From Dictyostelium discoideum (taxonomy: Eukaryota): a stretch of DNA of 64,000 bases. The notes beneath the pieces were generated by a model, which was not told where the DNA came from, ran no database searches, and worked only from the letters and a program-made list of their open reading frames with translations. Below, in pieces: positions 1 to 64,000 of the stretch. The position numbers and the translations under genes are program-made. The number at the start of each line of letters is the position of its first letter. Positions within the stretch are counted from its first letter, which is position 1. The stretch lies in assembly GCA_000004695.1 (NCBI GenBank), contig CM000153.2:3040001-3104000 (forward strand). Direction: 5' to 3'.

Positions 1-2432
1 GATGTGAAGCTAAATTTGTTGGAGCAATTAAATCATTAAATGGGATTATAATGTTAGTTGGTACACCATTTTTTAGGGAGAAATTAAGTAGTTATAGTTT
101 TATGATGGGTGATAAATTATTACCGATTAGTGAAAATTTTGAAAATGATTTTCAATATGGAGAAGATGATAATGTGTTGATATCGATGGGAACTAATCAA
201 ACTTTTTTAAATTTAACGAGATATTCTGATAATGTTTTGAAAATTCAATTGGAGGGTGGAAAAATCAAAGAGTTTAAAATCGATACACAGAATAAAATGA
301 CATTGTCAATAGAAGCGTTGGGTGGTGATACAAAACCATATATTCAAATCGACTGTGAGAGTTGTATTGGAGCACGATTGAAAGGTTTGACTATGGATGT
401 TGCACCAATTGTAAATTCAACCATTTTTCATTTAGATTTTAGTGTTTTTACATTATATGGTTCGATATATCTTCAATCGGCAATAGCACCATTTGAAACT
501 TCAAATGTGGTTATAATCAATCCGATTATTAAAAGTCCTAAACAGGGTGAGGTTATAAAATTGAGTGTGAATAAAAATCAAAAGTATTCGACTTTGACTG
601 TATTTGCGTATTATTTACCACCACAATTTGATGGTGAAACGCTGTTCACTTGCCAATTCATTCTGTTTGATAATACAACCATTCAAGTTGACCAAGAGGA
701 TATATCGTCAACGAATACAGGTAGTTATTGGGAGTATAGTATTCAATCGACATTAACCTATGGTAGCGGCGAATTTCAAATCATTATAAATAATTTTCAA
801 GTTGTAAATGGTAGTTCAGTAATAACATTTAAAAAAACAAATAGTTTTCGTTATGAATTTGAAAACCCTATCGTAGAAACTATATCACAACCTATAAGAG
901 ACGGTGTTGGTATTGTAACTTTAACCGGCCAAAATCTTAATGGTTCTCCATTAATAACTATTGAAGGAGAAACTTCAATTAAATGTGGAAATGTTAAATT
1001 TAATGATGTTAATCAAATAACTTTTGAAATTACTCAAAGTCCTACCACAACCACTACCACCACCACCACCACTAAACCTGAAGATAAGTTTTATAATGTT
1101 ATAATTAATGTTGGTGGTACTAAAAGTGAACCATTCTTAATGAATTATTTACCAAGTGGTTGGAAATGTCCAAATAATTGTAGTGGTAATGGTTATTGTG
1201 ATGGTTCGTTAAATTGTATTTGCAATCAAGGATTTTCAGGTTACGATTGTTCAATATTAATTAATCAAGTATTAACCAACGCCAATTCATTACCAATATC
1301 AACAAATCAACAAATAAATGGTTCTTTCTCAATGACTGGTAATCATTTAAAGAATATTAGTTTTGAAATATCTTTAGCTGGTATCATAATTGATAGTGAT
1401 ACATTTAAACCATTACAAACTGATTTTAAAACTTTTTGTAAAGATTTTGATGATGGTTTTACATTGGATGCTAAAAATAGTAAATTATCAATTTCAACCA
1501 CTGCTCAATTCAATCCAAAAATATATAATTCAATTAATAGTATAAATTATAATGGAATTTATTTAGATAAACTTTCAAATAATTCAGTTTATTTAAAGGT
1601 TAATACGGCAAGCTCAACAATAACTACAATGAAATCATTAAAGGTTATTTATAAAGTGGATATAAAGGTTAATGGTAAAATACTCACGGATAATGATGAT
1701 GAATCAGTTACAACTGTAGTATCATCGCCAATTAATAATAAAATTTTAATTAAACATTTAGATTCAAATTCATGTTTACAAATTCATGTTTCAAATAGAT
1801 TTATGAATTATCAAAATATGGATGACGATTATGCTTCATTGGTTAAAATGGAATCAATACCAACAAGTGATATAAATAAACAAGATCAAAATAATCCAAT
1901 TTATTTAAGTATTAATATACCATTCGACGACGACGTTGTAGGTGGTGGTGGTGTTGATGGTGGTGATAATTCAAAATTTTCATTGGAGGTAGCTTCAACT
2001 TTTAGTGTTTTTAATGAATTTCCAACAAATATTAGAAATTCTCATCCAACTTTAAGTACAGCTGATAAATTCTTTATATCATTTGGTGTTGTAGTTGGTA
2101 TGGTTTTATTATTAGGTTTAATATTTAGATTTAGAAGATCAATTCGTTTCTATACTTTAAGATTCATAATCAATATTTATTTTCGTTATGGAAATCCTAG
2201 TGAAAAAATTCAAAACTTTTATGGTGGTTATGGTGTATTAAATGGTAAATTCGATTCATTAGAACTATTTTCAATGAATGGTGATGATGATGATATGGGA
2301 GCTCCAGATGGTGATGATGGTGTACCTGAGGAAGGTTACATTGTTAATCCATATGATGTTTATGATCCAACTCCAAGTGATTTCTTGGTTAATGAATTCA
2401 TAGAATCAAAAGCAACTTCCGAAATTGATTAA
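1..2432 (+). CDS. Type-I membrane glycoprotein, copy 1, with the 5' exons outside the window (reading frame begins at position 3). It has an IPT/TIG-like beta-sandwich repeat, an EGF-like module, a poly-Thr linker, a single TM helix and an acidic cytoplasmic tail. Possibly a Tgr-like adhesion/recognition family member.
   Basis: Continuous ORF to the stop at 2432. Motifs read directly: ...GIVTLTGQNLNGSPLITIEGETSIKCGNVKF (IPT/TIG-like); CPNNCSGNGYCDGSLNCICNQGFSGYDCS (EGF-like 6-Cys); TTTTTTTTTKPE linker; TM FISFGVVVGMVLLLGLIF; tail ...DFLVNEFIESKATSEID. The stretch upstream of the first Met aligns in-frame with exon 3 of the paralog at 3823. Confidence 0.7.
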   Translation, partial: CEAKFVGAIKSLNGIIMLVGTPFFREKLSSYSFMMGDKLLPISENFENDFQYGEDDNVLISMGTNQTFLNLTRYSDNVLKIQLEGGKIKEFKIDTQNKMTLSIEALGGDTKPYIQIDCESCIGARLKGLTMDVAPIVNSTIFHLDFSVFTLYGSIYLQSAIAPFETSNVVIINPIIKSPKQGEVIKLSVNKNQKYSTLTVFAYYLPPQFDGETLFTCQFILFDNTTIQVDQEDISSTNTGSYWEYSIQSTLTYGSGEFQIIINNFQVVNGSSVITFKKTNSFRYEFENPIVETISQPIRDGVGIVTLTGQNLNGSPLITIEGETSIKCGNVKFNDVNQITFEITQSPTTTTTTTTTTKPEDKFYNVIINVGGTKSEPFLMNYLPSGWKCPNNCSGNGYCDGSLNCICNQGFSGYDCSILINQVLTNANSLPISTNQQINGSFSMTGNHLKNISFEISLAGIIIDSDTFKPLQTDFKTFCKDFDDGFTLDAKNSKLSISTTAQFNPKIYNSINSINYNGIYLDKLSNNSVYLKVNTASSTITTMKSLKVIYKVDIKVNGKILTDNDDESVTTVVSSPINNKILIKHLDSNSCLQIHVSNRFMNYQNMDDDYASLVKMESIPTSDINKQDQNNPIYLSINIPFDDDVVGGGGVDGGDNSKFSLEVASTFSVFNEFPTNIRNSHPTLSTADKFFISFGVVVGMVLLLGLIFRFRRSIRFYTLRFIINIYFRYGNPSEKIQNFYGGYGVLNGKFDSLELFSMNGDDDDMGAPDGDDGVPEEGYIVNPYDVYDPTPSDFLVNEFIESKATSEID

Positions 2433-2623
2433 TTTTAGTTTTTAAAATTAAAAAAAAATAAAAAAAATAAAAATGAAAATAAAAAGATAAAACACAATAA
2501 ATCAGGTGTTGTAATTTTTAAAATATTTAATTTTATTTACATTTTGTTTTTTTTTTTTTTTTTTATTTTATACACAATCCCAAAAAAAAAAGTTACTTTC
2601 AAATAAATGAAATTGTTTTTTTC

Positions 2624-2661
<38 letters not shown>

Positions 2662-2777
2662 GTAAAACCGAATTATTTTTGGTTATAGCCATTTTTTTTT
2701 TTTTTTACTTTCAAATATTTCTGATTGTGAATGTATTATATGTAAAAATAACAAAAAAAAAAAAAAAAAAAAAAAAG

Positions 2778-5700
2778 ATGGAAAAAAACCATGTTTTCCA
2801 ATTAATATTTTATTCAATTTTAATTTTAATTGTAAATGTAAATTCAAATAAAATTGAATATTCATCATATAGTGAAGATGATAAATCAATAAATATAACA
2901 CTTATAACAAATATACAGGATTTGGAAATTTCATATTATTATAATCCTATTCAACATTTATCAATTATAAAATCAATTGAACCAATACCAATAATTAGAA
3001 ATAATATACCATTTAAATGTGGATATCTATTAGATAATAAAGGTTATCAAATTAATCTTATAAATTTAAAAGATGAGTATGTATATAACCTGACTACTAT
3101 TTCTTTTGTATAAATTATAATTTTTTAATTAATATTAATAAAAAAAAAATTAAAAAAAAATAGTTTTGGAACAAATGATTTTTATAATAATATAATTTGT
3201 AATGCTACATCTAATAAAATAACAGAGAATAGTATTCAATTAAAAGGAAATGATATAAATACAACATATGAATTCATATGCATAGATGATAATGATAATA
3301 TAAATAATAATGACAATATAGATAATATAGATAATTTAAATAATTATAAAAATAATAATAATAATAATAGTAGTAGTAATAATAATAGTAATCGTAATAA
3401 TAATAATATAGATAATATAGATAATATAGATAATTTAATTATAAATAGTAGTGACTATCATGGTGATAGTAATAATAGTAATAATAGTAATAATAATAAT
3501 AGTAATGAAATTGATAAATTTTTTTGTTTAAAAAATGATTTATCAAATCATACTCTTTGTACATATAATAGCAAATACGCATGTTTACAATCAATTATTT
3601 TTAATGTAACTAGAATAAAAAGAGGATTTTCTATAAATAAAAATTTTATTTCATCCAATCCATTAATTAAAAGATCGAATATAATTTCAATTAATGGTTT
3701 TTATAAATCAATATATCTAGGTTAGTTGGTTATAATTTTAATTTTAATTATATATAAATATAAATAATATAATAATTAAATAAATTTATTAATAATAATT
3801 ATAATAAAATATTTTATTATAGAAAGGAAAGAAAAAAAAATTGTTGGAGAAATTAAATCATTAAATGGTATTGTAACATTAAGTGGTATACCATTTTTTA
3901 GGGAAAAATTAAGTAATTATAGTTTTATAATGGGTGATAATATATTACCAATTAGTGAATATTTTGAAAATGATTTTCAATATAGAGAAGATGATAATGT
4001 ATTGATATCGATGGAGACCAATCAAACAATTTTAAATTTAACAAGATATTCTGATAATATTTTAAAAGTTCAATTAGAAGGTATAGAAATTAAAGAATTT
4101 GAAATCGATACACAAAATAAAATGATTTTATCAATTGAAGAATTGAATGACACTAAACAATACATTCAAATAAATTGTGAAGGTTGTATTGGTGCACAAT
4201 TGAGAGGTTTAACTATGGATATTGGACAAACTGTAAATTCAACGAGTTTTAAATTGTATTATGATACTTTTACACTATATAGTCCCTTATATCTTCAATC
4301 ACCAATTGCACCATTTGAAACTTCAAATCTAGTTATAGTTAAACCAATTTATGATTATCCAATAAAAGGTGAAGTTTTACAATTAAAATCAAAAAGATAT
4401 AAAAATCCAATAATCACTGTATCTGGTTATTATTTACCTTCAAATTATGGTTTCTTTTTGTTCACTCCTGAATTCTTAATTCCTGGAGGAGCAATTATTC
4501 GAAGCTATATCATAAAATCAACTAATATAGGTAGTTATTGGCAGCATAGTATTGAATTGCCAGTGAATCAAGGTAGTGGTGAATTTAGACTTTATAAAAA
4601 TAATTTCATAATCATTGATGGTAAAGTAAATATAATAAATAAAACAGTCGAGATTTTTCCTTTTAAGTTTGATGAAAAACCAATAGTAGAAAGTGTGTCA
4701 CAACTACAAGAGATGGTGCTGGTTATTTAACTATATCTGGTCAAAGCTTTAATTATTACCTTCCAGTTTTGACGATCGAGGAAGAAACCTCTTGGATTTG
4801 TGGAAATATATCTATTTTTCCTGACATTGATCAATTAATTTGTAAAGTTAATAAACATCCTATTCAGGATAGATTCTATAATGTTGTCCTTAAAAAAATT
4901 ATTAGTTATAGATCTTCATATAATAGTGAACCATTCCTAATGAATTATTTACCAAGTGGTTGGAAATGTCCAAATAATTGTAGTGGTAATGGTCATTGTG
5001 ATGGTTCATTAAATTGTATTTGCGATGAAGGATTTTCAGGTTACGATTGTTCAATACTAATTAATCAAGTATTAACCAATGCCAATTCACTACCAATATC
5101 AACAAATCAACAAAGGTTGGGTTCTTTCTCAATGACTGGTAATCATTTAAATAATATGAATTTTCAAATCTCTTTAGTTGGTATCATTACTGATAGTGAT
5201 ACTAATTTAGAAGCAGCTGAAACATCTTTTAAATATTCAACAAAAAATTCCAATTCAGTTTATTATAAAGATTCAGTTAATGGTTTTACATTGGATGCTA
5301 AAAATAGTAATTATTCAATTTCGGCCACTGCTCAATTCAATCCAAATGTATATTTAAATAATAGTATAAATTATAATGGAATTTATTTAGATAAACTTTC
5401 AAATAATTCTGTATATTTAAAGGTTAATCTTACAATAGGTGAATTAAACAATAAAGATATACTAAAGGTTATTTATAAAGTTAATTTAAATGTTAATAAT
5501 CAAATTCTTGGAGATTTAAAAAAATCAGTTACTATATCTTCACCAATTAATAATAAGATTTTAATTAAACATTTAGACTCATGTTCATGTTTACAAATTC
5601 ATCTTTCAAATAGATTTATAAATAATGGATCAATTAATGATGGTTATGCTTCATTGGTTAAAATGGAATCAATAACTGAACAAGATAATTCAATTTATTT

Positions 5701-6100
5701 TAGTATTGAAATTCCAATTAATAATAATAATATAAATTCAACATCAGGAGTTTCATTGGAAGTTACTTCAAGTTTTAGTGTTTTTAATGAAATTATAGTT
5801 TTTGAAATTTTAGGTACAGATGGTAATTCTTTAATAATTTTTGGTATTGTAGTTAGTTTGGTTCTATTATTTTATTTAATGTTTGGATTTAAAAGAAATT
5901 TAACCAATGGTATATTAAATGGTAAAACCAACTCATTTGAATTACTCCCAATGAATGGTGATGATTTAGGTGCTCCTGATGATGATTGTTTTCCTGAGAA
6001 AGGCTACATTTTTAATCCTAATGACATTAATGATTCAACTCTTAGTGATATCTTGGTTAATGAATTCATTGAGTCAAAAGCAACTTGTGAAACTGATTAA
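2778..6100 (+). CDS. Tandem paralog (copy 2) of the IPT/TIG-EGF membrane glycoprotein. Exons: 2778..3076, 3164..3720, 3823..6100. It has an N-terminal signal peptide and an Asn-rich insert. One base missing near 4700-4712 relative to copy 1 splits the last exon into ORFs 3930..4730 and 4769..6100, so it is a possible pseudogene or a sequencing error.
   Basis: ATG at 2778 followed by a hydrophobic leader (MEKNHVFQLIFYSILILIVNVNS). GTATGT donor at 3077 and AG acceptor at 3162-63; GT donor at 3721 and AG at 3821-22. Intron phases are consistent (299 nt phase 2; 557 nt phase 1). Exon 3 aligns with copy 1 from position ~1 onward. The EGF-like block is near-identical (CPNNCSGNGHCDGSLNCICDEGFSGYDCS), as are the TM helix and the tail ...DILVNEFIESKATCETD. 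Copy 1 'caacctataagagacggt' corresponds to copy 2 'caactacaagagatggt' (17 vs 18 nt). Confidence 0.6.
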
Positions 6101-6908
6101 TTTAATTAATAAAAAAAAATAAAAAAATAAAAAAAAAGCCATTGGAAAAAAAGAAATCAATTCATTTTTTCACTTTTTTAAAATTATCTATTCAAGTCTA
6201 ATTAAATAACAAGATAAAAGGGCAAAACAACCCAATAATATTTAAATAATAAATCAAAAAAAAATTTAATTATCTTTGATGATTCATCAAAGTGTTTTAA
6301 AAAATTAGATCAGCATCAATGGAAAAGGAACTAATAATTGCAATACAAATAAAAGAGTTTTTTTTTTTTTTTTTTTTATCATTTTTTTAGATGTGGGGTT
6401 TTATAGATTTTTAAAAAAAAAAAATAAAAAAAATAAAAAACAAACCAATTCAATAAAATCTATTTTTCCCTATTCATTTTTCTTCAAAATATAAAAGGAA
6501 TTACAAAAAATGAATGTTAAATAATTAAATTCTAAAAATAAAATTTTATATTAAAAAAATAAAAAAAAAAATAAATAAATTCAAAAAACAGAAATTACAA
6601 ATTAATTCATTTTTTTTATATTTTAAATCATTTTGTGTATTTACAAGTGTTCTATTTATCTAAACTAAATCCATATTAAAATAAATAAAACTAAATCATT
6701 GTAAAAAAAAAAAAATTTTAAAACTAAAAAAAAGGAAATATTTTAAAGGGGAGAAAAAAAAAAAAATTAAAAAAATTAAAAAAAATAAAAAAAACAAAAC
6801 CCTATTTAATCCTATTGAAAAGGTTTTTGATAGGGTGGTTTATTTTAGAAAAAAAAAAAAAAAATACAAACAAGGAAAATCTGTAAATTTTTATTTTAAT
6901 TTTTTAAT

Positions 6909-6963
<55 letters not shown>

Positions 6964-6971
6964 GTGAATAT

Positions 6972-7042
6972 AAAATATCCACTTTAATCCCAATTATTCA
7001 AATTGTGAAATTAAATATCCACTTTAATCCCAATTATTCAAA
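6972..7042 (+). promoter_or_regulatory. Perfect 31-bp direct repeat (aaatatccactttaatcccaattattcaaat, x2, 40-bp period) ending 27 bp upstream of the peroxiredoxin ATG. Candidate promoter element.
   Basis: Copies at 6972..7002 and 7012..7042 are identical. They sit immediately 5' of the CDS start at 7069 and 3' of a T(50) tract. Confidence 0.45.
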
Positions 7043-7068
7043 TATAAAAATAAATAATTAGAAAAAAA

Positions 7069-7362
7069 ATGACAAAATTAAAAGTTGATGACCAAGCTCC
7101 AGATTTTTCTGGAATTGACCAAAATGGTAAAAATATCTCATTGAGCCAATTTAATGGAAAACCATTAGTATTATTTTTCTATCCAAAAGGTAAAGTAATA
7201 ATTTAAAAAAAAAGAAAAAAACATATATATATATATTAATCTATATAAATTAATATTTTTAAAATTAAATGTATTAATATTTTATTATTGTTATTATAGA
7301 TGATAGTAAAACTTGTACAAATGAAGCATGTGAGTTTAGAGATAAGTATAGTTCATTTGTAA

Positions 7363-7418
<56 letters not shown>

Positions 7419-7766
7419 CATTAAATAATAAAATTAAATATTAATTAATTATTTTTATTTAAAATTAATTAGGTAAATGCTGGTGCTGATGTTATTGGTA
7501 TAAGTAATGATGATCCAGAATCTCATGCAAACTTCATTTCCAAGAATAGCCTTCCATACACTTTAATCTCTGATAAAGATGGTGAAATTGCTAAAAAGTA
7601 TGGTGTACATAAAGAATTATTATTCTTTCCAGGAAGAACCACCTTTATTTTAAATAAGGATCATAAAATTATTGGTACCCATTCAAGCTTAATTAATGCA
7701 TCATCTCATATTCAAGAATCACTTAAAGCAATTGACCACTTGAAAGGTGGTACACCAGTTCACTAA
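7069..7766 (+). CDS. Peroxiredoxin of the BCP/PrxQ (AhpC/TSA) family. Three exons: 7069..7189, 7300..7358, 7473..7766.
   Basis: Spliced protein [109 protein letters not shown]... Hallmark FYPKD..T..CT peroxidatic-Cys motif. GTAAAG/GTAAGT donors, AG acceptors, phases consistent (121 nt phase 1; 59 nt). Confidence 0.85.
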
Positions 7767-7825
7767 AAAAAAAACTAAAAAAAACAAAAATCCAAAAAAA
7801 ATTTTTTACCAAGAAAAACAAAATC

Positions 7826-7862
<37 letters not shown>

Positions 7863-7965
7863 ATCCAAAAACTCTAAATTAGAAAATAAATAAAATAAAT
7901 CATAGTTATTAAATCCATACAAATTTTACAATAAATAAAACCCATTTAAGTATTTTATAATTTTA

Positions 7966-8910
7966 TTAATTTTTCTTTGAAGAATTTGAAGATGAAGATA
8001 ATTTTCCTTTATCTCTTTTTTTCTTTATTACATTATCTTGTTCCACTATTTCATTTCTATCGTTTATCTAAAAATTAATAAATAAATAAATAAAAAAAAG
8101 AATTTATTAATAACCACCCCCACCCCAATTAAATTAATAAAATAAATAATAAAACCTAATAAAATAAATAATAAAACCTACAGAATTTAAATAAGTAGAA
8201 GAAGATGTTGAAAAAAGACGATCAGATTCTTTCCATCTTAATTTTTTTAAAGCGCCACTACCAGATATATAACTATCAAATCCTCTAATAACATTACCCA
8301 CATGATGAGTATCCTCTAAATATCTGCCCTCCAATGCATAAATTTGTTTCTCTAGTGTGGCTAATTTATTTTCTATATTCTTTTTCTCTGACATTAACTC
8401 TTCAATCTCCACTATAACCTCTTGTTTCATCCTTTTCTTTGGTAATATTGTTGCTATTGGTGTAACTACTGCTGCTGTTGTAGTTGTAGTTGTAGTTGTT
8501 GGTGTTGGGGTTGTTGTTGGTGTTGCATTCGCATTTGTAGATGATGATAATGATGATGATGATGATGATGTATCTGTATTACTATTTAATGTATTTGTAG
8601 TGGTTGTTGATGGTGATGGTGATGGTGATGGTGATGGTAATGTTGTTGTGGTAGTATTAGTTGTATTAGATGGTTGTGCATTTGTTGATGATGATGTTGA
8701 TACTGTGGTTGGTGTTGAATTTGTTTCATTTGTTGTTGTTACTATTTTCTTATCATTATTTTCTGTGGGGGTCAAAGATGGTATAGGTATATTACTACTT
8801 GATTTTTTATTTGATTTTTTATTTACACTTTTTTCATTGTCTTCTATAACATCCTCTCCATCAATTGTTTCCTCTTCTGTTTCCATTGTTACATCTTTAT
8901 TTTCACTCAT
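7966..8910 (-). CDS. MEAF6/Eaf6-like chromatin modification protein (NuA4/HBO1 HAT complex subunit) with a long Ser/Thr/Asn-rich N-terminal extension. Proposed 2 exons: 8910..8182 and 8067..7966.
   Basis: C-terminal core ...KKNIENKLATLEKQIYALEGRYLEDTHHVGNVIRGFDSYISGSG matches the Eaf6 coiled-coil/YLEDT..GN.I.GFD signature. The ORF as given runs into AT-rich junk (VGFIIYFIRFYYLFY). A phase-0 donor TCT|GTAGGT at 8181 and an AG acceptor at 8068 give a terminal exon ...INDRNEIVEQDNVIKKKRDKGKLSSSSNSSKKN* (33 codons, in frame, stop at 7966-68). Confidence 0.6.
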
Positions 8911-9570
8911 TTTTTTTTTTTTTTTAATTTTCCTTTTTTAATTAAAACACTAAAAAAATTTGAAGAAATTTGAAAAATTTTTAAAAAAAAAAAAAAAAAA
9001 AATAATTTCCAAAGTGGCGCAAAAATAACAAAGCATAATTAAAATGTAATGTTTAATAAAATTTAAATAGAAAAAAAAATATCTATTCCTTTTTTCTTAA
9101 ATTTACATTTTATTATTGAATTGATTTAAAAAAAAAATAATAATAATAATAAAAAAAATAAAAAAAAATATTTAAATTATTTTTTTTTTTTTTTTTTTTT
9201 TTGAGAATTACTAAAAAAATAATAAGCAAATAATAAATAAATAAAAAAGTATTAAAATAATATAGGAAAAATTGATTTCTTTTTTTCCATTTATGTTTTT
9301 TTTCCATTTATGTTTTTTTTTTTTTTTTTTTTTTTTTTCAATTTATTTTATTTTTTTTTTATTTTTATTTTTTTTAATTTTAATTATTTTTTAATTTTTT
9401 TTAAATTTTTTCTGATTTATTATATATATATATATAATCAAACTAATAAATAAATAAAAAAGTAAAGATTTGTAAGTATTGTTTTATGTTTTTTTGTTTT
9501 TTTTTATTTTTTTTTTTATATTTTTTTTATTTTTTAATATCACATTATGTGTTAATATAGTGAATCAAAA

Positions 9571-9639
9571 AACGAGCCAACGTTAAAATTTTTTTTTTTT
9601 TTTTCAATTTTTTGAAAAATTTTTCACGAAGGGCTCGTT
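9571..9639. promoter_or_regulatory. GC-containing inverted repeat (aacgagcc ... ggctcgtt) flanking a T-rich 53-bp spacer, about 170-230 bp upstream of rpl17 in the shared rpl17/MEAF6 intergenic region.
   Basis: Arms 9571..9578 (aacgagcc) and 9632..9639 (ggctcgtt) are exact reverse complements. This is an isolated G+C island in an otherwise >90% AT intergenic stretch. Confidence 0.3.
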
Positions 9640-9804
9640 GAAATCTTTTTTTTTTTTGATTTTTTTTATTTTTTTTTTAGTGTGTGTATTGAAAATGTAT
9701 GTAACTGATATCATGAATCCGTTTTTCTCAATCTATGACAAAAGATTGAACAATTATTTTTTTTGTATTAATACTAACTTTATCTATCTCAATCTTTAGT
9801 AAAA

Positions 9805-10587
9805 ATGACAAAACCAGTTTATTCAAAGACCCCATCCAACCCAGAAAAATGTAAGCATATAATAATATTTACCCTTTTAACATATCATCTAAAACAAAGA
9901 CTAACCTCTCTCTATTTTTTTTTTAGCCTGCAAATCTCGTGGTTCTAACTTAAGAATTCACTTCAAGGTAAATAGATTATATTATAGCAATTTAGGATAT
10001 GATATAAGAATATAAATGATAAACGATAAATGATATTGGATAGAGGAAAAAGAGAAAAAAGAGGATAATGATAATTGATAGAAAAAGTAGATTATTAATT
10101 TTTGATATAAATTATTGTAATAAAATAATAGAACACCAGAGAATCAGCTATGGCCATCAAAGGTATGCTCTTAACCAGAGCTAAAGCTTACTTAAACAAC
10201 GTTTTAGCCCATAGAGAATGTATCCCATTCAGAAGATTCAAAGGTGGTGTAGGTCGTACTGGTCAAGCCAAAATTTTCGGTACCAGTCAAGGTAGATGGC
10301 CAAAGAAATCTGTTGAACACATTTTATCACTCCTCCAAAATGCTGAAGCCAACGCTGAAGCTAAGGGTTTAAATGTTGAAAAACTCAAGATCGCTCACGT
10401 TCAAGTTCAACGTGCTCAACAACAACGTAGAAGAACCTACAGAGCACATGGTCGTATCAATCCATACATGTGTTCACCATCAACTGTTGAATTCATCCTC
10501 ACTGAAGTTGAAAAAGCTGTCCCAAAACCAGCTGAAGAATCCGCCCAAAAGAAGAAATCTGTCGCCACCCAAGAAATCTCTGCTTAA
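9805..10587 (+). CDS. rpl17: 60S ribosomal protein L17 (uL22). Three exons: 9805..9850, 9927..9967, 10132..10587.
   Basis: Spliced protein [145 protein letters not shown]... Collinear with eukaryotic RPL17. GTAAGC/GTAAAT donors, AG acceptors, phases consistent (46 nt phase 1; 41 nt). Confidence 0.9.
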
Positions 10588-10724
10588 ATAAAAAAATATA
10601 ATTATTAAAAAAAATAATAATCTTTTAAAAAAAAAAAAAATACATATATATTTATATTTTATTTATTATTTTTTTTTTTTAAAAAGTCTAAATTTATTTA
10701 TTTATTTAATTTTTTATTTGTTTT

Positions 10725-11108
10725 TTACTCTTCACCATCACTATCATTTTCGCCATCAAAATTTCTTAAATCGATTTCATTGGCTCTATCAGGTTGTTGG
10801 TCAATTATATTTAAAATTTTAATCAATTCATTTAAATGGTTTGGACTTGCTTTTGAAATTATAATATTACAAATTGAACCACCAACTAATTTTAATTCAA
10901 TTGTACATTTTCCATCATCTATAAAATTACTATAAATTCTTGATAAAGATTCTTCAAGTTTGAAATGAACCATTTTAGTTCCTTTACCAATACCTAAACA
11001 AATTTGTGATTGTCCATTTCTAAATAATGTAATTCCTTTAGTTGCAGGTCTAGGTTGTTTTCTTTGTTGATTTAAATAATCCACCACTGTATTACATTCT
11101 ATATGCAT
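10725..11108 (-). CDS. Small hypothetical protein (127 aa) with an acidic C-terminus (...DGENDSDGEE). No confident family assignment.
   Basis: Clean ORF on the minus strand with ordinary amino-acid composition, flanked by AT-rich non-coding sequence. No introns detected. Confidence 0.4.
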   Translation of the reverse strand: MHIECNTVVDYLNQQRKQPRPATKGITLFRNGQSQICLGIGKGTKMVHFKLEESLSRIYSNFIDDGKCTIELKLVGGSICNIIISKASPNHLNELIKILNIIDQQPDRANEIDLRNFDGENDSDGEE

Positions 11109-11318
11109 TTTTTTTAAATTTTATTTTTTAGGACCAAGTTATCTGTGAAGTTTTATTTTTGATCAAAAAAAAAAAAATAAAAAAAAAAATAAAAAAAAAA
11201 ATACAAAAATAAAAAAAAAATAAAAATAACAAAAATAAAAATGAAAAAAAAAGGGTGTAAAATTTATGGTTTTCTAAAAATACAATTCTAAATGTTTTTC
11301 TGTTTTCTTTTCTTTTTT

Positions 11319-11355
<37 letters not shown>

Positions 11356-11377
11356 TAAAATTAATTGTAATAATACC

Positions 11378-12946
11378 CTAAAGTGTATATTCTTCACCTT
11401 CACTCTCTGAATTTTCATTACTATTATTAATATTATTATTATGGGTATTATTATTTGATCCAAATTTATTTAAATTTCTATTACTACCACTATTATTACT
11501 ACTTCCATTACTGCTAATACTAAAAAAAAAAAAATTTGGAAATGTTGAAAAAAAAAATCTTAAAAATGAACTTGAGGATTTTGAATTTGATAGTTTTGGA
11601 ACACCATGTCTCCATTCATCTTGATTATTACTATTTGGTGAGCCAAATTTGGATTTATCAGGACTTTTACTTAAATTATAATCAATTGATGAGTTTAAAT
11701 TTGATTGGTGCCTATTATTATTATTATTATTATCTATATTATTATTATTATAATTATTATTATTTTGTTTATCAAATGAAGAATTTAAAGAAGGTTTAAA
11801 ATTATTTTCAAAACTATTTAAAACATTAATTGAAGAATCTGGATTTGGTAAAGTTGAAATTGCTTTCCAATTACCATCATTATATACAAGTTCCCATTGA
11901 GCTCTTTGAGCTTTTAGGGTAAGACTATTTTCAATTAGTTGAACGATTGCATTTTGAATTTCAGATAACCATTGTGAACGTACTTGTTGGCTTTCACAAA
12001 CGAAATAATGAGTTTTAATGGGTGAAACTAAAAAAAAAGAAGTTGTATCTTCAGAGTTGAAAATTGTCATTGCAGTTACTAATGGAATGATTTTATCAAC
12101 TTTACTAATAGTAGTACCAGATAGTGGTGTGATTGAACTAATTGTAATTAGGATATCATTACAAAGGTAAACCATTCTATTTTGAATGGAATTATCACGT
12201 AATGATTTCTTTTGTAGTTTGCCCTCTTTAATGAGTTTTCTGTGCGCTTCCACTAGATTTGGGTAAGTTAATGGTCCTAAATATTTTGCATGTGTATCGA
12301 ATATATTCTGTAATGCTATTAGTTTCTTTCGATTTTGGTCCTCACTTATACCGTCATTTACAACCTGTGCTATATTTTTCAATTGAGTTGCTGCCAATGA
12401 GCATTGATGATAATCTTTATGTGTGGGTTTGGTGGCTGTATATAATGCTTCCAATAATAGTATATATCGTGGTACCCTTTGAATTGGTGCTATCAATAGT
12501 GAGGGTAGATCCAATGATTTACAACGTATATCTTTTTCACGTGCTTTTAACCATAGATTAAATTGTGGTGTATTGGTTCTAAGATTCTTTAATGTTTCAA
12601 TTGAGTTACTATAATTTTCTGAATATTGTTTATAACATTTAAAAAATGGACTTAAACTAACAAATATATCTCCCATACCTTGTTCGGGTGACCATTGTTT
12701 TAATCTTGGATCAATCTTTTCAAATAATATATTACTTAATCCATAGATATTCTCTATATGTGAAAATATTGAATGAATATCACTCTCTTTAATAGTCCAT
12801 TGAAATCCTTCTACTGATTCTTGTTTACAAATTAACATCATTGGTTTTAAAAATAATTCAATAATTGTATTTAATTGTTCATTATAATATTTTTCTGTTG
12901 ACCAAATTTCTTTTGAAATTTCTCTTCTTTTAATTTCCAGTTTAAC
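11378..12946 (-). CDS. Rho guanine-nucleotide exchange factor (DH domain followed by a PH-like region) with an Asn/Ser-rich C-terminus. The 5' exon(s) are not resolved.
   Basis: DH signature ...DIRCKSLDLPSLLIAPIQRVPRYILLLEALYTAT... The frame stays open upstream of the annotated Met as ...KLEIKRREISKEIWSTEKYYNEQLNTIIELFLKPMM (start of the DH domain) up to an AG acceptor near 12946, so at least one more upstream exon exists. Confidence 0.7.
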   Translation of the reverse strand, partial: VKLEIKRREISKEIWSTEKYYNEQLNTIIELFLKPMMLICKQESVEGFQWTIKESDIHSIFSHIENIYGLSNILFEKIDPRLKQWSPEQGMGDIFVSLSPFFKCYKQYSENYSNSIETLKNLRTNTPQFNLWLKAREKDIRCKSLDLPSLLIAPIQRVPRYILLLEALYTATKPTHKDYHQCSLAATQLKNIAQVVNDGISEDQNRKKLIALQNIFDTHAKYLGPLTYPNLVEAHRKLIKEGKLQKKSLRDNSIQNRMVYLCNDILITISSITPLSGTTISKVDKIIPLVTAMTIFNSEDTTSFFLVSPIKTHYFVCESQQVRSQWLSEIQNAIVQLIENSLTLKAQRAQWELVYNDGNWKAISTLPNPDSSINVLNSFENNFKPSLNSSFDKQNNNNYNNNNIDNNNNNNRHQSNLNSSIDYNLSKSPDKSKFGSPNSNNQDEWRHGVPKLSNSKSSSSFLRFFFSTFPNFFFFSISSNGSSNNSGSNRNLNKFGSNNNTHNNNINNSNENSESEGEEYTL

Positions 12947-12986
12947 TATTTTAGGTTAATAAAAAAAAAAAATTAATTTTTTATGG

Positions 12987-13017
<31 letters not shown>

Positions 13018-13970
13018 GCATAATAAAATAAAATAATTTTAACCTACTAATTTTTAAATAGTTTTTTCTTTGAACATAGGCTGCAAATGCTGACCCAATA
13101 ACAGATTTCTCATTTTTTGTAAGGTAAACCATTTAAAAATATTATTATTATTAACTATTTTTATTTTTTTTATTTTTATTTTTTTTATTTTTTTTATTTT
13201 TTGATTGTCGGATTATTTTTTTATATTTTTTATATTTTTTATTTTTTTAAAAAATATTTAATCGATTTGATTTGTTATTTATTATTTTTATCTTTTTAAT
13301 GTAATAGTATGATGTAAGGAGGTAAAAAAAAAAAAAAAAAAAAAAATCAATTTTGGTTTTTTTTTTTTTTTTTTGAAATTGATTGATCAATTGAATGTTT
13401 TATGTGAAATAAATGATTTTTCCAAATCATAAAGAAAAAGTCAAAAAAAATAAAAAATAAAAAATAAAAAAAAAAAAAATAAAAAAAAAAAAAAAATAAA
13501 AAAAGTACATTTTCAAACTGTTTCGAAATTTTGGAGTAAACAATGGCTTAATTGTCGTTGTTAATTTAAAAATAACAAAAATGTTAAAATACGTTCGACA
13601 TGGAAAATATGTTTTTTTTTAATCAAATAAATAAAATAAAAAAAATTAAAAAATTAAAAAATAATAGAAAATAAAAAAAAAAAATCAATGGTGCAAATAT
13701 TATATTAGATATTTTCATGATGTTTTTTTGAAAAAAAAAAAAATTAAAGAAAAAAAAAAGAAAAAAAAAAAAATTTAAAGTTTGAAAAAATAGGTGACCC
13801 ACTACTATTATCTTTGTTTACAATCGCAAATCTTTTTTTTTTAATTAAACTATCTTTTTTTTTTTTTTGTTTTTTCACTCATTCATTATTTTATTTTTTT
13901 TTTTTTTTTTTTTTACATTTTTTTTTTTTCTTTATAATATATATATATATTTTATTATCTTTTTATAAAG

Positions 13971-14847
13971 ATGGATATTTCAAAAATTGGAAATAATACA
14001 TATGCATTATATCGTAAATATAAGGTAATGCTTCCAAGTGGAATAAATTGGTTTGCACCATTTCCAGGATACGACAACGATTTACCAAAAGAAGTTGAAG
14101 CTATAGTTTCAATAACACCATTTGATTACTCAAATATAATTGATAATGTTAATTTAATTATCAAAACAAATGACATAAAGAAAAGAAAAGTTATTCTTTA
14201 TTTAATAATTTCATTAGTTATTGGTTGTTTAGTACCAATTTTAAAATATGCACCATGGTATATTTTAATGATCACTTGTATCATTGTATATTCTTCAATA
14301 TTTATTTTAATTACAAAATTAATATTATCAATTAATAATGTAAGTTATTTATTCTTTTTTTTTAGAAAAAAAAAAAACAAAAAAAGTGATAAATTAATTG
14401 ATTTTCTTTTTCCAAAAAAAAAAAAAAAAAAAAAAAAAAAAGATGAAAAATGAAGTGGATCAAAAGATTAAAGAATTTAATTCAAAATATTTTGAAACAC
14501 TTGGAATAAAGTTTACGTTTAAAACTAAAAAAAATACAACAAGACATTATCCATATAAATTGAGATTATTATACCCACTCTCTCAACAACAATTAGAATT
14601 AATTAGACAATTCCAAAATATTGATAAACAATATAAAGCAGATGCATTGGACCAAATAATTAATGTTAAACCACATAAATTACAACAAAAAAATCAACCA
14701 CAAAAACAACAACAACCATCATCATCACCATCTTCAAAACAAAATGAAAATCATCAACAACAACAAATAATTGATATCGGATTTGATAATGATTTTGGAG
14801 ATTATGATGATAATTATGATGATAATTCATCACTTTTACAAAAATAA
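13971..14847 (+). CDS. Hypothetical membrane protein. Two exons: 13971..14339 and 14443..14847. Two predicted TM helices in exon 1; Gln-rich acidic tail.
   Basis: GTAAGT donor at 14340, A-rich intron, AG acceptor at 14441-42. Exon 1 is 369 nt (phase 0). Exon 2 MKNEVDQKIKEF... is in frame through the stop at 14847. Confidence 0.55.
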
Positions 14848-15335
14848 ATTATTAATATAATAAATTGTTATATACAAATAATTACAATAAAATAAAAAAA
14901 ATAAAAAAAACCTTTGATCAATTATTATTTTATTTACCCCGATCTCACTTGGATCTTACTTAAACTTTTAATTGTTTTTTTTTTATTTTTATTTTTTTTT
15001 ATTTTTTTTTTTTTTTAATTTTATTTTTTTTTAATTTTTTTTTTTTTAATTTTTTTTTTTTTTTTTCCACACAAAAAAAAAAAAAAATCAAAATTTAAAA
15101 AATCTTTCCTCCTCACCACCTTTGTACTATATACTTTTTAATAAATTAAACTTTCAATATTTATTTATTTATTTATTTATTTATTTTTTTTAAAAAAATT
15201 TAAATTTATATAAAAAATATAGTAAAAAAAGTTTTTTTTATATCATACACACAACACAACACATCACACACACCATATATATCTTGTAATATTAAAAAAA
15301 AAAAAAAAAAAAAAAGAAAGAAAAAAAAAAAAAAA

Positions 15336-16667
15336 ATGGTATTAATTACAAGATATTTACCATCAGTAACAGATAATAATCAACCAGCATTAGAAGGTCA
15401 AAGTAAAGATCAAATTGTTGATACAGTTATTACAAGTACTACAGTTGGTATTATTAATCAATTAACAATGTTAGTTGCACATTCCAATAGTATTTTCACA
15501 GCTTTAGCTAATGATGCAAATTTGGTAACACAAAGAATTGAGAAATTAGGATCTAGAATTAGACCACTCATTCAATCAATACCATCGATTGAAGATTATC
15601 ATAGAAATACATCAATCGATACAATGAATAGTAAACCAAGAGCAGAGTTTCATGCTGATAACAGTGAAAGAAATCAACATTTTACTCATGCCTCAATACC
15701 GGCATCAATCAATACTGTCTATGAAAAATGTAAACCACCACCAAATCTTCAATTATTGGACCCATACATGGACGATGGTCAAAAATCATTAAAACTCTAC
15801 ACCAATCCAGACTTTTTCATGGATGAATGGGTTGCTGAACAACAAAAACTTCATGAAGAGGCCAGACAAAGAAAACGTGAGCGTAGAGAAGCACGTTTAA
15901 AGAAAAAAGGTGAAAAGAATGAAGTAGAGGTTAAAAAAGTTAAATCCGTTACAAAGGTACGTTATGATCCTGTAACTGGTGAGAAAATTACTATCAATAT
16001 TGAAAGTCCACACACTTCATCACCACAAATTCAACATCAATCCAACAACACCGCCACTCCACAACATACCACCCAACACTTTGGTACCAATCAATACCAA
16101 GCACCACCACCACCACCATTATCTCAATCTTCACCATCTCAACAACATTCACCAATCAATTCCTATACTCCACCTCCACCACCATTAAATACAAGCACCC
16201 CTTCACCATCCTCTTCATTCCAAGGTAGACCACCTTCAACTGGTTTCAATACTCCACCACCACCAATGTCAAATAATAATAATATGCCACCACCACCACC
16301 AATGCAACAAAATGGTGGAGCTGCAAACAATCGTTTATCAGTCCATAACTCGGCTCCAATTGTTGCTGCTCCAGCTCCACCACCACCACCACCACCACCT
16401 TCAGCACCTGCCCCACCACCACCTCCAATGGCTAAAGCTGGTGGAGGTGCCTCTGACATTAAACCAAAAGCATCCGGTGCTCGTTCAGATCTTCTCTCTT
16501 CAATTATGCAAGGTATGGCATTAAAACCAGCTGAAGAACGTAAGGTTGCTGAAGCTCCAAAGAAAGAAGAAGCATTGAATGTAGCTGATATTCTCGCTAG
16601 ACGTATTGCTTGGGCTGGTGATAGTGATTCCTCTGAAGATGAATCTGATGATTCTGATTGGGATTAA
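15336..16667 (+). CDS. scrA: SCAR/WAVE actin-nucleation promoting factor. It has the SCAR homology domain, a basic region, a poly-Pro region, a WH2 motif and an acidic tail with a terminal Trp. Single exon, 443 aa.
   Basis: N-terminus MVLITRYLPSVTDNNQPALEGQ...INQLTMLVAHSNSIFTALANDANLVTQRIEKLGSRI is the SHD. The PPPPPPPP tracts are followed by WH2 RSDLLSSIMQGMALKP and acidic ...DSDSSEDESDDSDWD*, i.e. a VCA region. Confidence 0.9.
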   Translation: MVLITRYLPSVTDNNQPALEGQSKDQIVDTVITSTTVGIINQLTMLVAHSNSIFTALANDANLVTQRIEKLGSRIRPLIQSIPSIEDYHRNTSIDTMNSKPRAEFHADNSERNQHFTHASIPASINTVYEKCKPPPNLQLLDPYMDDGQKSLKLYTNPDFFMDEWVAEQQKLHEEARQRKRERREARLKKKGEKNEVEVKKVKSVTKVRYDPVTGEKITINIESPHTSSPQIQHQSNNTATPQHTTQHFGTNQYQAPPPPPLSQSSPSQQHSPINSYTPPPPPLNTSTPSPSSSFQGRPPSTGFNTPPPPMSNNNNMPPPPPMQQNGGAANNRLSVHNSAPIVAAPAPPPPPPPPSAPAPPPPPMAKAGGGASDIKPKASGARSDLLSSIMQGMALKPAEERKVAEAPKKEEALNVADILARRIAWAGDSDSSEDESDDSDWD

Positions 16668-17090
16668 AAAATATATTTTTGGTACCAAAAACTATCACTC
16701 TTGCGAAATTTAAGTTATAAAAAGAAAAAAAAAATAATAAAAAAATTTAAGTTAATAAAAAAAAATATAATAAGAATAATGCATAATCATTTTAATTTAC
16801 GTGTCCTGTTTTGATGGATTTTTTTTTTTTTTTGAGTTAAAGGTATTACTTTATTTATTTATTCAATTTTTATAATTATTAAATTATTAATTATAAAATT
16901 TGTTTAAAAATAAATGTATAAAATAATAAATAATTTTAATAATGGAAAAGTATTTATAATAAATTGGGTGTTTGCAATAATTATTTGAACTTTTTAGTAT
17001 TGTATGTTGTCTGTTGTTGTTTGTTTGTTTGTTTTTTGAAACTCAAGGTTATAACATCCGAAGTTCGGATTTTTATGAAAAATCCAAAAG

Positions 17091-17162
17091 CTCCCTGTCC
17101 GGGAATTGAACCCGGGCCTTTCGCGTGACAGGCGAAAATCCTCACCACTAGACCAACAAGGA
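17091..17162 (-). tRNA. tRNA-Asp (anticodon GUC), 72 nt.
   Basis: The reverse complement is TCCTTGTTGGTCTAGTGGTGAGGATTTTCGCCTGTCACGCGAAAGGCCCGGGTTCAATTCCCGGACAGGGAG. It has a 7-bp acceptor stem, anticodon loop CUGUCAC, a B box GGTTCAATTCC, and is identical to the plus-strand copy at 33029..33100. Confidence 0.92.
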
Positions 17163-17197
17163 TATTTGATATTTTTTGTTATCGAATTGCATAATTT

Positions 17198-17248
17198 GGT
17201 ATAATACAGCCAATTCAAAAAAAAAAAAAAAACGGTATAATACAACCA
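17198..17248 (+). repeat. 15-bp direct duplication (ggtataatacagcca / ggtataatacaacca) flanking an A16 tract, 36-86 bp upstream of the minus-strand tRNA-Asp 5' end (17162). It looks like target-site duplications around a vestigial poly(A) retro-insertion.
   Basis: 17198..17212 and 17234..17248 share 14 of 15 bases, separated by 'attc' + A16 + 'c'. Confidence 0.4.
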
Positions 17249-18105
17249 TGAAATAATTTGTGAAATAATATTTCAAATAATAATTTTATTAATTTCATCA
17301 AAGATCAAAAATAATATTTTTTATTTAATTTTATTATTAATAATTATGTCACTCATTTAATTTATTATAAATATAAAAAAAAAATTTATTTTTAATTCAG
17401 GTTGTTAATCTCAATGTTAAGCGATAAAAGCTATTAAATAAAAATATAAATAAATAAATATAAATATAAATATAAATATAAATTAATATATAAAGTGTTT
17501 TAAAGATTATTAAATATAAAATTAAGATTAAATTTTAAATATAAATAAAAATTATAATATTTGTAATATAATTACAAAAGACCACTTTCGTTACATTTTT
17601 TTGTAATAAAGCTCGTTTGGTTTATTTTTAATTAATATATTTATATTTAAGATTTATATATTTGTTTAATATTTTGTTATCTTCATTTATAGTTTGTATT
17701 TTAATTATAATAATCGGATAATATTTATAAAATTAATATTTAGTATTTATATTGTTTATAATGAGTTGATAGAATTATTATTATTATTATTTAAATGTGT
17801 GTCATAAATAAAACTAATTATTATTGTTTATTTCATTAATGGATAAACCCTGATTAATCAATATTAAAAATTGAAGCTTATTCCATTATTAAATTTAATT
17901 TTTTTTGTGATCATTTGTATTTTTTTACAAATAATAATAATATAAATAATATAAATATAATAATAAAAATATATTAAATATGATAATAAAAATAATTATA
18001 AAATATAATTAAATAAATATATTTGATTTAAATAATAAAAGTTATAATAAATAAATAATAAAAAAGAGACCAAAAAACTATTATTATTATTTTTATCATT
18101 TATTT

Positions 18106-20463
18106 TTAATGAGAACAAGTTGCAGCATATTCGCAGCAATCATTGCATAAATCTTTTGGACTTTTTTCAAGTTTAAATGATACACATTTTAGACCTTGTG
18201 ATTGACAATTTAAATCATAACATGATAGACAATTTGTTTTGAGACAAATGGCATTATTTTCAAAATTATAACAACCTTCTCCTTTTCCACATTTTTTATT
18301 ATAGCATTTATCATATGGTAGTGATGATGTTGTTACTCCTGATGTTGAAGACAAAGTTGAGGATAGAGTTGAAGATAAAGTTGTTGCTAATGTTGAAGAT
18401 AAAGTTGATGAAATGGTTGAAATTAGTGTCGAGGAAACATCAGTAGATACAGCTGTCAAAGATATGGTTGAGCCAAATGTTGAAGCTATAGTTGAAGCAA
18501 GGGTAGTTGCTATTGTTGAAGCAATTGTTCCTTCATCAGATACTGGGCTTGTGGATATTGTTGATGCTAATGAAATTGGGATTTCACTAACTGTTTGTGG
18601 TGGTGTTGTTGGTGTTCCTGTTGTTTGCGATGTTGTTGTTGTGGTTGTTGTTGAAGTCAAACCAATAGTTGAACCTATTGTTGAAGCAATTGTTGAGCCC
18701 AAAGTTGAAGCAGTTGTTATATCAATATCACTAGAACTTTCTTGATTACTTGAGTTTTCAATTGAAGAACTACCACAATCAATAATTTCAGAATAAACAC
18801 ATTGTCCATTTGATATATCACATTGTCCAACTATACAAGGGTTAATATGAGTACAATTAACAGGTTTAACTATACAAAGGCCTAGAAGAAAAGGATCACA
18901 CTCTTGAATTTCACATGGGTTTGATGAAATACAAGCTGAACTATCACATGGAATACAATTTGGAATAAAAGTATTTACGCACCCAACAGGAGGATCACAT
19001 TCATCTATTGTGCAGGGATTAGAATCATCACATGAAATATCAGTTGAAACACAACCTTGATAAAGATGACACTCTTGAGAAACACATAAATTTCCAGGAT
19101 ACTCTTCTGTACAATTGAATTCATTATGTTGACAATTAAATTCATCAATACATATACCTTTTTCACAAAAATATTCATCAGTTGGACACTGTGGACTACC
19201 TTCAAAACATCTACATGCTTTTGTTTAATTGAAAAAATTTAATTTATAAATATTTTTGTAAATTACTTGGAAAAGTTTTTTTTTTTTTTTTTTTTTTTTT
19301 TACTACTTACATGAACCATCACCATAACAAACACCACAATCATCAAAATAATCACAATTTAGTGGATACTCTGATTTAATTCTTGAGTTTTTTATTAAAA
19401 AAGAGAGCAGTTTTAAAATAAATAAAATATAATAAAGTAAAAAAAAATAAAAAAAACTTTACATACTCAAAATAATGAATGTTTGGTCTATATTTTCTAT
19501 TACAATTAATGATTGAAGTTTGGATTGGCTCACCACCCCCACCAAAATCTGTTAGTAGAAATCCAACATCTCTGTATTCTACAATTCCAAGATATTCAGA
19601 TACAGGTCTTCCATTAACATAAACGAATAAATCATCAGAGTGACTAATAGAAACAAAGGTTGATTGATGTATTGTGGGGATAATTGTAAAGAAATCAAAA
19701 CGAATACACCATTTATAATTATGATCCAATCCTTCATTACCAAATCCCGCATAGTCAACTTTTAAATTAAAATATTAAATGATAATAGTAAAGAAAAAAA
19801 AAAAAAAAAAAAAAAAAAACTTATTAATATGTTAAAAAATAAAATAAAATAATAATTATTATATACTTACTTGGGAAAAAACTGGGACTGCCAAAATAAT
19901 GGCCATCAAAATACATATTACCATGCCCAGGGTAATTTACCAGAGGATCTTCTTCTGTAATCCATGATATTAAAGTGGTTTGATTATGTATCTAAATTAT
20001 TTTAATGGTTTTAATATAAAAACAATAAAATTATAATATAATGCATAAAAAAAAAAATAAAAAAATAAAATTACCAATTCATAAGTATTTGTATCATCTA
20101 ATGTTGGTTGACTACCTAGTGAATAATCTAAACCCAATCCAAATGGACCCCATACTGGAAAAGTATTGGATTGAAAGGTGAAAGTGTTATCAGGAACTAA
20201 ATTCTTATCAAAGTCTATGTTTCTATCAGATTGATCAAAATACAAAAATTCTACATTTTGTGACAAAACTATTTTTTTATAAAAAAGTATTTATAATTAT
20301 TGATTTAATATATTATTCTTTATTTTGTTTCCTCAATCTAATTTGATTTATTTTTATTTTCATTTTTATTTTTGGAATAAAGAAGAAATTGATATTTACC
20401 ATTTATTACAAATAAAATTTGAACAAATATAATTATGATCAAGTTTTTATTTATTATAACCAT
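18106..20463 (-). CDS. Secreted or cell-surface protein with an N-terminal signal peptide, a PA14-like domain, multiple Cys-rich EGF-like repeats, a Ser/Thr-rich O-glycosylation region and a C-terminal Cys-rich knot. Psi (prespore-inducing factor)-family-like. Six exons.
   Basis: Exon 1 (20463..20400) encodes MVIINKNLIIIIFVQILFVIN. Donors and acceptors read on the minus strand: GTAAAT, GTAATT, GTAAGT, GTAAAG, GTAAGT; acceptors at about 20264, 19991, 19762, 19387, 19217. Middle exons encode ...FTFQSNTFPVWGPFGLGLDYSLGSQPTLDDTNTYEL / IHNQTTLISWITEEDPLVNYPGHGNMYFDGHYFGSPSFFPK / VDYAGFGNEGLDHNYKWCIRFDFF...VYVNGRPVSEYLGIVEYRDVGFLLTDFGGGGEPIQ (PA14-like). The last exon (about 19217..18106) encodes ~20 Cys in CxxxC/EGF-like spacing, STIASTIGSTIG Thr/Ser repeats and ...CNDCCEYAATCSH*. 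Confidence 0.65.
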
Positions 20464-20788
20464 TTTATTATTTATATATTAATAAAATAATTATTTATAT
20501 ATATTAATAAAATAATAATTATTTTTTTTGTGGGTAAAAAAAAAAAAAAAAACTTCCATATATTTACCCCATTTTCAATATCTTGTAAAAACACCTTTTG
20601 CTCTGAAAATTAAATAAAAAAGAAATCAATGTAAATATATATATATTCCCCCCATTTCAAAAAAAAAAAAAAAAAAAAATTATTTACCACTATCAATAAT
20701 ATTATTTTGTTTGTTTGATTTGCCAATATCTTTTAGTGTTTTATTTAATTAAATTAATTTATGATTTAATTAATTATCTTTTTTCTAG

Positions 20789-20827
<39 letters not shown>

Positions 20828-20849
20828 AGTTAATTAAAGTATTAATAGT

Positions 20850-21630
20850 TTAATTTATTTCTTTTTGATTTTGTTGTGGTTGTTTTGAAGGATTCTTTTG
20901 TTTTTTTACTTTTCTAAAGACAGTAGTAGTAGTGGTGGTGGTGTTGCTGTTGTTGGTAATATCAGATTCATCATTATCTTCAATATTGTCATTATCTTTT
21001 ATTAATAAATTACTTTTATTATTATTTGATTGTTGCCAAACTCTTGGATCGAATTTATTTACAGTTTCAACATCTAATTGAAGATTAAAAGAGTTTTTAG
21101 TTTTACCAGATGATAAATCGACACCCACCGAATCCAAACCATAAACATTTGCAACTGCTAAAACACTACCTTTTCCACAGAATGGGTCAATGATAGTTGT
21201 TGAACCAATAGAACGACAATAAAGTATTGCAATTACACAAGCATTTAAACCCATAGCTTTTGACCAAACCATTGAACCTCTACCACCAATATCTGGTGTA
21301 TTCTCTTGATATTTGATATTGGTTGGATTCTTTGAAAAACAAATCATATGAGTGAATGTTGCTTTATTATTTGAAATGTTACTATGTGCTGTCATAATCT
21401 TATGCCAAATGACTTTACAACCTGATATCTCTGCTCCTTTTTGTGCTAAATATCCTTTATCAACATATTCTTCAATTATACCTCTATCCATTTTCCATTT
21501 TTTTTTAATATCAGTTTGATAAACAATTGCAACATTTTTTTCATCTAACTAAAAATAATTAAAAATTAGTTATAAGTATATATTAAAAAAAGGTTTTTTT
21601 TTTTTTTTTTTTTTTTTTAATTAAACTATG

Positions 21631-21702
<72 letters not shown>

Positions 21703-21980
21703 TATATATATATATATATATTTATAAAATACCTTTGAAGTAATTAAAGAAACAGTATCAGTGAACCATTGTTTATATTGTTCTAAATTCATACTTGATA
21801 CTTCACTTATATCAGGTAATGAAGTAATAACACTTGATTGTGGTGAAATTTCATTTTCCTTTAACCATTGTACTGCATCCATACAATAAATATCTCTATA
21901 AACACCAACTCTATCTAAAATACCATTCTTTTTATTTAATTCTAATGATTCTGCTGTAATTTCTTCATCTTTATTATTAC

Positions 21981-22058
<78 letters not shown>

Positions 22059-22356
22059 TATTATTTTCATTTTCATTTTGTTGTTGGTTTGAAATATCAT
22101 CAGTACCTGCTCCTAAATGATTGAATTGAGTTTGTTTTGACTTAGCACCAAAATATCTTTCTAAAATGATGTATTTCTTCATAAAATCTTTTTCTTCTTT
22201 TAAATTTAAAACAAACGGTTTATTTTTATTTATTTTATTTTTATTTTTATTTGTTATTGTTGTATTTTTTAAATTTTCTTCATTATTTGAACAATCATTG
22301 TTTGAAGCTATTGTTTCACTAATGTTATCATTATCTGTATTTTGGTCTTTATCCAT
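20850..22356 (-). CDS. Hypothetical protein, possibly a SAM-dependent methyltransferase-like protein (motif-I-like IIDPFCGKGSVLAVA), with long Asn tracts. Two exons: 22356..~21738 and ~21551..20850.
   Basis: Upstream exon ...LDRVGVYRDIYCMDAVQWLKENEISPQSSVITSLPDISEV...TDTVSLITSK, then a GTATTT.. donor. The intron holds a pure (TAT/AAT)n microsatellite (21636..21728) and ends tttttag at 21552. Downstream exon LDEKNVAIVYQTDIKKKWKMDRGIIEEY...DIGGRGSMVWSKAMGLNACVIAILYCRSIGSTTIIDPFCGKGSVLAVANVYGLDSVGVDLS. The family call is tentative. Confidence 0.45.
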
Positions 22357-22766
22357 TTTATTTTATTTTTTTTCTAATTATAATTTTTTGTTTTTAAAAA
22401 AAAAAAAGTTGATAAAAAAAAAAAAAAAAAAAAAAAAAGGCTAAGGAAAAAAAAGTTGAAAAAAAAAAAAAAGTTAAGAAAAAAAGAAAAAAGTTGAAAA
22501 AAAAAAAAAAAATGGAAAAAGGAGAAAATATAAATAATCATAACTATTTATTATATAAATAATGAAATTAGTATTCAACAATAACTACAACCAATGCGGA
22601 GAATAATAAAAATATAACACTAACCTGTCATTTTAAGAAACAATTCCATTATCCCTAATTTTAAAACTTTTTGTCATTGTTTTTTTCTTTTTTTTTTTTT
22701 TTTTTTTTTTGGAAAAAATAAATTTGGAATGGTTAAAATCAAATTGTGTTTTAATTTTTTTTAAAT

Positions 22767-23831
22767 TTAAAATAACCAATACAAATTAATGATGAAAATA
22801 ATACTTACAGGTAACCTAGTTGATTTTTCGATATAAATTGATCTTTCTTCATTTTCATCATCATTATATTGATGATTAATCATTAATTGATGATTTGGTA
22901 CCATTGACCAAGCTTCACCTAGAGCGGCTTTATTATCAAAACTATTACCACCAACTGTATTATTTGTAATTAGAAATATGATTTGATAAGTGTCTGCTAT
23001 ATATTTAATTAATCTTGAAATCATCATCATTGTATAATGACCTTGAGTTTGTTTACCACCAATTATTGGTGCTAATAATGTACCAATTGAATCTATAACA
23101 ACCATTTTTAAACCTTTATAAAATTGATTTTCAAATGTTGGTATTTCATCTGAAATTATACTCAATGTACTATCGATTGTACTTAATAATTCTAATAATG
23201 TTATTGAATCAAAACAATTGAATACTTTAATTCTATCTAAAATTTTTAAAATTTTATCTTGTTCAATTTTATCATTATTTTCTTGTTGCTTTTGATGTTG
23301 TTTTTGTTGTTGTTTTTGTTGTTGTTTTTGTCGTTGTTTTATTAAATAATTTGATTTAAAAATTTCAATTAATCTTGGTGGTGAAAATGAATTTGAACTA
23401 TCAATATAAATTATATTTGAATTATATTGTTGTGATAAATTTAAAGAACAACACATTGAAATTTGAGTTTTACCACATGATGTATTACCAACCAATTCAT
23501 AGATTTCACCACTTGTAAAACCATTACCACCTAATAATTGATCTAATAATTTAATACCACTTGAATAATGTGTTTTAAATTCTTTAACATCTAAATAATG
23601 TTGGTATCCATTTATTGGTACTGATGAAAATAATCTTTGTAAATTTCTTTGTATTAAAGTAACAGTTTCAATTGGTATAGATGTATTCCTTTGAATTTGA
23701 TATGCATCTGAAAATAATATTAAATCAATCATTGGATATCCATTATTTTCAAATTTAATTACATTATCTTCGCTTAAACATTGTGTTTGATAAAATCTAA
23801 CTTCTAGTCCTGATATACTTTCTTCTTCCAT
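22767..23831 (-). CDS. RAD51 paralog (RecA-like ATPase; XRCC2/XRCC3/RAD51D-type). The C-terminal end is not resolved: a GTAAGT donor at about 22802 predicts a short terminal exon.
   Basis: LLGGNGFTSGEIYELVGNTSCGKTQISMCCSLNL (Walker A GxxxxGKT plus the RecA-like context), Walker B-like ...MVVIDSIG, and ...ALGEAWSMVPNHQLMI typical of Rad51 paralogs. A Gln/Lys repeat insertion (QKQQQKQQQKQHQKQQ) is present. The ORF tail VSIIFIINLYWLF is intronic. Confidence 0.65.
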   Translation of the reverse strand: MEEESISGLEVRFYQTQCLSEDNVIKFENNGYPMIDLILFSDAYQIQRNTSIPIETVTLIQRNLQRLFSSVPINGYQHYLDVKEFKTHYSSGIKLLDQLLGGNGFTSGEIYELVGNTSCGKTQISMCCSLNLSQQYNSNIIYIDSSNSFSPPRLIEIFKSNYLIKQRQKQQQKQQQKQHQKQQENNDKIEQDKILKILDRIKVFNCFDSITLLELLSTIDSTLSIISDEIPTFENQFYKGLKMVVIDSIGTLLAPIIGGKQTQGHYTMMMISRLIKYIADTYQIIFLITNNTVGGNSFDNKAALGEAWSMVPNHQLMINHQYNDDENEERSIYIEKSTRLPVSIIFIINLYWLF

Positions 23832-24117
23832 TTTAATTTAATTATTAATTGTTATTATATATGTGAATGTTAATTTTAGTTTTAGTACAACCAAAAAAAT
23901 AAAAAAAAAAATAAAAAGGAAAATTCATAAAAAAAAAAAAAAAAAAAAGAAAATTAATAAAAAAAAAAATAAAAAATTTGGAAATCTAAAAATTCTTTGA
24001 AATTATTTTTTTTTTTTTTAACTTATTTTATTTACACGAATCTATTTTTATATTTTTGTATTTATTTTTTTATTTATTTTTTTTTTTTTTTTTTTAATGT
24101 TTTAAAGAATTTCAAAT

Positions 24118-24901
24118 TTATTTACCACCATTATGTTGATAAGCTTGGTAATCGAATTTTTCTTTCTCAAATTGAGCTTCTAATAATTTACCATTTTCTT
24201 CCATTCTTGCATTCTTTGTTAAATGACCAACTTTTTCTTTGAGAATACCTTTAACATGTTTAACTTGAGATGGTTTATGAGGTTCAACATAATGATCACC
24301 AGTCTTGGCAGCATTTGTTTTTGTACCCATTCTAGAGGTATCATTTAATGTTGATGCATTTGCAGCAGTTGGATTAGTGGAAGCAGTTGTTGAAGTTGGT
24401 TTTAATGGAGCATTTGTAGTATTAGCAGTTGTTGAAGTTGGTTTTAATGGAGCATTTGTAGTGTTAGCGGTTGTTGTATTATTTGCAGATGTACCTAATG
24501 GCTTGGCAGTTGCCTTATCAGTTGGATGAACCTTTTCTTTAATTCTATCGAATAAAGTTGGTTCTTTAAAGTCTACCTTTTTCAAATGACCTTTTTGGTT
24601 AGCCAATTGAGTACTTAATGGACCTTTGGATGTATCGTTTAATGGATATCTTGTAACTGGTGGTAATGGTGGAGCTGTTGGAATATTGGTTGACATTGGA
24701 ACTGAACCACTTGAAAGATTATCAGTACTATTCCATTTTGGTGCATCTCCTGGAATTTCAGTCTTTGTTTCTCTTACTGTTGTAAAACTTGAATTATCTG
24801 GGAATTGTTTTTCTTCCCAAACTTTTTTTTAAAAAAAAAAAAAAAATAAAAAAATATATAAATTTTAGTATTTTTTCAAATTTTAATTAATTGTTTAGAG
24901 A

Positions 24902-24932
<31 letters not shown>

Positions 24933-25099
24933 CAAAAATTTAAAATTAAATTACCTTTTTCAGTTTTAATAATTTTTTCATTTGCCATTAAAGGTTTTGG
25001 TGAAGTTTCAACAGCAGTTGAAAAAATGTTTGGTGAATTTGTTGGTTGGTATACAAAAGTATTACCTTGTTCTTTTGCAACTTTATATTGTGATGTCAT
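24118..25099 (-). CDS. Hypothetical Thr/Asn-rich protein. Two exons: 25099..24948 and ~24829..24118. The C-terminus has a dehydrin/LEA-like Lys-rich segment (HVKGILKEKVGHLTKN).
   Basis: ATG at 25099 (MTSQYKVAKEQGNTFVYQPTNSPNIF...IIKTEK), GTAATT donor, T-rich intron, acceptor aaaaaaaaag, then VWEEKQFPDNSSF...STNIPTAPPLPPV... in phase. Contains imperfect 17-aa repeats NTTNAPLKPTSTTA. Confidence 0.5.
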
Positions 25100-25809
25100 T
25101 TTTAAAAAATATTTATTTACAAATTATCTTTTTAATATTTATTTCAATAAAAAAAATGAATTGGAAATTTAAATTAATATTTTTTTTTTCTTTTTAAACT
25201 TTTTTTTTTTCTCTTTTTTTTTGTTTAGATTAAAAAAAAGATTGATTTTTCTTTCTCTTTTTAAAAAAAAAATCCTTTTATGAAAGTATTAGATTATAAT
25301 TATAATAATATCTAAAAAAGGAAAAAAAAGGAAAAATAAAAAAACAATAAAAAAAAAATTAAAAATAAAAAAATAAAAATAAAAAAAATTAGTTTTGTTT
25401 TAAATTAATTAAAAAAAAAAAAAATAAAAATAAAAATAAAAACAAAAATAAAAATTATTTTTAGATCTTTTTTTTTTTTATAATAATTTAAGTAATTTCA
25501 ATTATCATTTTAAAAAAAAAAAAAAAATAAATAAAAAAAATAAAAAAAATGAAAAAGTTCTAAAAAGAAAGAAGTTCATTATTTGAAATAATGAGTATGA
25601 GATAATTTATATATTTTTTTTTTTTTAAATTTTTTATTTATTTTTTTTTTTTTTTTTATTATTTACTTTTATTTATTTTTATTTTTTATTTTTTTTTTTT
25701 ATTTTTTTAAAAAAAGGTTTTATAAAAGGATTTAGTTTTTTTTTTTTTGTTTTTTTTTTTTGTTTTTTTTTCTGTTTAATTTTTTTTTTTTTTTGTTTTT
25801 TTTTTTTAA

Positions 25810-26424
25810 TCAAGGATTCAATGGTACAATTGGTTGATGAGATATTTCAGAAGAATTCGATTGTTGGGGACTTGTAGTTCCTAAATTATTGCTATTATTA
25901 TTGCTAGTAGGTAATGGTGGTGATACTACTGGTGGTACAACAGACGAAGCATTAGTTGGTAGGATTGGAGAGGAATTTGGCATTGGTTGATTTGGTGACA
26001 CTCCTCCTGTACCATTGAGATTGGTATTGGTATTTATGATACCACCTTGAGGTATTTGTGTATAACCGGTTAAACCCTCTTGTTTAATGGTTGGTGAACT
26101 ATGAGTTGGTGAAGATCCCATTTGTTGTTGAAGTTGTTGAGCTTGTTGTTGTTGTTGTTGAGCTTGTTGCATTTGTTGGAATTGCATTAATTGTTGTGGT
26201 GTATATTGAGGTTGTTGTTGTTGTTGTTGTTGTTGTGGTTGTTGCATTTGTTGTAATTGAGGTTGTTGTAATTGTTGCTGTTGTAATTGTTGTTGTTGTA
26301 ATTGTTGTTGTTGTAATTGTTGTTGTTGTAATTGTTGTTGTTGTAATTGTTGAACTTGTTGTTGGTGTTGTTGTTGTAAGTGTTGTTGTTGTTGTGGTTG
26401 TTGTTGTTGTTGTTGTTGTTGTGG

Positions 26425-26473
<49 letters not shown>

Positions 26474-26543
26474 GGTTGTTGTTGTTGTGAGTTACCACTA
26501 TTATTTGAAGAGGTAATTTGTTGTTTTATTGGTATATCACCCA

Positions 26544-26578
<35 letters not shown>

Positions 26579-27048
26579 GCTTGTTCACTTCCTGGTGTAT
26601 TTGTAGCCATTTTGAAGTCACATTCTACTCTGGTATCTCTGATTGAAATGATGAATGTAACTTTTTGATATTCATGTATGGCGACGTCTGCAGGATTGTT
26701 TGAATCCTTTTTCTCAACCTTTTTTTTAACCCATTCTTTACCACTTGAAAGTGTTGGAAAACCAGATCTAGCATTAAAAGTAAAGTATAAATGTTGTACC
26801 ATAACTTTTTCATTATTAATAAAGGCTGGACGCTCTTTGGTATAGCTTCTCCAATATCTAAAGGTAGAGAAATGCTCTCTAAACAATTCTACTGGTAAAC
26901 AACCTAACGGTACACCTTTAACTGTTTTTCCAAATCCATTCTCTAAACGATCTTGAAGAATGGTATGTGCCACCTCTAGAAACTCTTGTAATCTAATTTG
27001 TTTATAAAGTGTTGTAAAATAACTTCTATCAATTAATTGATCATCCAT
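25810..27048 (-). CDS. Hypothetical poly-Gln-rich nuclear-type protein with a structured N-terminal domain of about 150 aa followed by more than 150 residues of Q/LQQQQ repeats. No confident family.
   Basis: ORF MDDQLIDRSYFTTLYKQIRLQEFLEVAHTILQDRLENGFGKTVKGVPLGCLPVELFREHF... followed by (CAA/CAG)n and a 15-bp periodic (tgtaattgttgttgt)x6 array at about 26270..26355. Confidence 0.5.
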
Positions 27049-27062
27049 TATTTCTCTCTCTT

Positions 27063-27094
<32 letters not shown>

Positions 27095-27166
27095 TTTTTT
27101 CTTCTTTTTTAATATTTTATATTTCTTTTTTTTTTTTTTTTTTTACTTTTATTAATTATTTAATTG

Positions 27167-27202
<36 letters not shown>

Positions 27203-27294
27203 CGAGACCTTTTTTTATATTATTTGTTTAAGCTTGGTAGAGTAAAATTGATTTTTAAAAAAAAAAAAAAGGATGGAAGGGATGAAAATTTAAA

Positions 27295-27330
<36 letters not shown>

Positions 27331-28069
27331 TAATTTTTTTTTTTTTTTTTTTAATTTTTTAAAAAAAAAATTATATGCAAGAAAAAAAAAAGAAATGTTA
27401 GTAAAATATATAGTAAACTATTATATAAAATTAAATATTCATTGCATTTTTTAAAAAAAAAAAATTTAAAAATGAAAAATAAAAAATAAAAAAAAAAAAA
27501 AAAAAAAGGTAATAGGGTGGTTTTTAATTTAATTATTAAAGAAAGAAAATTAATAAAGAAATAGAAATAAATTTATAAAGAAATTCTTTATATAAATTTT
27601 TTAAAAAAAAAAAAAAACAATTCCTCTTTATTTTTTTTTATTATATTTTAAGAAAAAAAAAAAAAAACAAATTAAAGTAAAAATATTGCAATTTTCATAG
27701 AGTATTTAATTTAATATTAAATTTACCTTTTTTTTTTAATTTTTTTTTTTTTTTAAATAAATTAACAAAAAAAAATAAATAAAAATAACAAAAAAAAAAA
27801 AAAAATAAAATTTGTTTTTTCAATTTTTTCAATTTTTTTTTTTTTTTTTTTTAATTTTTTTTTTTAAAAATTTTTTTTGGGTTTAACGGCCATAAAAAAA
27901 AAAATTAAAAAAAATTAAAAAAAAAATTTGAAAAAAAAAAAAAAATTTGAAAAATTTCAAAAAAAAAAATTAAAAAAAATTAAAAAATTAAAAAAAAAAA
28001 AAAATGTTGTATAGAGTATTTTATATCACATTCAAATACTTATAAAAAAAAAAGAAAAATTCAAAAAAA

Positions 28070-28424
28070 ATGAGCAAACGAAGTGGAAGAGACGAATCCA
28101 TTGTTCCTTCATCATTTAAACACGCAAGAGCATGTACTGAATGTGGTCTTGTTAAATCAGCTCAACAATTTGAAGATAATGGTTGTGAAAATTGTTCATC
28201 ATCATCTTCATCAACAACTCAAAACTTTGAAGGGTAATTTATTATTTATTTTATTTTTATTATTATTTTTATTATTTAAATAAATTCTAACTTTTTATTT
28301 ATTTATTTTTAGTATTATTGCCATTATGAACCCAAAAGAAAGTTGGATTGCTAGAAGATTACAATTTGAAAGAAGAGTACCAGGTCTCTATGCATTAAGT
28401 ATGGATTCAGATACAAGAAGATAA
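28070..28424 (+). CDS. spt4: Transcription elongation factor Spt4 (DSIF small subunit). Two exons: 28070..28233 and 28304..28424.
   Basis: MSKRSGRDESIVPSSFKHARACTECGLVKSAQQFEDNGCENC (C-x2-C...C-x2-C zinc ribbon) ... splice GG|GTAATT to TTTTAG ... GIIAIMNPKESWIARRLQFERRVPGLYALSMDSDTRR*. The NGN-binding motif is collinear with Spt4. Confidence 0.85.
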
Positions 28425-28652
28425 AAAAAAAAAAAAAAAAACAATAATAATATTCATAAAATTTAAAACACAAATATGCGAAAATCCGACCCAACACTAG
28501 TTTATTCAAACCCCCACATTTTGTACATAATAAATACCCACACACCTCATACATAAATTTACAATTTACCAGATCCATTTTAATTAAAAAATGGATAAAT
28601 ACCATTACATAAACAAATAAATACAAATACAATAATAATCTTATTTTATTTT

Positions 28653-28758
<106 letters not shown>

Positions 28759-28984
28759 AAAAGAAAATAAAAAAACAAATAAAAAAGAATATCTTACTTG
28801 TTTTAAACAGTAATATTTTGTATTCCTAAAGAAAACACTTTTTTTTATTTATATTTTATGTACAATTTATTATTATTTTATTATTATTTTTAAAAAAAAA
28901 GAAAAAGAAATGAATGACATTCGATTACTATTATTGTTATTGTGGTTTTACATTCAGTGATTAAGCCCCTTTTTTTTTTTTTTT

Positions 28985-29280
28985 TTAACTTTTAATTGCT
29001 TTATAAAATATATTATAAGAATTATCTAAATCGAATAATAATTGCCTTGATTGATCATCATCCAATTCATCAGTTGCTTTCATTTGATTTAAAATTGAAA
29101 TCCAATTTTTAATTTTTTCTTTTCCTTCAAAAGTTGGACCTAACCATTGATTTTTATTTAAGCTTTCCATTAAATCACTTAAAAGTGGATAAATACCATC
29201 AACTGATACAAGTTTTAATCTAATTGAATCCATTGTTGTAATAAATAATTGTACTGCTTCAGCAACATTTCTATTTATAG

Positions 29281-29311
<31 letters not shown>

Positions 29312-29802
29312 TAAAAAAATAATAATTAGTAATTTGTTAATTTTAAAAAAGAAAGGAAGAAGGGGGAGAGAGAAAGAGAAATTAATATAATAATAATAAA
29401 AAACATACTTTGCCATTGCAGAATCAGTTGAAGATTCATTTGTATTATGTTCTAATGTTGATGGAAAACCTTTTATAACTAATCTATCAAAAGCTGCTTT
29501 ACAATTTAAATCATAATCTTTCATGAATTGACCAACATTTGAAACTTGATCCTTTAAGAGTGTTTGAGATGATTTAAATTGTGCAATTAATTTTGAACAT
29601 GCTGTTGTATAATCTTTTGGTGAAACATCATCACGAATATATGCTTTCTCTAAATGTTCTGTTACTTTAATGATTGAATATAACTCTGCTAAATTCTCAT
29701 ACATCTCTCTTTCAATATTATTATTAAATAATTTAACTTCTTTTATATTTTGAAAACTATTTTGACTCTTTAAATTTATCATATTTTCAAATTGTTTATT
29801 AC

Positions 29803-29845
<43 letters not shown>

Positions 29846-30104
29846 TGTACTATTATTATTATTATTATTATTAGTATTACTATTATTTAATGTTGGTGGA
29901 CCTCTAATTAATAATAATAAAAAAAAAAAAAAAAAAAAAAAGAATATTAAATTATTAGTAAAATAAAAGAATAAAAAAATAAAAAAATAAAGTTAAAATA
30001 AATGTATTTTTAACTTACAAAGGTGAGGATGATAAAGGACTATTATTAAATGAATAAGGAGGTGGTGGTTCACCAAAATTATTATTACTATTATTTATAT
30101 TCAT
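28985..30104 (-). CDS. vps28: Vps28 (ESCRT-I subunit) with an Asn-rich N-terminal extension. Three exons: 30104..~30026, ~29908..~29405 and ~29280..28985.
   Basis: ATG at 30104 (MNINNSNNNFGEPPPPYSFNNSPLSSSP), GTAAGT donor; exon 2 ...MINLKSQNSFQNIKEVKLFNNNIEREMYENLAELYSIIKVTEHLEKAYIRDDVSPKDYTTACSKLIAQFK... (Vps28 N-domain); exon 3 ...NRNVAEAVQLFITTMDSIRLKLVSVDGIYPLLSDLMESLNKNQWLG...SYNIFYKAIKS* (Vps28 C-domain). Confidence 0.8.
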
Positions 30105-30130
30105 TCTCTGTAGTTTTTAATATTGTTATT

Positions 30131-30162
<32 letters not shown>

Positions 30163-30353
30163 GGGCAAAATAAAATTAAAAAAAAAAAAAAAAAAAAAAA
30201 TAAATAAATAAAAATAAAAAATAAAAATTCACACAAAGGCTGTCACATTTTTTTTTTTTTTTTTTTTGGATATCCAAAAAACCAAAAAATTCAAGTTTTT
30301 TATTTTTATTTTATTTTTTATTTCTTATATTTTTAAATTATTAAATTATCCAT

Positions 30354-30435
30354 CTAATTGGAAATATAATTATTATCATGTAAATCAGCAGTATTACTAT
30401 TATTGTTGATATCTTCGTTATTATTATTATTATTA

Positions 30436-30491
<56 letters not shown>

Positions 30492-31988
30492 TGAATTAAT
30501 TAAATCTATTGTGGTATTGGGATTATTTAAATTATCCAATTCCTGAAATTCAGTATTGGTTTCTTTTTGAATAGTTTTATTATTATTATTATTTTTAATT
30601 TTAATTTTTGAAATAATTAATTTAAAAATTTTTGACCAATCATCACGAAGTAATTGATATAGAATTATTGAAGAGAAAGTTGCACAACCAATACCATCGA
30701 TTTTTAAATTACCCCATTGAACTACAACATCAATCATACCAGTACCTAAAACAATTGCAATACCAGCTGATAAAAGATTTCTTGGTTTTGAAAAATCAAC
30801 TTGTGCTTCTACCCAAAGTTTAGCACCTGTAATACCAGTGATACCAAATAAAACAATTGATAACCCACCAAAAATACCTGGTGGAATAGTTTGGATTATT
30901 GCTCCGAAAATTGGTAAACATCCTAAAATTATTGCAATAAATGCTGCAATTAAAAATGAAAGTGTTGAAAATATTTTTGTAATACTCATTACACCAATAT
31001 TTTCGGCATATGTTGTTGTACCTATACTTCCACACGAGCCAGCTAAAATACATGCAATTGAGTCACCTAAAAATGTTCTACCAATCATATAATCTAAATT
31101 CTTACCAGTCATTGTACTAACTGCTTTTAAGTGACCAATGTTTTCAGCGGCAAGAATGATTGCAATTGGTGCAATTAATGAAATATAAGTTGATTCGAAA
31201 ACTGGTGCAGTAATTGGTGGTGAGCCAATCCATCTTGAATTACCAACGCCACTAAAATCAATACCTGGTCCGATTTCACCTAACCCAAATAAGAAATATA
31301 ATAGGTATGATGATAATCCTCCAATTAAAATTGGCAATCGTTTAAATGGGCCGGGCGCATAGCATGTTACCATACAAACACATAATACCGTTACCAATGC
31401 CATCCAGGCTTCAAATGCGCTAGTTGCCACTTGATGGATTGCCGATGTTGATAAATGGAACCCAATTGCAACTACCACCGAACCCGTTACCACTGGTGGT
31501 GTTAATACCTCAATCCATTTGGTACCAACGAATATTACAATCAATGAAATGCCTAAATAAACCAAACCACATGACAATATTCCACCTGACGCTTGTGCGA
31601 TATTCGGGTTACTAGAATTGCTACCTGCAATATAAACGAAACCAGTCGCTGAATTTACGACACCAATAAAGGCAAAGGACGACCCTAAATAAGAGGGAAC
31701 TTTACCTCCCGTACATATAAAAAATATAACAGTACCAACACCAGAGAATAGCAATGCAGTGTTTGGTGAGAATCCCATTAATAATGGACCCACAACTGTA
31801 CTTCCAAACATTGCCAACACATGTTGAAATGCTAATAAAATCGTAGGGCCCCATGGAATTCTTTCATCTGGTAATACCCCATTACTATAATCTTGTTTTA
31901 ATTCATAATTTGGAAAATAATTTTTTATACCATTTATAATAATTTTTAAACCATTTTTAATATCTTTTTTATTTCTATTAATAAACAT
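30354..31988 (-). CDS. Nucleobase:cation symporter-2 (NCS2; uracil/xanthine permease) family transporter with a poly-Asn C-terminal tail.
   Basis: Multi-TM ORF with ...LAFQHVLAMFGSTVVGPLLMGF... and ...IGTTTYAENIGVMSITKIFS... The NCS2 signature regions are collinear with UraA/PbuX-type permeases. Confidence 0.8.
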
Positions 31989-32095
31989 ATTATTTTTAAA
32001 ACCTTTTTTATTTCGGATTATTAATAAATATTACTATTTACTTATTAATATAAAAATAAAAATAAAAATAAAATAAAATTAAAAATATATTTGGG

Positions 32096-32126
<31 letters not shown>

Positions 32127-33028
32127 GATTAACAATAGTGGTGTATTTTTTAAATTATAATAAATAATTTTGTTTTTTTAATAATTAAAAAACTAAAAAT
32201 AAAAAAAAATTCTGAATTTGAATTATTTTTTATATTTATTTGAATAAACAATTTTTTTTTATAATAATTAAAAAGAAACTAAAAATAAAAAAAGATTGTA
32301 AATTTGTGTTATTTTTTTTTTTTTTATTTTTTTTTGATTAAAATAAAGATTATATGTATTTGGTAACTCTATTAGTAAAAAACAATGAATTTTTAAAATA
32401 GTAATTTTTTAGTGTATTTTCATAAGACAATATACTTTTTAAACACAACTATATACATATATACATATATATATTAAATTTGATAATGTATTTTTAAATA
32501 TATATAAAAATAAAACATATATATTAAAAATTTTGAATAATTATAATTAACCAAATTTTTTTTTTTATTTATATTTTTTAAATAAAAAAACTATTTTAAA
32601 ATTAAAATTTTTTTTTTTAAAATGATAATACTATCTAGTATGTTTTTTTTCAAGGAGATAAAACTTATACCACATATATTAAATTAATTATTTTTAAAAA
32701 TCGAAAAAAAAAAAAAAAAAAAAAAAATTTTATAAATAAACTAATAATTTATTTTTATATTTATTTACTGGTTATTAGAAATAATTAATATATATTTTTT
32801 TCGATTTCTTTAAAATACCATCGAATTAATATTATAATATTAAAATAGATATTTTTTTCAATTTTTTTAAAATGGAGATTTTAATTATATTTTCTGGCCA
32901 AAAAGGTTATTTAATGTATTAAAATTTATTCTAAATTATTTTTTTTGTAAATTATTAATCATATTTCGATTGCTAATATTTTATATTATAAATTTTATTT
33001 TATATTTTTACAAAGAAAATATCAAATA

Positions 33029-33100
33029 TCCTTGTTGGTCTAGTGGTGAGGATTTTCGCCTGTCACGCGAAAGGCCCGGGTTCAATTCCCGGACAGGGAG
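33029..33100 (+). tRNA. tRNA-Asp (anticodon GUC), 72 nt. Second copy, identical to the minus-strand gene at 17091..17162.
   Basis: TCCTTGTTGGTCTAGTGGTGAGGATTTTCGCCTGTCACGCGAAAGGCCCGGGTTCAATTCCCGGACAGGGAG. The 3' flank shares cttttg...CCGAACTTCG with the other copy. Confidence 0.92.
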
Positions 33101-33213
33101 CTTTTGCTATTTTTTCAAAAACCCGAACTTCGAAAATTTGTAGTTTTTAATTTTTAAAAAAATCTGGACTGAAAATTTTTTAAAAAGGAATACTTATTTA
33201 TAAATTTTAAAAT

Positions 33214-35848
33214 TGACCGAGATTAAGGATAGAAAAGGATGAATTACTTTTCACGTGTATCTTGTATCCTCTTGGTCGCGGTACGGTTTTTTTTTTATAT
33301 TCTATATATATTATCAGACACCTGTCAAAAAAGAAAGGAAAGGAATCATTGAGAGCTTCATAGAGAGTATCTACCCTTCACCATCCAAACCGCAGCTATA
33401 CGACTCCCAAGAGGAGATCGATATCATCTCATAATGGTAGTAATCAAAATCAACCAATGGAATGTCAGAGGTTGGGGCACTGACACCTCCTTCAAAAACA
33501 AAACAGACTTTATCAAATCCCAATCCCCCCCAAACTCATTGGCACTAACCATAGTCAATGAACTCAATGCTGACGCAACACAAGCACACCAGCTATTTCC
33601 TGGCTCCATCATTAGTGCAACCAACAGAGGCAACGGAATAGGAATACTAAACAACAACAACCAAAACATAAAACTCTCACCAATATTCATAATAGAAGGT
33701 AGACTAATAATATCAGACATTCTAATAAAAGATACCACAACGAGAATCTTGGCCATATACGCCCCGGCCCAACTTGATAAAAGAAAAATACTAGCTTCAA
33801 CACTTAACAAACACTTCAACAACCAATACCACAACCTAACGTCTAACCCTAAAAAAAACATCGACATCATAGCAGGTGACTTCAATTGTTTAGACTTCAA
33901 TGACAATCACACATCAAATGACGACCAAGGCAACTTGACAACACAATCCCCAGATGAGATGGCCACAGTAATTGAAGCCATCAGAATTTCAAATAACCTA
34001 ATGGATATGGACCAACTAAATAAAAGACCCACCTTCTCAAGAACGATACACAACACAAACAATAACCTCACAAGAATCTTGGAAAGGAGACTAGACAGAA
34101 TATACCTTAACAATAGCATAATCAACTACAGCCAATTATACTTAAGGAACCTAATCCCCCCAAAAATTAATGACATACCTCTATCAGATCACAACTTCCT
34201 ATCAACCACCTTCACTCTACCCAACATACAGATGAACAAGCGCAGATGGAGATTAAAAAAATCCTCAATCCTCTCAAGCATAATGCTTAAGAAAATAGAC
34301 TTCCTACTTAACGATTATTCAAGAGAGCTGTCATCCAACCATAACTCTATTTCCTTCTCTCAACTCAACAGCTTACTAAACAAAATAAAACAACTATACA
34401 CAGAATTTCTAAAACAAAATGACTACAACAATAAGGCAAACATCAAAAATCTAATCTTCCTACTAGAGACAGAATTTAAAGACCAAGCCTTCGCAACCCT
34501 TTCAGCAATAAATGAATCTAAAAAAAGAGAAGAACAACTTAAACAAGAATTGAACAACTATTGCGAAGAAACCTCACTCAAGTACATCTCCGCGAGAATC
34601 AAGAAAAGACACAATGATTTCACCATCAACGCAGTAAAAGATGCACAAGGTAGAACAATCAACAAACAGGAATTGATCGAAGAAGAATACGTAAAGTATT
34701 ACTCAAATCTTTATGACTACAAAGAAGATGACCCACCATCTCATTATGAAATGTTGGAAAATTGGACAGTGACCAGGGACTCAACATGGGACAACCTTGA
34801 AAATGAATTCACAACACAAGAGATCCTAGAAGTAATAAAACAATTGAACCCACACAAATCTCCAGGCCCAGGTGGAATTCCAAACTTATTCTACATAACA
34901 CACAAAGAAAAACTAGCTCCAATACTGGCCTCAGCATTCAACGACACTCTAAGAAATCCTCATCTAATTAGCAAAAATTACAAAGAAGGCCTCATTATCA
35001 CGATACCTAAAAAGGGAGACCCCGAACTAATCAAAAACAGAAGACCAATTACACTGGCTAACTGTATATATAAAATCCACTCAAAACTAATAAACAATAG
35101 AATAATCCCTATACTAACGAAAGTGATCAACCACAATCAAAAAGGTTTCGTACCAGGCAGATTCATTCTAGATAATATCATATCAATGAACGAATTAATC
35201 AACTACTGTAATGATAAAAGAATTAACGGAATAATTACACTATATGATTTCGAAAAAGCTTTTGACTCGATCTCACACGGTTCAATACTCAGATCACTAC
35301 AACACATATACATTCCAACCAATATAATCAACCTGATAATGAATCTACTCACCAAATCTGAAGCAAGAATTGAAATTAATGGTAGAACTACTATACCCTT
35401 TGAGATCAAAAGAGGAGTCAAACAAGGAGATCCACTATCACCCACCCTGTTCGTCCTTGTAATAGAGGCTTTAGCTAGAAAAATTTTACAAGATGACCGA
35501 ATTACTGGCCTTCCTCTAAACAACAGCAACCACAGAGAGAAATTCCAAAGCTTTGCAGACGACTCGGCTTCAATGGTCCCAGACTCTCAATAACTTGAAT
35601 TAGTACTACAACACTTCAATTCATTTTGCAAAGCCACTTCCTCAAAACTAAACATCGACAAATCTTCATCAATTCTTATAGGCAACCCAGACAATACCAA
35701 CCAAAGAATTCCAATATCTACAAATCCAGAAAGATACTTGGGATACTTCTTCACAGGCAAAGGGATAACAAGAAAAATGCCAGAAATATTAAACACAATA
35801 AGATCATCCTTAGTACTATGGAAAACCACTGACTCAACAATCAAAACC
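33214..35848 (+). mobile_element. Non-LTR (LINE-like) retrotransposon copy A, TRE3-type (tRNA-gene-targeted, 3' side). It begins about 114 bp downstream of tRNA-Asp. It has a ~220-bp 5' leader, an ORF with an APE-type endonuclease and reverse transcriptase (33434..35593), no ORF1, an in-frame TAA at 35591-93, and is interrupted by the assembly gap.
   Basis: ORF MVVIKINQWNVRGWG... (APE N-motif) ... RT motifs ...GIITLYDFEKAFDSISH...FADDSASM... The position relative to the tRNA gene matches the known TRE3 integration preference in Dictyostelium (established knowledge). Antisense and alternate-frame small ORFs in the track are by-products. Confidence 0.75.
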
Positions 35849-35948
35849 NNNNNNNNNNNNNNNNNNNNNNNNNNNNNNNNNNNNNNNNNNNNNNNNNNNN
35901 NNNNNNNNNNNNNNNNNNNNNNNNNNNNNNNNNNNNNNNNNNNNNNNN
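35849..35948. other. Assembly gap (100 N).
   Basis: Run of n characters. Confidence 1.
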
Positions 35949-37305
35949 ACTTTATAACCACTATAAGACCAAAAAATATGTATACAGATTTTGATTGGTA
36001 TAAATCACTCACAGAAATAGAATGGGTAATAGAAAATGAAGGATGTAAACTAATTAAATCAGAAATTAAAGGCGAAACTCTAATTATCAAAACAGTGAAA
36101 AGAGTCGTAGAAGAATTTGACACTATCATTGAACTAGACAATCTAACATTAATTGGACACTCCAACAAAGGATGGAGAGATCAAACCTCATTACCAGAAA
36201 ATCAAGAAGAAAACAAAAATAAAAAACAATCAGATGAACAACAACCACAATCTACATCAGAACAAATACCAAAACAAGGAAAAAGAACAATCATTATCCC
36301 ACCAATCACATCCTCATCTAATGATAAAACATTTATGGCCCTAGATGATACAGCTCAAAAGGTAATAGAAGCATCACTAGAAAACGTAGATGAACTAACA
36401 AGAATAGAGAATGAGATCAATACACAATCGATAAACAATCAAGAAATTAAAACAAAATCAGAAAAACCTATCGAACCACCATCTCCATACAATACACCAA
36501 TAAAACAACACGGCGAAACAAAGGGACTAACAACGGAAGAAAAACTTAGAGAGGCAAATGATATCTTCGACTTCACCAGCCCAAACACTGATGCAATAAG
36601 AAAAATAGAATTCCCACTTTCAATCCCTTCAAATCAATGGTTCTTCTCCTCTCCAATAAAACATATCATGAGTTTCAGCCCAACCTATGGTACACCATCG
36701 AAAATTATCGATTCACCAAGTAAATTGTTAAACACACCAAAAAAGAAACAACAAGACAAAACAAACAAGACCAACAAAACACCAGTCAAACCAAAATTGG
36801 GTGAATATGGACAAAAAAGCATAAAAACAAAAATGGATGAAGATATAGACAACTTCAACAAGGAAATTCTAAAACAAATCAATAAATCAAAAAACCCCAC
36901 AAACACACAAGACCAACAACACAATGAACAAAGTAAAGATCAGTTAGAAGACAAAATAAACCAGAAACTTCAAAAGGTAGATAAAAATCTACCCCAAATA
37001 AAACTATAAAGAAAAACACAATAAGAATAGGTGTTTGGAACGTCCAAGGATCCAACACCATCCAATCTGCCAGCATAATAAACACCGTTTTAGACAACAA
37101 CAAGCTGGACGCAGCACTTCTAACTGAAACAAATATAAAAACAAATAAAATTTACTCAATAAATCAACAATATAAAAACAAAATAACACACCACGCACCA
37201 ATTGATAAAACAGGACAAGGGGTGTCACAAATCATCATCAACACCCGCAATAGAACTTCCTAAACATCTCAAAAAATACAATAATTCACTCAGTACTTTC
37301 TATAA

Positions 37306-37345
<40 letters not shown>
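35949..37345 (+). mobile_element. Fragment of a second, different non-LTR retroelement. It has an ORF1-like protein (to 37009), then the N-terminus of a distinct APE endonuclease (IRIGVWNVQGSNTIQSAS...LLTETNIK..., 37021..37260), truncated and ending in an A(40) tail.
   Basis: After the gap the ORF (FITTIRPKNMYTDFDWYKSLTEIEWVIENEG...) no longer matches copies B/C of the first family. A new APE start motif follows the stop at 37009 and differs from the MVVIKINQWNVRGWG of copy A. Oligo(A) at 37305..37345. Confidence 0.55.
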
Positions 37346-37349
<4 letters not shown>

Positions 37350-37680
37350 CAGGTTAATCAGAAAAATAAAAAAGATAGAAAGAAAATAAAATGAAAATCA
37401 CAAACAACACCACAAATATTAAGCAACACAAATGCCTACAAAAAATAAGCGAAATTGTGGATAAAACTCAATTAAAAAAAAAACAATTCAAATACGTCAT
37501 AAACATCAATCACGAACCAGACGATAAAATAAAAAAAGATTTAGAAAAAAGTTTGGACAAAAAAGATGTTTTAATCAAAAAGACCCTGTAAAAAAAAAAA
37601 AAAAATAAAATGAGATCTAGCATCTCAAGGAGAAGCAAATAATAATTGCGTTATCCAATTCAAAAAAAAAAAAAAGTGGG
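37346..37680 (+). mobile_element. Additional retroelement 3'-end remnants: two further oligo(A) tracts (37598..37612, 37666..37679), each preceded by non-AT-rich tail sequence, and a 66-aa ORF at 37391..37591.
   Basis: Three oligo(A) tails within about 400 bp downstream of a tRNA gene, which fits nested or serial TRE3 insertions. The sequence is unlike the surrounding intergenic AT-rich DNA. Confidence 0.35.
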
Positions 37681-37951
37681 TATTTTATGAAAATTTTGTT
37701 GTATGGCTCTATTGATAATGACAAAGATGTTTTTTACAATTTTAAATTTGAAATTCCATAAAATATATAAACATCCATTTAAATAAATAATTAATCTTGT
37801 TTTTTATTTTTATAAAAAATTTTCAAATTTAATTGAAATTTTTTTCTTTTAAAATTACAAAAAAAAAATCCCACTTTTTTTTCACAAATAAAAAAAGTTT
37901 TTTTTTTTATTTTATTTATTATTTTTTTAATAAATTATTTTTTAAAAAATA

Positions 37952-38076
37952 ATGGTGAAAAGAATAAAAAATAAACAAATACAAAATACATATGGTCAGA
38001 ATGATCAGCATGAACTCAAGCTACAAAAATCCAAAATTCAAATACCAAAAGAAAAAGGAGAACATCAAGGCGAGCC

Positions 38077-38143
<67 letters not shown>

Positions 38144-40801
38144 AAACAACAAAAACAACAAAAACAAGAATATAATGAAAATGAAAAATTATTTTGGAAA
38201 GTAATTAAAAATAAATTTTTAAAAACATACATATTTTCATTTTTAAATGATAAATCAAAGATTCAAAATAAAATTTACAAGTATGATGAAATTTGTTCCG
38301 TTCAATTTTTAATAAAGAATAATTTAATTGAACTATTAAAATATAAAGTTAAAAGAGGTGAAACTTTGATTGATTTTCTACCATTTTTAAAAAAAAGAAA
38401 ATTTCAAAATTATAAACCACCCACTGAAGATCCAAATGATAGAAAATCAATTTTTAAAGTTATAAAAAATGATACAGAATTTTATCAAAACCTTTTCAAA
38501 AATTATAATCAAAATTTCATATCAAATGAAAAAACATTTTTTGCCAATGGTTATACTCCTTCCATTTTACCATTATCAATGGAGGACGATGGTAAATTCG
38601 ATTTAAAAATTGAAACAAAAAAACAAATAATAAAAGATGATAATGAATGTGCATTTAGAATTTTTCAAAATGTAAACTCTGTTCAAATAACTGTCGAAGA
38701 TTTTTGTGATGCAATATCAGAAGGTTCAATTAAAACAGCTAAATTAATTTTTAATCGATTAAAAAAGGAATCAAATTTTAAAAAACATGAATTAATTGGA
38801 AAAGTTTGGAAAAATTATACATTTTTAAATTCAAATTCACCAATGTTTAAAGATTTTACTTTTAAAATTTCACCATCAACTTTTGAAACCTCTGAAACAT
38901 TTTCAACTTTATCTTTATCATCACAATCACAATCACCATTACCATCATCTCAAATATCAACCACATCAAAATTTAAAATTATAAATAAATCAGTTAAATT
39001 ATTATTGATTGACTTAAAATTTATACCACCAAAAGAAATGAATAATATTAATCAAGATATTTTTAAAATTGATATTAAAGAATTAAAAGTTAAACATCTT
39101 TTAGAATCATGTAAAACAATTTCAATGATATTACAATTTACAAATTTATTTGATACTTATTTAAAAACTTTAAAAAAGAAAGAAATCAGTGATAAATTTA
39201 TGGGATTTGAAGGTGAACTTCAAACATATTTACCAAATCCATTAATTGATTTTTTAAGTTTTGAAAAATTAATTGAAATTGAACAAAATTTAAAACCTAA
39301 ATCAATTGAATCATTGGTTCATTCAATATCAACAAGTGATACTGATAGCGATTACATTTTTAAACTATTTAAAATGTTATTAACATTTACAGATTATTCA
39401 ACAGTTTTTAAAGATAATTTTATATTTTTCAAATGTAAATATTTTAATGATTATTCATTATGTAAATCAGCAAAAGATAAACAATTACCATTCCAATTAG
39501 GTTCATTTGAAAATATTTTACCAAATTCTTCTTATTTAAGTAACTTGTTTCAATTATTTTCATATTGTCAAAATGAAAAAGAAATTCAAACTAAATTCAT
39601 TAATCAAGCAATTGAAAATATAATTCAAAGTTTAAAAGATTCAAAAAGACCAATAATTAAACCATTAAATTTAATTATAACATTATTACACTTTGATTAC
39701 ATTGAATTTATTTCAATATTTTATAAAAATCTAAAAGATATTATTAAAAACGAGAAAGATTTACTACCAATTGATTTACTTGACCATATAAAATCAACAA
39801 CTACTTTTGATTTTTTTATTAATAGTAATTTATTATTTAAAAATCAAATTAATTTAAATAATTGTTTAATTTTGAAAAATAATGGTGGTGGTGGTGAACC
39901 ATTAAATTTAATGTATCATATTAAAAGTAATTATAATAATATTTATAAAGAATTAATTAGTTCAATTGATACAACTATTAATGATCCAATAAATTATTCA
40001 ATTGAATCATTATTATTTATTTATAATAATATAAAAGATTTTGAATATTGTTATGAAAGAATTAATGTATGGAAAAGAAGTAATATTGATTTATCATTAA
40101 ATCAATTCATTCAATTAGTTAATTGTACACCAATAAATAAGCAATATAACTATATCTGTGGTAATGGTTCATTTGATAAATTCAATTACGATTCATGTTT
40201 ATTAAAGTATAATTGGGTTATAAGAAATAAAAAACATGATATTCAATCAAATAGATGTGATAGTAATTATGGTTCAACAGAGATTGGAATAGATGCAAAA
40301 CTTGTTATTATACCATTATACCAATACTATAATCATAATAAATTAAAGTTAAATGATATATTCCCAAAATTGAATACATTAGATCCAATAATTTTCAATA
40401 AACCTCAAAATCATTTAATTCATAAAATTATAAGTGCAATTGGTGAAAGAGGTGATATAAAATCATTAGAGACTTTATTAAAATTAATGGATTTCTCAAA
40501 TTTTAATAGAACTTCTTTTTTTTATTTTTATAGTTTTTTTTTATTTGTCATTTTAGCTGGTGCTTTAAAAAATGGTCATTTAAAACTATTCCAATACTTA
40601 AAATCAAATTATCCTCACTTTTTTAATGAAAAATTAAATTTTGGTAATAATATAAATAATTTAGAAAGTTATGGTGTATTTCAAATAAATACTTTATTTG
40701 AAATATTAAGAGATATCTCAATAATTTATAATTTAGTTGATATTTTTAATGAAATAAAAAATAATATATTTTTTGAGCATTTTAATTATAAAAATAAATA
40801 A
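37952..40801 (+). CDS. Large orphan protein (949 aa), single exon, with an N-terminal poly-Gln tract. No recognisable domain.
   Basis: Long uninterrupted ORF with moderate-complexity composition (many F/N/K/I). (CAA)n at about 38090..38165. Confidence 0.5.
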
Positions 40802-40856
40802 AATAAATAATTAAAAATAAATAAATTTTAAATAAATAAATAAATAAATATATATC

Positions 40857-40888
<32 letters not shown>

Positions 40889-40970
40889 CAAATAAATTGA
40901 AAAAAATAATAACAAAAATAAATTAAAAATATTCTTTTTATTTTTTTATATTTTTTATTATTTTTAATGT

Positions 40971-41817
40971 TTATTTAGCTTTACCTTGATTGGCAACAGC
41001 TTGGATAGCAGCATTTAATTCTGATTCATCAGCAAGGTAGTAGTGTTTAATTGGTTTAAGGTTTTCATCCAATTCATATACTAATGGGATACCAGTTGGA
41101 ATATCCATTGATACAATCTTATCATCAGCAATGTTATCTAAATATTTAACTAAAGCTCTAATTGAATTACCATGAGCAGCAATTAAAACTTTTTGACCTG
41201 ATCTATATAATATAAATAAATGTTCATTTAAAATTAGTATATATATATTAAAATTATTATTATTATTAATTAATATTATTATTATTAAAGAATACATACT
41301 TAATTGTTGGAGCAATAGTATCATTCCAAAGTGGTAAAAATCTTTCAACAGTATCTTTAAGACATTCAGTTTTTGGGAGATCAGATTTATCTAATTTAGC
41401 ATAACGTGGATCATTACCTGGATAACGTTCATCAGATTCTTCGAGGGCTGGTGGTGGGATATCATAAGATCTTCTCCAGATTAATACTTGATCTTCACCA
41501 TATTTTGCGGCAGTTTCTGATTTATTTAAACCTTGAAGTGAACCATACATACGTTCATTTAATCTCCATTGTCTTGAAACTGGAATCCAATAAAGGTTCA
41601 ATTCTTCTAAGAGGATCCAAAGGGTACGAATTGCTCTCTTTAAAACACTTGTGTAGGCAATATCAAATGTAAAACCTGCTTTTAATAATCTTTTACCTGC
41701 TTCATGAGCTTCTTGAACACCTTTCTCTGAAAGATCAACATCTGTCCAACCTGTGAATTTATTCTCTTTATTCCATGTTGATTCACCATGTCTAATTAAA
41801 ACTAATTTATAAACCAT
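40971..41817 (-). CDS. gpmA: 2,3-bisphosphoglycerate-dependent phosphoglycerate mutase (dPGM). Two exons: 41817..41300 and 41202..40971.
   Basis: [33 protein letters not shown] (the RHGE catalytic-His motif) ...APTIK / [23 protein letters not shown]... The GTATGT donor (phase 2, AA+A=Lys) and tatag acceptor restore the canonical ...IK-SG...AAHGNS sequence. Intron 41203..41299. Confidence 0.9.
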
Positions 41818-42072
41818 TTTCTTATTTTAAAAGTAATTTAAAAAAAAAAAAAAAAATGAAAAAAAAAAAAAAAAAAAAATTTATGTGCACATCCAAAAAA
41901 AAAAAAAAATAAAATAAAAAAAATAAAAAAAATAAAAAAAAATAAAATAAAAAACAAAAATAAATTAAAAATTCGGACGCAAGAACTGTTTTGGCCGGGT
42001 GATTTGACAGTCAATTTTTTAATTTTTTTTTTTATTTTTTTTAATTTTTTTTTATTTTTTATTTAAAATTAC

Positions 42073-42931
42073 TTAAAAAGGAATTGATTTACTTTCACTA
42101 ATTAATTCACAAGTATCAGATAATATTGGATCATTTAAAGTTTTTGGAATTGATTCCACTTTAAGTGATTGAGAGAAAGTTCCAATTTCTTTTGGTTTGA
42201 AAATGATTGGGACTTTGGTTGTAGTCTTTGGATTTAATGTTATGGTATGATGATTCAATATGAATGGTGATGGTGATGGTAAACTTAATCTAACATTTAA
42301 AGTTGCATTTGAGGCATTTGATATTGATACTTTGTTTGTTGAAGATTGTCCAATTTGAACAATACCAAATGTTATTTTATTATCATAAAAGAATAAAATT
42401 CCATTTGTATGTTGTTTGGGTTGTTGTTGTTGTGGTGGTTGTTGTTGTTGTTGTTGTTGCTTTCTTTGTTGTTGTGGTGGTGGTTGTTGGTCAGGTTCAA
42501 ATTGATGAATATGGTAATGTCTAACTTCTTCACTCTTTTTTATACCATCTGTAGTTGTAGTAACAGTTGGGTTAAATCTTAATGTATTTTCAAATGTATT
42601 GAATAAATTATTTTCATTATTATTATTATTATTATTTGTATTGTTATAAACTGAAGGTTGAGGTTTTTTTAAAATTGATTTTAAGTTTGTATTATTCGAA
42701 GCTGATGTTGTAGGAGGAATGTTGGTGGTTGCTGCATTAAATGAAGTGGTGTTTGCATTTAAAACCGAATTTGTTGGAAATGGTAAATTGATTGTCGCTT
42801 TAAATGGTGTATTGTTTAAATCCATTTCTGAAAGTTCAAATTCTCTTCCATTAATTGGTGTTGCTGTTGTTGTTGTTGTTGTTGTTGATGTAGTTGTTTT
42901 TTTAGTAGATGGTGGTAAATTACTAAAAATA

Positions 42932-43017
<86 letters not shown>

Positions 43018-46000
43018 ATTATTATTTTGTTTTGTTGGTGGATTACCAATTATTGGAGTTATTTTAATACTTGATAAATTATTAAAGAATAATTCAACAT
43101 CATCATAATCATCTAAATCGAAATTATGATTTTGACTATTTGAATCATTAATTTGTTGAGAATTTTCATTGATAAAAGTTTCTTTAAATTGAATATCTTG
43201 AATTTCTTCTTCTTTAAATTTGAAATCAAATAAGAATTCATCATCAAATGAAACCTCTTTACTTGTTGAATCCATTGAATCAGTTTTAAGATTTTCCAAT
43301 CTATTATGAACTGATCTAATCTTTCTTTGACGTGAAATTTCATCACCAAAATATAATTTAACTTTACCTGGTGATATTGTTGAATTCATTAATGATCCAT
43401 TTAATTGTGATAATAAATTATTGATACTACCGCCACCACTGCTGCTATTTGGATGAATTTCTAAACGGAAATCAACTTGTTCACCAACACCAATTGAAAC
43501 ACGATCTGGTTTAATAGTTGATTTTGAATTTGGATAAAATGAAATAGCTCTAACAAAACCTGAACGTTGACCTGTATTTTTAACTGTAAATTTACAATAA
43601 ACAGATTTACCATCAGTACTTTGCTTATTAACATATAATACAATATTATTATTATTATTGTTGTTTGAACCACTTGTATTATCAATTGAATCTAAATTAC
43701 GAGCAGAAGAAGCAACTTCCATTTTAGCGGAACCACCATAACCAAGAACCGGTATTGAGAATGATAGTTGTTTATTCAATGATGAGAAAACAACTACACT
43801 ACCATGTGGTGATATTGAAAGTGGTGTATAAATTATCTCTACTTCAGTCTTTGAATGTGGACTAATTAATAATTGTTCACCATTACCAATACTAAAGAAT
43901 GAATGACTATTATTACTACTACTACTACCACTATGATCATTTTGTTTAAATGTTGCATTCAAATGTAATGCATGTGGTAATGTACTAGTTAATGTTATAA
44001 GTACACTCTTTGTATCACCTAATTTAACACCACCAAAATTAACCACTTTTCTATTACAATAAAGTGATGGTGGTAAATTATTATTATTATCATCATCATC
44101 GTCATCGTTATGAAAAATAACACTTGAATTATTGATATTATTTAAATTATCTTGATCGTCAGAGATGATTTTAGTTGATGGTAAAAGTTTATTACTATCC
44201 TGATAGTAATTATCTTTACGTATATTATTAAATCTCTTTGACTGATAAGTTGGAGAAGGTGGTGATGATGGCATATATAAAGTTGAATCTAATGGTACGG
44301 TTATACCAATAACATCGATTTTAATCTTTTCCTTTGTTATTGATGGTGTTGAAATTATAATTGCTGCACGTTGTAATTGAATATTATTATTTGGTTGATA
44401 CTTAATTTGTAATGGTATCATTGAATTTGGTTCAACTGAAAATATTGATGGACTAATTGAAAATACATCTGGTTGTGTTGAAATGCATTCAATATCAATT
44501 AATTCATTATTATTATTATTAATTTTATTATAACTATTAAAATTACAATACATTGATAAAGTTTCAATTGGATAGATTTTCTTTCTTTCTTCATATACTA
44601 ATTTAATACCATTCTCTAAAACATAATTTGAAATACTTAATGGTACTCTACTATTATTATCAATATTTTCATAATCTTCATTATCATTATCATCACTACT
44701 ACTACCAATACTACTACTATCATCATTTAGTTTTTCCTTTTTCAATATGAATTTTGGTGTAAATGATTTTGATTTTTCAATTTTTTCAAGTTTTTGTTGT
44801 TGTGATAATAATGTTGATGGTGATTGTGTTGGTGATGGATCAATTATTAATGGTTTTTGTGAGGTTGGTGTTTTAGAATTATTATTGTTATTATCAATAT
44901 TATTATTATTATGATGATTATTAGTAATAGTTGCCGATAATTTAATTAATTTCTTTTGACCAGTTAATTGATCAATAATGGTTGCATTCGCATTATAAAT
45001 TTGTTTTTCTGGTAAATTGAATTTAAGAGAGATTTGATCATTTGATAATTTTTCAAATGAAAATCCTTCACCATTTATTTCATATGTTAATTTTTGACCA
45101 TCTATAAGTTAAAAAAAAATAAATTAAAAAAAGAATTATTAGTATGTAAACATATATATAAATTTTTAATAATAATAAAAATAAAAATATACATACTTTG
45201 AGATTTTAAAGAAAGATTTGAAGTTAAAGTATCATTAGAATTACATTCACCCATATCCCAATTATTATAACTATAAAATAAATCTTCATGATTTAAAATA
45301 TCAGCAGTTGGTGTTGCATTGATTGGGATGGATAGATTGTAAACACCACTTTGTGGTATATATTGAATTCTAAATTCATCTTCAGTCTCACTATCATTTA
45401 AATTCAATGGAACTGTTCCACTACAGGTCAATACTAAATTTGCATAATGTATACCATTTGATTCTGGTTTTGGTAAATTATCAACATTTGGTATATATTC
45501 AACCTTTAAGAATATATGTGATAATGGTTGAATTATAATTATTGGTGGAAATGGTGCCAATTCACCTTGTTTGAGACCATTATTCGATGGTGTATTATTG
45601 TTATTATTGGTTTTATCAGAAACTATTATTCTAAAAGCATCTTTATCTAATCCAAAAATATTAATATTTGATAATGTTACAGGTTTTGAATGTGGATTTG
45701 TTACAATTATATCTCTACTTAAAATCCACTCTAATTCACATTTTCCTAAATCTATTCTCTTTTCAATTACTACCATTGGATATTTAATTATGCCATCGTC
45801 ATAATTTTCTTCATTAATGTCTTCAATGTGTTGTTGTTGTTGTTGCTGTTGTTGGGGTGTTCTTGGACGTTGTTGTTGTTGGTGTTGTGGTGTTTTTGGT
45901 CTATTTGGTTGTTCTTGTTCTTGTTCTTGTTGTTGCATTTTTTGTTGATATTGAGAATTATTTATTAATGAAGATATTAAGAATGAATTATTTTTAATTT

Positions 46001-48037
46001 TTGGTGATTTAGGTTGAATTTGTGATGGTTGAGGTTGTTGTTTTGATTGTTGAGGTTGTTGATGTTGGTGTTGTAGTTGTGGTTGTAGTTGTGGTTGTGA
46101 TGGTTGTTGTTGTTGTTGTTTTGGATTTAAATATCTTTCTTTTAATCTTTGATAAGTATCATAATCTAAATTACCTCTTGTAGGTGTATAACCAACATGA
46201 GAAGGATCATTTGGAACACCAATTGAAGCAAATGTTGTATCATTTTGACCAGTTCTATTACTAACATCACCACTAATATTTGTTAGAATTGGTGATACAT
46301 AATTATTCATTCTACCACTAACACCACCATTCATACTTTGATTATGGCCACTATTGTGATTTGGTGTTGTACCATTTGGAGTATTTTGATAACCACCACC
46401 ACCACCACCACCATTCATACTTTGATTTCCACTATTTCCAAATGTTTGATTTATGCTATTGTTATTATTAATAATATTATTATTATTATCAGCAGTAGGG
46501 TCATTCATACTTTGATTTCTACTAAAATTTAATTCATTATTATCATTATTGTTTTCATTTTTATTTCTTTCATAATGATCATCATCATTTATAGTTTCGC
46601 CAAACTCAATACCAGACCCAGTACCTGATAATCTACCCATATGTGGTGATTTATATTGAAAATAGGTACCAGGTGTTTTAGCTTCACCATTATCTTGAAT
46701 GAAAGCTTGATTACTATTATTTAAAGATTGATGATTCATTTGATCATCTTTATAATTATCATTACCATTATTATTATTATTATTATCATTATGATTATTG
46801 TCGTTATCATTATTATCCAGATATTGGTCATCTTCATAAACTTCGACATGTGGTTCTTGGTATTGATGTTGATAACTATAATTATTATAACTATTATTAT
46901 AATTTTGACTTTTATTATTAATACTATTTTGATAACCATCATTATTAATATTATTATTATTATTATTATGGTCATCATCATCATCATCATCGTCACCTTG
47001 GTAATTTGTTGCTGGTGAATACATTAAAGATGTATCAATGACACTTTGTCCATTAATGTCAGTGAATTGATTACTACCATTTTGTCTAGTATTTCCAATA
47101 TTATCAATATTTGGATTATTATTATGATTATTTATAAAATCTTTATTAAATCTATTATTTTGTGAACCATAGAAATCAACATCATTAATATCTATGTCTA
47201 AATTAATTCATAATAAAATAAAATTCAAACCAATATTAGTATCATGTTAATATAATAATATATAATATATATAATATTTATTACTATTATCATATGAGAA
47301 TAAAACTTACTTGGATTTGAAACATTAAATGAGAATGTTGTATCACGTAAAATATTATCGTCACCATTAAAATTATCGAATGGTAAACTATTTTGAAAAT
47401 TTTGATTTGGTTGGTTTTGTGTTTGTTGTTGTAATTGTGGTTGTTGTGAATTTTGATGTGATGGTGATTGTTGATATCTTGATAAATGTTTATTAATGAA
47501 ACTATCTTGTGATAATCTTTGATTATGTAGATTCTTTATACTACTGATGAAAGAATTTTGTTTATGTAATGCTGAATTACGAAATGAATCACCAAAATTA
47601 TTATTACCATTATTACCATTATTATTGTTGTGGTGGTTGTTGTTGATACCATTGTTATCAGGTACTCTTGAATCAAATAATACAGATTGATTTCTATGAT
47701 TTCTTGAATCATTATCAGTGATATTACCAACATAACTATAATTCTCTACTCTATTACCACCACTACTACCACCACCACCACCACCACTACTACTACCAAC
47801 TCTTGTATCATCTAAAAATCCATTACCAACATTATTTAAATTGACTTTATCACTAACATTTGAAAATCTACTTAGGAATTGGTCATTATTACTTCTATTG
47901 GATCCTAATCCAAATTCATCCAAATTACCAAATTCTGTACTAAGATGATGATTGAAATTATTTAATAAATTATCATCATCTCTAAATGATAATGAAATTG
48001 GGTTAAATCCTGAAAATGGGTTCACGTGTTGATCCAT
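42073..48037 (-). CDS. Very large protein (about 1900 aa) with low-complexity Asn/Gln/Ser regions and at least four Ig-like beta-sandwich segments of PapD/MSP/ASH type. Possibly a Cep192/SPD-2- or Hydin-like ASH-domain protein. At least 3 exons: 48037..~47316, ~47205..~45189, ~45092..42073.
   Basis: Exon junctions NVSNPSK|gtaagt ... tttag|DIDINDVDFYG... and ...SLKSQ(S)|gtatgt ... ttatag|DGQKLTYEINGEGFSFEKLSNDQISLKFNLPEKQ..., which joins to MKKEKLNDDSSS.... Repeated segments such as ...ILSRDIIVTNPHSKPVTLSNINIFGLDKDAFRIIV..., ...NRKVVNFGGVKLGDTKSVLITLTSTLPHALHLNATFK..., ...VYCKFTVKNTGQRSGFVRAISFYPNS..., ...ITFGIVQIGQSSTNKVSISNASNATLNVRLSLPSP... have the F-G-x-V-x-x-G ... N-x-(S/G) ... pattern of ASH/MSP folds. 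Confidence 0.5.
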
Positions 48038-48243
48038 TCCAAATAAATGCTTAACCTGTTGTTGTTATTATTTTTTTTTTTTTTTTTAAATTCAAAATTT
48101 CAAAAAAAAATTATTTAATAAATAAAATTAAAAGGTTTAAAATAAAAAAACTTATAAAAGTTTATGAATATGTTATGTTATTGAAGTGAATGAAAAAAAA
48201 ATAAAAAAAAAAAGATAAAAAAAATAAAAAAAAAATTCAATTT

Positions 48244-48278
<35 letters not shown>

Positions 48279-48453
48279 CGGGAAATTAATCAAAAGGGTT
48301 TACTTGTTTTTTTTTTTTTTTTTTTTCGATGTCGAACAGAATTCTAATAGATTTGTGTATTTTTGGAGCAATTGCATGTTTTATTGTGTGTGTTTCTCGA
48401 GAATTAAAGGTTTGTATTTTTCAATTTTTTAAAAATTTTTCATGAATTTAATT

Positions 48454-48456
<3 letters not shown>

Positions 48457-48494
<38 letters not shown>

Positions 48495-50636
48495 TGGATT
48501 AACTAGATTGATATATGTCCATCTGTGTTAATACGAGTTTTTATTTAATATTTATTTATAGGCTTATCATTTAAGCTGAAGGGTTATTTTAATCATATGA
48601 ATTGATCGAAAGATATAATATTTGGGAGAGATGATTCTGGAATACAATAGTAATTAGCTGTTGTTTTTCTTAGCTTGATCGTTGAGGTGAGAAGGATCTT
48701 AGGATCTTTGAAATTATTATGGTCTTTTGCTGATAAGTTTTTCAGATCTTTTGCTTTTTTGATGTATTCTAGAGTGGCCAATTTGTGCCATTTCTTTAGA
48801 AGGGAGCTGTATGATAGTGATTCATTTGTTAAAGGATCTTCACTGTATATTTGATTGCAAATCCAAATCCAAATGTTGTGGAGGATAAGGGCCATTAGGT
48901 TTCTATATGCGAATGATCTGGTTAGATCATAGTCTATTGCTTTATAGTTCCATTCAAAGTATTCTTTGTGGAATCTGTGGTTGGCGTAATCTGCATTCAC
49001 TTCTTGATCTTTTTTGGCTGTCGGTGATAATTTTGGAGTTATTCTATTAATGAAATTGTTATTTTGCCTAATTCTTGTATGGTGCCAGTTTTTACCTTTG
49101 CCTGTGGTAATATAGATGAAATTTTTGAGTTTATTTATTTTTATGAATTGTTTTGTTTTCTTGCATGAGAAGAACAGGTGACCGTATGGGTCTTTGCTCA
49201 TATCTTCTTTGCAGAGTGGGCATTGTTTGTTGTGAAGGTAGTTTATTGGAAGGCATCTGGCCTGGAATCTAAACATTGTGTCTCTTGTTTTAGGGTCTTT
49301 TATCTTCAGTATGTTGTTGAAGAGTTGATTATAGCTGTAGCCTCTTAAGTTTAGAGATGATTGGAATTCCGTTTTAGGGATGGTTGGATTTTGGTCTTGA
49401 ATTGTGGTATACCATTCTACCAGTGAAAGTGGTTGTCCATTTTCGTTTTTTATGGATGTGAGATTATTGTTGAAGATTGCTTTTGTGATTCTTATTTTGT
49501 TCCATTCGTCTAAGTTTTCTTTTAGGTATCTGGATGTGAATTTGTTTTTTTGGATCTGATATTCCCAGCTTTTGTGATGCGATGAGTTTGTTTGTTTGGT
49601 TTCTAGTGCTAGGATGAACTGGTTTATGATCCAAAGTTTCTGCGCCAGTTGTCTCAATTCTATATTCCAAATGTTCCAACCCCCTACTTTTAGTGGATAT
49701 CTTGCTCTTTTGGTTCTCATTAAATTAATAACTTGAAATCCACTAGCATTTTTGTTGTTTGGTGCCGATAAAAACCATTCTACTAATTTATTTATTTGGT
49801 TTAATTCCTCTTCCTTAAAGTTCTCTACATATGAATAGTAGGTTAATTTAGAGAGTGCGAATGCTTTGAGGATGTTGGTTTTGGTTTTGATTGTTGAGTC
49901 AGTGGTTTTCCATAGTACTAAGGATGATCTTATTGTGTTTAATATTTCTGGCATTTTTCTTGTTATCCCTTTGCCTGTGAAGAAGTATCCCAAGTATCTT
50001 TCTGGATTTGTAGATATTGGAATTCTTTGGTTGGTATTGTCTGGGTTGCCTATAAGAATTGATGAAGATTTGTCGATGTTTAGTTTTGAGGAAGTGGCTT
50101 TGCAAAATGAATTGAAGTGTTGTAGTACTAATTCAAGTTATTGAGAGTCTGGGACCATTGAAGCCGAGTCGTCTGCAAAGCTTTGGAATTTCTCTCTGTG
50201 GTTGCTGTTGTTTAGAGGAAGGCCAGTAATTCGGTCATCTTGTAAAATTTTTCTAGCTAAAGCCTCTATTACAAGGATGAACAGGGTGGGTGATAGTGGA
50301 TCTCCTTGTTTAACTCCTCTTTTGATCTCAAAGGGTATAGTAGTTCTACCATTAATTTCAATTCTTGCTTCAGATTTGGTGAGTAGATTCATTATCAGGT
50401 TGATTATATTGGTTGGAATGTATATGTGTTGTAGTGATCTGAGTATTGAACCGTGTGAGATCGAGTCAAAAGCTTTTTCGAAATCATATAGTGTAATTAT
50501 TCCGTTAATTCTTTTATCATTACAGTAGTTGATTAATTCGTTCATTGATATGATATTATCTAGAATGAATCTGCCTGGTACGAAACCTTTTTGATTGTGG
50601 TTGATCACTTTCGTTAGTATAGGGATTATTCTATTG
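48457..50636 (-). mobile_element. Retrotransposon copy B of the same family as copy A, minus orientation. The 3' end (about 110-bp tail plus oligo(A), seen as T-run 48457..48490 on the plus strand) is intact. It runs through the RT and a C-terminal Cys-His region into the 100-N gap. It shares the in-frame TAA with copy A.
   Basis: ORFs 50138..50608 (...HNQKGFVPGRFILDNIISMNELINYCNDKR...ADDSASMVPDSQ*) and 48593..49993 (...GYFFTGKGITRK...CPLCKEDMSKDPYGHLFFSC...NIISFDQFI*). The tail gattaaaataacccttcagcttaaatgataagcc... is shared with copy C. Confidence 0.75.
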
Positions 50637-50736
50637 NNNNNNNNNNNNNNNNNNNNNNNNNNNNNNNNNNNNNNNNNNNNNNNNNNNNNNNNNNNNNNNN
50701 NNNNNNNNNNNNNNNNNNNNNNNNNNNNNNNNNNNN
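50637..50736. other. Assembly gap (100 N) between inverted retroelement copies B and C.
   Basis: Run of n characters. Confidence 1.
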
Positions 50737-53107
50737 TGGCCCAGTAATTGAAGCCATCAGAATTTCAAATAACCTAATGGATATGGACCAACTAAATAAA
50801 AGACCCACCTTCTCAAGAACGATACACAACACAAACAATAACCTCACAAGAATCTTGGAAAGGAGACTAGACAGAATATACCTTAACAATAGCATAATCA
50901 ACTACAGCCAATTATACTTAAGGAACCTAATCCCCCCAAAAATTAACAACATACCTCTATCAGATCACAACTTCCTATCAACCACCTTCACTCTACCCAA
51001 CATACAGATGAACATGCGCAGATGGAGATTAAAAAAATGAACGAATTAATCAACTATTGTAATGATAAAAGAATAAACGGAATAATTACGCTATATGATT
51101 TCGAAAAAGCTTTTGACTCGATCTCACACGGTTCAATACTCAGATCACTACAACACATCAACATTCCAACCAATATAATCAACCTGATAATGAATCTACT
51201 CACCAAATCTGAAGCAAGAATTGAAATTAATGGTAGAACTACTATACCCTTTGAGATCAAAAGAGGAGTTAAACAAGGAGATCCACTATCACCCACCCTG
51301 TTCGTCCTTGTAATAGAGGCTTTAGCTAGAAAAATTTTACAAGATGACCGAATTACTGGCCTTCCTCTAAACAACAGCAACCACAGAGAGAAATTCCAAA
51401 GCTTTGCAGACGACTCGGCTTCAATGGTCCCAGACTCTCAACAACTTGAATTAGTACTACAACACTTCAATTCATTTTGCAAAGCCACTTCCTCAAAACT
51501 AAACATCGACAAATCTTCATCAATTCTTATAGGCAACCCAGACATAACCAACCAAAGAATTCCAATATCTACAAATCTAGAAAGATACTTGGGATACTTC
51601 TTCACAGGCAAAGGGATAACAAGAAAAATGCCAGAAATATTAAACACAATAAGATCATCCTTAGTACTATGGAAAACCACTGACTCAACAATCAAAACCA
51701 AAACCAACATCCTCAAAGCATTCGCACTCTCTAAGTTAACCTACTATTCATATGTAGAGAACTTTAAGGAAGAGGAATTAAACCAAATCAATAAATTAGT
51801 CGAATGGTTTTTATCGGCACCAAACAACAAAAATGCTAGTGGATTTCAAGTTATTAATTTAATGAGAACCAAAAGAGCAAGATACCCACTAAAAGTAGGG
51901 GGCTGGAACATTTGGAATATAGAATTGAGACAACTGGCGCAGAAACTTTGGATCATAAACCAGTTCATCCTAGCACTAGAAACCAAACAAACAAACTCAT
52001 CTCATCACAAAAGCTGGGAATATCAGATCCAAAAAAACAAATTCACATCCAGATACCTAAAAGAAAACTTAGACGAATGGAACAAAATAAGAATAAAAAA
52101 AGCAATCTTCAACAATAATCTCACATCCATAAAAAACGAAAATGGACAACCACATTCACTGGCAGAATGGTATACCACAATTCAAGACCAAAATCCAACC
52201 ATCCCTAAAACGGAATTCCAATCATCTCTAAACTTAAGAGGCTACAGCTATAATCAACTCTTCAACAACATACTGAAGATAAAAGACCCTAAAACAAGAG
52301 ACACAATGTTTAGATTCCATGCCAGATGCCTTCCAATAAACTACCTTCACAACAAACAATGCCCACTCTGCAAAGAAGATATGAGCAAAGACCCATACGG
52401 TCACCTGTTCTTCTCATGCAAGAAAACAAAACAATTCATAAAAATAAATAAACTCAAAAATTTCATCTATATTACCACAGGCAAAGGTAAAAACTGGCAC
52501 CATACAAGAATTAGGCAAAATAACAATTTCATTAATAGAATAACTCCAAAATTATCACCGACAGCCAAAAAAGATCAAGAAGTGAATGCAGATTACGCCA
52601 ACCACAGATTCCACAAAGAATACTTTGAATGGAACTATAAAGCAATAGACTATGATCTAACCAGATCATTCGCATATAGAAACCTAATGGCCCTTATCCT
52701 CCACAATATTTGGATTTGGATTTGCAATCAAATATACAGTGAAGATCCTTTAACAGATGAATCACTATCATACAGCTCCCTTCTAAAGAAATGGCACAAA
52801 TTGGCCACTCTAGAATACATCAAAAAAGCAAAAGATCTGAAAAACTTATCAGCAAAAGACCATAATAACTTCAAAGACCCTAAGATCCTTCTCACTTCAA
52901 CGATCAAGCTAAGAAAAACAACAGCTAATTACTATTGTATTCCAGAATCATCTCTCCCAAATATTATATCTTTTGTTCAATTCATATGATTAAAATAACC
53001 CTTCAGCTTAAATGATAAGCCTTTAAATAAATATTAAATAAAACTCGTATTAACACAGATGGACATATATCAATCTTGTTAATCCAATATTAAAAAAAAA
53101 AAAAAAA
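50737..53107 (+). mobile_element. Retrotransposon copy C, plus orientation. It has an APE fragment (to ~51020), then an internal deletion of about 930 bp removing the N-terminal part of the RT, then the RT core, the C-terminal Cys-His domain, a ~110-bp 3' tail and oligo(A) at 53088..53107. The ORF 51022..52989 reads through (CAA) where copies A and B have TAA.
   Basis: ...MNMRRWRLKK is directly fused to MNELINYCNDKR... (compare copy A, about 34257 to 35189). The long ORF ends ...NIISFVQFI*. The 3' tail is identical to the reverse complement of copy B's tail. Confidence 0.75.
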
Positions 53108-54355
53108 ATAGTAAAAAAAAATCTTACTGGTTAGCACTTAAGCCTCCGTGACTTTGGTTAGAATCTTGGTCTGCCCGCGAATTAATGTGGTCAAAAAATA
53201 AACACACTGGATATTACTCGGATAGAATTTCGGAATTTATCTATCAATAAAAACCTTTAACAATAAAATTAATTCAAAGTTGATCATCAAACTATTTATA
53301 GAATAGAATATATCCAATTGTTTAATAAAGGAGACATATATTATGAAATATCAATTGAATTATTATTATATTACAAAAGACTAGTTAATTTAATTAAAGA
53401 CAAAGAAGTTATTAAACACAAGAAATTCTTGAACTCAACTAATAATATTATTCTATTTGAAGGAGAAACATATATTAATCCACAAGAAGATTTAACTTTT
53501 TATTTAAATAATAAGTTAATTACTGCTCTCTTAATAGTTGGAATTGGAAATATTTTCGATTATTGGTAATGCAACTGATGGTTGGTATGTTATTGGATCT
53601 TCTTCATTTTTACTATACTCCCCTGAAACTTTTGGTACTGGAAGCATTGTGGTTGTTGGTACTGGAAGCATTGAGGATTATGGCATTAAATCATTATCTT
53701 CTCTATTATTACTATTATCCTCTGACATTATTATTATTATTATGATTTGGTGACTACCAAATCGTATTGTATTATTTATAGATAAAACTATTAAAATTTA
53801 TAAATCGGCGACCCTTTGACCTATATTTTTTATTGTTGTATATGTATCTTGCTCTTTTTGAATTAGAAGAATTGGCAAAAAAACAATAAAATTATTAAAT
53901 TTAATTATTAAACCCCTTTTACATTTAAACCAAATAATAAAATTTAATAAATTTATTAAAACCCTTTTTTACACTTTAAATTAAATAAATTGATATTTAT
54001 GAGATTAAATAAAATTTATGATAAATAATAAAATATTTTTGATAAACAGTATGTTACTAAATAAATAAATATACTTATGAATTTAAACTATTTAGAGAAT
54101 TTGTTGTGTTTAAAAACTAAGGGTGGTTGGGTGTAAAAATTTCCGCAATTAGGTTGAGAAAAGTAATTTTATGTTGCGCTGGGTTGTCCCTCTCTTTTTT
54201 TTTTTTTTTTCTTTAATTATTTTATTTTCTACAAGACTCCCCTTATTAAAAACATTTTATAATAAAAAAAAATATTTACTATATACCAAAAAAAAAATAT
54301 TCCAGTATTCTATTTTTATAACTATATTTTACTTGGATCGCGAAACAAAAAAAAA

Positions 54356-54410
54356 AATAAAATAAAATAAAATAAAATAAAATAAAATAAAATAAAATAA
54401 AAAATAAGAT
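54356..54410. repeat. (AAAAT)n pentanucleotide microsatellite, about 10 units.
   Basis: aaaataaaataaaat... read directly, immediately 3' of the nubp1 stop. Confidence 0.9.
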
Positions 54411-54411
54411 T

Positions 54412-55908
54412 TTAAAGTTTTTTTTTATTTTCAATTATTATTTGATCAATTTTATCAATAATTGAATGAATTGCTAAAGTACCAGGAGTATTTGGATGAT
54501 CACAAATTGAACAAACCCCATTTTCAGCTGATTTACCTAAATTTGTATCTATTGGAATTTTGCCAAGGAATGGAATATTAAATTGTTCTGCCAACTTTTT
54601 ACCACCATCAGATTTGAAAATTTCTGTTACTTCATCACAACATGGACATACAAAACCAGATAAATTTTCAATGATACCTATGATTGGTACATTTAATTGA
54701 CGACATAATGAAATCTCTTTTTTTACAGTATCACAAGAGAGATCTTGTGGAGTGGTGACCAATACTGCACCATCGGGATTACAAGATTTTAGAGAATTGA
54801 TAATGGAGAGATGTTCATCACTTGTGCCTGGTGGCGTATCGATGATGAGATAATCTTGTTTACCCCAAAATGTATCTTTAAGGAATCTACGAATCATTGT
54901 GGTCTTTCTTGGACCTTTCCAAATTACAGGTGCATCAGGGGTACCCAATAAAAAACCAACAGACATGACTTTAATATCATGATTTGCTTGTTGCACCTTT
55001 GGTGGAATCCAACCATACTCTGAATTTATAATTTGCAATTTATCAACACCCATTAGCTTTGGAATTGACGGACCGCAAATATCAACATCTAATACAGATA
55101 CTTTGGTGGTGTTATTATTTCTCTTTGAAAAACCATATGATAACAAGGATGAAACTGTTGATTTACCAACACCACCCTTTGATGACATTACCAATATCTT
55201 ATTTTTAATAACTTTCATTCTAATTTCAATACTCTTTTTATCAGGATTATCAGCTTGTGATTTACATGCATTTTGACCTGGACAACTTGAACAAATTGCT
55301 TCTGATCCTGCTAATGGTGTATCTGAAGGACATCCAACTGATGCTTTAATAATATTACCTTCAATTATTGTTGCACCACTTGATAAAATATTTGAATCAT
55401 CTTTTATTTGTTTATTTGTTGTTGTTGTTGTTGTCGTTGATTCTGATTTACAACATGATGATGATCCACTTTTTTCACTACCTCCACAACAACCTGATTT
55501 TTGTTTTTCTTCAACTTTATTATTATTATTACTACTACAACATGAAGATGATGATTTATTTTCATTTCCTCCACAACAACTTGATTTTTGTTTTTCTTCA
55601 AATTTATTATTATTACCACTACAACATGATGATGATGATTTACTTTCACCACCACTACAACAACTTGATTTTTGTTTTTCTTCAACTTTATTACTACTAC
55701 TACAACATGATGATGATGATGATGATTTATTTTCACCAGCACTGCAACAAGTGGATTTTGGCTTTAATGATGATGTTATTGTTTGAGAATCATCAGAATC
55801 TTGTTGTATTATAATTGAAGTTGTTTTTTTTGGTGGTTGAACAACAACTTTTTTAAAATTATTGCCAATATCTTCTAAATTATCACTACCATTTCCACAA
55901 CCTGACAT
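54412..55908 (-). CDS. nubp1: Nbp35/NUBP1-type cytosolic Fe-S cluster assembly P-loop ATPase (Mrp/NBP35 family) carrying a tandem Cys-Cys-containing repeat insertion of about 110 aa in the N-terminal region.
   Basis: P-loop ...MSSKGGVGKSTVSSLL..., family motifs ...DVDICGPSIPKLMG..., C-terminal CPxC (GFVCPCCDEVTEIF), ferredoxin-like N-terminal Cys cluster ...AICSSCPGQNACKS.... Upstream of it are four or more repeats of (EEKQKSSCC-G-E-KSSSSCCS-NNNK). Confidence 0.85.
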   Translation of the reverse strand: MSGCGNGSDNLEDIGNNFKKVVVQPPKKTTSIIIQQDSDDSQTITSSLKPKSTCCSAGENKSSSSSSCCSSSNKVEEKQKSSCCSGGESKSSSSCCSGNNNKFEEKQKSSCCGGNENKSSSSCCSSNNNNKVEEKQKSGCCGGSEKSGSSSCCKSESTTTTTTTNKQIKDDSNILSSGATIIEGNIIKASVGCPSDTPLAGSEAICSSCPGQNACKSQADNPDKKSIEIRMKVIKNKILVMSSKGGVGKSTVSSLLSYGFSKRNNNTTKVSVLDVDICGPSIPKLMGVDKLQIINSEYGWIPPKVQQANHDIKVMSVGFLLGTPDAPVIWKGPRKTTMIRRFLKDTFWGKQDYLIIDTPPGTSDEHLSIINSLKSCNPDGAVLVTTPQDLSCDTVKKEISLCRQLNVPIIGIIENLSGFVCPCCDEVTEIFKSDGGKKLAEQFNIPFLGKIPIDTNLGKSAENGVCSICDHPNTPGTLAIHSIIDKIDQIIIENKKKL

Positions 55909-56147
55909 TTTTATTTTTATATTTGTTTAATATTAATTTTCTTACTTTTTTTTAAATGTTTTTATTTTTTTTTTTTAAAAAAAAAAAAATCTGGTCAGTT
56001 TTTTTTTTTTTCACACTAACCAGATATTAATATTAAAAAAAAAAAAATAAAAAAAAAATAAAATAAAAATGAAAAAAAATTAAATTTCATTATTTTCATT
56101 TAAAAAAAAAACAATTGTAAAATCAGGTCGCCTCGGTTCTGAACCAT

Positions 56148-57483
<1,336 letters not shown>

Positions 57484-57864
57484 AATTAAATAAATGTAAC
57501 AATAATACACTATTTTTTTATTTTTTTTTTTATTTATTTTATTGTATTAATAATGTTTTTAAAAGTAATTCAATCTTTTATTTTATTTTATTTTTTCTTT
57601 GTTGAATTCCTCCTTGAGTTTTTTTTATTATTTTTTTATTATTTTTGTTCTTTATCGATCTATAACTAATGAATGCGTATATTAGTAAGATAATTCAACT
57701 GCAATTTCTCTTTAGAATTTCTTATTAATTATTGAATGAAAAAAAAAAAAATCAAATTTCGTAAAGACCAAACTGCATCTCTTTTGTTTTTTTATTTATT
57801 TATTTTTTTCCTTATTTCCAAAACCAAACTATCAAAATATCCTCTATTTTAATATATCGATTGA

Positions 57865-59004
<1,140 letters not shown>

Positions 59005-59237
59005 AGTTGTTAATGATATTTCTTTTTAAATTCCTTCATTAAAAAATAAAAAAAATAATAAGAAAAGATAAAAAAAAAAAAAATAATAGAAAAAAAAAAT
59101 AAAAAATTTTAAAAAAAAAAAAAAAAAAAAAAATGACGTGTAATCAAAAAAAAAATAAAAAAACTTGAAAATTTAATAATATTTATTTTGGTTAAATGTT
59201 GATCGATTGGTTATTATAATTATTAATATGATTATTA

Positions 59238-61004
<1,767 letters not shown>

Positions 61005-61143
61005 TGTTTGAAAAAAAAAAAAAAAAATGAAAAAAATAAAAAAAAAAATGAAACAAAAAAAAAAAAAAATGAAAAACAAAAAAAAAAAAAAAAAAAAAAC
61101 CTGGATAAATTTTTGGAAGTAATTATTTAAAATGTTTTAATTT

Positions 61144-62259
61144 TCAAAACCAGCCGCAGCATGTCCTTGAAACTTTCCTTATTGTTGGTTTATTTATATT
61201 GTGAACTTTAGTTTTTTGAGGTATATCTGAATATTTTTCACGATATGATTTAATTAAAAAGTCACTATTATTTAATAAATTATTATTATTATTTTTATCA
61301 TTATTATTATCATTACTATTATTAGATTCAAAATAATCTAAATTTTCAAAATTTTTACTTTGGTTAAAATTTGGTTTACCATCTGGTGAAGATCCAAAAC
61401 CAAATTCTTGATATTTAAAAACTTGTTTAGGATTTTGTGGTGTTTGTATTGGTTGTGATATTTGTAATTTTTCTGGTGTTGTTTCTATTGTTGATATTTT
61501 TTGTTGTATTTCTTTTTCTTTTTCTTGTTTTTCTTTTTCTTGTTGTTGTTGTTTTTCAATCTCTAATTGATTATTAAAATCTAATAATGCTTTAAAAAAG
61601 TCATAACCATGTTTTTCTAAAAAAGTTTCAATTTTTGGTTGATCTGTACATTTCGATTTCTTTATGAATCTATTTATTAAATTATTTTTTAAAATTTCTA
61701 AAACTTCTTTATTATTAAAGATATCTTGTGGTTGTTGTCTAGTTTGATTTTGTTTTTTTGGTATTAATAGAATGGTTTTAGAGATTGTACTACAACTATC
61801 AATTGATCTAATTTTATTAATTGATTTAATCTCTTGAATTAAACAATTGTAACGAATTGATAAACCTTGTAATGTATCATTTGGAAATACAATGTGTTCA
61901 AATAATTGATCTTGTTCAAATTCTTCATTCTCCTCATTATTATCATCAAATTCTGATGATGTACTTAATCCAATACTGTAACTTGAATTTACTGATAAAA
62001 AACTTGAATATAAATTTTCAATTGATCTGTCAACTGAATTTGTACTATTTATAGAATCACCACTACTACCACTGATACTTTCAATACCACTACCACCACC
62101 ACTATTATTTAACCCACCCCAATTATTTTTATAATTTCCACAACTGTGTGTTTTTTCACAATTTTTACAAAATTTATTATTGCAACATTGTGAATGGGAT
62201 AAATCTTCAAACCACTGATTGCATTCTTTGCAACTTGCCAAATCATCAATTAAGCTCAT
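61144..62259 (-). CDS. LysM domain-containing protein (LYSMD-like) with an N-terminal Cys-rich segment and a C-terminal CCGWF.
   Basis: LysM motif HIVFPNDTLQGLSIRYNCLIQEIKSINKIRSID. N-terminal CKECNQWFEDLSHSQCCNNKFCKNCEKTHSC (zinc-binding-like). Confidence 0.6.
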   Translation of the reverse strand: MSLIDDLASCKECNQWFEDLSHSQCCNNKFCKNCEKTHSCGNYKNNWGGLNNSGGGSGIESISGSSGDSINSTNSVDRSIENLYSSFLSVNSSYSIGLSTSSEFDDNNEENEEFEQDQLFEHIVFPNDTLQGLSIRYNCLIQEIKSINKIRSIDSCSTISKTILLIPKKQNQTRQQPQDIFNNKEVLEILKNNLINRFIKKSKCTDQPKIETFLEKHGYDFFKALLDFNNQLEIEKQQQQEKEKQEKEKEIQQKISTIETTPEKLQISQPIQTPQNPKQVFKYQEFGFGSSPDGKPNFNQSKNFENLDYFESNNSNDNNNDKNNNNNLLNNSDFLIKSYREKYSDIPQKTKVHNINKPTIRKVSRTCCGWF

Positions 62260-62438
62260 TTTATTCTATTATTATTATTATAATAAAAAAAAAAAAAAAT
62301 GATTGTTGATATTTTCAAAAAAAAAATAAAAAAAAAATTTTTTGTTTCGTAGGAAATGTCAAAAATAAAAAAAAAAATCTTTTTTATTTGCTTTTTTTTA
62401 TTTTATTATTTTTTTTATTAATTTGTTTTTTAAATATT

Positions 62439-62512
<74 letters not shown>

Positions 62513-63339
62513 TTTCTGTCCTCTTTAAGTTTAAACTTACCTTGTTAGAAACCCTTCAAATCTTTTATTTTTTTTTATTTTTTTATTTTTTTTAGATTTT
62601 TTCAAAAAAAAAAATTAAAAAAAAAAAAAAAAATAATAATTTTAAAAAAAAATAAAAATTTTCAAAATACACACACAAAAATTCCATCTTAGATTAAAAA
62701 AAAAAAATAAGAAAAGAACCCCCATTGCACTTTTTTTTTTAAAAATTTTTATTTGTGTCAACATATATTACCCTATAAATAGTAATTGTTTTTTTATTTC
62801 TACTAAAAAAAAAATAACCAGGGTTAAATAGGATTGTAATACTAAACTATAATAATAATAATTGTTTTTTTTAATTTTTATTTTATTTTATTTTATTTTG
62901 TTTTTTTTTTTTTTTTTTTCAATCAAGAATTAATTTTCATTTTATTTAATTTTTAGTTGTTTTTAAAATCTTTAGATTTTTATATTAATATATGTTTTTT
63001 ACAGAATAATTAACAATAAACACATCCTTTTTTAATTATAATAAATTTATTTATTTTATTTATTTTATTTTTTTATTTTTATTTATTTATTTATTTTTTT
63101 AATGTAACATTACTTTTTATTCAACTAAATTTTTATTATTAAAAACAAAACAAAACCAAAACACAAAAAAAAAAAAAAAAAATAAATAATAATAAAAAAA
63201 ATAAAAAAATAAAAACAAAATTTATTATCACAAAATATTTTTCATTGCAATAAAACCCACAAATAATAATAATAAAAATAAAAAATAAAAAATAAATAAA
63301 AAATAATATTTTCCACACACACACACACACAAACCAACT

Positions 63340-64000
63340 ATGATGGTAAAAATTAAAAATATTATAATATTATTTTGTATTTTTGGACTATTATCAAATG
63401 TTTCATCATTGTCATCGTCATCATCATCATCACAATCCAGTGATAACAATGGTAATTTAAGTCCAATTCAAGATTATGATCTTGAATTTCTTAGTAAACA
63501 TTTAACAACAAAAACACCATATTGGATTTTAACTAAAAATGGTGACTCAAATAGTCAAGGAGATGGTAGTAGTGGTAATAGTAATAGTAATAGTAATAGT
63601 AATAGTAATAGTAATAGTAATAGTGATAGTAGTAATGAACCACCAGAACAATGTAAATTAATATCAATAGATTTTATAGCACGTCATGGATCGAGAATGC
63701 CAGTTTTAAATTCAATTGAAAAATTAAAAGAAATGACAACAAGTATATTAGAATATAAAGAACAAGTTAATCAAGGGTTTAATTGGATATTTAATTATAG
63801 TGTACCCTATCCAAGTGATATTGCTGGTAATTTAATATTACAAGGTCAATATGAACATTACAATATCTCAAAACGTCTATTGAAAAAGTATCCACTATTC
63901 TTTGAACCAATGAAATACAAACCACAATCCTATTCAATTACATCCACTGCCATATCACGTACTGGTATTAGTGCAAGTGCATTCTCCTATGGTTTATTAC
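63340..64000 (+). CDS. Histidine acid phosphatase, MINPP1 (multiple inositol polyphosphate phosphatase)-like, with a signal peptide. The 3' end lies beyond the window.
   Basis: MMVKIKNIIILFCIFGLLSNVSS (signal), Ser/Asn repeats, then the catalytic motif ...FIARHGSRMP... (RHGxRxP). Preceded by an (AC)9 microsatellite at 63315..63332. Confidence 0.7.
   Translation, partial: MMVKIKNIIILFCIFGLLSNVSSLSSSSSSSQSSDNNGNLSPIQDYDLEFLSKHLTTKTPYWILTKNGDSNSQGDGSSGNSNSNSNSNSNSNSNSDSSNEPPEQCKLISIDFIARHGSRMPVLNSIEKLKEMTTSILEYKEQVNQGFNWIFNYSVPYPSDIAGNLILQGQYEHYNISKRLLKKYPLFFEPMKYKPQSYSITSTAISRTGISASAFSYGLL

Follow-up and report, generated by a model that had tools for sequence, protein, structure and literature searches.

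A tandem pair of clade-restricted TIG-EGF surface-protein genes in Dictyostelium discoideum, comprising one intact copy and one probable pseudogene

The first 6100 positions of the window analysed here, a stretch of 64,000 nucleotides from Dictyostelium discoideum AX4, lie on chromosome 4 and carry two genes which very probably arose by tandem duplication of a clade-restricted surface-protein gene, the upstream copy (copy 1) being a working gene and the downstream copy (copy 2) a pseudogene. The locus is a case of ordinary gene birth-and-death, not a new kin-recognition locus. In the proposed course of events, duplication would have doubled a gene whose product, a single-pass type-I surface glycoprotein, is confined to the D. 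discoideum clade, and gene conversion between the copies would have preceded the split of the sampled lineages. Copy 2 would have been frameshifted in the AX4/AX2 lineage and disabled separately, by other lesions, in two further lineages. Based on its domain composition, and by comparison with other TIG-EGF membrane proteins of dictyostelids, the most likely role of copy 1 is that of a cell-surface receptor for adhesion or ligand binding; the ectodomain would engage a partner, and the tail, which is invariant, would link the protein to the machinery of sorting or signalling. The stakes are modest, namely a gene-model correction and a domain assignment, and the pair offers a small, clean example from Dictyostelium of duplicates that were partly homogenised and of decay that proceeded independently in separate lineages.

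The region includes the 3' part of DDB_G0285297 (copy 1) and the whole of DDB_G0285271 (copy 2), which are arranged head to tail with 345 nt between them, and whose products share about 56% amino acid identity (Table 1). A reading made earlier from the sequence only had described a same-orientation tandem pair, and both the + strand coordinates and a tblastn search, which found no further copies across the 64-kb window, agree with this description. The spacing of about 3.9 kb given in that reading is corrected to a measured offset of 3.67–3.83 kb. The encoded proteins match AX4 XP_638303 and XP_638304 at 100% identity, and the 809 residues of copy 1 present in the window are likewise 100% identical to P0004. 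As sequence the locus is thus not undescribed, as had been thought possible, since both genes are already annotated in AX4, where the sources name them "hypothetical protein". A search of a literature library by the two gene identifiers found no paper on either.

Table 1. Positions of the two genes and their features in the window
Feature	Position	Strand	Remarks
Copy 1, DDB_G0285297 (Q54NG6, 1065 aa)	3..2432	+	809 codons and stop; 5' part beyond window start; intact
Copy 1 IPT-like Ig-fold domain 1	501..860	+	
Copy 1 IPT/TIG domain 2	861..1148	+	Poly-Thr run inserted in one loop
Copy 1 EGF-like module	1161..1253	+	C-x3-C-x5-C-x5-C-x-C-x8-C
Copy 1 membrane-proximal beta-rich domain, ~256–260 aa	1254..2021	+	Without family match
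Copy 1 TM helix, FFISFGVVVGMVLLLGLIF	2070..2126	+	Top Kyte-Doolittle window of the protein
Copy 1 acidic cytoplasmic tail, 101 aa, ending LVNEFIESKATSEID, and stop codon	2127..2432	+	
Copy 2 (DDB_G0285271) exon 1, includes signal peptide	2778..3076	+	Splice model gives the P0005 / P0002 N-terminus
Copy 2 intron	3077–3163	+	87 nt, 88% AT
Copy 2 exon 2, Asn-rich low-complexity insert	3164..3720	+	
Copy 2 intron	3721–3822	+	102 nt, 95% AT
Copy 2 exon 3: IPT1, IPT2, EGF, post-EGF domain, TM helix, tail	3823..6100	+	Frameshift inside
Copy 2 1-nt deletion site	4703..4704	+	Resulting stop 4728–4730
Copy 2 EGF	4961–5053	+	
Copy 2 TM helix	about 5831–5884	+	

The product of either copy has a signal peptide, then two IPT/TIG-like Ig-fold domains in tandem, a six-cysteine EGF module, a beta-rich domain, a TM helix and, last, an acidic tail. 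A previously uncharacterised D. discoideum surface protein thereby gains an architecture, made up of a pair of IPT/TIG domains, a single EGF module and a membrane-proximal domain without family match. The outline proposed from the sequence, in which an IPT/TIG-like domain and an EGF module precede the TM helix and a conserved tail, was borne out. Tests at the level of single domains, together with structural ones, were needed for the IPT assignment because the full-length proteins gave no match to Pfam TIG (PF01833; gathering score 20.9 bits). With isolated domains the profile gave scores on both sides of this value. The copy 2 domain from ACTFIR (L001), a divergent D. discoideum isolate, scored 28.6 bits (E value 1.5e-6; profile positions 1–78 of 84), which is above the gathering score, the copy 1 domain with its poly-T loop cut out scored 20.3 bits, and the AX4 copy 2 domain after repair of the frameshift 15.5 bits. 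A profile of the family matched the solved IPT protein 5E7G (E value 5e-6). Moreover, an AlphaFold2 model of positions 486–1268, built from an input alignment which included TIG repeats from ComC-like proteins, has a pLDDT of 70.8 and agrees with an E-set Ig-like beta-sandwich of seven strands. By sequence profile and by fold, this is an IPT/TIG (E-set Ig-like) domain.

The six-cysteine pattern of the EGF module (Table 1) is readable directly in both copies, and a search with the family profile picks out the EGF module of reelin in 7LYU (E value 2.3e-7). With single sequences the Pfam scores are below cut-off, both for EGF_TEN (22.7 bits against a cut-off of 65; E value 8e-5) and for EGF_2 (17 bits against 22.1; E value 0.008). 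By cysteine spacing and profile match, the module is EGF-like. The EGF block and the residues just after it, SEPFLMNYLPSGWKCPNNCSGNG[Y/H]CDGSLNCIC..GFSGYDCSILINQVLTNANSLPISTNQQ, are near-identical in the two copies, and both proteins end in LVNEFIESKAT[S/C]E[I/T]D; the near-identity previously noted holds for the EGF block and fails for the TM helix, which is only about half identical. UniRef names Q54NG6 and Q54NG5 "Reelin". The resemblance covers the EGF module of a reelin repeat and a few preceding residues, about 75 residues only, and the pair differs from reelin in having neither the reelin domain nor BNR repeats; the name was assigned automatically and is an artefact that goes back to the EGF module only. 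The Sib (similar to integrin beta) family was also considered and rejected, there being no Pfam VWA match and no canonical NPxY in the tail. An NPYDVY sequence is found in the tail of copy 1 and is not kept in copy 2.

The beta-rich domain after the EGF module of copy 1 had no Pfam match at an E value of 10 or below. In an exhaustive HMMER search it was seen only in the pair, in P0006 and in the D. purpureum relative P0008. The N-terminal region of about 400 residues had no family match. A full-length AlphaFold2 model from a 6-sequence alignment had a mean pLDDT of 35, which is too poor for use, and the N-terminal 400 residues and the post-EGF domain are accordingly left without structural assignment.

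The same HMMER search returned no other full-length relatives save P0006 and the 591-residue P0008, and it did not join the pair to another family past the TIG and EGF modules. Ten further matches that were looked up are EGF proteins from metagenomes, sponges or other amoebozoans, none of them Tgr. Word-indexed homology searches, also with low-complexity runs removed, returned only the pair's own clusters; they yielded neither a deeper alignment nor any orthologue from the lineages of D. citrinum, D. firmibasis or D. intermedium. P0008 (DICPUDRAFT_76336, "EGF-like domain-containing protein") aligns over IPT1, IPT2, EGF, the post-EGF domain and the TM helix (E value 4.7e-14), and is the sole protein outside the discoideum clade found to align across all of these. 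It differs from the pair in lacking the N-terminal region of about 450 residues and the NEFIESKAT tail, and is only about 25–30% identical. Its locus is not syntenic with the one described here, and it is treated as a relative and not called an orthologue.

The closest resemblance in domain order is to the ComC-like proteins, in which TIG-EGF repeats are followed by the ComC supersandwich domain, and the pair might be a divergent branch of that family, with copy 1 having a ComC-like role in developmental cell-cell communication. The results from Pfam indicate TIG, EGF_2 and ComC_SSD in KAF2072711 (P0015) of Polysphondylium violaceum and in the metagenomic P0042. Both share with the pair a type-I topology, an IPT/TIG domain directly before a six-cysteine EGF, and a large beta-rich domain ahead of the TM helix and a short tail, and the IPT2-EGF unit can be aligned residue by residue to each of their TIG-EGF units. 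Furthermore, a TIG and ComC_SSD gene lies 8 kb away from the D. purpureum relative. The similarity ends, however, at the TIG-EGF unit, to which the whole-protein HMMER matches (E values of just 1e-10 to 3e-4) are limited. This unit is present once in the pair and is not repeated, in contrast to 3–5 units in the ComC-like proteins, and the pair also has its own N-terminal region of about 400 residues and its own conserved C-terminus. ComC_SSD (PF22933) was rejected at the sequence level as the identity of the post-EGF domain, since Pfam does not find it in copy 1 or P0008 at an E value of 10 or below, and since hhalign gives a probability of 0.1% between the post-EGF alignment (A5) and the ComC_SSD alignment (A4). 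In toto, we regard a ComC affiliation as unlikely, and prefer a duplicated surface-protein gene of the discoideum clade's own.

The sequence-only reading had also reported that one copy is frameshifted, and a 1-nt deletion in copy 2 at 4703/4704 was confirmed. The site reads CAA-CTACAAGAG in AX4, CAACCTATAAGAG in copy 1 and CAAGCTACAAGAG in the other isolate. An identical deletion is present in the AX2-214 assembly (L002), a de novo assembly of Nanopore and Illumina reads with 0 mismatches over 11 kb; by locus tags and strain descriptions, not by accession, we take it to be the one of Holland et al. (bioRxiv 10.1101/2025.08.01.668227). Being common to the independent AX4 and AX2-214 assemblies, the deletion is real, and the sequencing error that might have explained it was not borne out. 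In ACTFIR the deletion site of copy 2 is intact, with the G present, and the lesions are others: three premature stops, in the signal peptide, at NSN*VYY and past the TM helix (KRN*TNG), along with a 1-nt frameshift in exon 2. In ACTFIZ (D. cf. discoideum) copy 2 is reduced to a post-EGF 3' remnant with a frameshift in the tail. The lesions are thus reproducible between assemblies and different between lineages, and constraint on the gene is relaxed, with a raised dN/dS. Distinct lesions in three lineages point to copy 2 (DDB_G0285271) as a pseudogene which is decaying independently in each, and they support, together with the raised dN/dS, the birth-and-death cluster with one decaying copy that had earlier been offered as an alternative.

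There is a slim chance that copy 2 is functional, the frameshift being a sequencing error or being bypassed by splicing or by ribosomal frameshifting. Both public annotations (P0005 and P0002) are protein-coding, and the AX4 reading frames, the deletion aside, are open across 1044 codons. Both models, however, bridge the frameshift with artificial introns. The AX4 model spans the deletion with a 20-nt pseudo-intron (4693–4712), much shorter than the genuine introns of 87 and 102 nt. The AX2 model uses a 68-nt GT..AG segment (4626–4693), whose length is plausible for an intron and whose splicing would put the frame right, but which is 76.5% AT, compared with 88–95% in the genuine introns, and whose removal would delete sequence conserved in copy 1 and ACTFIR across the IPT1/IPT2 junction. 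The presence of the deletion in two assemblies, the stops, frameshifts or truncation found in the orthologues of copy 2 from two further lineages, and the raised dN/dS are likewise against function. Because these two models rely on such introns, the practical outcome is a gene-model correction, in which DDB_G0285271 should be recorded as a pseudogene. As a separate observation, the AX4 lesion is a single nucleotide, and wild D. discoideum might conceivably carry an intact allele of copy 2.

Selection was assessed from a single pairwise comparison of two lineages, AX4 and ACTFIR. Copy 1 has a dS of 0.115, a dN of 0.021 and a dN/dS of 0.18, close to the four flanking genes (dS 0.072, dN 0.015, dN/dS 0.20) and indistinguishable from them by Fisher test (p = 1). 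For copy 2 the values are 0.078, 0.037 and 0.48, respectively, which differ from copy 1 (p = 0.0015) and from the flanking genes (p = 0.005). As the dN/dS of copy 2 is 0.48 and not near 1, its constraint would have been lost only recently or in part. In the same comparison, pN exceeds pS in none of the domains of copy 1, and the TM helix and tail of copy 1 have 1 nonsynonymous change only. Copy 1 (DDB_G0285297) is intact and under ordinary purifying selection.

These values also bear on the suggestion, made from the sequence, that the pair might be a fast-diverging, Tgr-like recognition locus, and on a rival reading in which it serves kin recognition or allorecognition, its ectodomains diversifying under selection and its two products forming a matched receptor-ligand pair. 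The Tgr (tiger, formerly lag) family, tgrA-T, to which the allorecognition pair tgrB1/tgrC1 belongs, resembles the pair described here in being transmembrane with extracellular IPT/TIG Ig-like domains and in having clustered paralogs, many of them no longer functional: of 64 tgr loci in AX4, 26 are pseudogenes (Holland et al., bioRxiv 10.1101/2025.08.01.668227). The pair is tandem, both products are type-I membrane proteins with IPT/TIG domains, the paralog differences peak in the Ig-fold domains, and the family is lineage-restricted, with its nearest D. purpureum relative only distantly similar. In contrast to Tgr proteins, however, the pair carries an EGF module, and has two IPT-like domains only instead of multiple characteristic TIG repeats. 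Membership of the Tgr family was rejected, as judged from the HMMER relatives, which show no link to tgr genes past the TIG module, and from the source names, none of which is tgr. Polymorphism of the tgrB1/C1 type was likewise not found in copy 1 in the AX4–ACTFIR comparison, and a dN/dS equal to that of the flanks means, within one two-lineage comparison, no Tgr-like hypervariability. With one partner a pseudogene in 3 of the 3 lineages examined, and with the head-to-tail order of the pair set against the divergent transcription of tgrB1/C1 from one common promoter (Holland et al., bioRxiv 10.1101/2025.08.01.668227), such a recognition locus is largely refuted and has very little probability left. 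The lack of excess amino acid divergence in copy 1, in this two-lineage comparison, argues against the locus as a recognition candidate outside tgrB1/C1.

A further and rather improbable proposal is that copy 1 is a new clade-specific adhesion or recognition receptor outside tgr, comC and sib, with a new membrane-proximal domain and tail motif, and that copy 2 is whole in some wild D. discoideum isolates and broken in others. In that case part of the strains would express both of the diverged ectodomains and the rest a single one, amounting to a presence/absence recognition polymorphism.

Strong ectodomain divergence between the copies had been placed between the IPT-like and TM regions. As measured, it peaks instead in the two IPT-like domains themselves, upstream of the EGF module (positions 523–1113 of copy 1), where 30–40% of nucleotides differ, while the region from EGF to TM is a mosaic with 7–34% divergence. 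Between the paralogs, dS falls to about 0.10 in the EGF block compared with 0.4–0.9 in the adjoining parts, and such blocks of low synonymous divergence suggest gene conversion between the copies at a time when the sampled lineages had not yet separated. No 150-nt window shows a paralog distance smaller than the copy 1 orthologue distance. Recent, lineage-specific conversion was rejected on this basis, and any conversion would have to be older than the split of AX4 and ACTFIR. Within the EGF block, the paralog distance of 0.074 is near the copy 2 orthologue distance of 0.080.

Two reading frames lie on one strand within nucleotides 1–6100 of the AT-rich window (GC 18–34%), and in tblastn against the whole window either protein matches only these two. 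Copy 1 is D. discoideum AX4 DDB_G0285297 (XP_638303, Q54NG6, 1065 aa; 100% identity) and copy 2 is DDB_G0285271 (XP_638304, Q54NG5). Both are genes annotated before this analysis, labelled 'hypothetical protein' in the database and named 'Reelin' in UniRef; a literature search for the two identifiers found no mention of them. Reading frames, tblastn and alignment bear out, with small corrections, the tandem, same-orientation pair with a frameshift in one copy that had been proposed by the sequence-only reading. Its tandem spacing holds, although the offset measures 3.7–3.8 kb and not about 3.9 kb. Two GT..AG introns, 87 and 102 nt long and rich in AT, interrupt copy 2. The proteins are about 56% identical, and their alignment contains a nearly identical block, SEPFLMNYLPSGWKCPNNCSGNG[Y/H]CDGSLNCIC..GFSGYDCSILINQVLTNANSLPISTNQQ, as well as a common hydrophobic helix and C-terminus, LVNEFIESKAT[S/C]E[I/T]D. 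The EGF block and C-terminus are thus shared as had been described, but identity between the TM helices is only about one half, and divergence peaks upstream of the EGF module, in the Ig-fold domains, and not in the stretch from that module to the TM helix.

Features of the window, with positions and strands
Feature	Position	Strand	Remarks
Copy 1	start beyond window edge; stop at 2430–2432	+	809 codons
Copy 2	ATG at 2778; exons 2778–3076, 3164–3720, 3823–6100	+	
tRNA-Asp(GTC) gene	17090–17162	-	
Rad51-like ATPase ORF	22767–23831	-	clear Pfam match
Xanthine/uracil permease ORF	30354–31988	-	clear Pfam match
tRNA-Asp(GTC) gene	33029–33101	+	
Long ORF with reverse-transcriptase domain	33434–35593	+	~330 nt downstream of one tRNA-Asp(GTC) gene
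Cep192/ASH Ig-like domains ORF	42073–44745	-	clear Pfam match
Second reverse-transcriptase ORF	51022–52989	+	
Sen54-like tRNA-splicing endonuclease subunit ORF, N-terminal domain	59238–61079	-	clear Pfam match

The two reverse-transcriptase ORFs are probably tRNA-gene-targeted (TRE-type) non-LTR retrotransposons.

In copy 2 the frame changes between 4703 and 4704, where one base is missing relative to copy 1, and the original frame runs into a stop at 4728–4730. The AX4 model (P0005) reads ...KPIVE|NGAGY... by means of a 20-nt GT..AG 'intron' at 4693–4712, while the model in GCA_054883475.1 (P0002) reads ...IIDGK|CVTTTRDG... through a 68-nt 'intron' at 4626–4693. Each takes out coding sequence with a conserved counterpart in copy 1, and the AT content of the 68-nt segment is 76.5%, against 88–95% in the genuine introns of copy 2. 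These GT..AG introns of the AX4 and AX2 models of DDB_G0285271 are artificial bridges over the frameshift, and two public gene models are thereby corrected. The frameshift is real: GCA_054883475.1 has no mismatches to the window across 11 kb, deletion included. From its locus-tag series, its AX4 identity and strain descriptions, rather than from any accession given in that publication, we regard this assembly as the AX2-214 genome, which was built de novo with Nanopore and Illumina reads (Holland et al., bioRxiv 10.1101/2025.08.01.668227). Since it carries the same deletion, the lesion belongs to the laboratory lineage derived from NC4 and is not a Sanger error.

In the divergent isolate ACTFIR (GCA_054859385.1, locus L001), labelled D. 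discoideum, the tandem pair is also present, flanked by a CAF1 gene and a peroxiredoxin gene; the naming of assemblies by strain is inferred. Such tropical isolates are genetically diverged, yet still mate with AX2 (Holland et al., bioRxiv 10.1101/2025.08.01.668227). ACTFIR copy 1 is intact (1055 aa, 94–95% identity to AX4). Its copy 2 carries a G where AX4 has the deletion, which leaves the frame intact there, but stops interrupt the signal peptide (QLIF*TIL) and the ectodomain (NSN*VYY), a third stop follows directly on the TM helix (KRN*TNG), and exon 2 has a 1-nt frameshift; in the annotated model (P0003) introns and truncations mask these lesions. In ACTFIZ ('D. cf. discoideum', locus L003) all that remains of copy 2 beside the peroxiredoxin gene is the post-EGF 3' portion, which has a frameshift in the tail and adjoins the contig end. 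Because each of the three lineages has its own set of disabling lesions, copy 2 is, as judged from sequence, a pseudogene, and the suggestion of a birth-and-death cluster with one decaying copy stands. The ACTFIZ contig end (L003 1–1600; GCA_054859235.1, end of JBTAPI010000007.1) lies inside the gene pair, 538 nt upstream of the remnant, and marks either the breakpoint of a chromosomal rearrangement or a break in the assembly.

One informative pairwise comparison, AX4 with ACTFIR, was analyzed by the Nei-Gojobori method. Copy 1 (802 codons) has dS 0.115, dN 0.021 and dN/dS 0.18; copy 2 (752 codons) has 0.078, 0.037 and 0.48; and four flanking genes (935 codons) have 0.072, 0.015 and 0.20. Copy 2 has a higher ratio of nonsynonymous to synonymous changes than copy 1 (Fisher p = 0.0015) or the flanks (p = 0.005), whereas copy 1 and the flanks do not differ (p = 1). 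In no domain of copy 1 is pN above pS between these isolates; the post-EGF domain is least constrained (pN/pS about 0.44), and the TM helix and tail hardly vary. As its ratio does not differ from that of the flanks and no domain has pN above pS, copy 1 is not hypervariable in this comparison, and the 6% protein difference reflects the general divergence of the ACTFIR lineage. Even in housekeeping neighbours (L001 against window flanks 6458–12705) dS is about 0.07–0.09, which is large for two isolates sharing one species name.

The best-supported reading is that a lineage-restricted gene for a TIG-EGF type-I surface glycoprotein was duplicated in tandem, after which copy 1 would have been retained under ordinary purifying selection and copy 2 would have decayed independently in each sampled lineage. 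A Tgr-like recognition locus, the other possibility raised earlier, is not supported: copy 1 has no excess amino-acid divergence in the single AX4–ACTFIR comparison, one partner is dead, the copies stand head to tail, and the exhaustive profile search described below gives no sequence grouping with tgr.

At synonymous sites the paralogs diverge by about 0.10 in the EGF block, by 0.15–0.25 in a few other blocks, and elsewhere by 0.4–0.9, once by more than 2; nucleotide distance varies along the gene from 7% to 40%, alike in AX4 and ACTFIR. Because the near-identity of the EGF block extends to silent sites, it points to past gene conversion between the copies and not to protein-level constraint alone, and since the mosaic is common to both isolates, we infer that any conversion preceded their split. 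Over this block (1114–1400 and 4910–5200) the paralog distance (0.074) is close to that between AX4 and ACTFIR copy-2 orthologues (0.080), and the copy-1 orthologue distance is only 0.022, which fits old conversion followed by faster copy-2 decay. A 26-aa in-frame insertion near the membrane in copy 1 (~2143–2225; SIRFYTLRFIINIYFRYGNPSEKIQNFYGGY) is kept in the ACTFIR orthologue and missing in copy 2 and the D. cf. discoideum remnant.

In full-length proteins a Pfam scan found no TIG domain and only sub-threshold EGF matches. The TIG profile (PF01833, cut-off 20.9 bits) scores 28.6 bits on the isolated ACTFIR copy-2 domain, 20.3 on copy 1 without its poly-Thr loop, and 15.5 on repaired AX4 copy 2. 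The family profile matches the solved IPT/TIG protein BACOVA_02650 (5E7G; E 5e-6) along ~160 positions that cover two consecutive domains; a further match, to the EGF module of reelin (7LYU; E 2.3e-7), accounts for the label 'Reelin' in UniRef. The TIG-EGF repeats of dictyostelid ComC-like proteins align position by position with the IPT2-EGF unit of the pair, comprising the second IPT/TIG-like domain and the EGF module, and an AlphaFold2 model built on this alignment (window 486–1268) has pLDDT 70.8; the full-length model (pLDDT 35) is too poor for use. The post-EGF domain (~256 aa) and the N-terminal region (~400 aa) have no Pfam match, and the ComC supersandwich domain aligns to the former with an hhalign probability of only 0.1%. 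Mature copy 1 has 16 N-glycosylation sequons, 19 ectodomain cysteines, a single strong TM segment and a tail of 101 aa, 19 of them acidic. Its domain composition makes a role in adhesion or ligand binding at the cell surface probable, with the invariant tail probably engaging cytoplasmic machinery.

A HMMER profile search, run exhaustively over 1.84 billion representative proteins, gives only three matches that reach past the TIG and EGF modules. These are the cluster of the pair itself, the remnant in ACTFIZ, and D. purpureum DICPUDRAFT_76336 (591 aa, E 4.7e-14), which shares IPT1, IPT2, EGF, post-EGF domain and TM helix with the pair. The remaining matches are confined to the EGF module or TIG-EGF unit. 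No synteny was found between the DICPUDRAFT_76336 gene and the copy 1/copy 2 locus. Also in D. purpureum, a gene for a 443-aa protein with TIG and ComC_SSD domains (GL870984.1, L004 19404–20803) is located 8 kb downstream of DICPUDRAFT_76336, a hint that TIG-EGF surface-protein genes cluster.

Follow-up and report, generated by a model that had tools for sequence, protein, structure and literature searches.

Two nearly identical 15-mers enclose a run of 16 adenines a short distance upstream of a tRNA-Asp(GUC) gene of Dictyostelium discoideum, and the locus raises the question of what kind of event leaves behind so little sequence. TRE5-A and TRE5-C, formerly called DRE, are Dictyostelium non-LTR retrotransposons that target tRNA genes. 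The first-pass annotation of this DNA had noted a 15-bp duplication around A16, spanning 36-86 nt upstream of the 5' end of the tRNA gene, a description that the sequence, ARAGORN and Rfam all bear out (Table 1). We refer to this structure as the scar, and to the whole 64,000-nt stretch of DNA that was analysed as the window.

The two 15-mers are identical at 14 of 15 positions and differ by a G/A transition at position 12, a single mismatch which suggests, as far as sequence divergence can tell, that the event was not recent. The scar adds 36 bp in total, 21 of them new sequence, and its duplicated 15-mer has no further occurrence in the 64-kb window. Both duplication copies end with CCA (17210-17212 in the left copy), and the same three bases precede ATTC in the TRE5 C-module, resulting in a 3-nt microhomology at the 5' junction. 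This junction, after position 17212, lies 50 nt upstream of the tRNA +1 position, or 47 nt if CCA is counted as element sequence. The lone C at 17233 could be the first base of a since-mutated 16-bp duplication, a mutated base of the tail or an untemplated base. The base before the left copy is a T, which differs from this C by a transition; assuming two transitions, T/C and G/A, the duplication may have been 16 bp long, and a mutated tail base is just as possible. Rfam reported no other RNA gene at the scar site. Directly adjoining the right duplication copy on its right, 2.8 tandem copies of an AT-rich 12-bp unit (TGAAATAATATG, 17249-17282) show ordinary slippage in the same intergenic region.

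Table 1. Coordinates, in the window, of the scar, its target gene and the TRE5-A.2 copy used as positive control
Feature	Position	Strand	Sequence or basis
Left (tRNA-proximal) target-site duplication copy	17198-17212	+	GGTATAATACAGCCA, 15 nt
ATTC, matching the last four nt of the TRE5 C-module; sole unambiguous element-derived part of the scar	17213-17216	+	C-module 3' ends, BLAST, A-run background
Oligo(A) tail of the scar, A16	17217-17232	+	Read from sequence
Lone C separating the scar tail from the right duplication copy	17233-17233	+	Read from sequence
Right (tRNA-distal) target-site duplication copy	17234-17248	+	GGTATAATACAACCA, 15 nt
tRNA-Asp(GUC) gene, Pol III target	17090-17162	-	ARAGORN; Rfam RF00005, 61 bits; +1 = 17162
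TRE5-A.2 3' part: ORF1 C-terminus, ORF2 stub, second B-module, C-module	35949-37675	+	Retroelement fragment; gap-free assembly
TRE5-A.2 C-module end, TTATCCAATTC	37651-37661	+	Followed by tail A14 at 37662-37675
Right target-site duplication of the TRE5-A.2 copy, 15 bp	37676-37690	+	GTGGGTATTTTATGA; left copy in L011

The geometry of the scar can be compared directly with the published behavior of TRE5-A. This element integrates ~47 bp upstream of tRNA genes; of 1,003 new integrations, 80% fall within 47+/-3 bp, and its 5' end always points toward the 5' end of the tRNA (PMC5391098), and full integrants lie between target-site duplications of 10-16 bp (PMC9012585). At 50 (or 47) nt, the scar junction falls among the genuine control copies, which lie at 45-52 nt, and the 15-bp duplication is inside the published range. 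The tRNA gene occupies the minus strand to the left of the scar and ATTC-A16 the plus strand, the tail being at the end away from the gene. The distance and head-to-head orientation that had originally suggested a TRE5 element thus hold up against the published values.

A TRE5-A.2 copy present in the same window serves as a positive control. Only two sites in the window consist of ATTC followed by at least 10 A, namely the scar and position 37658, where the sequence reads ...GCGTTATCCAATTC(A)14 and continues with the right target-site duplication of the TRE5-A.2 copy. The 5' part of this copy is hidden by the first of two assembly gaps in the window (35849-35948 and 50637-50736), and its missing half was supplied by the gap-free assembly GCA_054883475.1 (locus L011). 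There, the complete TRE5-A.2 occupies positions 6096-9724 and is composed, in order, of about seven tandem A-module-like repeats, a B-module, a 444-aa ORF1, an ORF2 stub, a second B-module, the C-module and A14. The twofold occurrence of the B-module (L011 7702-7922 equals window 37360-37580) is part of a layout that agrees with the AB-ORF1-BC order of TRE5-A.2 (PMC3159450). The left copy of its duplication, at L011 6081-6095, ends 50 nt upstream of an intron-containing tRNA gene on the opposite strand. The TRE5-A.2 copy and the scar therefore have in common a 15-bp duplication, a 50-nt junction and a head-to-head orientation, with tails of A14 and A16, respectively. A TRE3 origin, considered for the CCAATTC(A)n fragment downstream of a second tRNA-Asp gene, was dropped once the gap-free assembly identified this fragment as the 3' end of the TRE5-A.2 copy, lying head-to-head with the tRNA gene hidden in the reference gap.

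The bases that separate the left duplication copy from the A-run offer a further level of detail. Nine more TRE5-A loci were retrieved via the multi-copy ORF1 protein, and comparison of the C-modules across loci L011-L020 revealed that 20 of 21 TRE5 C-module copies end with TTATCCAATTC(A)n, with n ranging from 8 to 29. The scar reads ...CAG-CCA, ATTC(A)16, matching the C-module end over four bases, or over seven counting CCA, and it carries the C-module terminus over these 4-7 nt only. The first-pass annotation had described essentially all element sequence as missing, which still stands; it had also treated ATTC as a mere spacer, and this part has to be revised, as the four bases equal the terminal four of the C-module and would most simply be their remnant. 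A literature search on the C-module terminal sequence retrieved nothing relevant.

To put a number on this match, we inspected all runs of at least eight A in ~225 kb of D. discoideum DNA, of which 28 out of 890 are preceded by ATTC. Exact C-module ends (TTATCCAATTC) account for 22 of these cases, two more are degenerate-looking (both in L018), two are footprints and two are unrelated. Outside TRE5 contexts, the background of ATTC thus amounts to ~2 per ~860 A-runs (~0.2%), with the reservation that four element bases, or seven with microhomology, are too few to exclude coincidence absolutely. BLAST of positions 17163-17960 against TRE5-A.2 returned a single match, of 17210-17238 to the last 29 nt of the element, and no internal TRE5 sequence (A- or B-modules, ORF1 or ORF2). 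Because only these terminal 29 nt are found, we file the scar as a TRE5-derived footprint and not as an element copy, with TRE5-A and TRE5-C not separable on 4-7 nt.

A search for other footprints consisting of a duplication and oligo(A), as suggested by the first-pass annotation, was carried out on both strands of the window and 17 loci (~330 kb; 1,303 runs of at least eight A). The pattern consisted of a 10-16 nt repeat, up to 10 nt of sequence, an A-run, 0-1 nt and the repeat again. It matched two of the 1,303 A-runs, the scar and one in L016, both at tRNA genes. Since the loci that supplied the second footprint and the majority of control copies were picked for carrying TRE5-A, this recurrence rate is not a genome-wide one. 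The L016 footprint (GCA_054883475.1, CM142509.1; scan match at 9010) consists of CATGGTTTCGTACAT, TC, A21 and CATGGTTTCGTACAT again, with a perfect 15-bp duplication, and its two parts are now located at 6603-6619 and 8995-9045. Its left copy (6603-6617) lies 48 nt upstream of a tRNA-Val(AAC) gene on the opposite strand (6495-6569, minus strand), at the distance and in the orientation of TRE5. The inserted TC, or ATTC when the AT of the duplication is counted as a 2-nt microhomology, likewise corresponds to the last bases of the C-module terminus, and the C equivalent to position 17233 here belongs to the duplication. Judging from the nested repeats, a TRE5-A.2 element appears to have integrated later 2 nt further out, duplicating TGGTTTCGTACATTC and splitting the footprint.

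Longer truncated copies are found between these footprints and complete elements. Some 85 nt of the C-module are kept in L015, 48 nt upstream of a tRNA-Ser gene and with a clear flanking duplication, while a tandem array upstream of a tRNA-Ala gene in L017 includes copies that keep ~134 nt and ~38 nt, in both cases with an only approximate duplication. The scar would thus represent the short end of a truncation continuum.

The geometry, the match to the TRE5 terminus, the control copy and the second footprint all support the earlier proposal of extreme 5' truncation during target-primed reverse transcription. With a probability of roughly 0.85, we consider the scar to be the product of a retrotransposition at the tRNA-Asp gene that was abortive and extremely 5'-truncated, the element being a TRE5 with a C-module (TRE5-A or TRE5-C) and truncation probably occurring in the course of integration, not later. 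If the steps resemble those known for target-primed reverse transcription, the TRE5 pre-integration complex would be positioned by the tRNA gene's Pol III transcription complex, and the ORF2 endonuclease would nick the bottom strand where the duplication was to have its distal edge. Priming on the oligo(A) tail of the element RNA would then allow the tail and the last 4-7 nt of the C-module (...CCAATTC) to be copied, before synthesis halts after ~20 nt through enzyme dissociation or template degradation. The short cDNA would be joined to the staggered end of the top strand, probably via the 3-nt CCA/TGG microhomology, and fill-in would yield the 15-bp (possibly 16-bp) target-site duplication. 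Some observations speak against this explanation. The extra C at 17233 is unlike a textbook junction, and local slippage does occur next to the scar, in the 12-bp tandem repeat at 17249-17282. In addition, although 5' deletions are termed typical of TRE5-A, a trap assay notes that 5'-truncated TRE5-A copies often come with target-site deletions, not duplications (PMC3159450).

Read as an insertion, the scar predicts a pre-integration allele shorter by 36 bp, CATAATTT-GGTATAATACARCCA-TGAAATAA. We infer the insertion from one allele state. Using the neighboring scrA gene (ORF 15336-16667, 100% identity to SCAR1), we located the orthologous locus in seven other assemblies, and none of them provided an empty-site allele: the only near-identical assembly, GCA_054883475.1, is filled, and the remaining ones are unalignable upstream of the tRNA gene. 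GCA_054883475.1 represents essentially the same strain, its only differences from the window being homopolymer lengths and one odd A/G cluster. In the other six (L005, L006, D. cf. discoideum, D. citrinum, D. dimigraforme and D. firmibasis), homology ends 13 nt upstream of the tRNA gene, or the tRNA gene is inverted or replaced. L005 and L006 keep it in place, and instead of the window's 784 bp upstream they carry 131-156 unrelated bp. In D. cf. discoideum, genes for tRNA-His and tRNA-Asn take the position of tRNA-Asp. Three D. discoideum assemblies have the tRNA-Asp gene on the minus strand; in D. citrinum, D. dimigraforme and D. firmibasis it occupies the plus strand. The scar is not present in the outgroups, where nothing upstream of the tRNA aligns. 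Mobile-element debris in the region downstream of scrA differs case by case (L002, L005-L010) and includes, in L010, tandemly arrayed C-module fragments with CCAATTCAAC(A)n at their ends. Taken from these comparisons, the tRNA gene next to scrA seems to be evolutionarily unstable.

A resemblance of L005 to the scar (TTGGTA...ATACAG...AATTC...A8) was considered as an ancestral A-run and dropped, since local alignments did not stand out from shuffled sequences (p=0.43 for L005 and 0.07 for L006) and alignment scores at the site were no better than those of neighboring intergenic DNA. A metagenome scan with the right duplication copy and its flank gave no matches; for an 83-aa spurious ORF across the site, aimed at short-read contigs, the exact look-up and the homologue search both came back empty. 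The same comparisons yielded two side observations. L005 and L006 (locus-tag prefixes ACTFIR and ACTFIW), both labelled D. discoideum, share ~86% identity with window positions 16500-19500, which cover the scrA 3' flank and the next gene. This divergence is far above the expectation for one species and suggests, from these alignments, deep cryptic lineages. Separately, the window and L001 differ by 12 substitutions over 9.3 kb, all of which fall together at 11381-11564, in the C-terminal coding part of the RhoGEF gene. Each of them is an A in the window and a G in L001, turning GAAGAAGAA-type codons into A-runs in the window, and the pattern resembles either a local artefact of sequencing or clustered hypermutation.

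The main rival to abortive integration is a later deletion, in which a longer or full-length TRE5-A or TRE5-C element integrated first and was then removed between the CCA at the end of the duplication and the CCA within ...TTATCCAATTC. This would lead to the same end product, the 3-nt microhomology is available at both positions, and the tRNA upstream region has clearly undergone remodelling between lineages, as the window and L005 or L006 show. However, one breakpoint would have to hit the 5' boundary of the element exactly, and the L016 footprint would need the same coincidence again, with a different 2-nt microhomology. Truncation at integration, on the other hand, sets this junction automatically, and graded truncated copies exist. 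We therefore regard a later deletion as improbable.

Lower still is the likelihood that proteins of TRE5 or another TRE worked in trans on an unrelated cellular mRNA's poly(A) tail, which would turn the scar into a minimal processed pseudogene and ATTC into the end of a 3' UTR. Very short human mRNA retrocopies with poly(A) and duplications are documented (PMC2831318), and four bases cannot name the parent RNA. Nevertheless, ATTC/CCAATTC is the terminus of 20 of the 21 C-module copies against a background of ~0.2%, the L016 insert is once more a suffix of that terminus, and the C-module is reported to be essential for TRE5-A retrotransposition (PMC5391098).

The window has a GC content of 18-34%. 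Taken alone, the scar repeat is only mildly unusual, a second-order Markov null producing complex 15-mer near-repeats, with gaps of up to 60 nt, at 0.21 per 64 kb. Nor does an A-run carry any meaning by itself, as 130 runs of at least 12 A or T are present in the window. Still, the scar is the sole non-coding complex short-range repeat in the window, all others having periods divisible by three and lying inside coding repeats. The odds of such a repeat falling in the 7-nt TRE5 window at one of two tRNA genes are 0.21 x 14/64000, or ~5e-5, an estimate that leaves out the orientation, the adjoining A-run and the ATTC match; the combined features are far beyond chance. Tandem Repeats Finder detected no 36-bp period at the scar, and only 15 of the 36 nt recur, so that it is not a head-to-tail tandem. 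An origin with no retrotransposition at all, be it a chance repeat or a local duplication made by replication slippage or a template switch around an A-run already present in this AT-rich intergenic DNA, can appeal to the Markov figure, the many A and T runs and the directly adjoining 12-bp repeat, but is the least probable reading of all, given this lack of a tandem, the coincidence of position, orientation, duplication length and pre-tail bases with TRE5 values, and an architecture seen in only two A-runs of the scan.

Compared with known systems, the abortive TRE5 integration that we favor is closest to truncated TRE5-A and TRE5-C copies, with which the scar has in common the position ~47+/-3 bp upstream, the head-to-head orientation, the 10-16 bp duplication and ...CCAATTC followed by oligo(A). 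Known and annotated TRE5 copies differ in that they keep recognisable modules (38-134 nt of C-module in the shortest ones here), whereas the scar keeps 4-7 nt. Short LINE-1-mediated retrocopies of mammals similarly combine poly(A), flanking duplications and a very short 3'-terminal piece of the template (PMC2831318), and microhomology at the 5' junctions of truncated L1 insertions has been analysed (PMC2912911). They belong to another enzyme lineage and host, and the pseudogenes reach up to 300 bp, whereas the template of the scar is shorter; the scar is also unlike the LINE-1 cases in being site-specific for Pol III genes.

Under the preferred reading, TRE5 integration can abort after ~20 nt and yet be sealed with a normal target-site duplication. 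This biology is expected from LINE-type elements, so the finding refines rather than surprises. Such scars are invisible to similarity-based repeat annotation, and the present one is itself unannotated; the reported occupancy of tRNA genes, ~24% for TRE5-A and 61% for any TRE (PMC5391098), may therefore underestimate the targets that were actually used. The pattern of duplication, CCAATTC suffix, A-run and duplication makes a genome-wide census feasible, and this could provide a natural measure of how much target-primed reverse transcription is abortive and how much productive, in a model amenable to assays of new integration. We put forward only tentatively, at less than even odds, that abortive footprints (a duplication, 0-10 nt and oligo(A)) are common and unannotated at Dictyostelium Pol III genes, those of TRE5 upstream and those of TRE3 downstream. 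In that case, many tRNA genes counted as 'unoccupied' would in truth have served as targets already, and the spread of insert lengths, between 2 nt and the full element, would report in vivo on reverse-transcriptase processivity and on the way in which a site-specific LINE has its 5' end joined.

TRE3 elements are related APE-type non-LTR retrotransposons whose integration sites lie ~100 bp downstream of tRNA genes. They resemble TRE5 in their terminus and in having an oligo(A) tail, but differ in the side of the tRNA gene and in the terminal bases (ATATT vs AATTC). A TRE3 insertion was ruled out for the scar, which lies upstream of the tRNA gene and has the terminus CCAATTC(A)n, not TAATCCAATATT(A)n. 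The window itself contains three 5'-truncated copies of one TRE3-type element (APE and reverse transcriptase in ORF2), at 33316-35848 (+), 48460-50636 (-) and 50737-53108 (+). The first of these is located downstream of the second tRNA-Asp gene (33029-33101), and the two 3' ends at 48460 and 53108 both read TAATCCAATATT(A)n.

The segment between the two window gaps is inverted relative to GCA_054883475.1, L011 1-4990 corresponding to window 55725-50737. The breakpoints are inside the inverted TRE3 copies, and the intron-containing tRNA gene and the 5' half of TRE5-A.2 fall in the reference gap. The inversion is either a misassembly of the reference or a real, TRE3-mediated one. Beside the TRE3 3' end, a tRNA-like sequence of ~70 nt (GACCACRTTAATTCGYGG...CACGGAGGC) at 53120-53190 received no ARAGORN call and no Rfam match at E<=1; it is conserved at L002 8090-8180, upstream of the tRNA-Asp gene of D. 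firmibasis. Downstream of that same gene (8249-8321, plus strand), and starting 33 nt from it, positions 8354-8403 of L002 read GACACCCTGGGGCGA, ACGTAGGT-A10-TA and GACACCTTGGGGCGA, overlapping an external B-box-like GGTTCGACACC. An element 3' end at ~9052-9071 of the same locus (...CATAGGT(A)13) has a similar terminus. By its arrangement, 8354-8403 may be a TRE3-type footprint, a separate case from the scar.

Follow-up and report, generated by a model that had tools for sequence, protein, structure and literature searches.

Head-to-head placement of TRE3 copies in a Dictyostelium discoideum scaffold is almost certainly an artefact of contig orientation

Long inverted repeats of transposons can yield hairpin RNA and siRNA, as exemplified by Mu killer in maize. 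In a 64,000-nt window of Dictyostelium discoideum DNA (the whole stretch analyzed; GCA_000004695.1, contig CM000153.2), two copies of one retroelement, termed arms B and C, face each other 5' to 5' across a scaffold gap. The likeness to Mu killer-type repeats is one of scaffold appearance only. Unlike those repeats, arms B and C are non-contiguous in every gapless assembly, are 98.5% rather than nearly 100% identical, and carry different deletions. The biology of the locus is ordinary and corresponds to the textbook picture of TRE3 and TRE5-A elements at tRNA genes. TRE3 elements lie ~40–150 bp (observed range, 14–228) downstream of tRNA genes and are transcribed in the same direction as these (PMC5911963, PMC5006619); they insert by target-primed reverse transcription. 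Its TRE3-A subfamily has a consensus of 5,229 bp and 67 copies (PMC5006619), and a minor pool of TRE3-A small RNAs has been reported (PMC6161686). TRE5-A targets sites ~50 bp (44–54) upstream of tRNA genes and has the reverse orientation (PMC5911963, PMC3159450, PMC5006619). TRE5-A.2, derived from TRE5-A/DRE, is non-autonomous; its AB-ORF1-BC structure includes an A-module of 200 bp and a B-module that occurs twice (PMC3159450).

We analyzed the inverted repeat in the window as given. Repeat detection placed the arms at 48539–50546 and 51036–53043 on opposite strands, and pairwise alignment extended them to their tails (48491–50546 and 51036–53091). Over 2056 nt, arms B and C showed 2025 matches, 30 mismatches and 2 gap positions (98.5% identity), an inverted similarity far above chance expectation. 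A sequence-only reading had described an inverted pair of the same element around a 100-N gap, with oligo(A) 3' ends pointing outward. Both observations were confirmed, the tails being a T-run at 48457–48490 (34 nt, plus strand) and an A-run at 53092–53109 (18 nt). The same element is also present at 33316–35848. That reading further held that only the gap separates the arms, which proved incorrect. Arm B reaches 90 nt past the boundary of the inverted repeat (50547–50636), and arm C has an extra 299 nt (50737–51035) that derive from farther upstream in ORF2, the two parts being joined across an internal deletion of 922 bp. Between the arms lies a non-palindromic spacer of 489 nt.

Inverted symmetry is the one feature that speaks for a local inverted duplication, in which one element was generated from the other by fold-back or template switching. 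Yet 30 sites distinguish the arms, and the 922-bp deletion occurs in C and not in B. Arm B is far nearer to copy A, a copy 15 kb distant (752/754, 99.7%), than to arm C, and B–C identity is no higher than that between unrelated family members. The oligo(A) tails mark the precise end of homology among the copies; beyond them, the flanks are unrelated (best local score of 10 over 100 nt). The 98.5% identity and the unrelated flanks argue against local inverted duplication. With the deletion confined to C, they also led the proposal of a single-duplication origin of the arms to fail, and we regard such an origin as vanishingly improbable.

The arms are copies of TRE3, a non-LTR retrotransposon of D. 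discoideum. In TRE3, ORF2 carries an N-terminal apurinic/apyrimidinic-type endonuclease (APE), a reverse transcriptase (RT) and a C-terminal zinc-finger motif. Here, ORF2 has an RT, with a putative endonuclease-like N-terminus and a Cys/His motif. Pfam RVT_1 matched ORF2 of copy A (E = 1.5e-27), arm C (4.6e-20) and a full-length relative (7.5e-34). Exo_endo_phos matched copy A residues 9–253 over the whole profile (E = 0.0029), with a score of 17.8 bits that lies under the 24.5-bit cutoff. The motif CPLCKEDMSKDPYGHLFFSC (C-x2-C-x10-H-x4-C) was read in the B and C ORFs, and Pfam returned no zinc-finger match. Other features in common with TRE3 are the overlap of ORF1 and ORF2 (TAATG, –1 frame), an oligo(A) end with no LTRs, and copies that are 5'-truncated or internally deleted. 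Position agrees as well, with copy A 70 bp past a tRNA-Asp gene and arm C ~46 bp past a tRNA-Thr gene, both in the same orientation as the tRNA gene. No substantive difference from the family was seen. The subfamily is probably TRE3-A, on grounds of length and abundance only: the full-length relative measures ~5.23 kb, compared to consensus lengths of 5,229 bp for TRE3-A and 5,279 bp for TRE3-B, and the family forms a 79-member protein cluster. RT motifs for subfamily assignment were sought in a published supplement, and gene identifiers of this TRE3 family in the literature; none were found. DDB_G0285835 was considered as copy C and rejected, its six residue differences marking it as another copy.

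In the window, adjacency of B and C depends solely on a scaffold join. The 14.7-kb middle contig (35949–50636) contains a TRE5-A.2-like element, a 949-aa gene, a phosphoglycerate mutase gene, a 1918-aa gene and arm B. It is bounded by two 100-N scaffold gaps, gap 1 (35849–35948) and gap 2 (50637–50736; exactly 100 N, as read in the sequence), and both of its ends lie inside multi-copy repeats. For comparison, we used four gapless Nanopore assemblies, from a near-identical D. discoideum strain (probably AX2-214) and three wild relatives (a wild D. discoideum strain, D. cf. discoideum and D. citrinum). All four contradict the join. Nanopore chromosome CM142510.1 (GCA_054883475.1) is 99.8–99.97% identical to the window. 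Its gapless segment 14741–29400 corresponds to window positions 50636–35951 on the opposite strand, and the flanking sequence on each side is collinear. Compared with both neighbors, the middle contig is inverted. In GCA_054883475.1, arm B continues unbroken into copy A, beyond which come tRNA-Asp and the left flank, and arms B and C lie ~17 kb apart in direct orientation. The three wild-relative assemblies, which are independent, agree with it in order and orientation, namely ParA-type gene side, tRNA-Thr, the 949-aa to 1918-aa genes, tRNA-Asp and 544-aa gene side. In all four gapless assemblies, tRNA-Asp neighbors the middle contig on its 1918-aa-gene side. None of the three wild relatives has an insertion at the tRNA-Asp site. 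We had considered the wild-strain loci as fully empty sites and dropped this description, as small, different TRE fragments adjoin tRNA-Thr. A homologue search with an 890-aa low-complexity exon gave no useful match, and a literature search for documented AX4 mis-assemblies found none.

These data bear directly on the proposal, made from the window alone, that the pair is a real, large and near-perfect palindrome that could generate hairpin RNA and siRNA and form a fragile site. Arm B is not beside arm C in any gapless assembly of the locus, and with the arms apart in all of them, none of these predictions is supported. Without a palindrome, neither hairpin RNA nor a fragile site is expected. 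The same reading had named long reads that place the two copies at different loci as the contrary outcome, and this is what the long-read assemblies of the sister strain and the relatives show.

Arm B and copy A appear to be two parts of one element. Arm B (48457–50636, minus strand; oligo(A) at 48457–48490) is the 3' 2.18 kb of a TRE3 and ends at gap 2. It comprises the C-terminal part of RT, the zinc-finger region and the 3' UTR, aligns to nt ~3092–5260 of the full-length copy, and matches a single continuous element in GCA_054883475.1 with 0 mismatches. Copy A (33171–35848, plus strand) is inserted 70 bp downstream of tRNA-Asp(GUC) (33029–33101, plus strand), the target of the A+B element, and runs into gap 1. 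It includes an inverted 94-nt 5'-UTR fragment (33207–33300), and its direct part begins at 33316 (full-length nt 1313) with the end of ORF1, followed by the putative APE and the RT regions of ORF2. The final 754 nt of copy A recur in arm B as the 754 nt next to the gap (752/754 identical), and gap 1 becomes a 754-nt overlap, or negative gap, once the middle contig is flipped. The A and B ends have nine differences from C in common. Among these are a premature stop codon (TAA) at 35591 and a substitution of 2 nt that yields QHIYIP, sites at which all other family proteins covering them (14 and 16) have N and Q. This stop and this substitution were absent from every other family member examined. 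Copy A differs from both arm B and the gapless assembly at two overlap positions (35419 and 35453), and from the gapless assembly at two further positions upstream of the overlap. We attribute the overlap mismatches to a putative source, reads of other family copies at a Sanger-era contig end. For A+B and for C, the search for a target-site duplication returned nothing clean; the matches, of 13 nt and 6 nt, were of low complexity. Arm B would conform to the tRNA-downstream rule solely as the 3' half of copy A.

Gap 2 hides the target of arm C. In the gapless assembly, the sequence abutting copy C at this gap is 3,018 nt long. It contains the rest of the 5' part of C and tRNA-Thr(UGU) and, across a spacer of 49 bp, the TRE5-A.2-like element's 5' end. 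Arm C (50737–53109, plus strand; oligo(A) at 53092–53109) is a separate TRE3 copy, with the junction of its ORF2 deletion at 51036–51038. Its 5'-ward continuation has a second deletion, in ORF1, and starts ~46 bp downstream of tRNA-Thr(UGU), in the same orientation. The tRNA gene carries a 14-nt intron (ARAGORN, introns allowed). Default ARAGORN had labeled it Asp(gtc) and put the anticodon in an unusual place; we rejected this label in favor of tRNA-Thr(UGU), as called in the intron-allowing rerun. Within the window, default ARAGORN and Rfam found no tRNA gene adjoining B or C, tRNA-Thr being inside the gap.

The sequence-only reading had offered a hidden tRNA gene that attracted two insertions as an alternative. 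The tRNA gene is indeed there, yet the pair of insertions around it is copy C and the TRE5-A.2-like element, and not B and C. One version of this idea places a divergent tRNA pair in the gap, with each TRE3 copy downstream of its own tRNA. A divergent pair of identical tRNA-Asp genes does exist elsewhere in the window (17090 and 33029). But a single tRNA gene, tRNA-Thr, occupies the gap position in 4/4 gapless assemblies; its other side is a TRE5-A-like element or host sequence, with no TRE3. Arm B, moreover, has the private mutations of copy A. Two TRE3 insertions around a divergent pair are thus highly improbable.

The TRE5-A.2-like element (35949–37675, plus strand) lies at the other end of the middle contig, and in the window its 5' part is hidden in the gap. 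In the gapless assembly, 49 bp separate its 5' end from tRNA-Thr(UGU), upstream of which it lies in the opposite orientation. A perfect 14-bp target-site duplication, GTGGGTATTTTATG, has one copy at window positions 37676–37689 and the second 35 bp upstream of tRNA-Thr. Both the position and the duplication are as in TRE5-A.2.

We conclude that B and C are, very probably, independent TRE3 insertions that are adjacent only via a wrongly oriented 14.7-kb contig (35949–50636). The head-to-head adjacency itself is almost certainly a scaffold artefact. In the flipped layout, tRNA-Asp (plus strand) would be followed after 70 bp by one 5'-truncated 3.95-kb TRE3, made up of copy A and arm B, whose contigs would join via the 754-nt overlap. 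The three host genes would come next and be followed by the TRE5-A.2-like element in minus-strand orientation. Its 5' end would face the upstream side of tRNA-Thr(UGU) (plus strand) at a distance of 49 bp. About 46 bp past tRNA-Thr, arm C would follow as a TRE3 with two deletions, likewise on the plus strand. Flipping puts every element in the published position of its family (PMC5911963, PMC3159450, PMC5006619). The case resembles a generic mis-oriented short contig in being bounded by repeats, with gaps of unknown length on either side, in that a neighbor end overlaps the wrong contig end by 754 nt, and in that its orientation is reversed in independent assemblies from long reads. A mis-join of a collapsed repeat had also been suggested. 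The mis-join part stands, in the form of a mis-oriented contig with a repeat at each end; the collapsed repeat does not.

Could the window instead record a true inversion of the 14.7-kb segment in its own strain, with B and C facing across the gap as a 2-kb imperfect palindrome? The layout as given says so, and the differences between A and B at 2/754 overlap positions could mean two physical copies. A simple inversion, however, would split one element and would not put the same 754 nt, with private mutations in common, on both sides. No inverted homology is present at the two breakpoints to mediate the event, the A+B element and C being direct repeats. The near-identical sister strain and three relatives show the other orientation. 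Inversion would also leave B without a tRNA target, and would point the TRE5-A 5' end away from tRNA-Thr despite the target-site duplication. A strain-specific inversion is, on this evidence, very unlikely, and we infer that the strain of the window shares the gapless arrangement. It is very unlikely that a lineage-specific 14.7-kb inversion in the strain of the window, presumably of the AX4 reference lineage, with breakpoints inside a TRE3 and beside tRNA-Thr, made a true TRE3 pair with possible hairpin RNA. If it did, such a head-to-head pair could feed the minor TRE3-A small-RNA pool (PMC6161686).

Mis-orientation of the contig, our preferred reading, removes a false lead, with no palindrome and no source of hairpin RNA. 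It also affects a widely used gapped assembly, in which a 14.7-kb contig with three protein-coding genes, including phosphoglycerate mutase, is probably mis-oriented. Gap 1 is really a 754-nt overlap, and gap 2 hides ~3 kb, including a tRNA-Thr gene. The present layout is misleading for synteny, for structural-variant calling and for cataloguing TRE insertions near the affected genes.

The structure of the TRE5-A.2-like element, matched by description (PMC3159450), is also close to that of TRE5-A.2. Within the window it comprises ORF1 (444 aa), ORF2 as a stub only, a B-module (37360–37580), a C-module and oligo(A) (37663–37675). The 221-nt B-module is duplicated at the 5' end with 100% identity. 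A-modules are present as well, as a 199-bp repeat in the gapless assembly. Here the element departs from the textbook one, with 7.4 tandem A-modules compared to one or two.

The head-to-head palindrome around one of the two assembly gaps in the window almost certainly does not exist in the genome. With 24% G+C, the window is AT-rich; runs of exactly 100 N occur in it twice, at 35849–35948 (gap 1) and 50637–50736 (gap 2), with a 14.7-kb middle contig between them (35949–50636). A repeat finder returned an inverted repeat spanning gap 2, with arms at 48539–50546 and 51036–53043. These arms lie in a minus-strand element, copy B (48457–50636), and a plus-strand element, copy C (50737–53109). Extended to the tails (48491–50546 versus 51036–53091), the arms align with 98.5% identity (2025 matches, 30 mismatches, 2 gap positions). 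The oligo(A) ends point outward on both copies, as the sequence-only reading had noted, forming a T-run at 48457–48490 and an A-run at 53092–53109. That reading also had only the 100-N gap between the copies, which does not hold for the arms. The spacer is non-palindromic and 489 nt long, because copy B reaches the gap via 90 nt past its arm and copy C has 299 extra nt beside it, the latter being an upstream part of ORF2 joined across a 922-bp internal deletion. Thus, the inverted arms are real sequence, but the clean symmetry claimed for them is missing. Outside the two oligo(A)/T tails, local alignment showed no relatedness between the flanks, and we regard a local inverted duplication as scarcely credible.

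Element ORFs contain a reverse transcriptase domain (RVT_1, E-values down to 1e-27; Pfam). The closest proteins are D. discoideum reverse-transcriptase ORFs (99% identity, in a cluster of 79 members). A full-length relative at another locus is ∼5.23 kb long, with an ORF1 of 416 aa and an ORF2 that overlaps it. Published descriptions of TRE3 elements, non-LTR retrotransposons terminating in oligo(A), match these features, and the element was therefore filed as TRE3. Its subfamily, judged by length and abundance, is probably TRE3-A. The elements of this locus are of kinds already described.

A third copy of the family, copy A, ends at gap 1. This insertion (33171–35848, its direct part from 33316) begins 70 bp downstream of a tRNA-Asp(GUC) gene (33029–33101, plus strand), in the same orientation, and gives an endonuclease match that spans the whole profile but is weak (Pfam). 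The last 754 nt of copy A (35095–35848) match the gap-proximal part of arm B (50636–49883, reverse strand) at 752 positions. Over the 664 nt comparable among all three copies, nine sites show a state common to A and B but different in C, and A and B have one private site each. Among the family members that could be examined, A and B alone share a premature TAA at 35591, where all 16 related proteins covering the site have Q, and a 2-nt change giving QHIYIP in place of the QHINIP found in 14 of 14. Because the two contig ends carry the same stretch of the element and the same private mutations, they look, from sequence, like overlapping ends of one single copy. Upstream of the direct part, 33207–33300 is a 94-nt reverse complement of nt 3–96 of the full-length TRE3 5′ UTR (96.8% identity), and ∼1.2 kb of the element is absent between the two; this piece looks like a 5′ inversion of the twin-priming type, or else like what is left of another insertion. 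The tRNA-Asp(GUC) gene has a 100% identical, divergent partner 16 kb away (17090–17162, minus strand); within the window, TRE adjoins only the 33029–33101 gene.

Exact-protein look-ups with three window genes each led to one gapless chromosome, CM142510.1 of GCA_054883475.1, and the three loci were merged into 47.6 kb of N-free sequence and compared with the window. This assembly, from a Nanopore project covering strain AX2-214 (PMC12745789), is 99.8–99.97% identical to the window and contains proteins identical to those of AX4; we infer that it represents AX2-214 and that the window is the AX4 reference. Window segments 20340–35848 and 50737–62465 are collinear with CM142510.1, whereas 35951–50636 lies on the opposite strand. 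There, arm B continues unbroken, with no mismatches, into copy A sequence, tRNA-Asp and the left flank. Four sites within the element (33774, 33917, 35419 and 35453) distinguish copy A from the gapless assembly, versus none over the 2.2 kb of arm B. At both A/B disagreements, the gapless assembly has the base of B, and at 35453 copy A has the family-consensus base. Plausibly, reads from other family copies entered the contig end of copy A and account for its four mismatches.

In the gapless assembly, 3,018 nt separate the flipped contig from copy C. They include a tRNA-Thr(UGU) gene (16142–16228 of L001, a locus of this assembly). Intron-aware ARAGORN detects in it a 14-nt intron that follows position 37, and its acceptor stem has a T-T mismatch. 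Default bacterial-mode ARAGORN had mislabeled it Asp(gtc), placing the anticodon at position 30. A tRNA gene hidden in the gap had been suggested from sequence, and the gapless assembly indeed has one; that the gap conceals a divergent tRNA pair is very improbable. Copy C extends 5′-ward (L001 14873–16140), its start lying ∼46 bp downstream from that gene. Relative to the full-length copy it has two deletions, nt 189–1070 (ORF1) and 2260–3181 (ORF2), and it retains a 655-aa ORF that is intact and spans the RT C-terminus together with the zinc-finger region. In the opposite orientation, 49 bp upstream of tRNA-Thr, lies the 5′ end of an element (L001 16290–17880) whose remainder is window 35949–37675. 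It comprises A-modules, a duplicated B-module, ORF1, an ORF2 stub, a C-module and oligo(A), sharing both the AB-ORF1-BC architecture and the position at a tRNA gene with TRE5-A.2 (PMC3159450). Its A-module (promoter module) array is unusually long, with 7.4 tandem 199-bp copies. A perfect 14-bp target-site duplication, GTGGGTATTTTATG, is found at window 37676–37689 and 35 bp upstream of tRNA-Thr, which links the interior of the middle contig, a unique sequence, with the side where tRNA-Thr and copy C lie.

Through orthologues of the 949-aa gene, gapless loci were reached in three more assemblies, from a wild D. discoideum strain, D. cf. discoideum and D. citrinum. All three agree in the order and orientation of their genes (ParA-type gene side, tRNA-Thr, 949-aa gene, phosphoglycerate mutase, 1918-aa gene, tRNA-Asp, 544-aa gene side), and compared with the window their middle block is inverted. 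The tRNA-Asp site is free of TRE insertions in all three, and small, differing TRE fragments occupy the tRNA-Thr site in two. Short TRE3-like 3′ fragments lie downstream of tRNA-Thr in two of the loci (L007 8580–8895 and L009 9393–9551), and A-module-like sequence lies ∼50 bp upstream of it in the third (L008). Since the wild relatives carry TRE fragments of their own, the tRNA-Thr gene was struck independently in several lineages and is a recurrent target.

These observations are explained most economically if the 14.7-kb contig, which has a multi-copy element at either end, was wrongly oriented during assembly, a form of the mis-join considered earlier; CM142510.1 and the gene order of the relatives both have it the other way round. 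Flipping it would turn gap 1 into a 754-nt overlap and gap 2 into a 3-kb gap. Copies A and B would fuse into one 5′-truncated, 3.95-kb TRE3 behind tRNA-Asp, and TRE5-A.2 and copy C would take standard positions, one on each side of tRNA-Thr. Of the D. discoideum tRNA genes, 13% have reportedly been hit by TRE5 and TRE3 alike (PMC5006619). A true inversion in the window's own strain is unlikely: it would need 754 nt duplicated together with their private mutations and breakpoints without inverted homology, and would leave both B and TRE5-A.2 at non-canonical positions. With the contig flipped, the two TRE3 copies would be direct repeats ∼17 kb apart, and there would then be no palindrome, hairpin transcript or special fragility, contrary to what had been proposed. 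Small RNAs of TRE3-A have been reported, as minor (PMC6161686), with no link to the present locus. What is notable is limited to a probable orientation error in the gapped assembly and the tRNA-Thr gene that it hides.

Elsewhere in the window, a tandem duplication (12–2484/3837–6152; period ∼3.8 kb, several blocks of 75–92% identity) is presumably a duplicated gene. A ParA/NUBP-type ATPase gene (54412–55908, minus strand) has an N-terminal extension with three copies of an 87-nt (29-aa) Cys/Ser-rich coding repeat at 55449–55765.

What the first reader, a model, noticed from the sequence alone, without database searches (positions are those of the whole stretch)
55470..55790. Nbp35/NUBP1 carries four or more tandem Cys-Cys-containing repeats ahead of its ferredoxin-like Cys cluster
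Units of the form EEKQKSSCC-G-E-KSSSSCCS-NNNK repeat four to five times, giving at least 9 extra CC pairs N-terminal to the canonical CX(n)CX2CX5C Fe-S site (…AICSSCPGQNACKS). Vicinal Cys pairs in a flexible Ser-rich linker on an Fe-S scaffold protein could act as an additional cluster or metal reservoir or a redox sensor. Nbp35 homologs in other lineages lack such an insert as far as I know.
Basis: partly seen in the sequence, partly recalled or inferred. Interest (0 to 1): 0.55.

Follow-up and report, generated by a model that had tools for sequence, protein, structure and literature searches.

The report
Cysteine-pair repeat tail on iron-sulfur ATPase
A Dictyostelium relative of the iron-sulfur cluster scaffold Nbp35 carries a real, conserved, floppy N-terminal tail with eight evenly spaced cysteine pairs, which most likely binds metal or iron-sulfur clusters, though nobody has tested this.

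Summary
The gene is a single 498-aa ORF on the minus strand (54412-55908), identical to D. discoideum AX4 "nucleotide binding protein 1-like protein". It has four tandem 23-29-aa units (55438-55764), each with two Cys-Cys pairs. That makes 8 pairs, not 9 or more. They lie 39 residues ahead of a CX12CX2CX5C site and a Mrp/NBP35 ATPase domain.

The array is coding, predicted disordered, and far from random (0 of 200,000 shuffles reach 8 pairs). All eight pairs align across five group-4 Dictyostelium genomes, with only two single-Cys losses. A second isolate has five units.

- **Not unique.** Cys-rich extensions occur in every dictyostelid ortholog sampled, with multi-pair arrays also in Polysphondylium and Tieghemostelium, in the distant amoebozoan Vermistella, and more weakly in two environmental sequences.
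- **Not canonical NUBP1.** The host belongs to a separate paralog clade that coexists with true NUBP1.

My best reading (about 0.45) is a thiolate-rich metal or Fe-S binding arm, like the HMA4 di-Cys tail and a bacterial ArsP permease with SSCCGG[D/E] repeats. The rivals are S-acylation, a redox switch and near-neutral low complexity. I rate it a new variant of a known kind, of moderate interest.

The parts
54412..55908 (-). Complete single-exon CDS, 498 aa: D. discoideum AX4 'nucleotide binding protein 1-like protein' (type-B NBP35-like ATPase)
   Evidence: ORF. 100% identical to P0001. Collinear with three independent Logan contigs, with one synonymous SNP at 55435. GC 31%, against 14-18% in the flanks.
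55765..55908 (-). N-terminal leader, aa 1-48 (MSGCGNGSDNLEDIGNNFKK...), carrying the only unpaired upstream Cys (C4). Strongly conserved within group-4 Dictyostelium.
   Evidence: Alignment. dN 0.008-0.035 (computed on aa 1-50), lower than in the array. Related N-termini are MSCCGG, MGKQCCGG, MSGCGKSQCCGGGGCG and MSCCQKK.
55678..55764 (-). Di-Cys unit 1, aa 49-77: KPKSTCCSAGENKSSSSSSCCSSSNKVEE (CC at aa 54-55 and 68-69)
55594..55677 (-). Di-Cys unit 2, aa 78-105: KQKSSCCSGGESKSSSSCCSGNNNKFEE (CC at aa 83-84 and 95-96)
55507..55593 (-). Di-Cys unit 3, aa 106-134: KQKSSCCGGNENKSSSSCCSSNNNNKVEE (CC at aa 111-112 and 123-124)
   Evidence: 75 of 87 nt identical to unit 2.
55438..55506 (-). Di-Cys unit 4 (shortened), aa 135-157: KQKSGCCGGSEKSGSSSCCKSES (CC at aa 140-141 and 152-153). 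It ends in the SCCKS motif shared with Polysphondylium, Tieghemostelium and Vermistella.
55417..55437 (-). Poly-Thr run (aa 158-164) separating the array from the linker. Its length varies between species.
55264..55332 (-). Ferredoxin-like 4-Cys site: C193-X12-C206-X2-C209-X5-C215 (GCPSDTPLAGSEAICSSCPGQNAC), the type-B variant of the Nbp35 N-terminal [4Fe-4S] motif
   Evidence: C193, C206, C209 and C215 are invariant in a 40-sequence alignment.
54448..55209 (-). Mrp/NBP35 P-loop ATPase domain (Pfam PF10609 'ParA/NUBPL'), aa 234-487. Includes the deviant Walker A KGGVGKS (aa 244-250, window 55159-55179).
   Evidence: Pfam E 9.3e-87. PDB CtCfd1 hit at 1.1e-64. pLDDT mostly 80-98. dN/dS 0.04-0.06.
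54637..54648 (-). C-terminal CPCC (C421-P-C-C424), the CPXC motif that ligates the bridging cluster in Nbp35/Cfd1-type proteins
   Evidence: C421, P422 and C424 are invariant.

Best explanation
The array is a translated, intrinsically disordered, thiolate-rich arm fused to the N-terminus of a type-B NBP35-like P-loop ATPase.

**Shown**
- There are four tandem 23-29-aa units, each with two Cys-Cys pairs. They arose by in-frame duplication of an 84-87-nt unit and still change in copy number.
- The pairs themselves are kept by purifying selection, while the spacers drift.
- The arm sits 39 residues upstream of a ferredoxin-like CX12CX2CX5C site. The same protein also carries the CPXC bridging-cluster motif.

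**Inferred**
- The pairs, helped by the nearby Glu in the recurring CCGG-x-E context, chelate metal ions or Fe-S clusters or their precursors. The tail would then act as a high-capacity capture and holding arm that feeds or buffers the two fixed cluster sites of the ATPase.
- This parallels the di-Cys C-terminal tail of plant HMA4, which binds about 11 Zn at nanomolar affinity.
- From my own knowledge, it also parallels the Cys/His-rich tails of metallochaperone NTPases and accessory proteins such as HypB, UreE and CooJ.
- Capacity would scale with the number of pairs. That would explain why pair count and density are conserved but not the exact sequence.
For: **The array is coding**
- Single ORF.
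- Five genomes keep the reading frame despite length changes from 494 to 532 aa.
- GC is 29%, like coding sequence, against 10-18% for an intron and the flanks.
- dN/dS is below 1.
- Vermistella's version comes from a transcriptome.

**Cys pairing is non-random**
- 0 of 200,000 shuffles for D. discoideum.
- 0-4 of 100,000 shuffles for Tieghemostelium, Vermistella and Polysphondylium, whose pairs are not recent DNA duplicates.
- No CCC anywhere.

**Selection acts on the pairs**
- All 8 pairs align across 5 group-4 genomes, with 73 of 76 Cys cells retained.
- Only 45 of 76 ungapped non-Cys columns are invariant.
- Array dN/dS is 0.2-0.7, against 0.05 for the ATPase domain.

**Position is conserved**
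The last CC lies 36-47 residues before the first ferredoxin-site Cys in Dictyostelium, Polysphondylium, Tieghemostelium, Vermistella and the environmental protein P0089.

**The tail is disordered**
pLDDT is below 50 for residues 1-182.

**Metal-binding analogues**
- HMA4 di-Cys motifs give about 11 nanomolar Zn sites. These are lost on CC to AA mutation, a nearby Glu raises affinity, and 11 versus 13 motifs are functionally equivalent (PMC6255694).
- A bacterial ArsP_1 permease (P0125) has eight SSCCGGDEQETQ repeats next to CSCGCGQDCACGDHHDH. To my knowledge bacteria lack enzymatic Cys palmitoylation of cytosolic proteins, which points to ligand binding there.

**Context**
The host protein's own function is thiolate-ligated cluster handling.
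Against: - There is no biochemical or structural evidence of any kind. Metal or cluster binding rests on analogy only.
- Two adjacent Cys are geometrically awkward as ligands to one ion. Sites would have to be built from two or more pairs, or from a pair plus Glu.
- One Cys of a pair has been lost twice (D. citrinum pair 5, D. dimigraforme pair 6), so no single pair is essential.
- Acytostelium, Heterostelium and Cavenderia manage with one CC plus a few single Cys. Type-B orthologs in Balamuthia, Capsaspora and animals have no tail.
- The resemblance to the bacterial repeat is compositional (E 6.7e-4) and comes from a single protein.
- I could not scan the D. discoideum proteome for other CC arrays. 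The two database searches with the repeat had poor sensitivity: one did not even recover the query's own protein.
Confidence: 0.45

Rival explanations
1. The Cys pairs are S-acylation (palmitoylation) sites. They would tether this NBP35-like ATPase to a membrane, for example the mitochondrial outer membrane or an endomembrane. This resembles cysteine-string protein and the N-terminal MLCC or MGSCCSC motifs of GAP-43 and Vac8.
For: - Every extended ortholog starts with Cys within the first 3-10 residues: MSGCG, MSCCGG, MGKQCCGG, MTGCGGC, MSCCQKK. These look like N-terminal dual-acylation motifs (my own knowledge).
- Lys often flanks the pairs (KSSCC, CCKS).
- Other lineages do anchor Nbp35 to mitochondria. 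Apicomplexan Nbp35 has an N-terminal extension, and T. gondii Nbp35 localises to the mitochondrion (PMC7980591; PMC12674569).
Against: - The pairs sit in very hydrophilic, acidic, Ser-rich spacers (EEKQK..., CCGGxE), and 16-20 acyl chains on one tail would be extreme.
- The nearly identical SSCCGG[D/E]E repeat occurs in a bacterial permease, where to my knowledge DHHC-type acylation does not exist.
- There is no hydrophobic segment in aa 1-232; the highest Kyte-Doolittle 19-aa window is 0.99.
- No acylation predictor was available, and no localisation data turned up in the literature.
Confidence: 0.2
2. The array is mostly a by-product of Dictyostelium's tendency to expand simple coding repeats. 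A short ancestral Cys motif was copied along with its unit by unequal crossing-over, and the extra copies are tolerated rather than used.
For: - The units are 76-86% identical at DNA level and TRF detects them as a tandem array.
- Copy number differs between two isolates.
- The array's dN/dS (0.2-0.7) is about ten times that of the ATPase domain.
- Single Cys have been lost twice.
- Neighbouring genes carry long poly-Asn and RD repeats.
- Several dictyostelids have only one CC.
Against: - The four-unit layout and all eight pairs are positionally conserved across five genomes with dS up to 0.6.
- Cys columns are more conserved than non-Cys columns.
- Polysphondylium, Tieghemostelium and Vermistella have multi-pair arrays with unrelated spacers and strongly non-random pairing.
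- There are never any CCC runs.
- No genuine ORF elsewhere in the 64-kb window has such an array.
- Cys is not a typical Dictyostelium homopolymer residue (my own knowledge).
Confidence: 0.15
3. The pairs act as a redox switch or thiol buffer. Reversible disulfides, vicinal or between pairs, would sense oxidative stress and gate cluster assembly or release on the adjacent sites.
For: - Many closely spaced thiols lie on a flexible tail next to an oxygen-sensitive cluster site.
- Di-Cys motifs can form cyclo-cystine loops or cross-links, as discussed for galaxins (PMC2726143).
Against: - Nothing computed here bears specifically on redox behaviour.
- Known thiol switches use one or a few Cys in defined structures, not 16 in a disordered array (my own knowledge).
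- The CCGG-x-E context resembles metal-chelating motifs more closely.
Confidence: 0.1

Closest known systems
Canonical Nbp35 / NUBP1 (cytosolic Fe-S assembly scaffold)
   Same: - Mrp/NBP35 P-loop ATPase domain with deviant Walker A.
- N-terminal four-Cys ferredoxin-like motif.
- C-terminal CPXC motif.
   Different: - It falls in a separate clade. Type B has 100% NJ bootstrap support without an outgroup, and the split of type A plus Cfd1 against type B has 90% support with an archaeal outgroup.
- The motif is GCPSxT...CX12C rather than CPGTxS...CX13C.
- It coexists with a true NUBP1 in other dictyostelids (P0156, P0162).
- It has about 190 residues of disordered, Cys-pair-rich extension, against a median of 14 residues before the motif.
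Plant HMA4/HMA2 cytosolic C-terminal di-Cys extension
   Same: - Many CC pairs scattered in a Ser/Glu/Lys-rich cytosolic tail attached to a metal-handling ATPase.
- Pair number varies between close species (11 versus 13) without functional change.
- A nearby Glu acts as co-ligand.
- The pairs account for about 7 of about 11 nanomolar Zn sites (PMC6255694).
   Different: - The host is a P1B-type membrane pump and the tail is C-terminal.
- The HMA4 tail also has a His stretch and many single Cys.
- There is no sequence homology.
- The metal is Zn/Cd, whereas here it is unknown.
Galaxin-like repeats (Pfam PF24748), coral skeletal matrix proteins
   Same: - Tandem units of about 30 aa, each with two di-Cys motifs, in a Ser-rich sequence (PMC2726143).
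- The Pfam model aligns over the whole array, aa 53-163.
   Different: - The score is below the gathering threshold in AX4 (20.6 versus 28 bits) and only just above it in D. dimigraforme (30 bits).
- Galaxins are secreted, have a signal peptide, and are thought to be structural and disulfide-linked.
- This tail has no signal peptide and is fused to a cytosolic ATPase.
- The match reflects CC periodicity, not demonstrable homology.
Bacterial ArsP_1-family permease P0125 (MAG Rhodospirillaceae bacterium MC1) with an N-terminal SSCCGGDEQETQ x8 array
   Same: - Nearly the same core motif, [ST]-S-C-C-G-G-x-E, repeated in tandem.
- The array lies in a predicted cytosolic N-terminal tail of a protein from a family linked to metal(loid) handling.
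   Different: - 12-aa units with one pair each.
- The host is a membrane permease and the organism is bacterial.
- It is a single example found at E 6.7e-4, so the resemblance is convergent or compositional rather than homologous.
Cys/His-rich metal-storage tails of metallochaperones (HypB, UreE, CooJ, SlyD) and metallothioneins; this comparison rests on my own knowledge
   Same: - Disordered ligand-rich tails of variable length attached to, or working with, SIMIBI-class NTPases that deliver metal centres.
- Ligand number varies widely between species.
   Different: - Those tails are mostly His-rich or use CxxC/CxC patterns.
- No Pfam metallothionein family matched the array even at E <= 10.
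- Nothing here shows metal storage.

Membership tests
Mrp/NBP35 P-loop ATPases (Pfam PF10609) | Full-length match to the family model above its gathering score | tested here: met
   PF10609 at E 9.3e-87, 291 bits against a cut-off of 27.1, aa 234-487. Best PDB match is CtCfd1 6g2g at E 1.1e-64.
Mrp/NBP35 P-loop ATPases (Pfam PF10609) | Deviant Walker A GKGGVGKS and a C-terminal CPXC cluster-bridging motif | tested here: met
   K244-S250 are invariant. C421, P422 and C424 are invariant in a 40-sequence alignment. The first residue is Ser (SKGGVGKS) in group-4 Dictyostelium.
Nbp35 / NUBP1 orthologous group | N-terminal ferredoxin-like CX13CX2CX5C motif | tested here: inconclusive
   Four Cys are present and invariant, but the spacing is CX12CX2CX5C in a GCPSxT context. 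96 sequences share this form. The 67 sequences with CX13 in a CPGTxS context include fungal Nbp35 and vertebrate NUBP1.
Nbp35 / NUBP1 orthologous group | Groups phylogenetically with bona fide Nbp35/NUBP1 | tested here: not met
   In an NJ tree of 242 core columns, the type-B clade containing the window protein has 100% bootstrap support, apart from fungal, vertebrate and dictyostelid NUBP1. Cavenderia and Acytostelium have both forms. Only distance methods were used.
Cfd1 / NUBP2 | Lacks the N-terminal four-Cys motif | tested here: not met
   C193, C206, C209 and C215 are present and invariant.
Cfd1 / NUBP2 | Groups with bona fide Cfd1 | tested here: not met
   With an archaeal outgroup, CtCfd1 joins type A in 90% of NJ bootstraps and joins type B in none. 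Only one Cfd1 sequence was available, taken from a PDB alignment.
Galaxin-like repeats (PF24748) | Score above the Pfam gathering threshold | tested here: not met
   AX4 N-domain scores 20.6 bits against a cut-off of 28 (E 4.4e-4). D. dimigraforme scores 30 bits. Tieghemostelium scores 9 bits and Vermistella has no hit.
Galaxin-like repeats (PF24748) | Secreted protein with an N-terminal signal peptide | tested here: not met
   There is no hydrophobic segment in aa 1-232 (highest KD 19-aa window 0.99). The N-terminus is MSGCGNGSDNLED, and the tail is fused to a cytosolic-type ATPase.
HMA4-type di-Cys metal-binding tail (a functional class, not a sequence family) | Multiple CC pairs in a disordered cytosolic tail of a metal-handling protein | tested here: met
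   8 pairs spaced 10-15 residues apart. pLDDT below 50. The host is an Fe-S scaffold-type ATPase.
HMA4-type di-Cys metal-binding tail (a functional class, not a sequence family) | High-affinity binding of several metal ions that depends on the CC pairs | not testable with these tools
   This needs recombinant protein with metal analysis, as done for HMA4c (PMC6255694).
Metallothioneins | Small free-standing protein with CxC/CxxC/CC clusters that matches an MT family model | tested here: not met
   No MT family appeared among Pfam hits at E <= 10. The array is 14.7% Cys (16 of 109 residues), contains only CC motifs, and is part of a 498-aa protein.
Dictyostelium Cys-rich repeat (Dicty_CTDC, PF00526) | Match to the 24-aa Dictyostelium Cys repeat model | tested here: not met
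   No hit at E <= 10 for the N-domain. The model does detect an unrelated ORF in the same window, 18109-19224(-).
S-acylated Cys-cluster anchors (CSP, GAP-43, Vac8 type) | Thioester-linked fatty acids on the Cys, and membrane association | not testable with these tools
   Only sequence resemblance of the extreme N-termini (MSCCGG, MGKQCCGG) was seen. No predictor or localisation data were available.

The most novel reading that the evidence does not exclude
Amoebozoa have fitted a little-noticed third clade of eukaryotic NBP35-like ATPases (type B, distinct from both NUBP1 and NUBP2/Cfd1) with an expandable di-Cys 'antenna'. This antenna would hold several Fe-S clusters or cluster precursors, or buffer Zn/Cu/Cd like a tethered metallothionein. 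Scaffold capacity could then be tuned simply by repeat number. That would be a new way to couple metal or cluster storage directly to a cluster-assembly ATPase.
Probability: 0.2. Interest if true: 0.7.

Novelty: new variant of a known kind. Interest (0 to 1): 0.5.

Why it matters
How the cytosolic Fe-S scaffold receives iron and sulfur, and how many clusters it can hold, is still unsettled. A natural variant with 16-20 extra thiols right next to the fixed cluster site offers three things if the tail binds clusters or metal:
- A ready-made experimental handle, using truncation, CC-to-SS mutants and unit-number variants in a genetically tractable amoeba.
- Evidence that storage tails, known from Ni and Zn systems, also exist in Fe-S biogenesis.
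- A function for a paralog clade (type B) that automated annotation currently labels inconsistently as NUBP1-like or NUBP2-like in many invertebrates and protists.

If the tail turns out to be an acylated anchor, it would be a second, independent case of tethering the cytosolic Fe-S assembly scaffold to a membrane, after apicomplexans.

Tried and rejected
**Searches that gave little or nothing**
- Searching 5.8 billion proteins with the repeat segment alone gave no hit at E <= 0.001, not even the protein itself. This is probably a composition filter or correction. It therefore says nothing about whether unrelated proteins share the repeat.
- The exhaustive representative search with aa 1-235 returned only 6 hits.
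  - One (P0124, Caenorhabditis nigoni) matches only the EEK-type spacer and has no Cys pairs, so I rejected it as spurious.
  - One (P0125) is the bacterial ArsP permease, which I kept as an analogue only.
- Literature searches for Nbp35 or NUBP1 in Dictyostelium or Amoebozoa, and for Cys-rich N-extensions, found no description of this tail.

**Evidence I could not use as hoped**
- The Logan contigs of 1606-1611 nt from several sequencing runs are collinear with the genome. They end in homopolymer runs and I could not learn whether the runs are RNA-seq. They do not prove the repeats are in mRNA.
- PDB holds only Cfd1 and prokaryotic Mrp relatives, and none covers the tail.
- The second poly-Cys frame in the window (26354-26665 +) is an off-frame reading of a simple repeat inside another gene. 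It is not a second CC-array protein.

**Ideas rejected**
- An intron origin for the array.
- Membership of the galaxin, metallothionein or Dicty_CTDC families.
- The idea that type B equals Cfd1/NUBP2, on the limited evidence.
Full report
**1. What is in the sequence**

The finding lies inside one uninterrupted 498-codon ORF on the minus strand, 54412..55908. Its product is 100% identical to the D. discoideum AX4 protein named "nucleotide binding protein 1-like protein".

Pfam places a Mrp/NBP35 ATPase domain (PF10609, E 9.3e-87) at aa 234-487. The best solved relative is Chaetomium Cfd1 (6g2g, E 1.1e-64).

Upstream of that domain lies a four-Cys site, C193-X12-C206-X2-C209-X5-C215. Near the C-terminus is CPCC (aa 421-424).

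The first 190 residues have no strong Pfam match.

**2. The repeat**

Tandem Repeats Finder reports an 84/87-nt period, 3.3-3.4 copies, 83-85% matches and score 387-392 at 55449-55736.

Read as protein, there are four units:

| Unit | Residues | Window coordinates |
|---|---|---|
| 1 | aa 49-77 | 55678-55764 |
| 2 | aa 78-105 | 55594-55677 |
| 3 | aa 106-134 | 55507-55593 |
| 4 (shortened) | aa 135-157 | 55438-55506 |

Each unit has two Cys-Cys pairs in alternating contexts, K-S-S-CC-G-G-x-E and S-S-S-CC-S-S-N. That gives 8 pairs, spaced 10-15 residues apart.

All 16 Cys of aa 51-160 are paired. None of 200,000 shuffles reached 8 pairs, and the analytic estimate is about 2e-8.

The two overlapping ORFs in other reading frames, one on each strand, are low-complexity read-throughs of the same repeat.

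**3. Coding, not intronic**

- The array has 29% GC, like the rest of the CDS (31%). The flanks have 14-18% and a neighbouring probable intron has 10%.
- Four further genomes were compared: a second isolate labelled D. discoideum, D. citrinum, D. dimigraforme and D. firmibasis. Each encodes the gene as one ORF of 494-532 aa, so every length change is in frame.
- dN/dS across the array is 0.2-0.7.
- Three independently assembled contigs from public sequencing runs are collinear with the window, apart from one synonymous SNP at 55435. I could not establish whether those runs are RNA.
- The Vermistella homolog with a CC-rich tail comes from a transcriptome assembly.

**4. Conservation and dynamics**

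In a five-genome alignment the four units are positionally orthologous and all eight pairs line up. One Cys of a pair has been lost twice, in D. citrinum pair 5 and D. dimigraforme pair 6.

The second D. discoideum-labelled isolate has an extra unit, giving 10 pairs. That isolate differs by dS 0.07 in the ATPase domain, so it is a fairly divergent lineage.

Cys cells are retained in 73 of 76 cases, while only 45 of 76 ungapped non-Cys columns are invariant. The ATPase domain evolves at dN/dS of about 0.05.

Beyond group 4 the picture is as follows:

| Lineage | Cys content of the N-extension |
|---|---|
| Polysphondylium violaceum | 4 pairs |
| A related environmental protein (P0007) | 4 pairs |
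| Tieghemostelium lacteum | 6 pairs |
| Acytostelium and Heterostelium | MSGCGKSQCCGGGGCG |
| Cavenderia | one CC plus CSSGGCSSGSC |
| Vermistella antarctica (Discosea) | 5 pairs |
| Two environmental proteins (P0089, P0013) | 2 pairs and 1 pair |

Several features recur:
- The motif S-CC-K-S occurs in the last D. discoideum unit, Polysphondylium, Tieghemostelium and Vermistella.
- A Cys cluster follows directly after the start Met (MSGCG, MSCCGG, MGKQCCGG, MSCCQKK).
- The last pair lies 36-47 residues from the ferredoxin-like site.

Pairing is strongly non-random even where spacers are unrelated: 0-4 of 100,000 shuffles for Polysphondylium, Tieghemostelium and Vermistella. No CCC occurs.

Typical family members have a median of only 14 residues before the motif.

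**5. The host is a paralog, not canonical NUBP1**

The 178 collected sequences split by motif:
- 96 have GCPSxT..AG..C-x2-CPG with CX12 spacing ("type B"). This group includes the window protein.
- 67 have CPGTxS..AGK..C-x2-CPN with CX13 spacing ("type A"). This group holds fungal Nbp35, vertebrate NUBP1, and the NUBP1 proteins of Cavenderia, Acytostelium and Planoprotostelium.

In neighbour-joining trees of 242 core columns, the type-B clade has 100% bootstrap support. With an archaeal Mrp outgroup, the one available Cfd1 joins type A in 90% of replicates and never joins type B.

Four species have both types: Cavenderia, Acytostelium, the crinoid Antedon and the hemichordate Ptychodera.

Type B also occurs in Balamuthia, Capsaspora, sponges, cnidarians, molluscs, crustaceans and echinoderms. 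There it is about 310 aa, has no tail, and is variously auto-named NUBP1-like or NUBP2-like.

Caveats:
- Only distance methods were used.
- Only one Cfd1 sequence was available.

**6. Physical nature of the tail**

AlphaFold2 with a 40-sequence alignment gives pLDDT below 50 and no secondary structure for residues 1-182. The ATPase core is confident, mostly 80-98.

The array is 33% Ser, 15% Cys, 15% Lys, 10% Glu, 10% Asn and 9% Gly. There is no hydrophobic segment in aa 1-232.

**7. What it resembles**

- **Galaxin repeats.** Pfam's Galaxin_repeat model describes coral matrix proteins built of roughly 30-aa units with two di-Cys motifs each (PMC2726143). It aligns across the whole array. The score is below threshold in AX4 (20.6 versus 28 bits) and just above it in D. 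dimigraforme (30 bits). Galaxins are secreted and this protein is not, so I treat the match as shared periodicity.
- **HMA4 tail.** Plant HMA4's cytosolic tail has 11-13 di-Cys motifs. These provide most of its roughly 11 nanomolar Zn sites, are needed in vivo, use a nearby Glu as co-ligand, and tolerate changes in motif number (PMC6255694).
- **A bacterial permease.** The exhaustive search with aa 1-235 found an ArsP_1-family permease from a Rhodospirillaceae MAG. Its N-terminus reads CSCGCGQDCACGDHHDH followed by eight SSCCGGDEQETQ repeats. Its core, S-S-C-C-G-G-x-E, is the same as in the Dictyostelium units.
- **No match.** No metallothionein or Dicty_CTDC model matched. Dicty_CTDC does detect another ORF in the window.

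**8. Most likely mechanism**

Shown:
- The tail is a translated, disordered arm.
- Its vicinal Cys pairs are maintained by selection.
- Unit number changes by in-frame duplication.
- It is attached next to the fixed cluster-binding sites of an NBP35-like ATPase.

Inferred, at confidence of about 0.45: the pairs chelate metal ions or Fe-S clusters or their precursors, so the tail acts as a capture and holding arm for the scaffold. The inference rests on four points:
- What the host protein does.
- The CCGG-x-E context.
- The HMA4 precedent.
- The bacterial permease, where to my knowledge acylation is not an option.

Rivals:
- **S-acylated membrane anchor (0.2).** The MSCC-type N-termini and the precedent of mitochondrion-associated Nbp35 in apicomplexans (PMC7980591) argue for it. 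The acidic hydrophilic context argues against.
- **Near-neutral repeat expansion (0.15).** The relaxed dN/dS and copy-number change fit. The deep conservation of pairing does not.
- **Redox switch (0.1).** No specific evidence either way.

**9. Limits**

- There is no biochemical evidence.
- I could not scan a Dictyostelium proteome for other CC arrays. Within the 64-kb window no genuine ORF has one.
- The two database searches with the repeat had low sensitivity. The first missed even the query's own protein.
- The literature held here does not mention the tail.

**10. Verdict**

It is best described as a new variant of a known kind, namely a ligand-rich disordered tail on a metal-centre assembly NTPase. 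Interest is moderate (0.5). It would be higher if cluster or metal binding is demonstrated.

Noticed in passing
window 54412-55908 (-); proteins P0012/P0156, P0010/P0162, P0030/P0091, P0046/P0096: Eukaryotic NBP35-like proteins with the N-terminal 4-Cys motif fall into two well-separated clades. Type A has CX13 spacing and includes canonical NUBP1/Nbp35. Type B has CX12 spacing in a GCPSxT context. Both coexist in some dictyostelids, a crinoid and a hemichordate. Type-B members in many invertebrates are auto-annotated inconsistently as NUBP1-like or NUBP2-like. The single available Cfd1 groups with type A, not type B.
   Followed up: partly
L005 3001-4710 / L010 2001-3707 (protein P0125, MAG Rhodospirillaceae bacterium MC1, NQOV01000007.1): A bacterial ArsP_1-family permease has an N-terminal tail reading CSCGCGQDCACGDHHDH followed by eight tandem SSCCGGDEQETQ repeats. 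This is an independent di-Cys array on a likely metal(loid) transporter.
   Followed up: partly
window 50947-52986 (+): A 680-aa stop-free frame with a reverse-transcriptase domain (RVT_1, E 1.5e-21) lies about 1.4 kb downstream of the gene. It is probably a retrotransposon. The same neighbour is called in another D. discoideum assembly (L001).
   Followed up: partly
window 26354-26665 (+): A 104-aa frame with 53 Cys and 25 CC. It is an off-frame reading of a simple trinucleotide repeat inside the 432-aa ORF 25813-27108 (-) (weak PAT1 match). It is not a genuine poly-Cys protein.
   Followed up: yes
window 18109-19224 (-): A Cys-rich ORF (37 Cys in 372 aa) matches the Dictyostelium-specific Cys repeat Dicty_CTDC. 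This is a different kind of Cys repeat from the CC array.
   Followed up: partly
window 56148-56987 (+): The divergently oriented neighbour gene is rich in Arg-Asp/Asp-Arg dipeptide repeats. It contains an uninterrupted AAT run of about 40 codons (poly-Asn, about 56680-56790). A probable short AT-rich intron starts near 56927 (GTATGT).
   Followed up: no
window 42076-45108 (-) and 59241-61136 (-): Neighbouring ORFs match Cep192/SPD-2 domains (E 8e-32) and the tRNA-splicing endonuclease Sen54 N-terminal domain (E 3.5e-9). These are ordinary housekeeping context with no link to Fe-S metabolism.
   Followed up: no
L006 1501-3099 (GCA_054859355.1, labelled D. discoideum): This isolate's ortholog has five units (10 CC pairs). 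It differs from AX4 by dS of about 0.07 in the ATPase domain, which is high for one species. It may represent a divergent lineage rather than ordinary within-species polymorphism.
   Followed up: partly
window 55435: There is a single synonymous difference (G in the window, A in three Logan contigs, on the coding strand) within the poly-Thr/linker region. The protein is otherwise identical across four AX4-like sources.
   Followed up: yes
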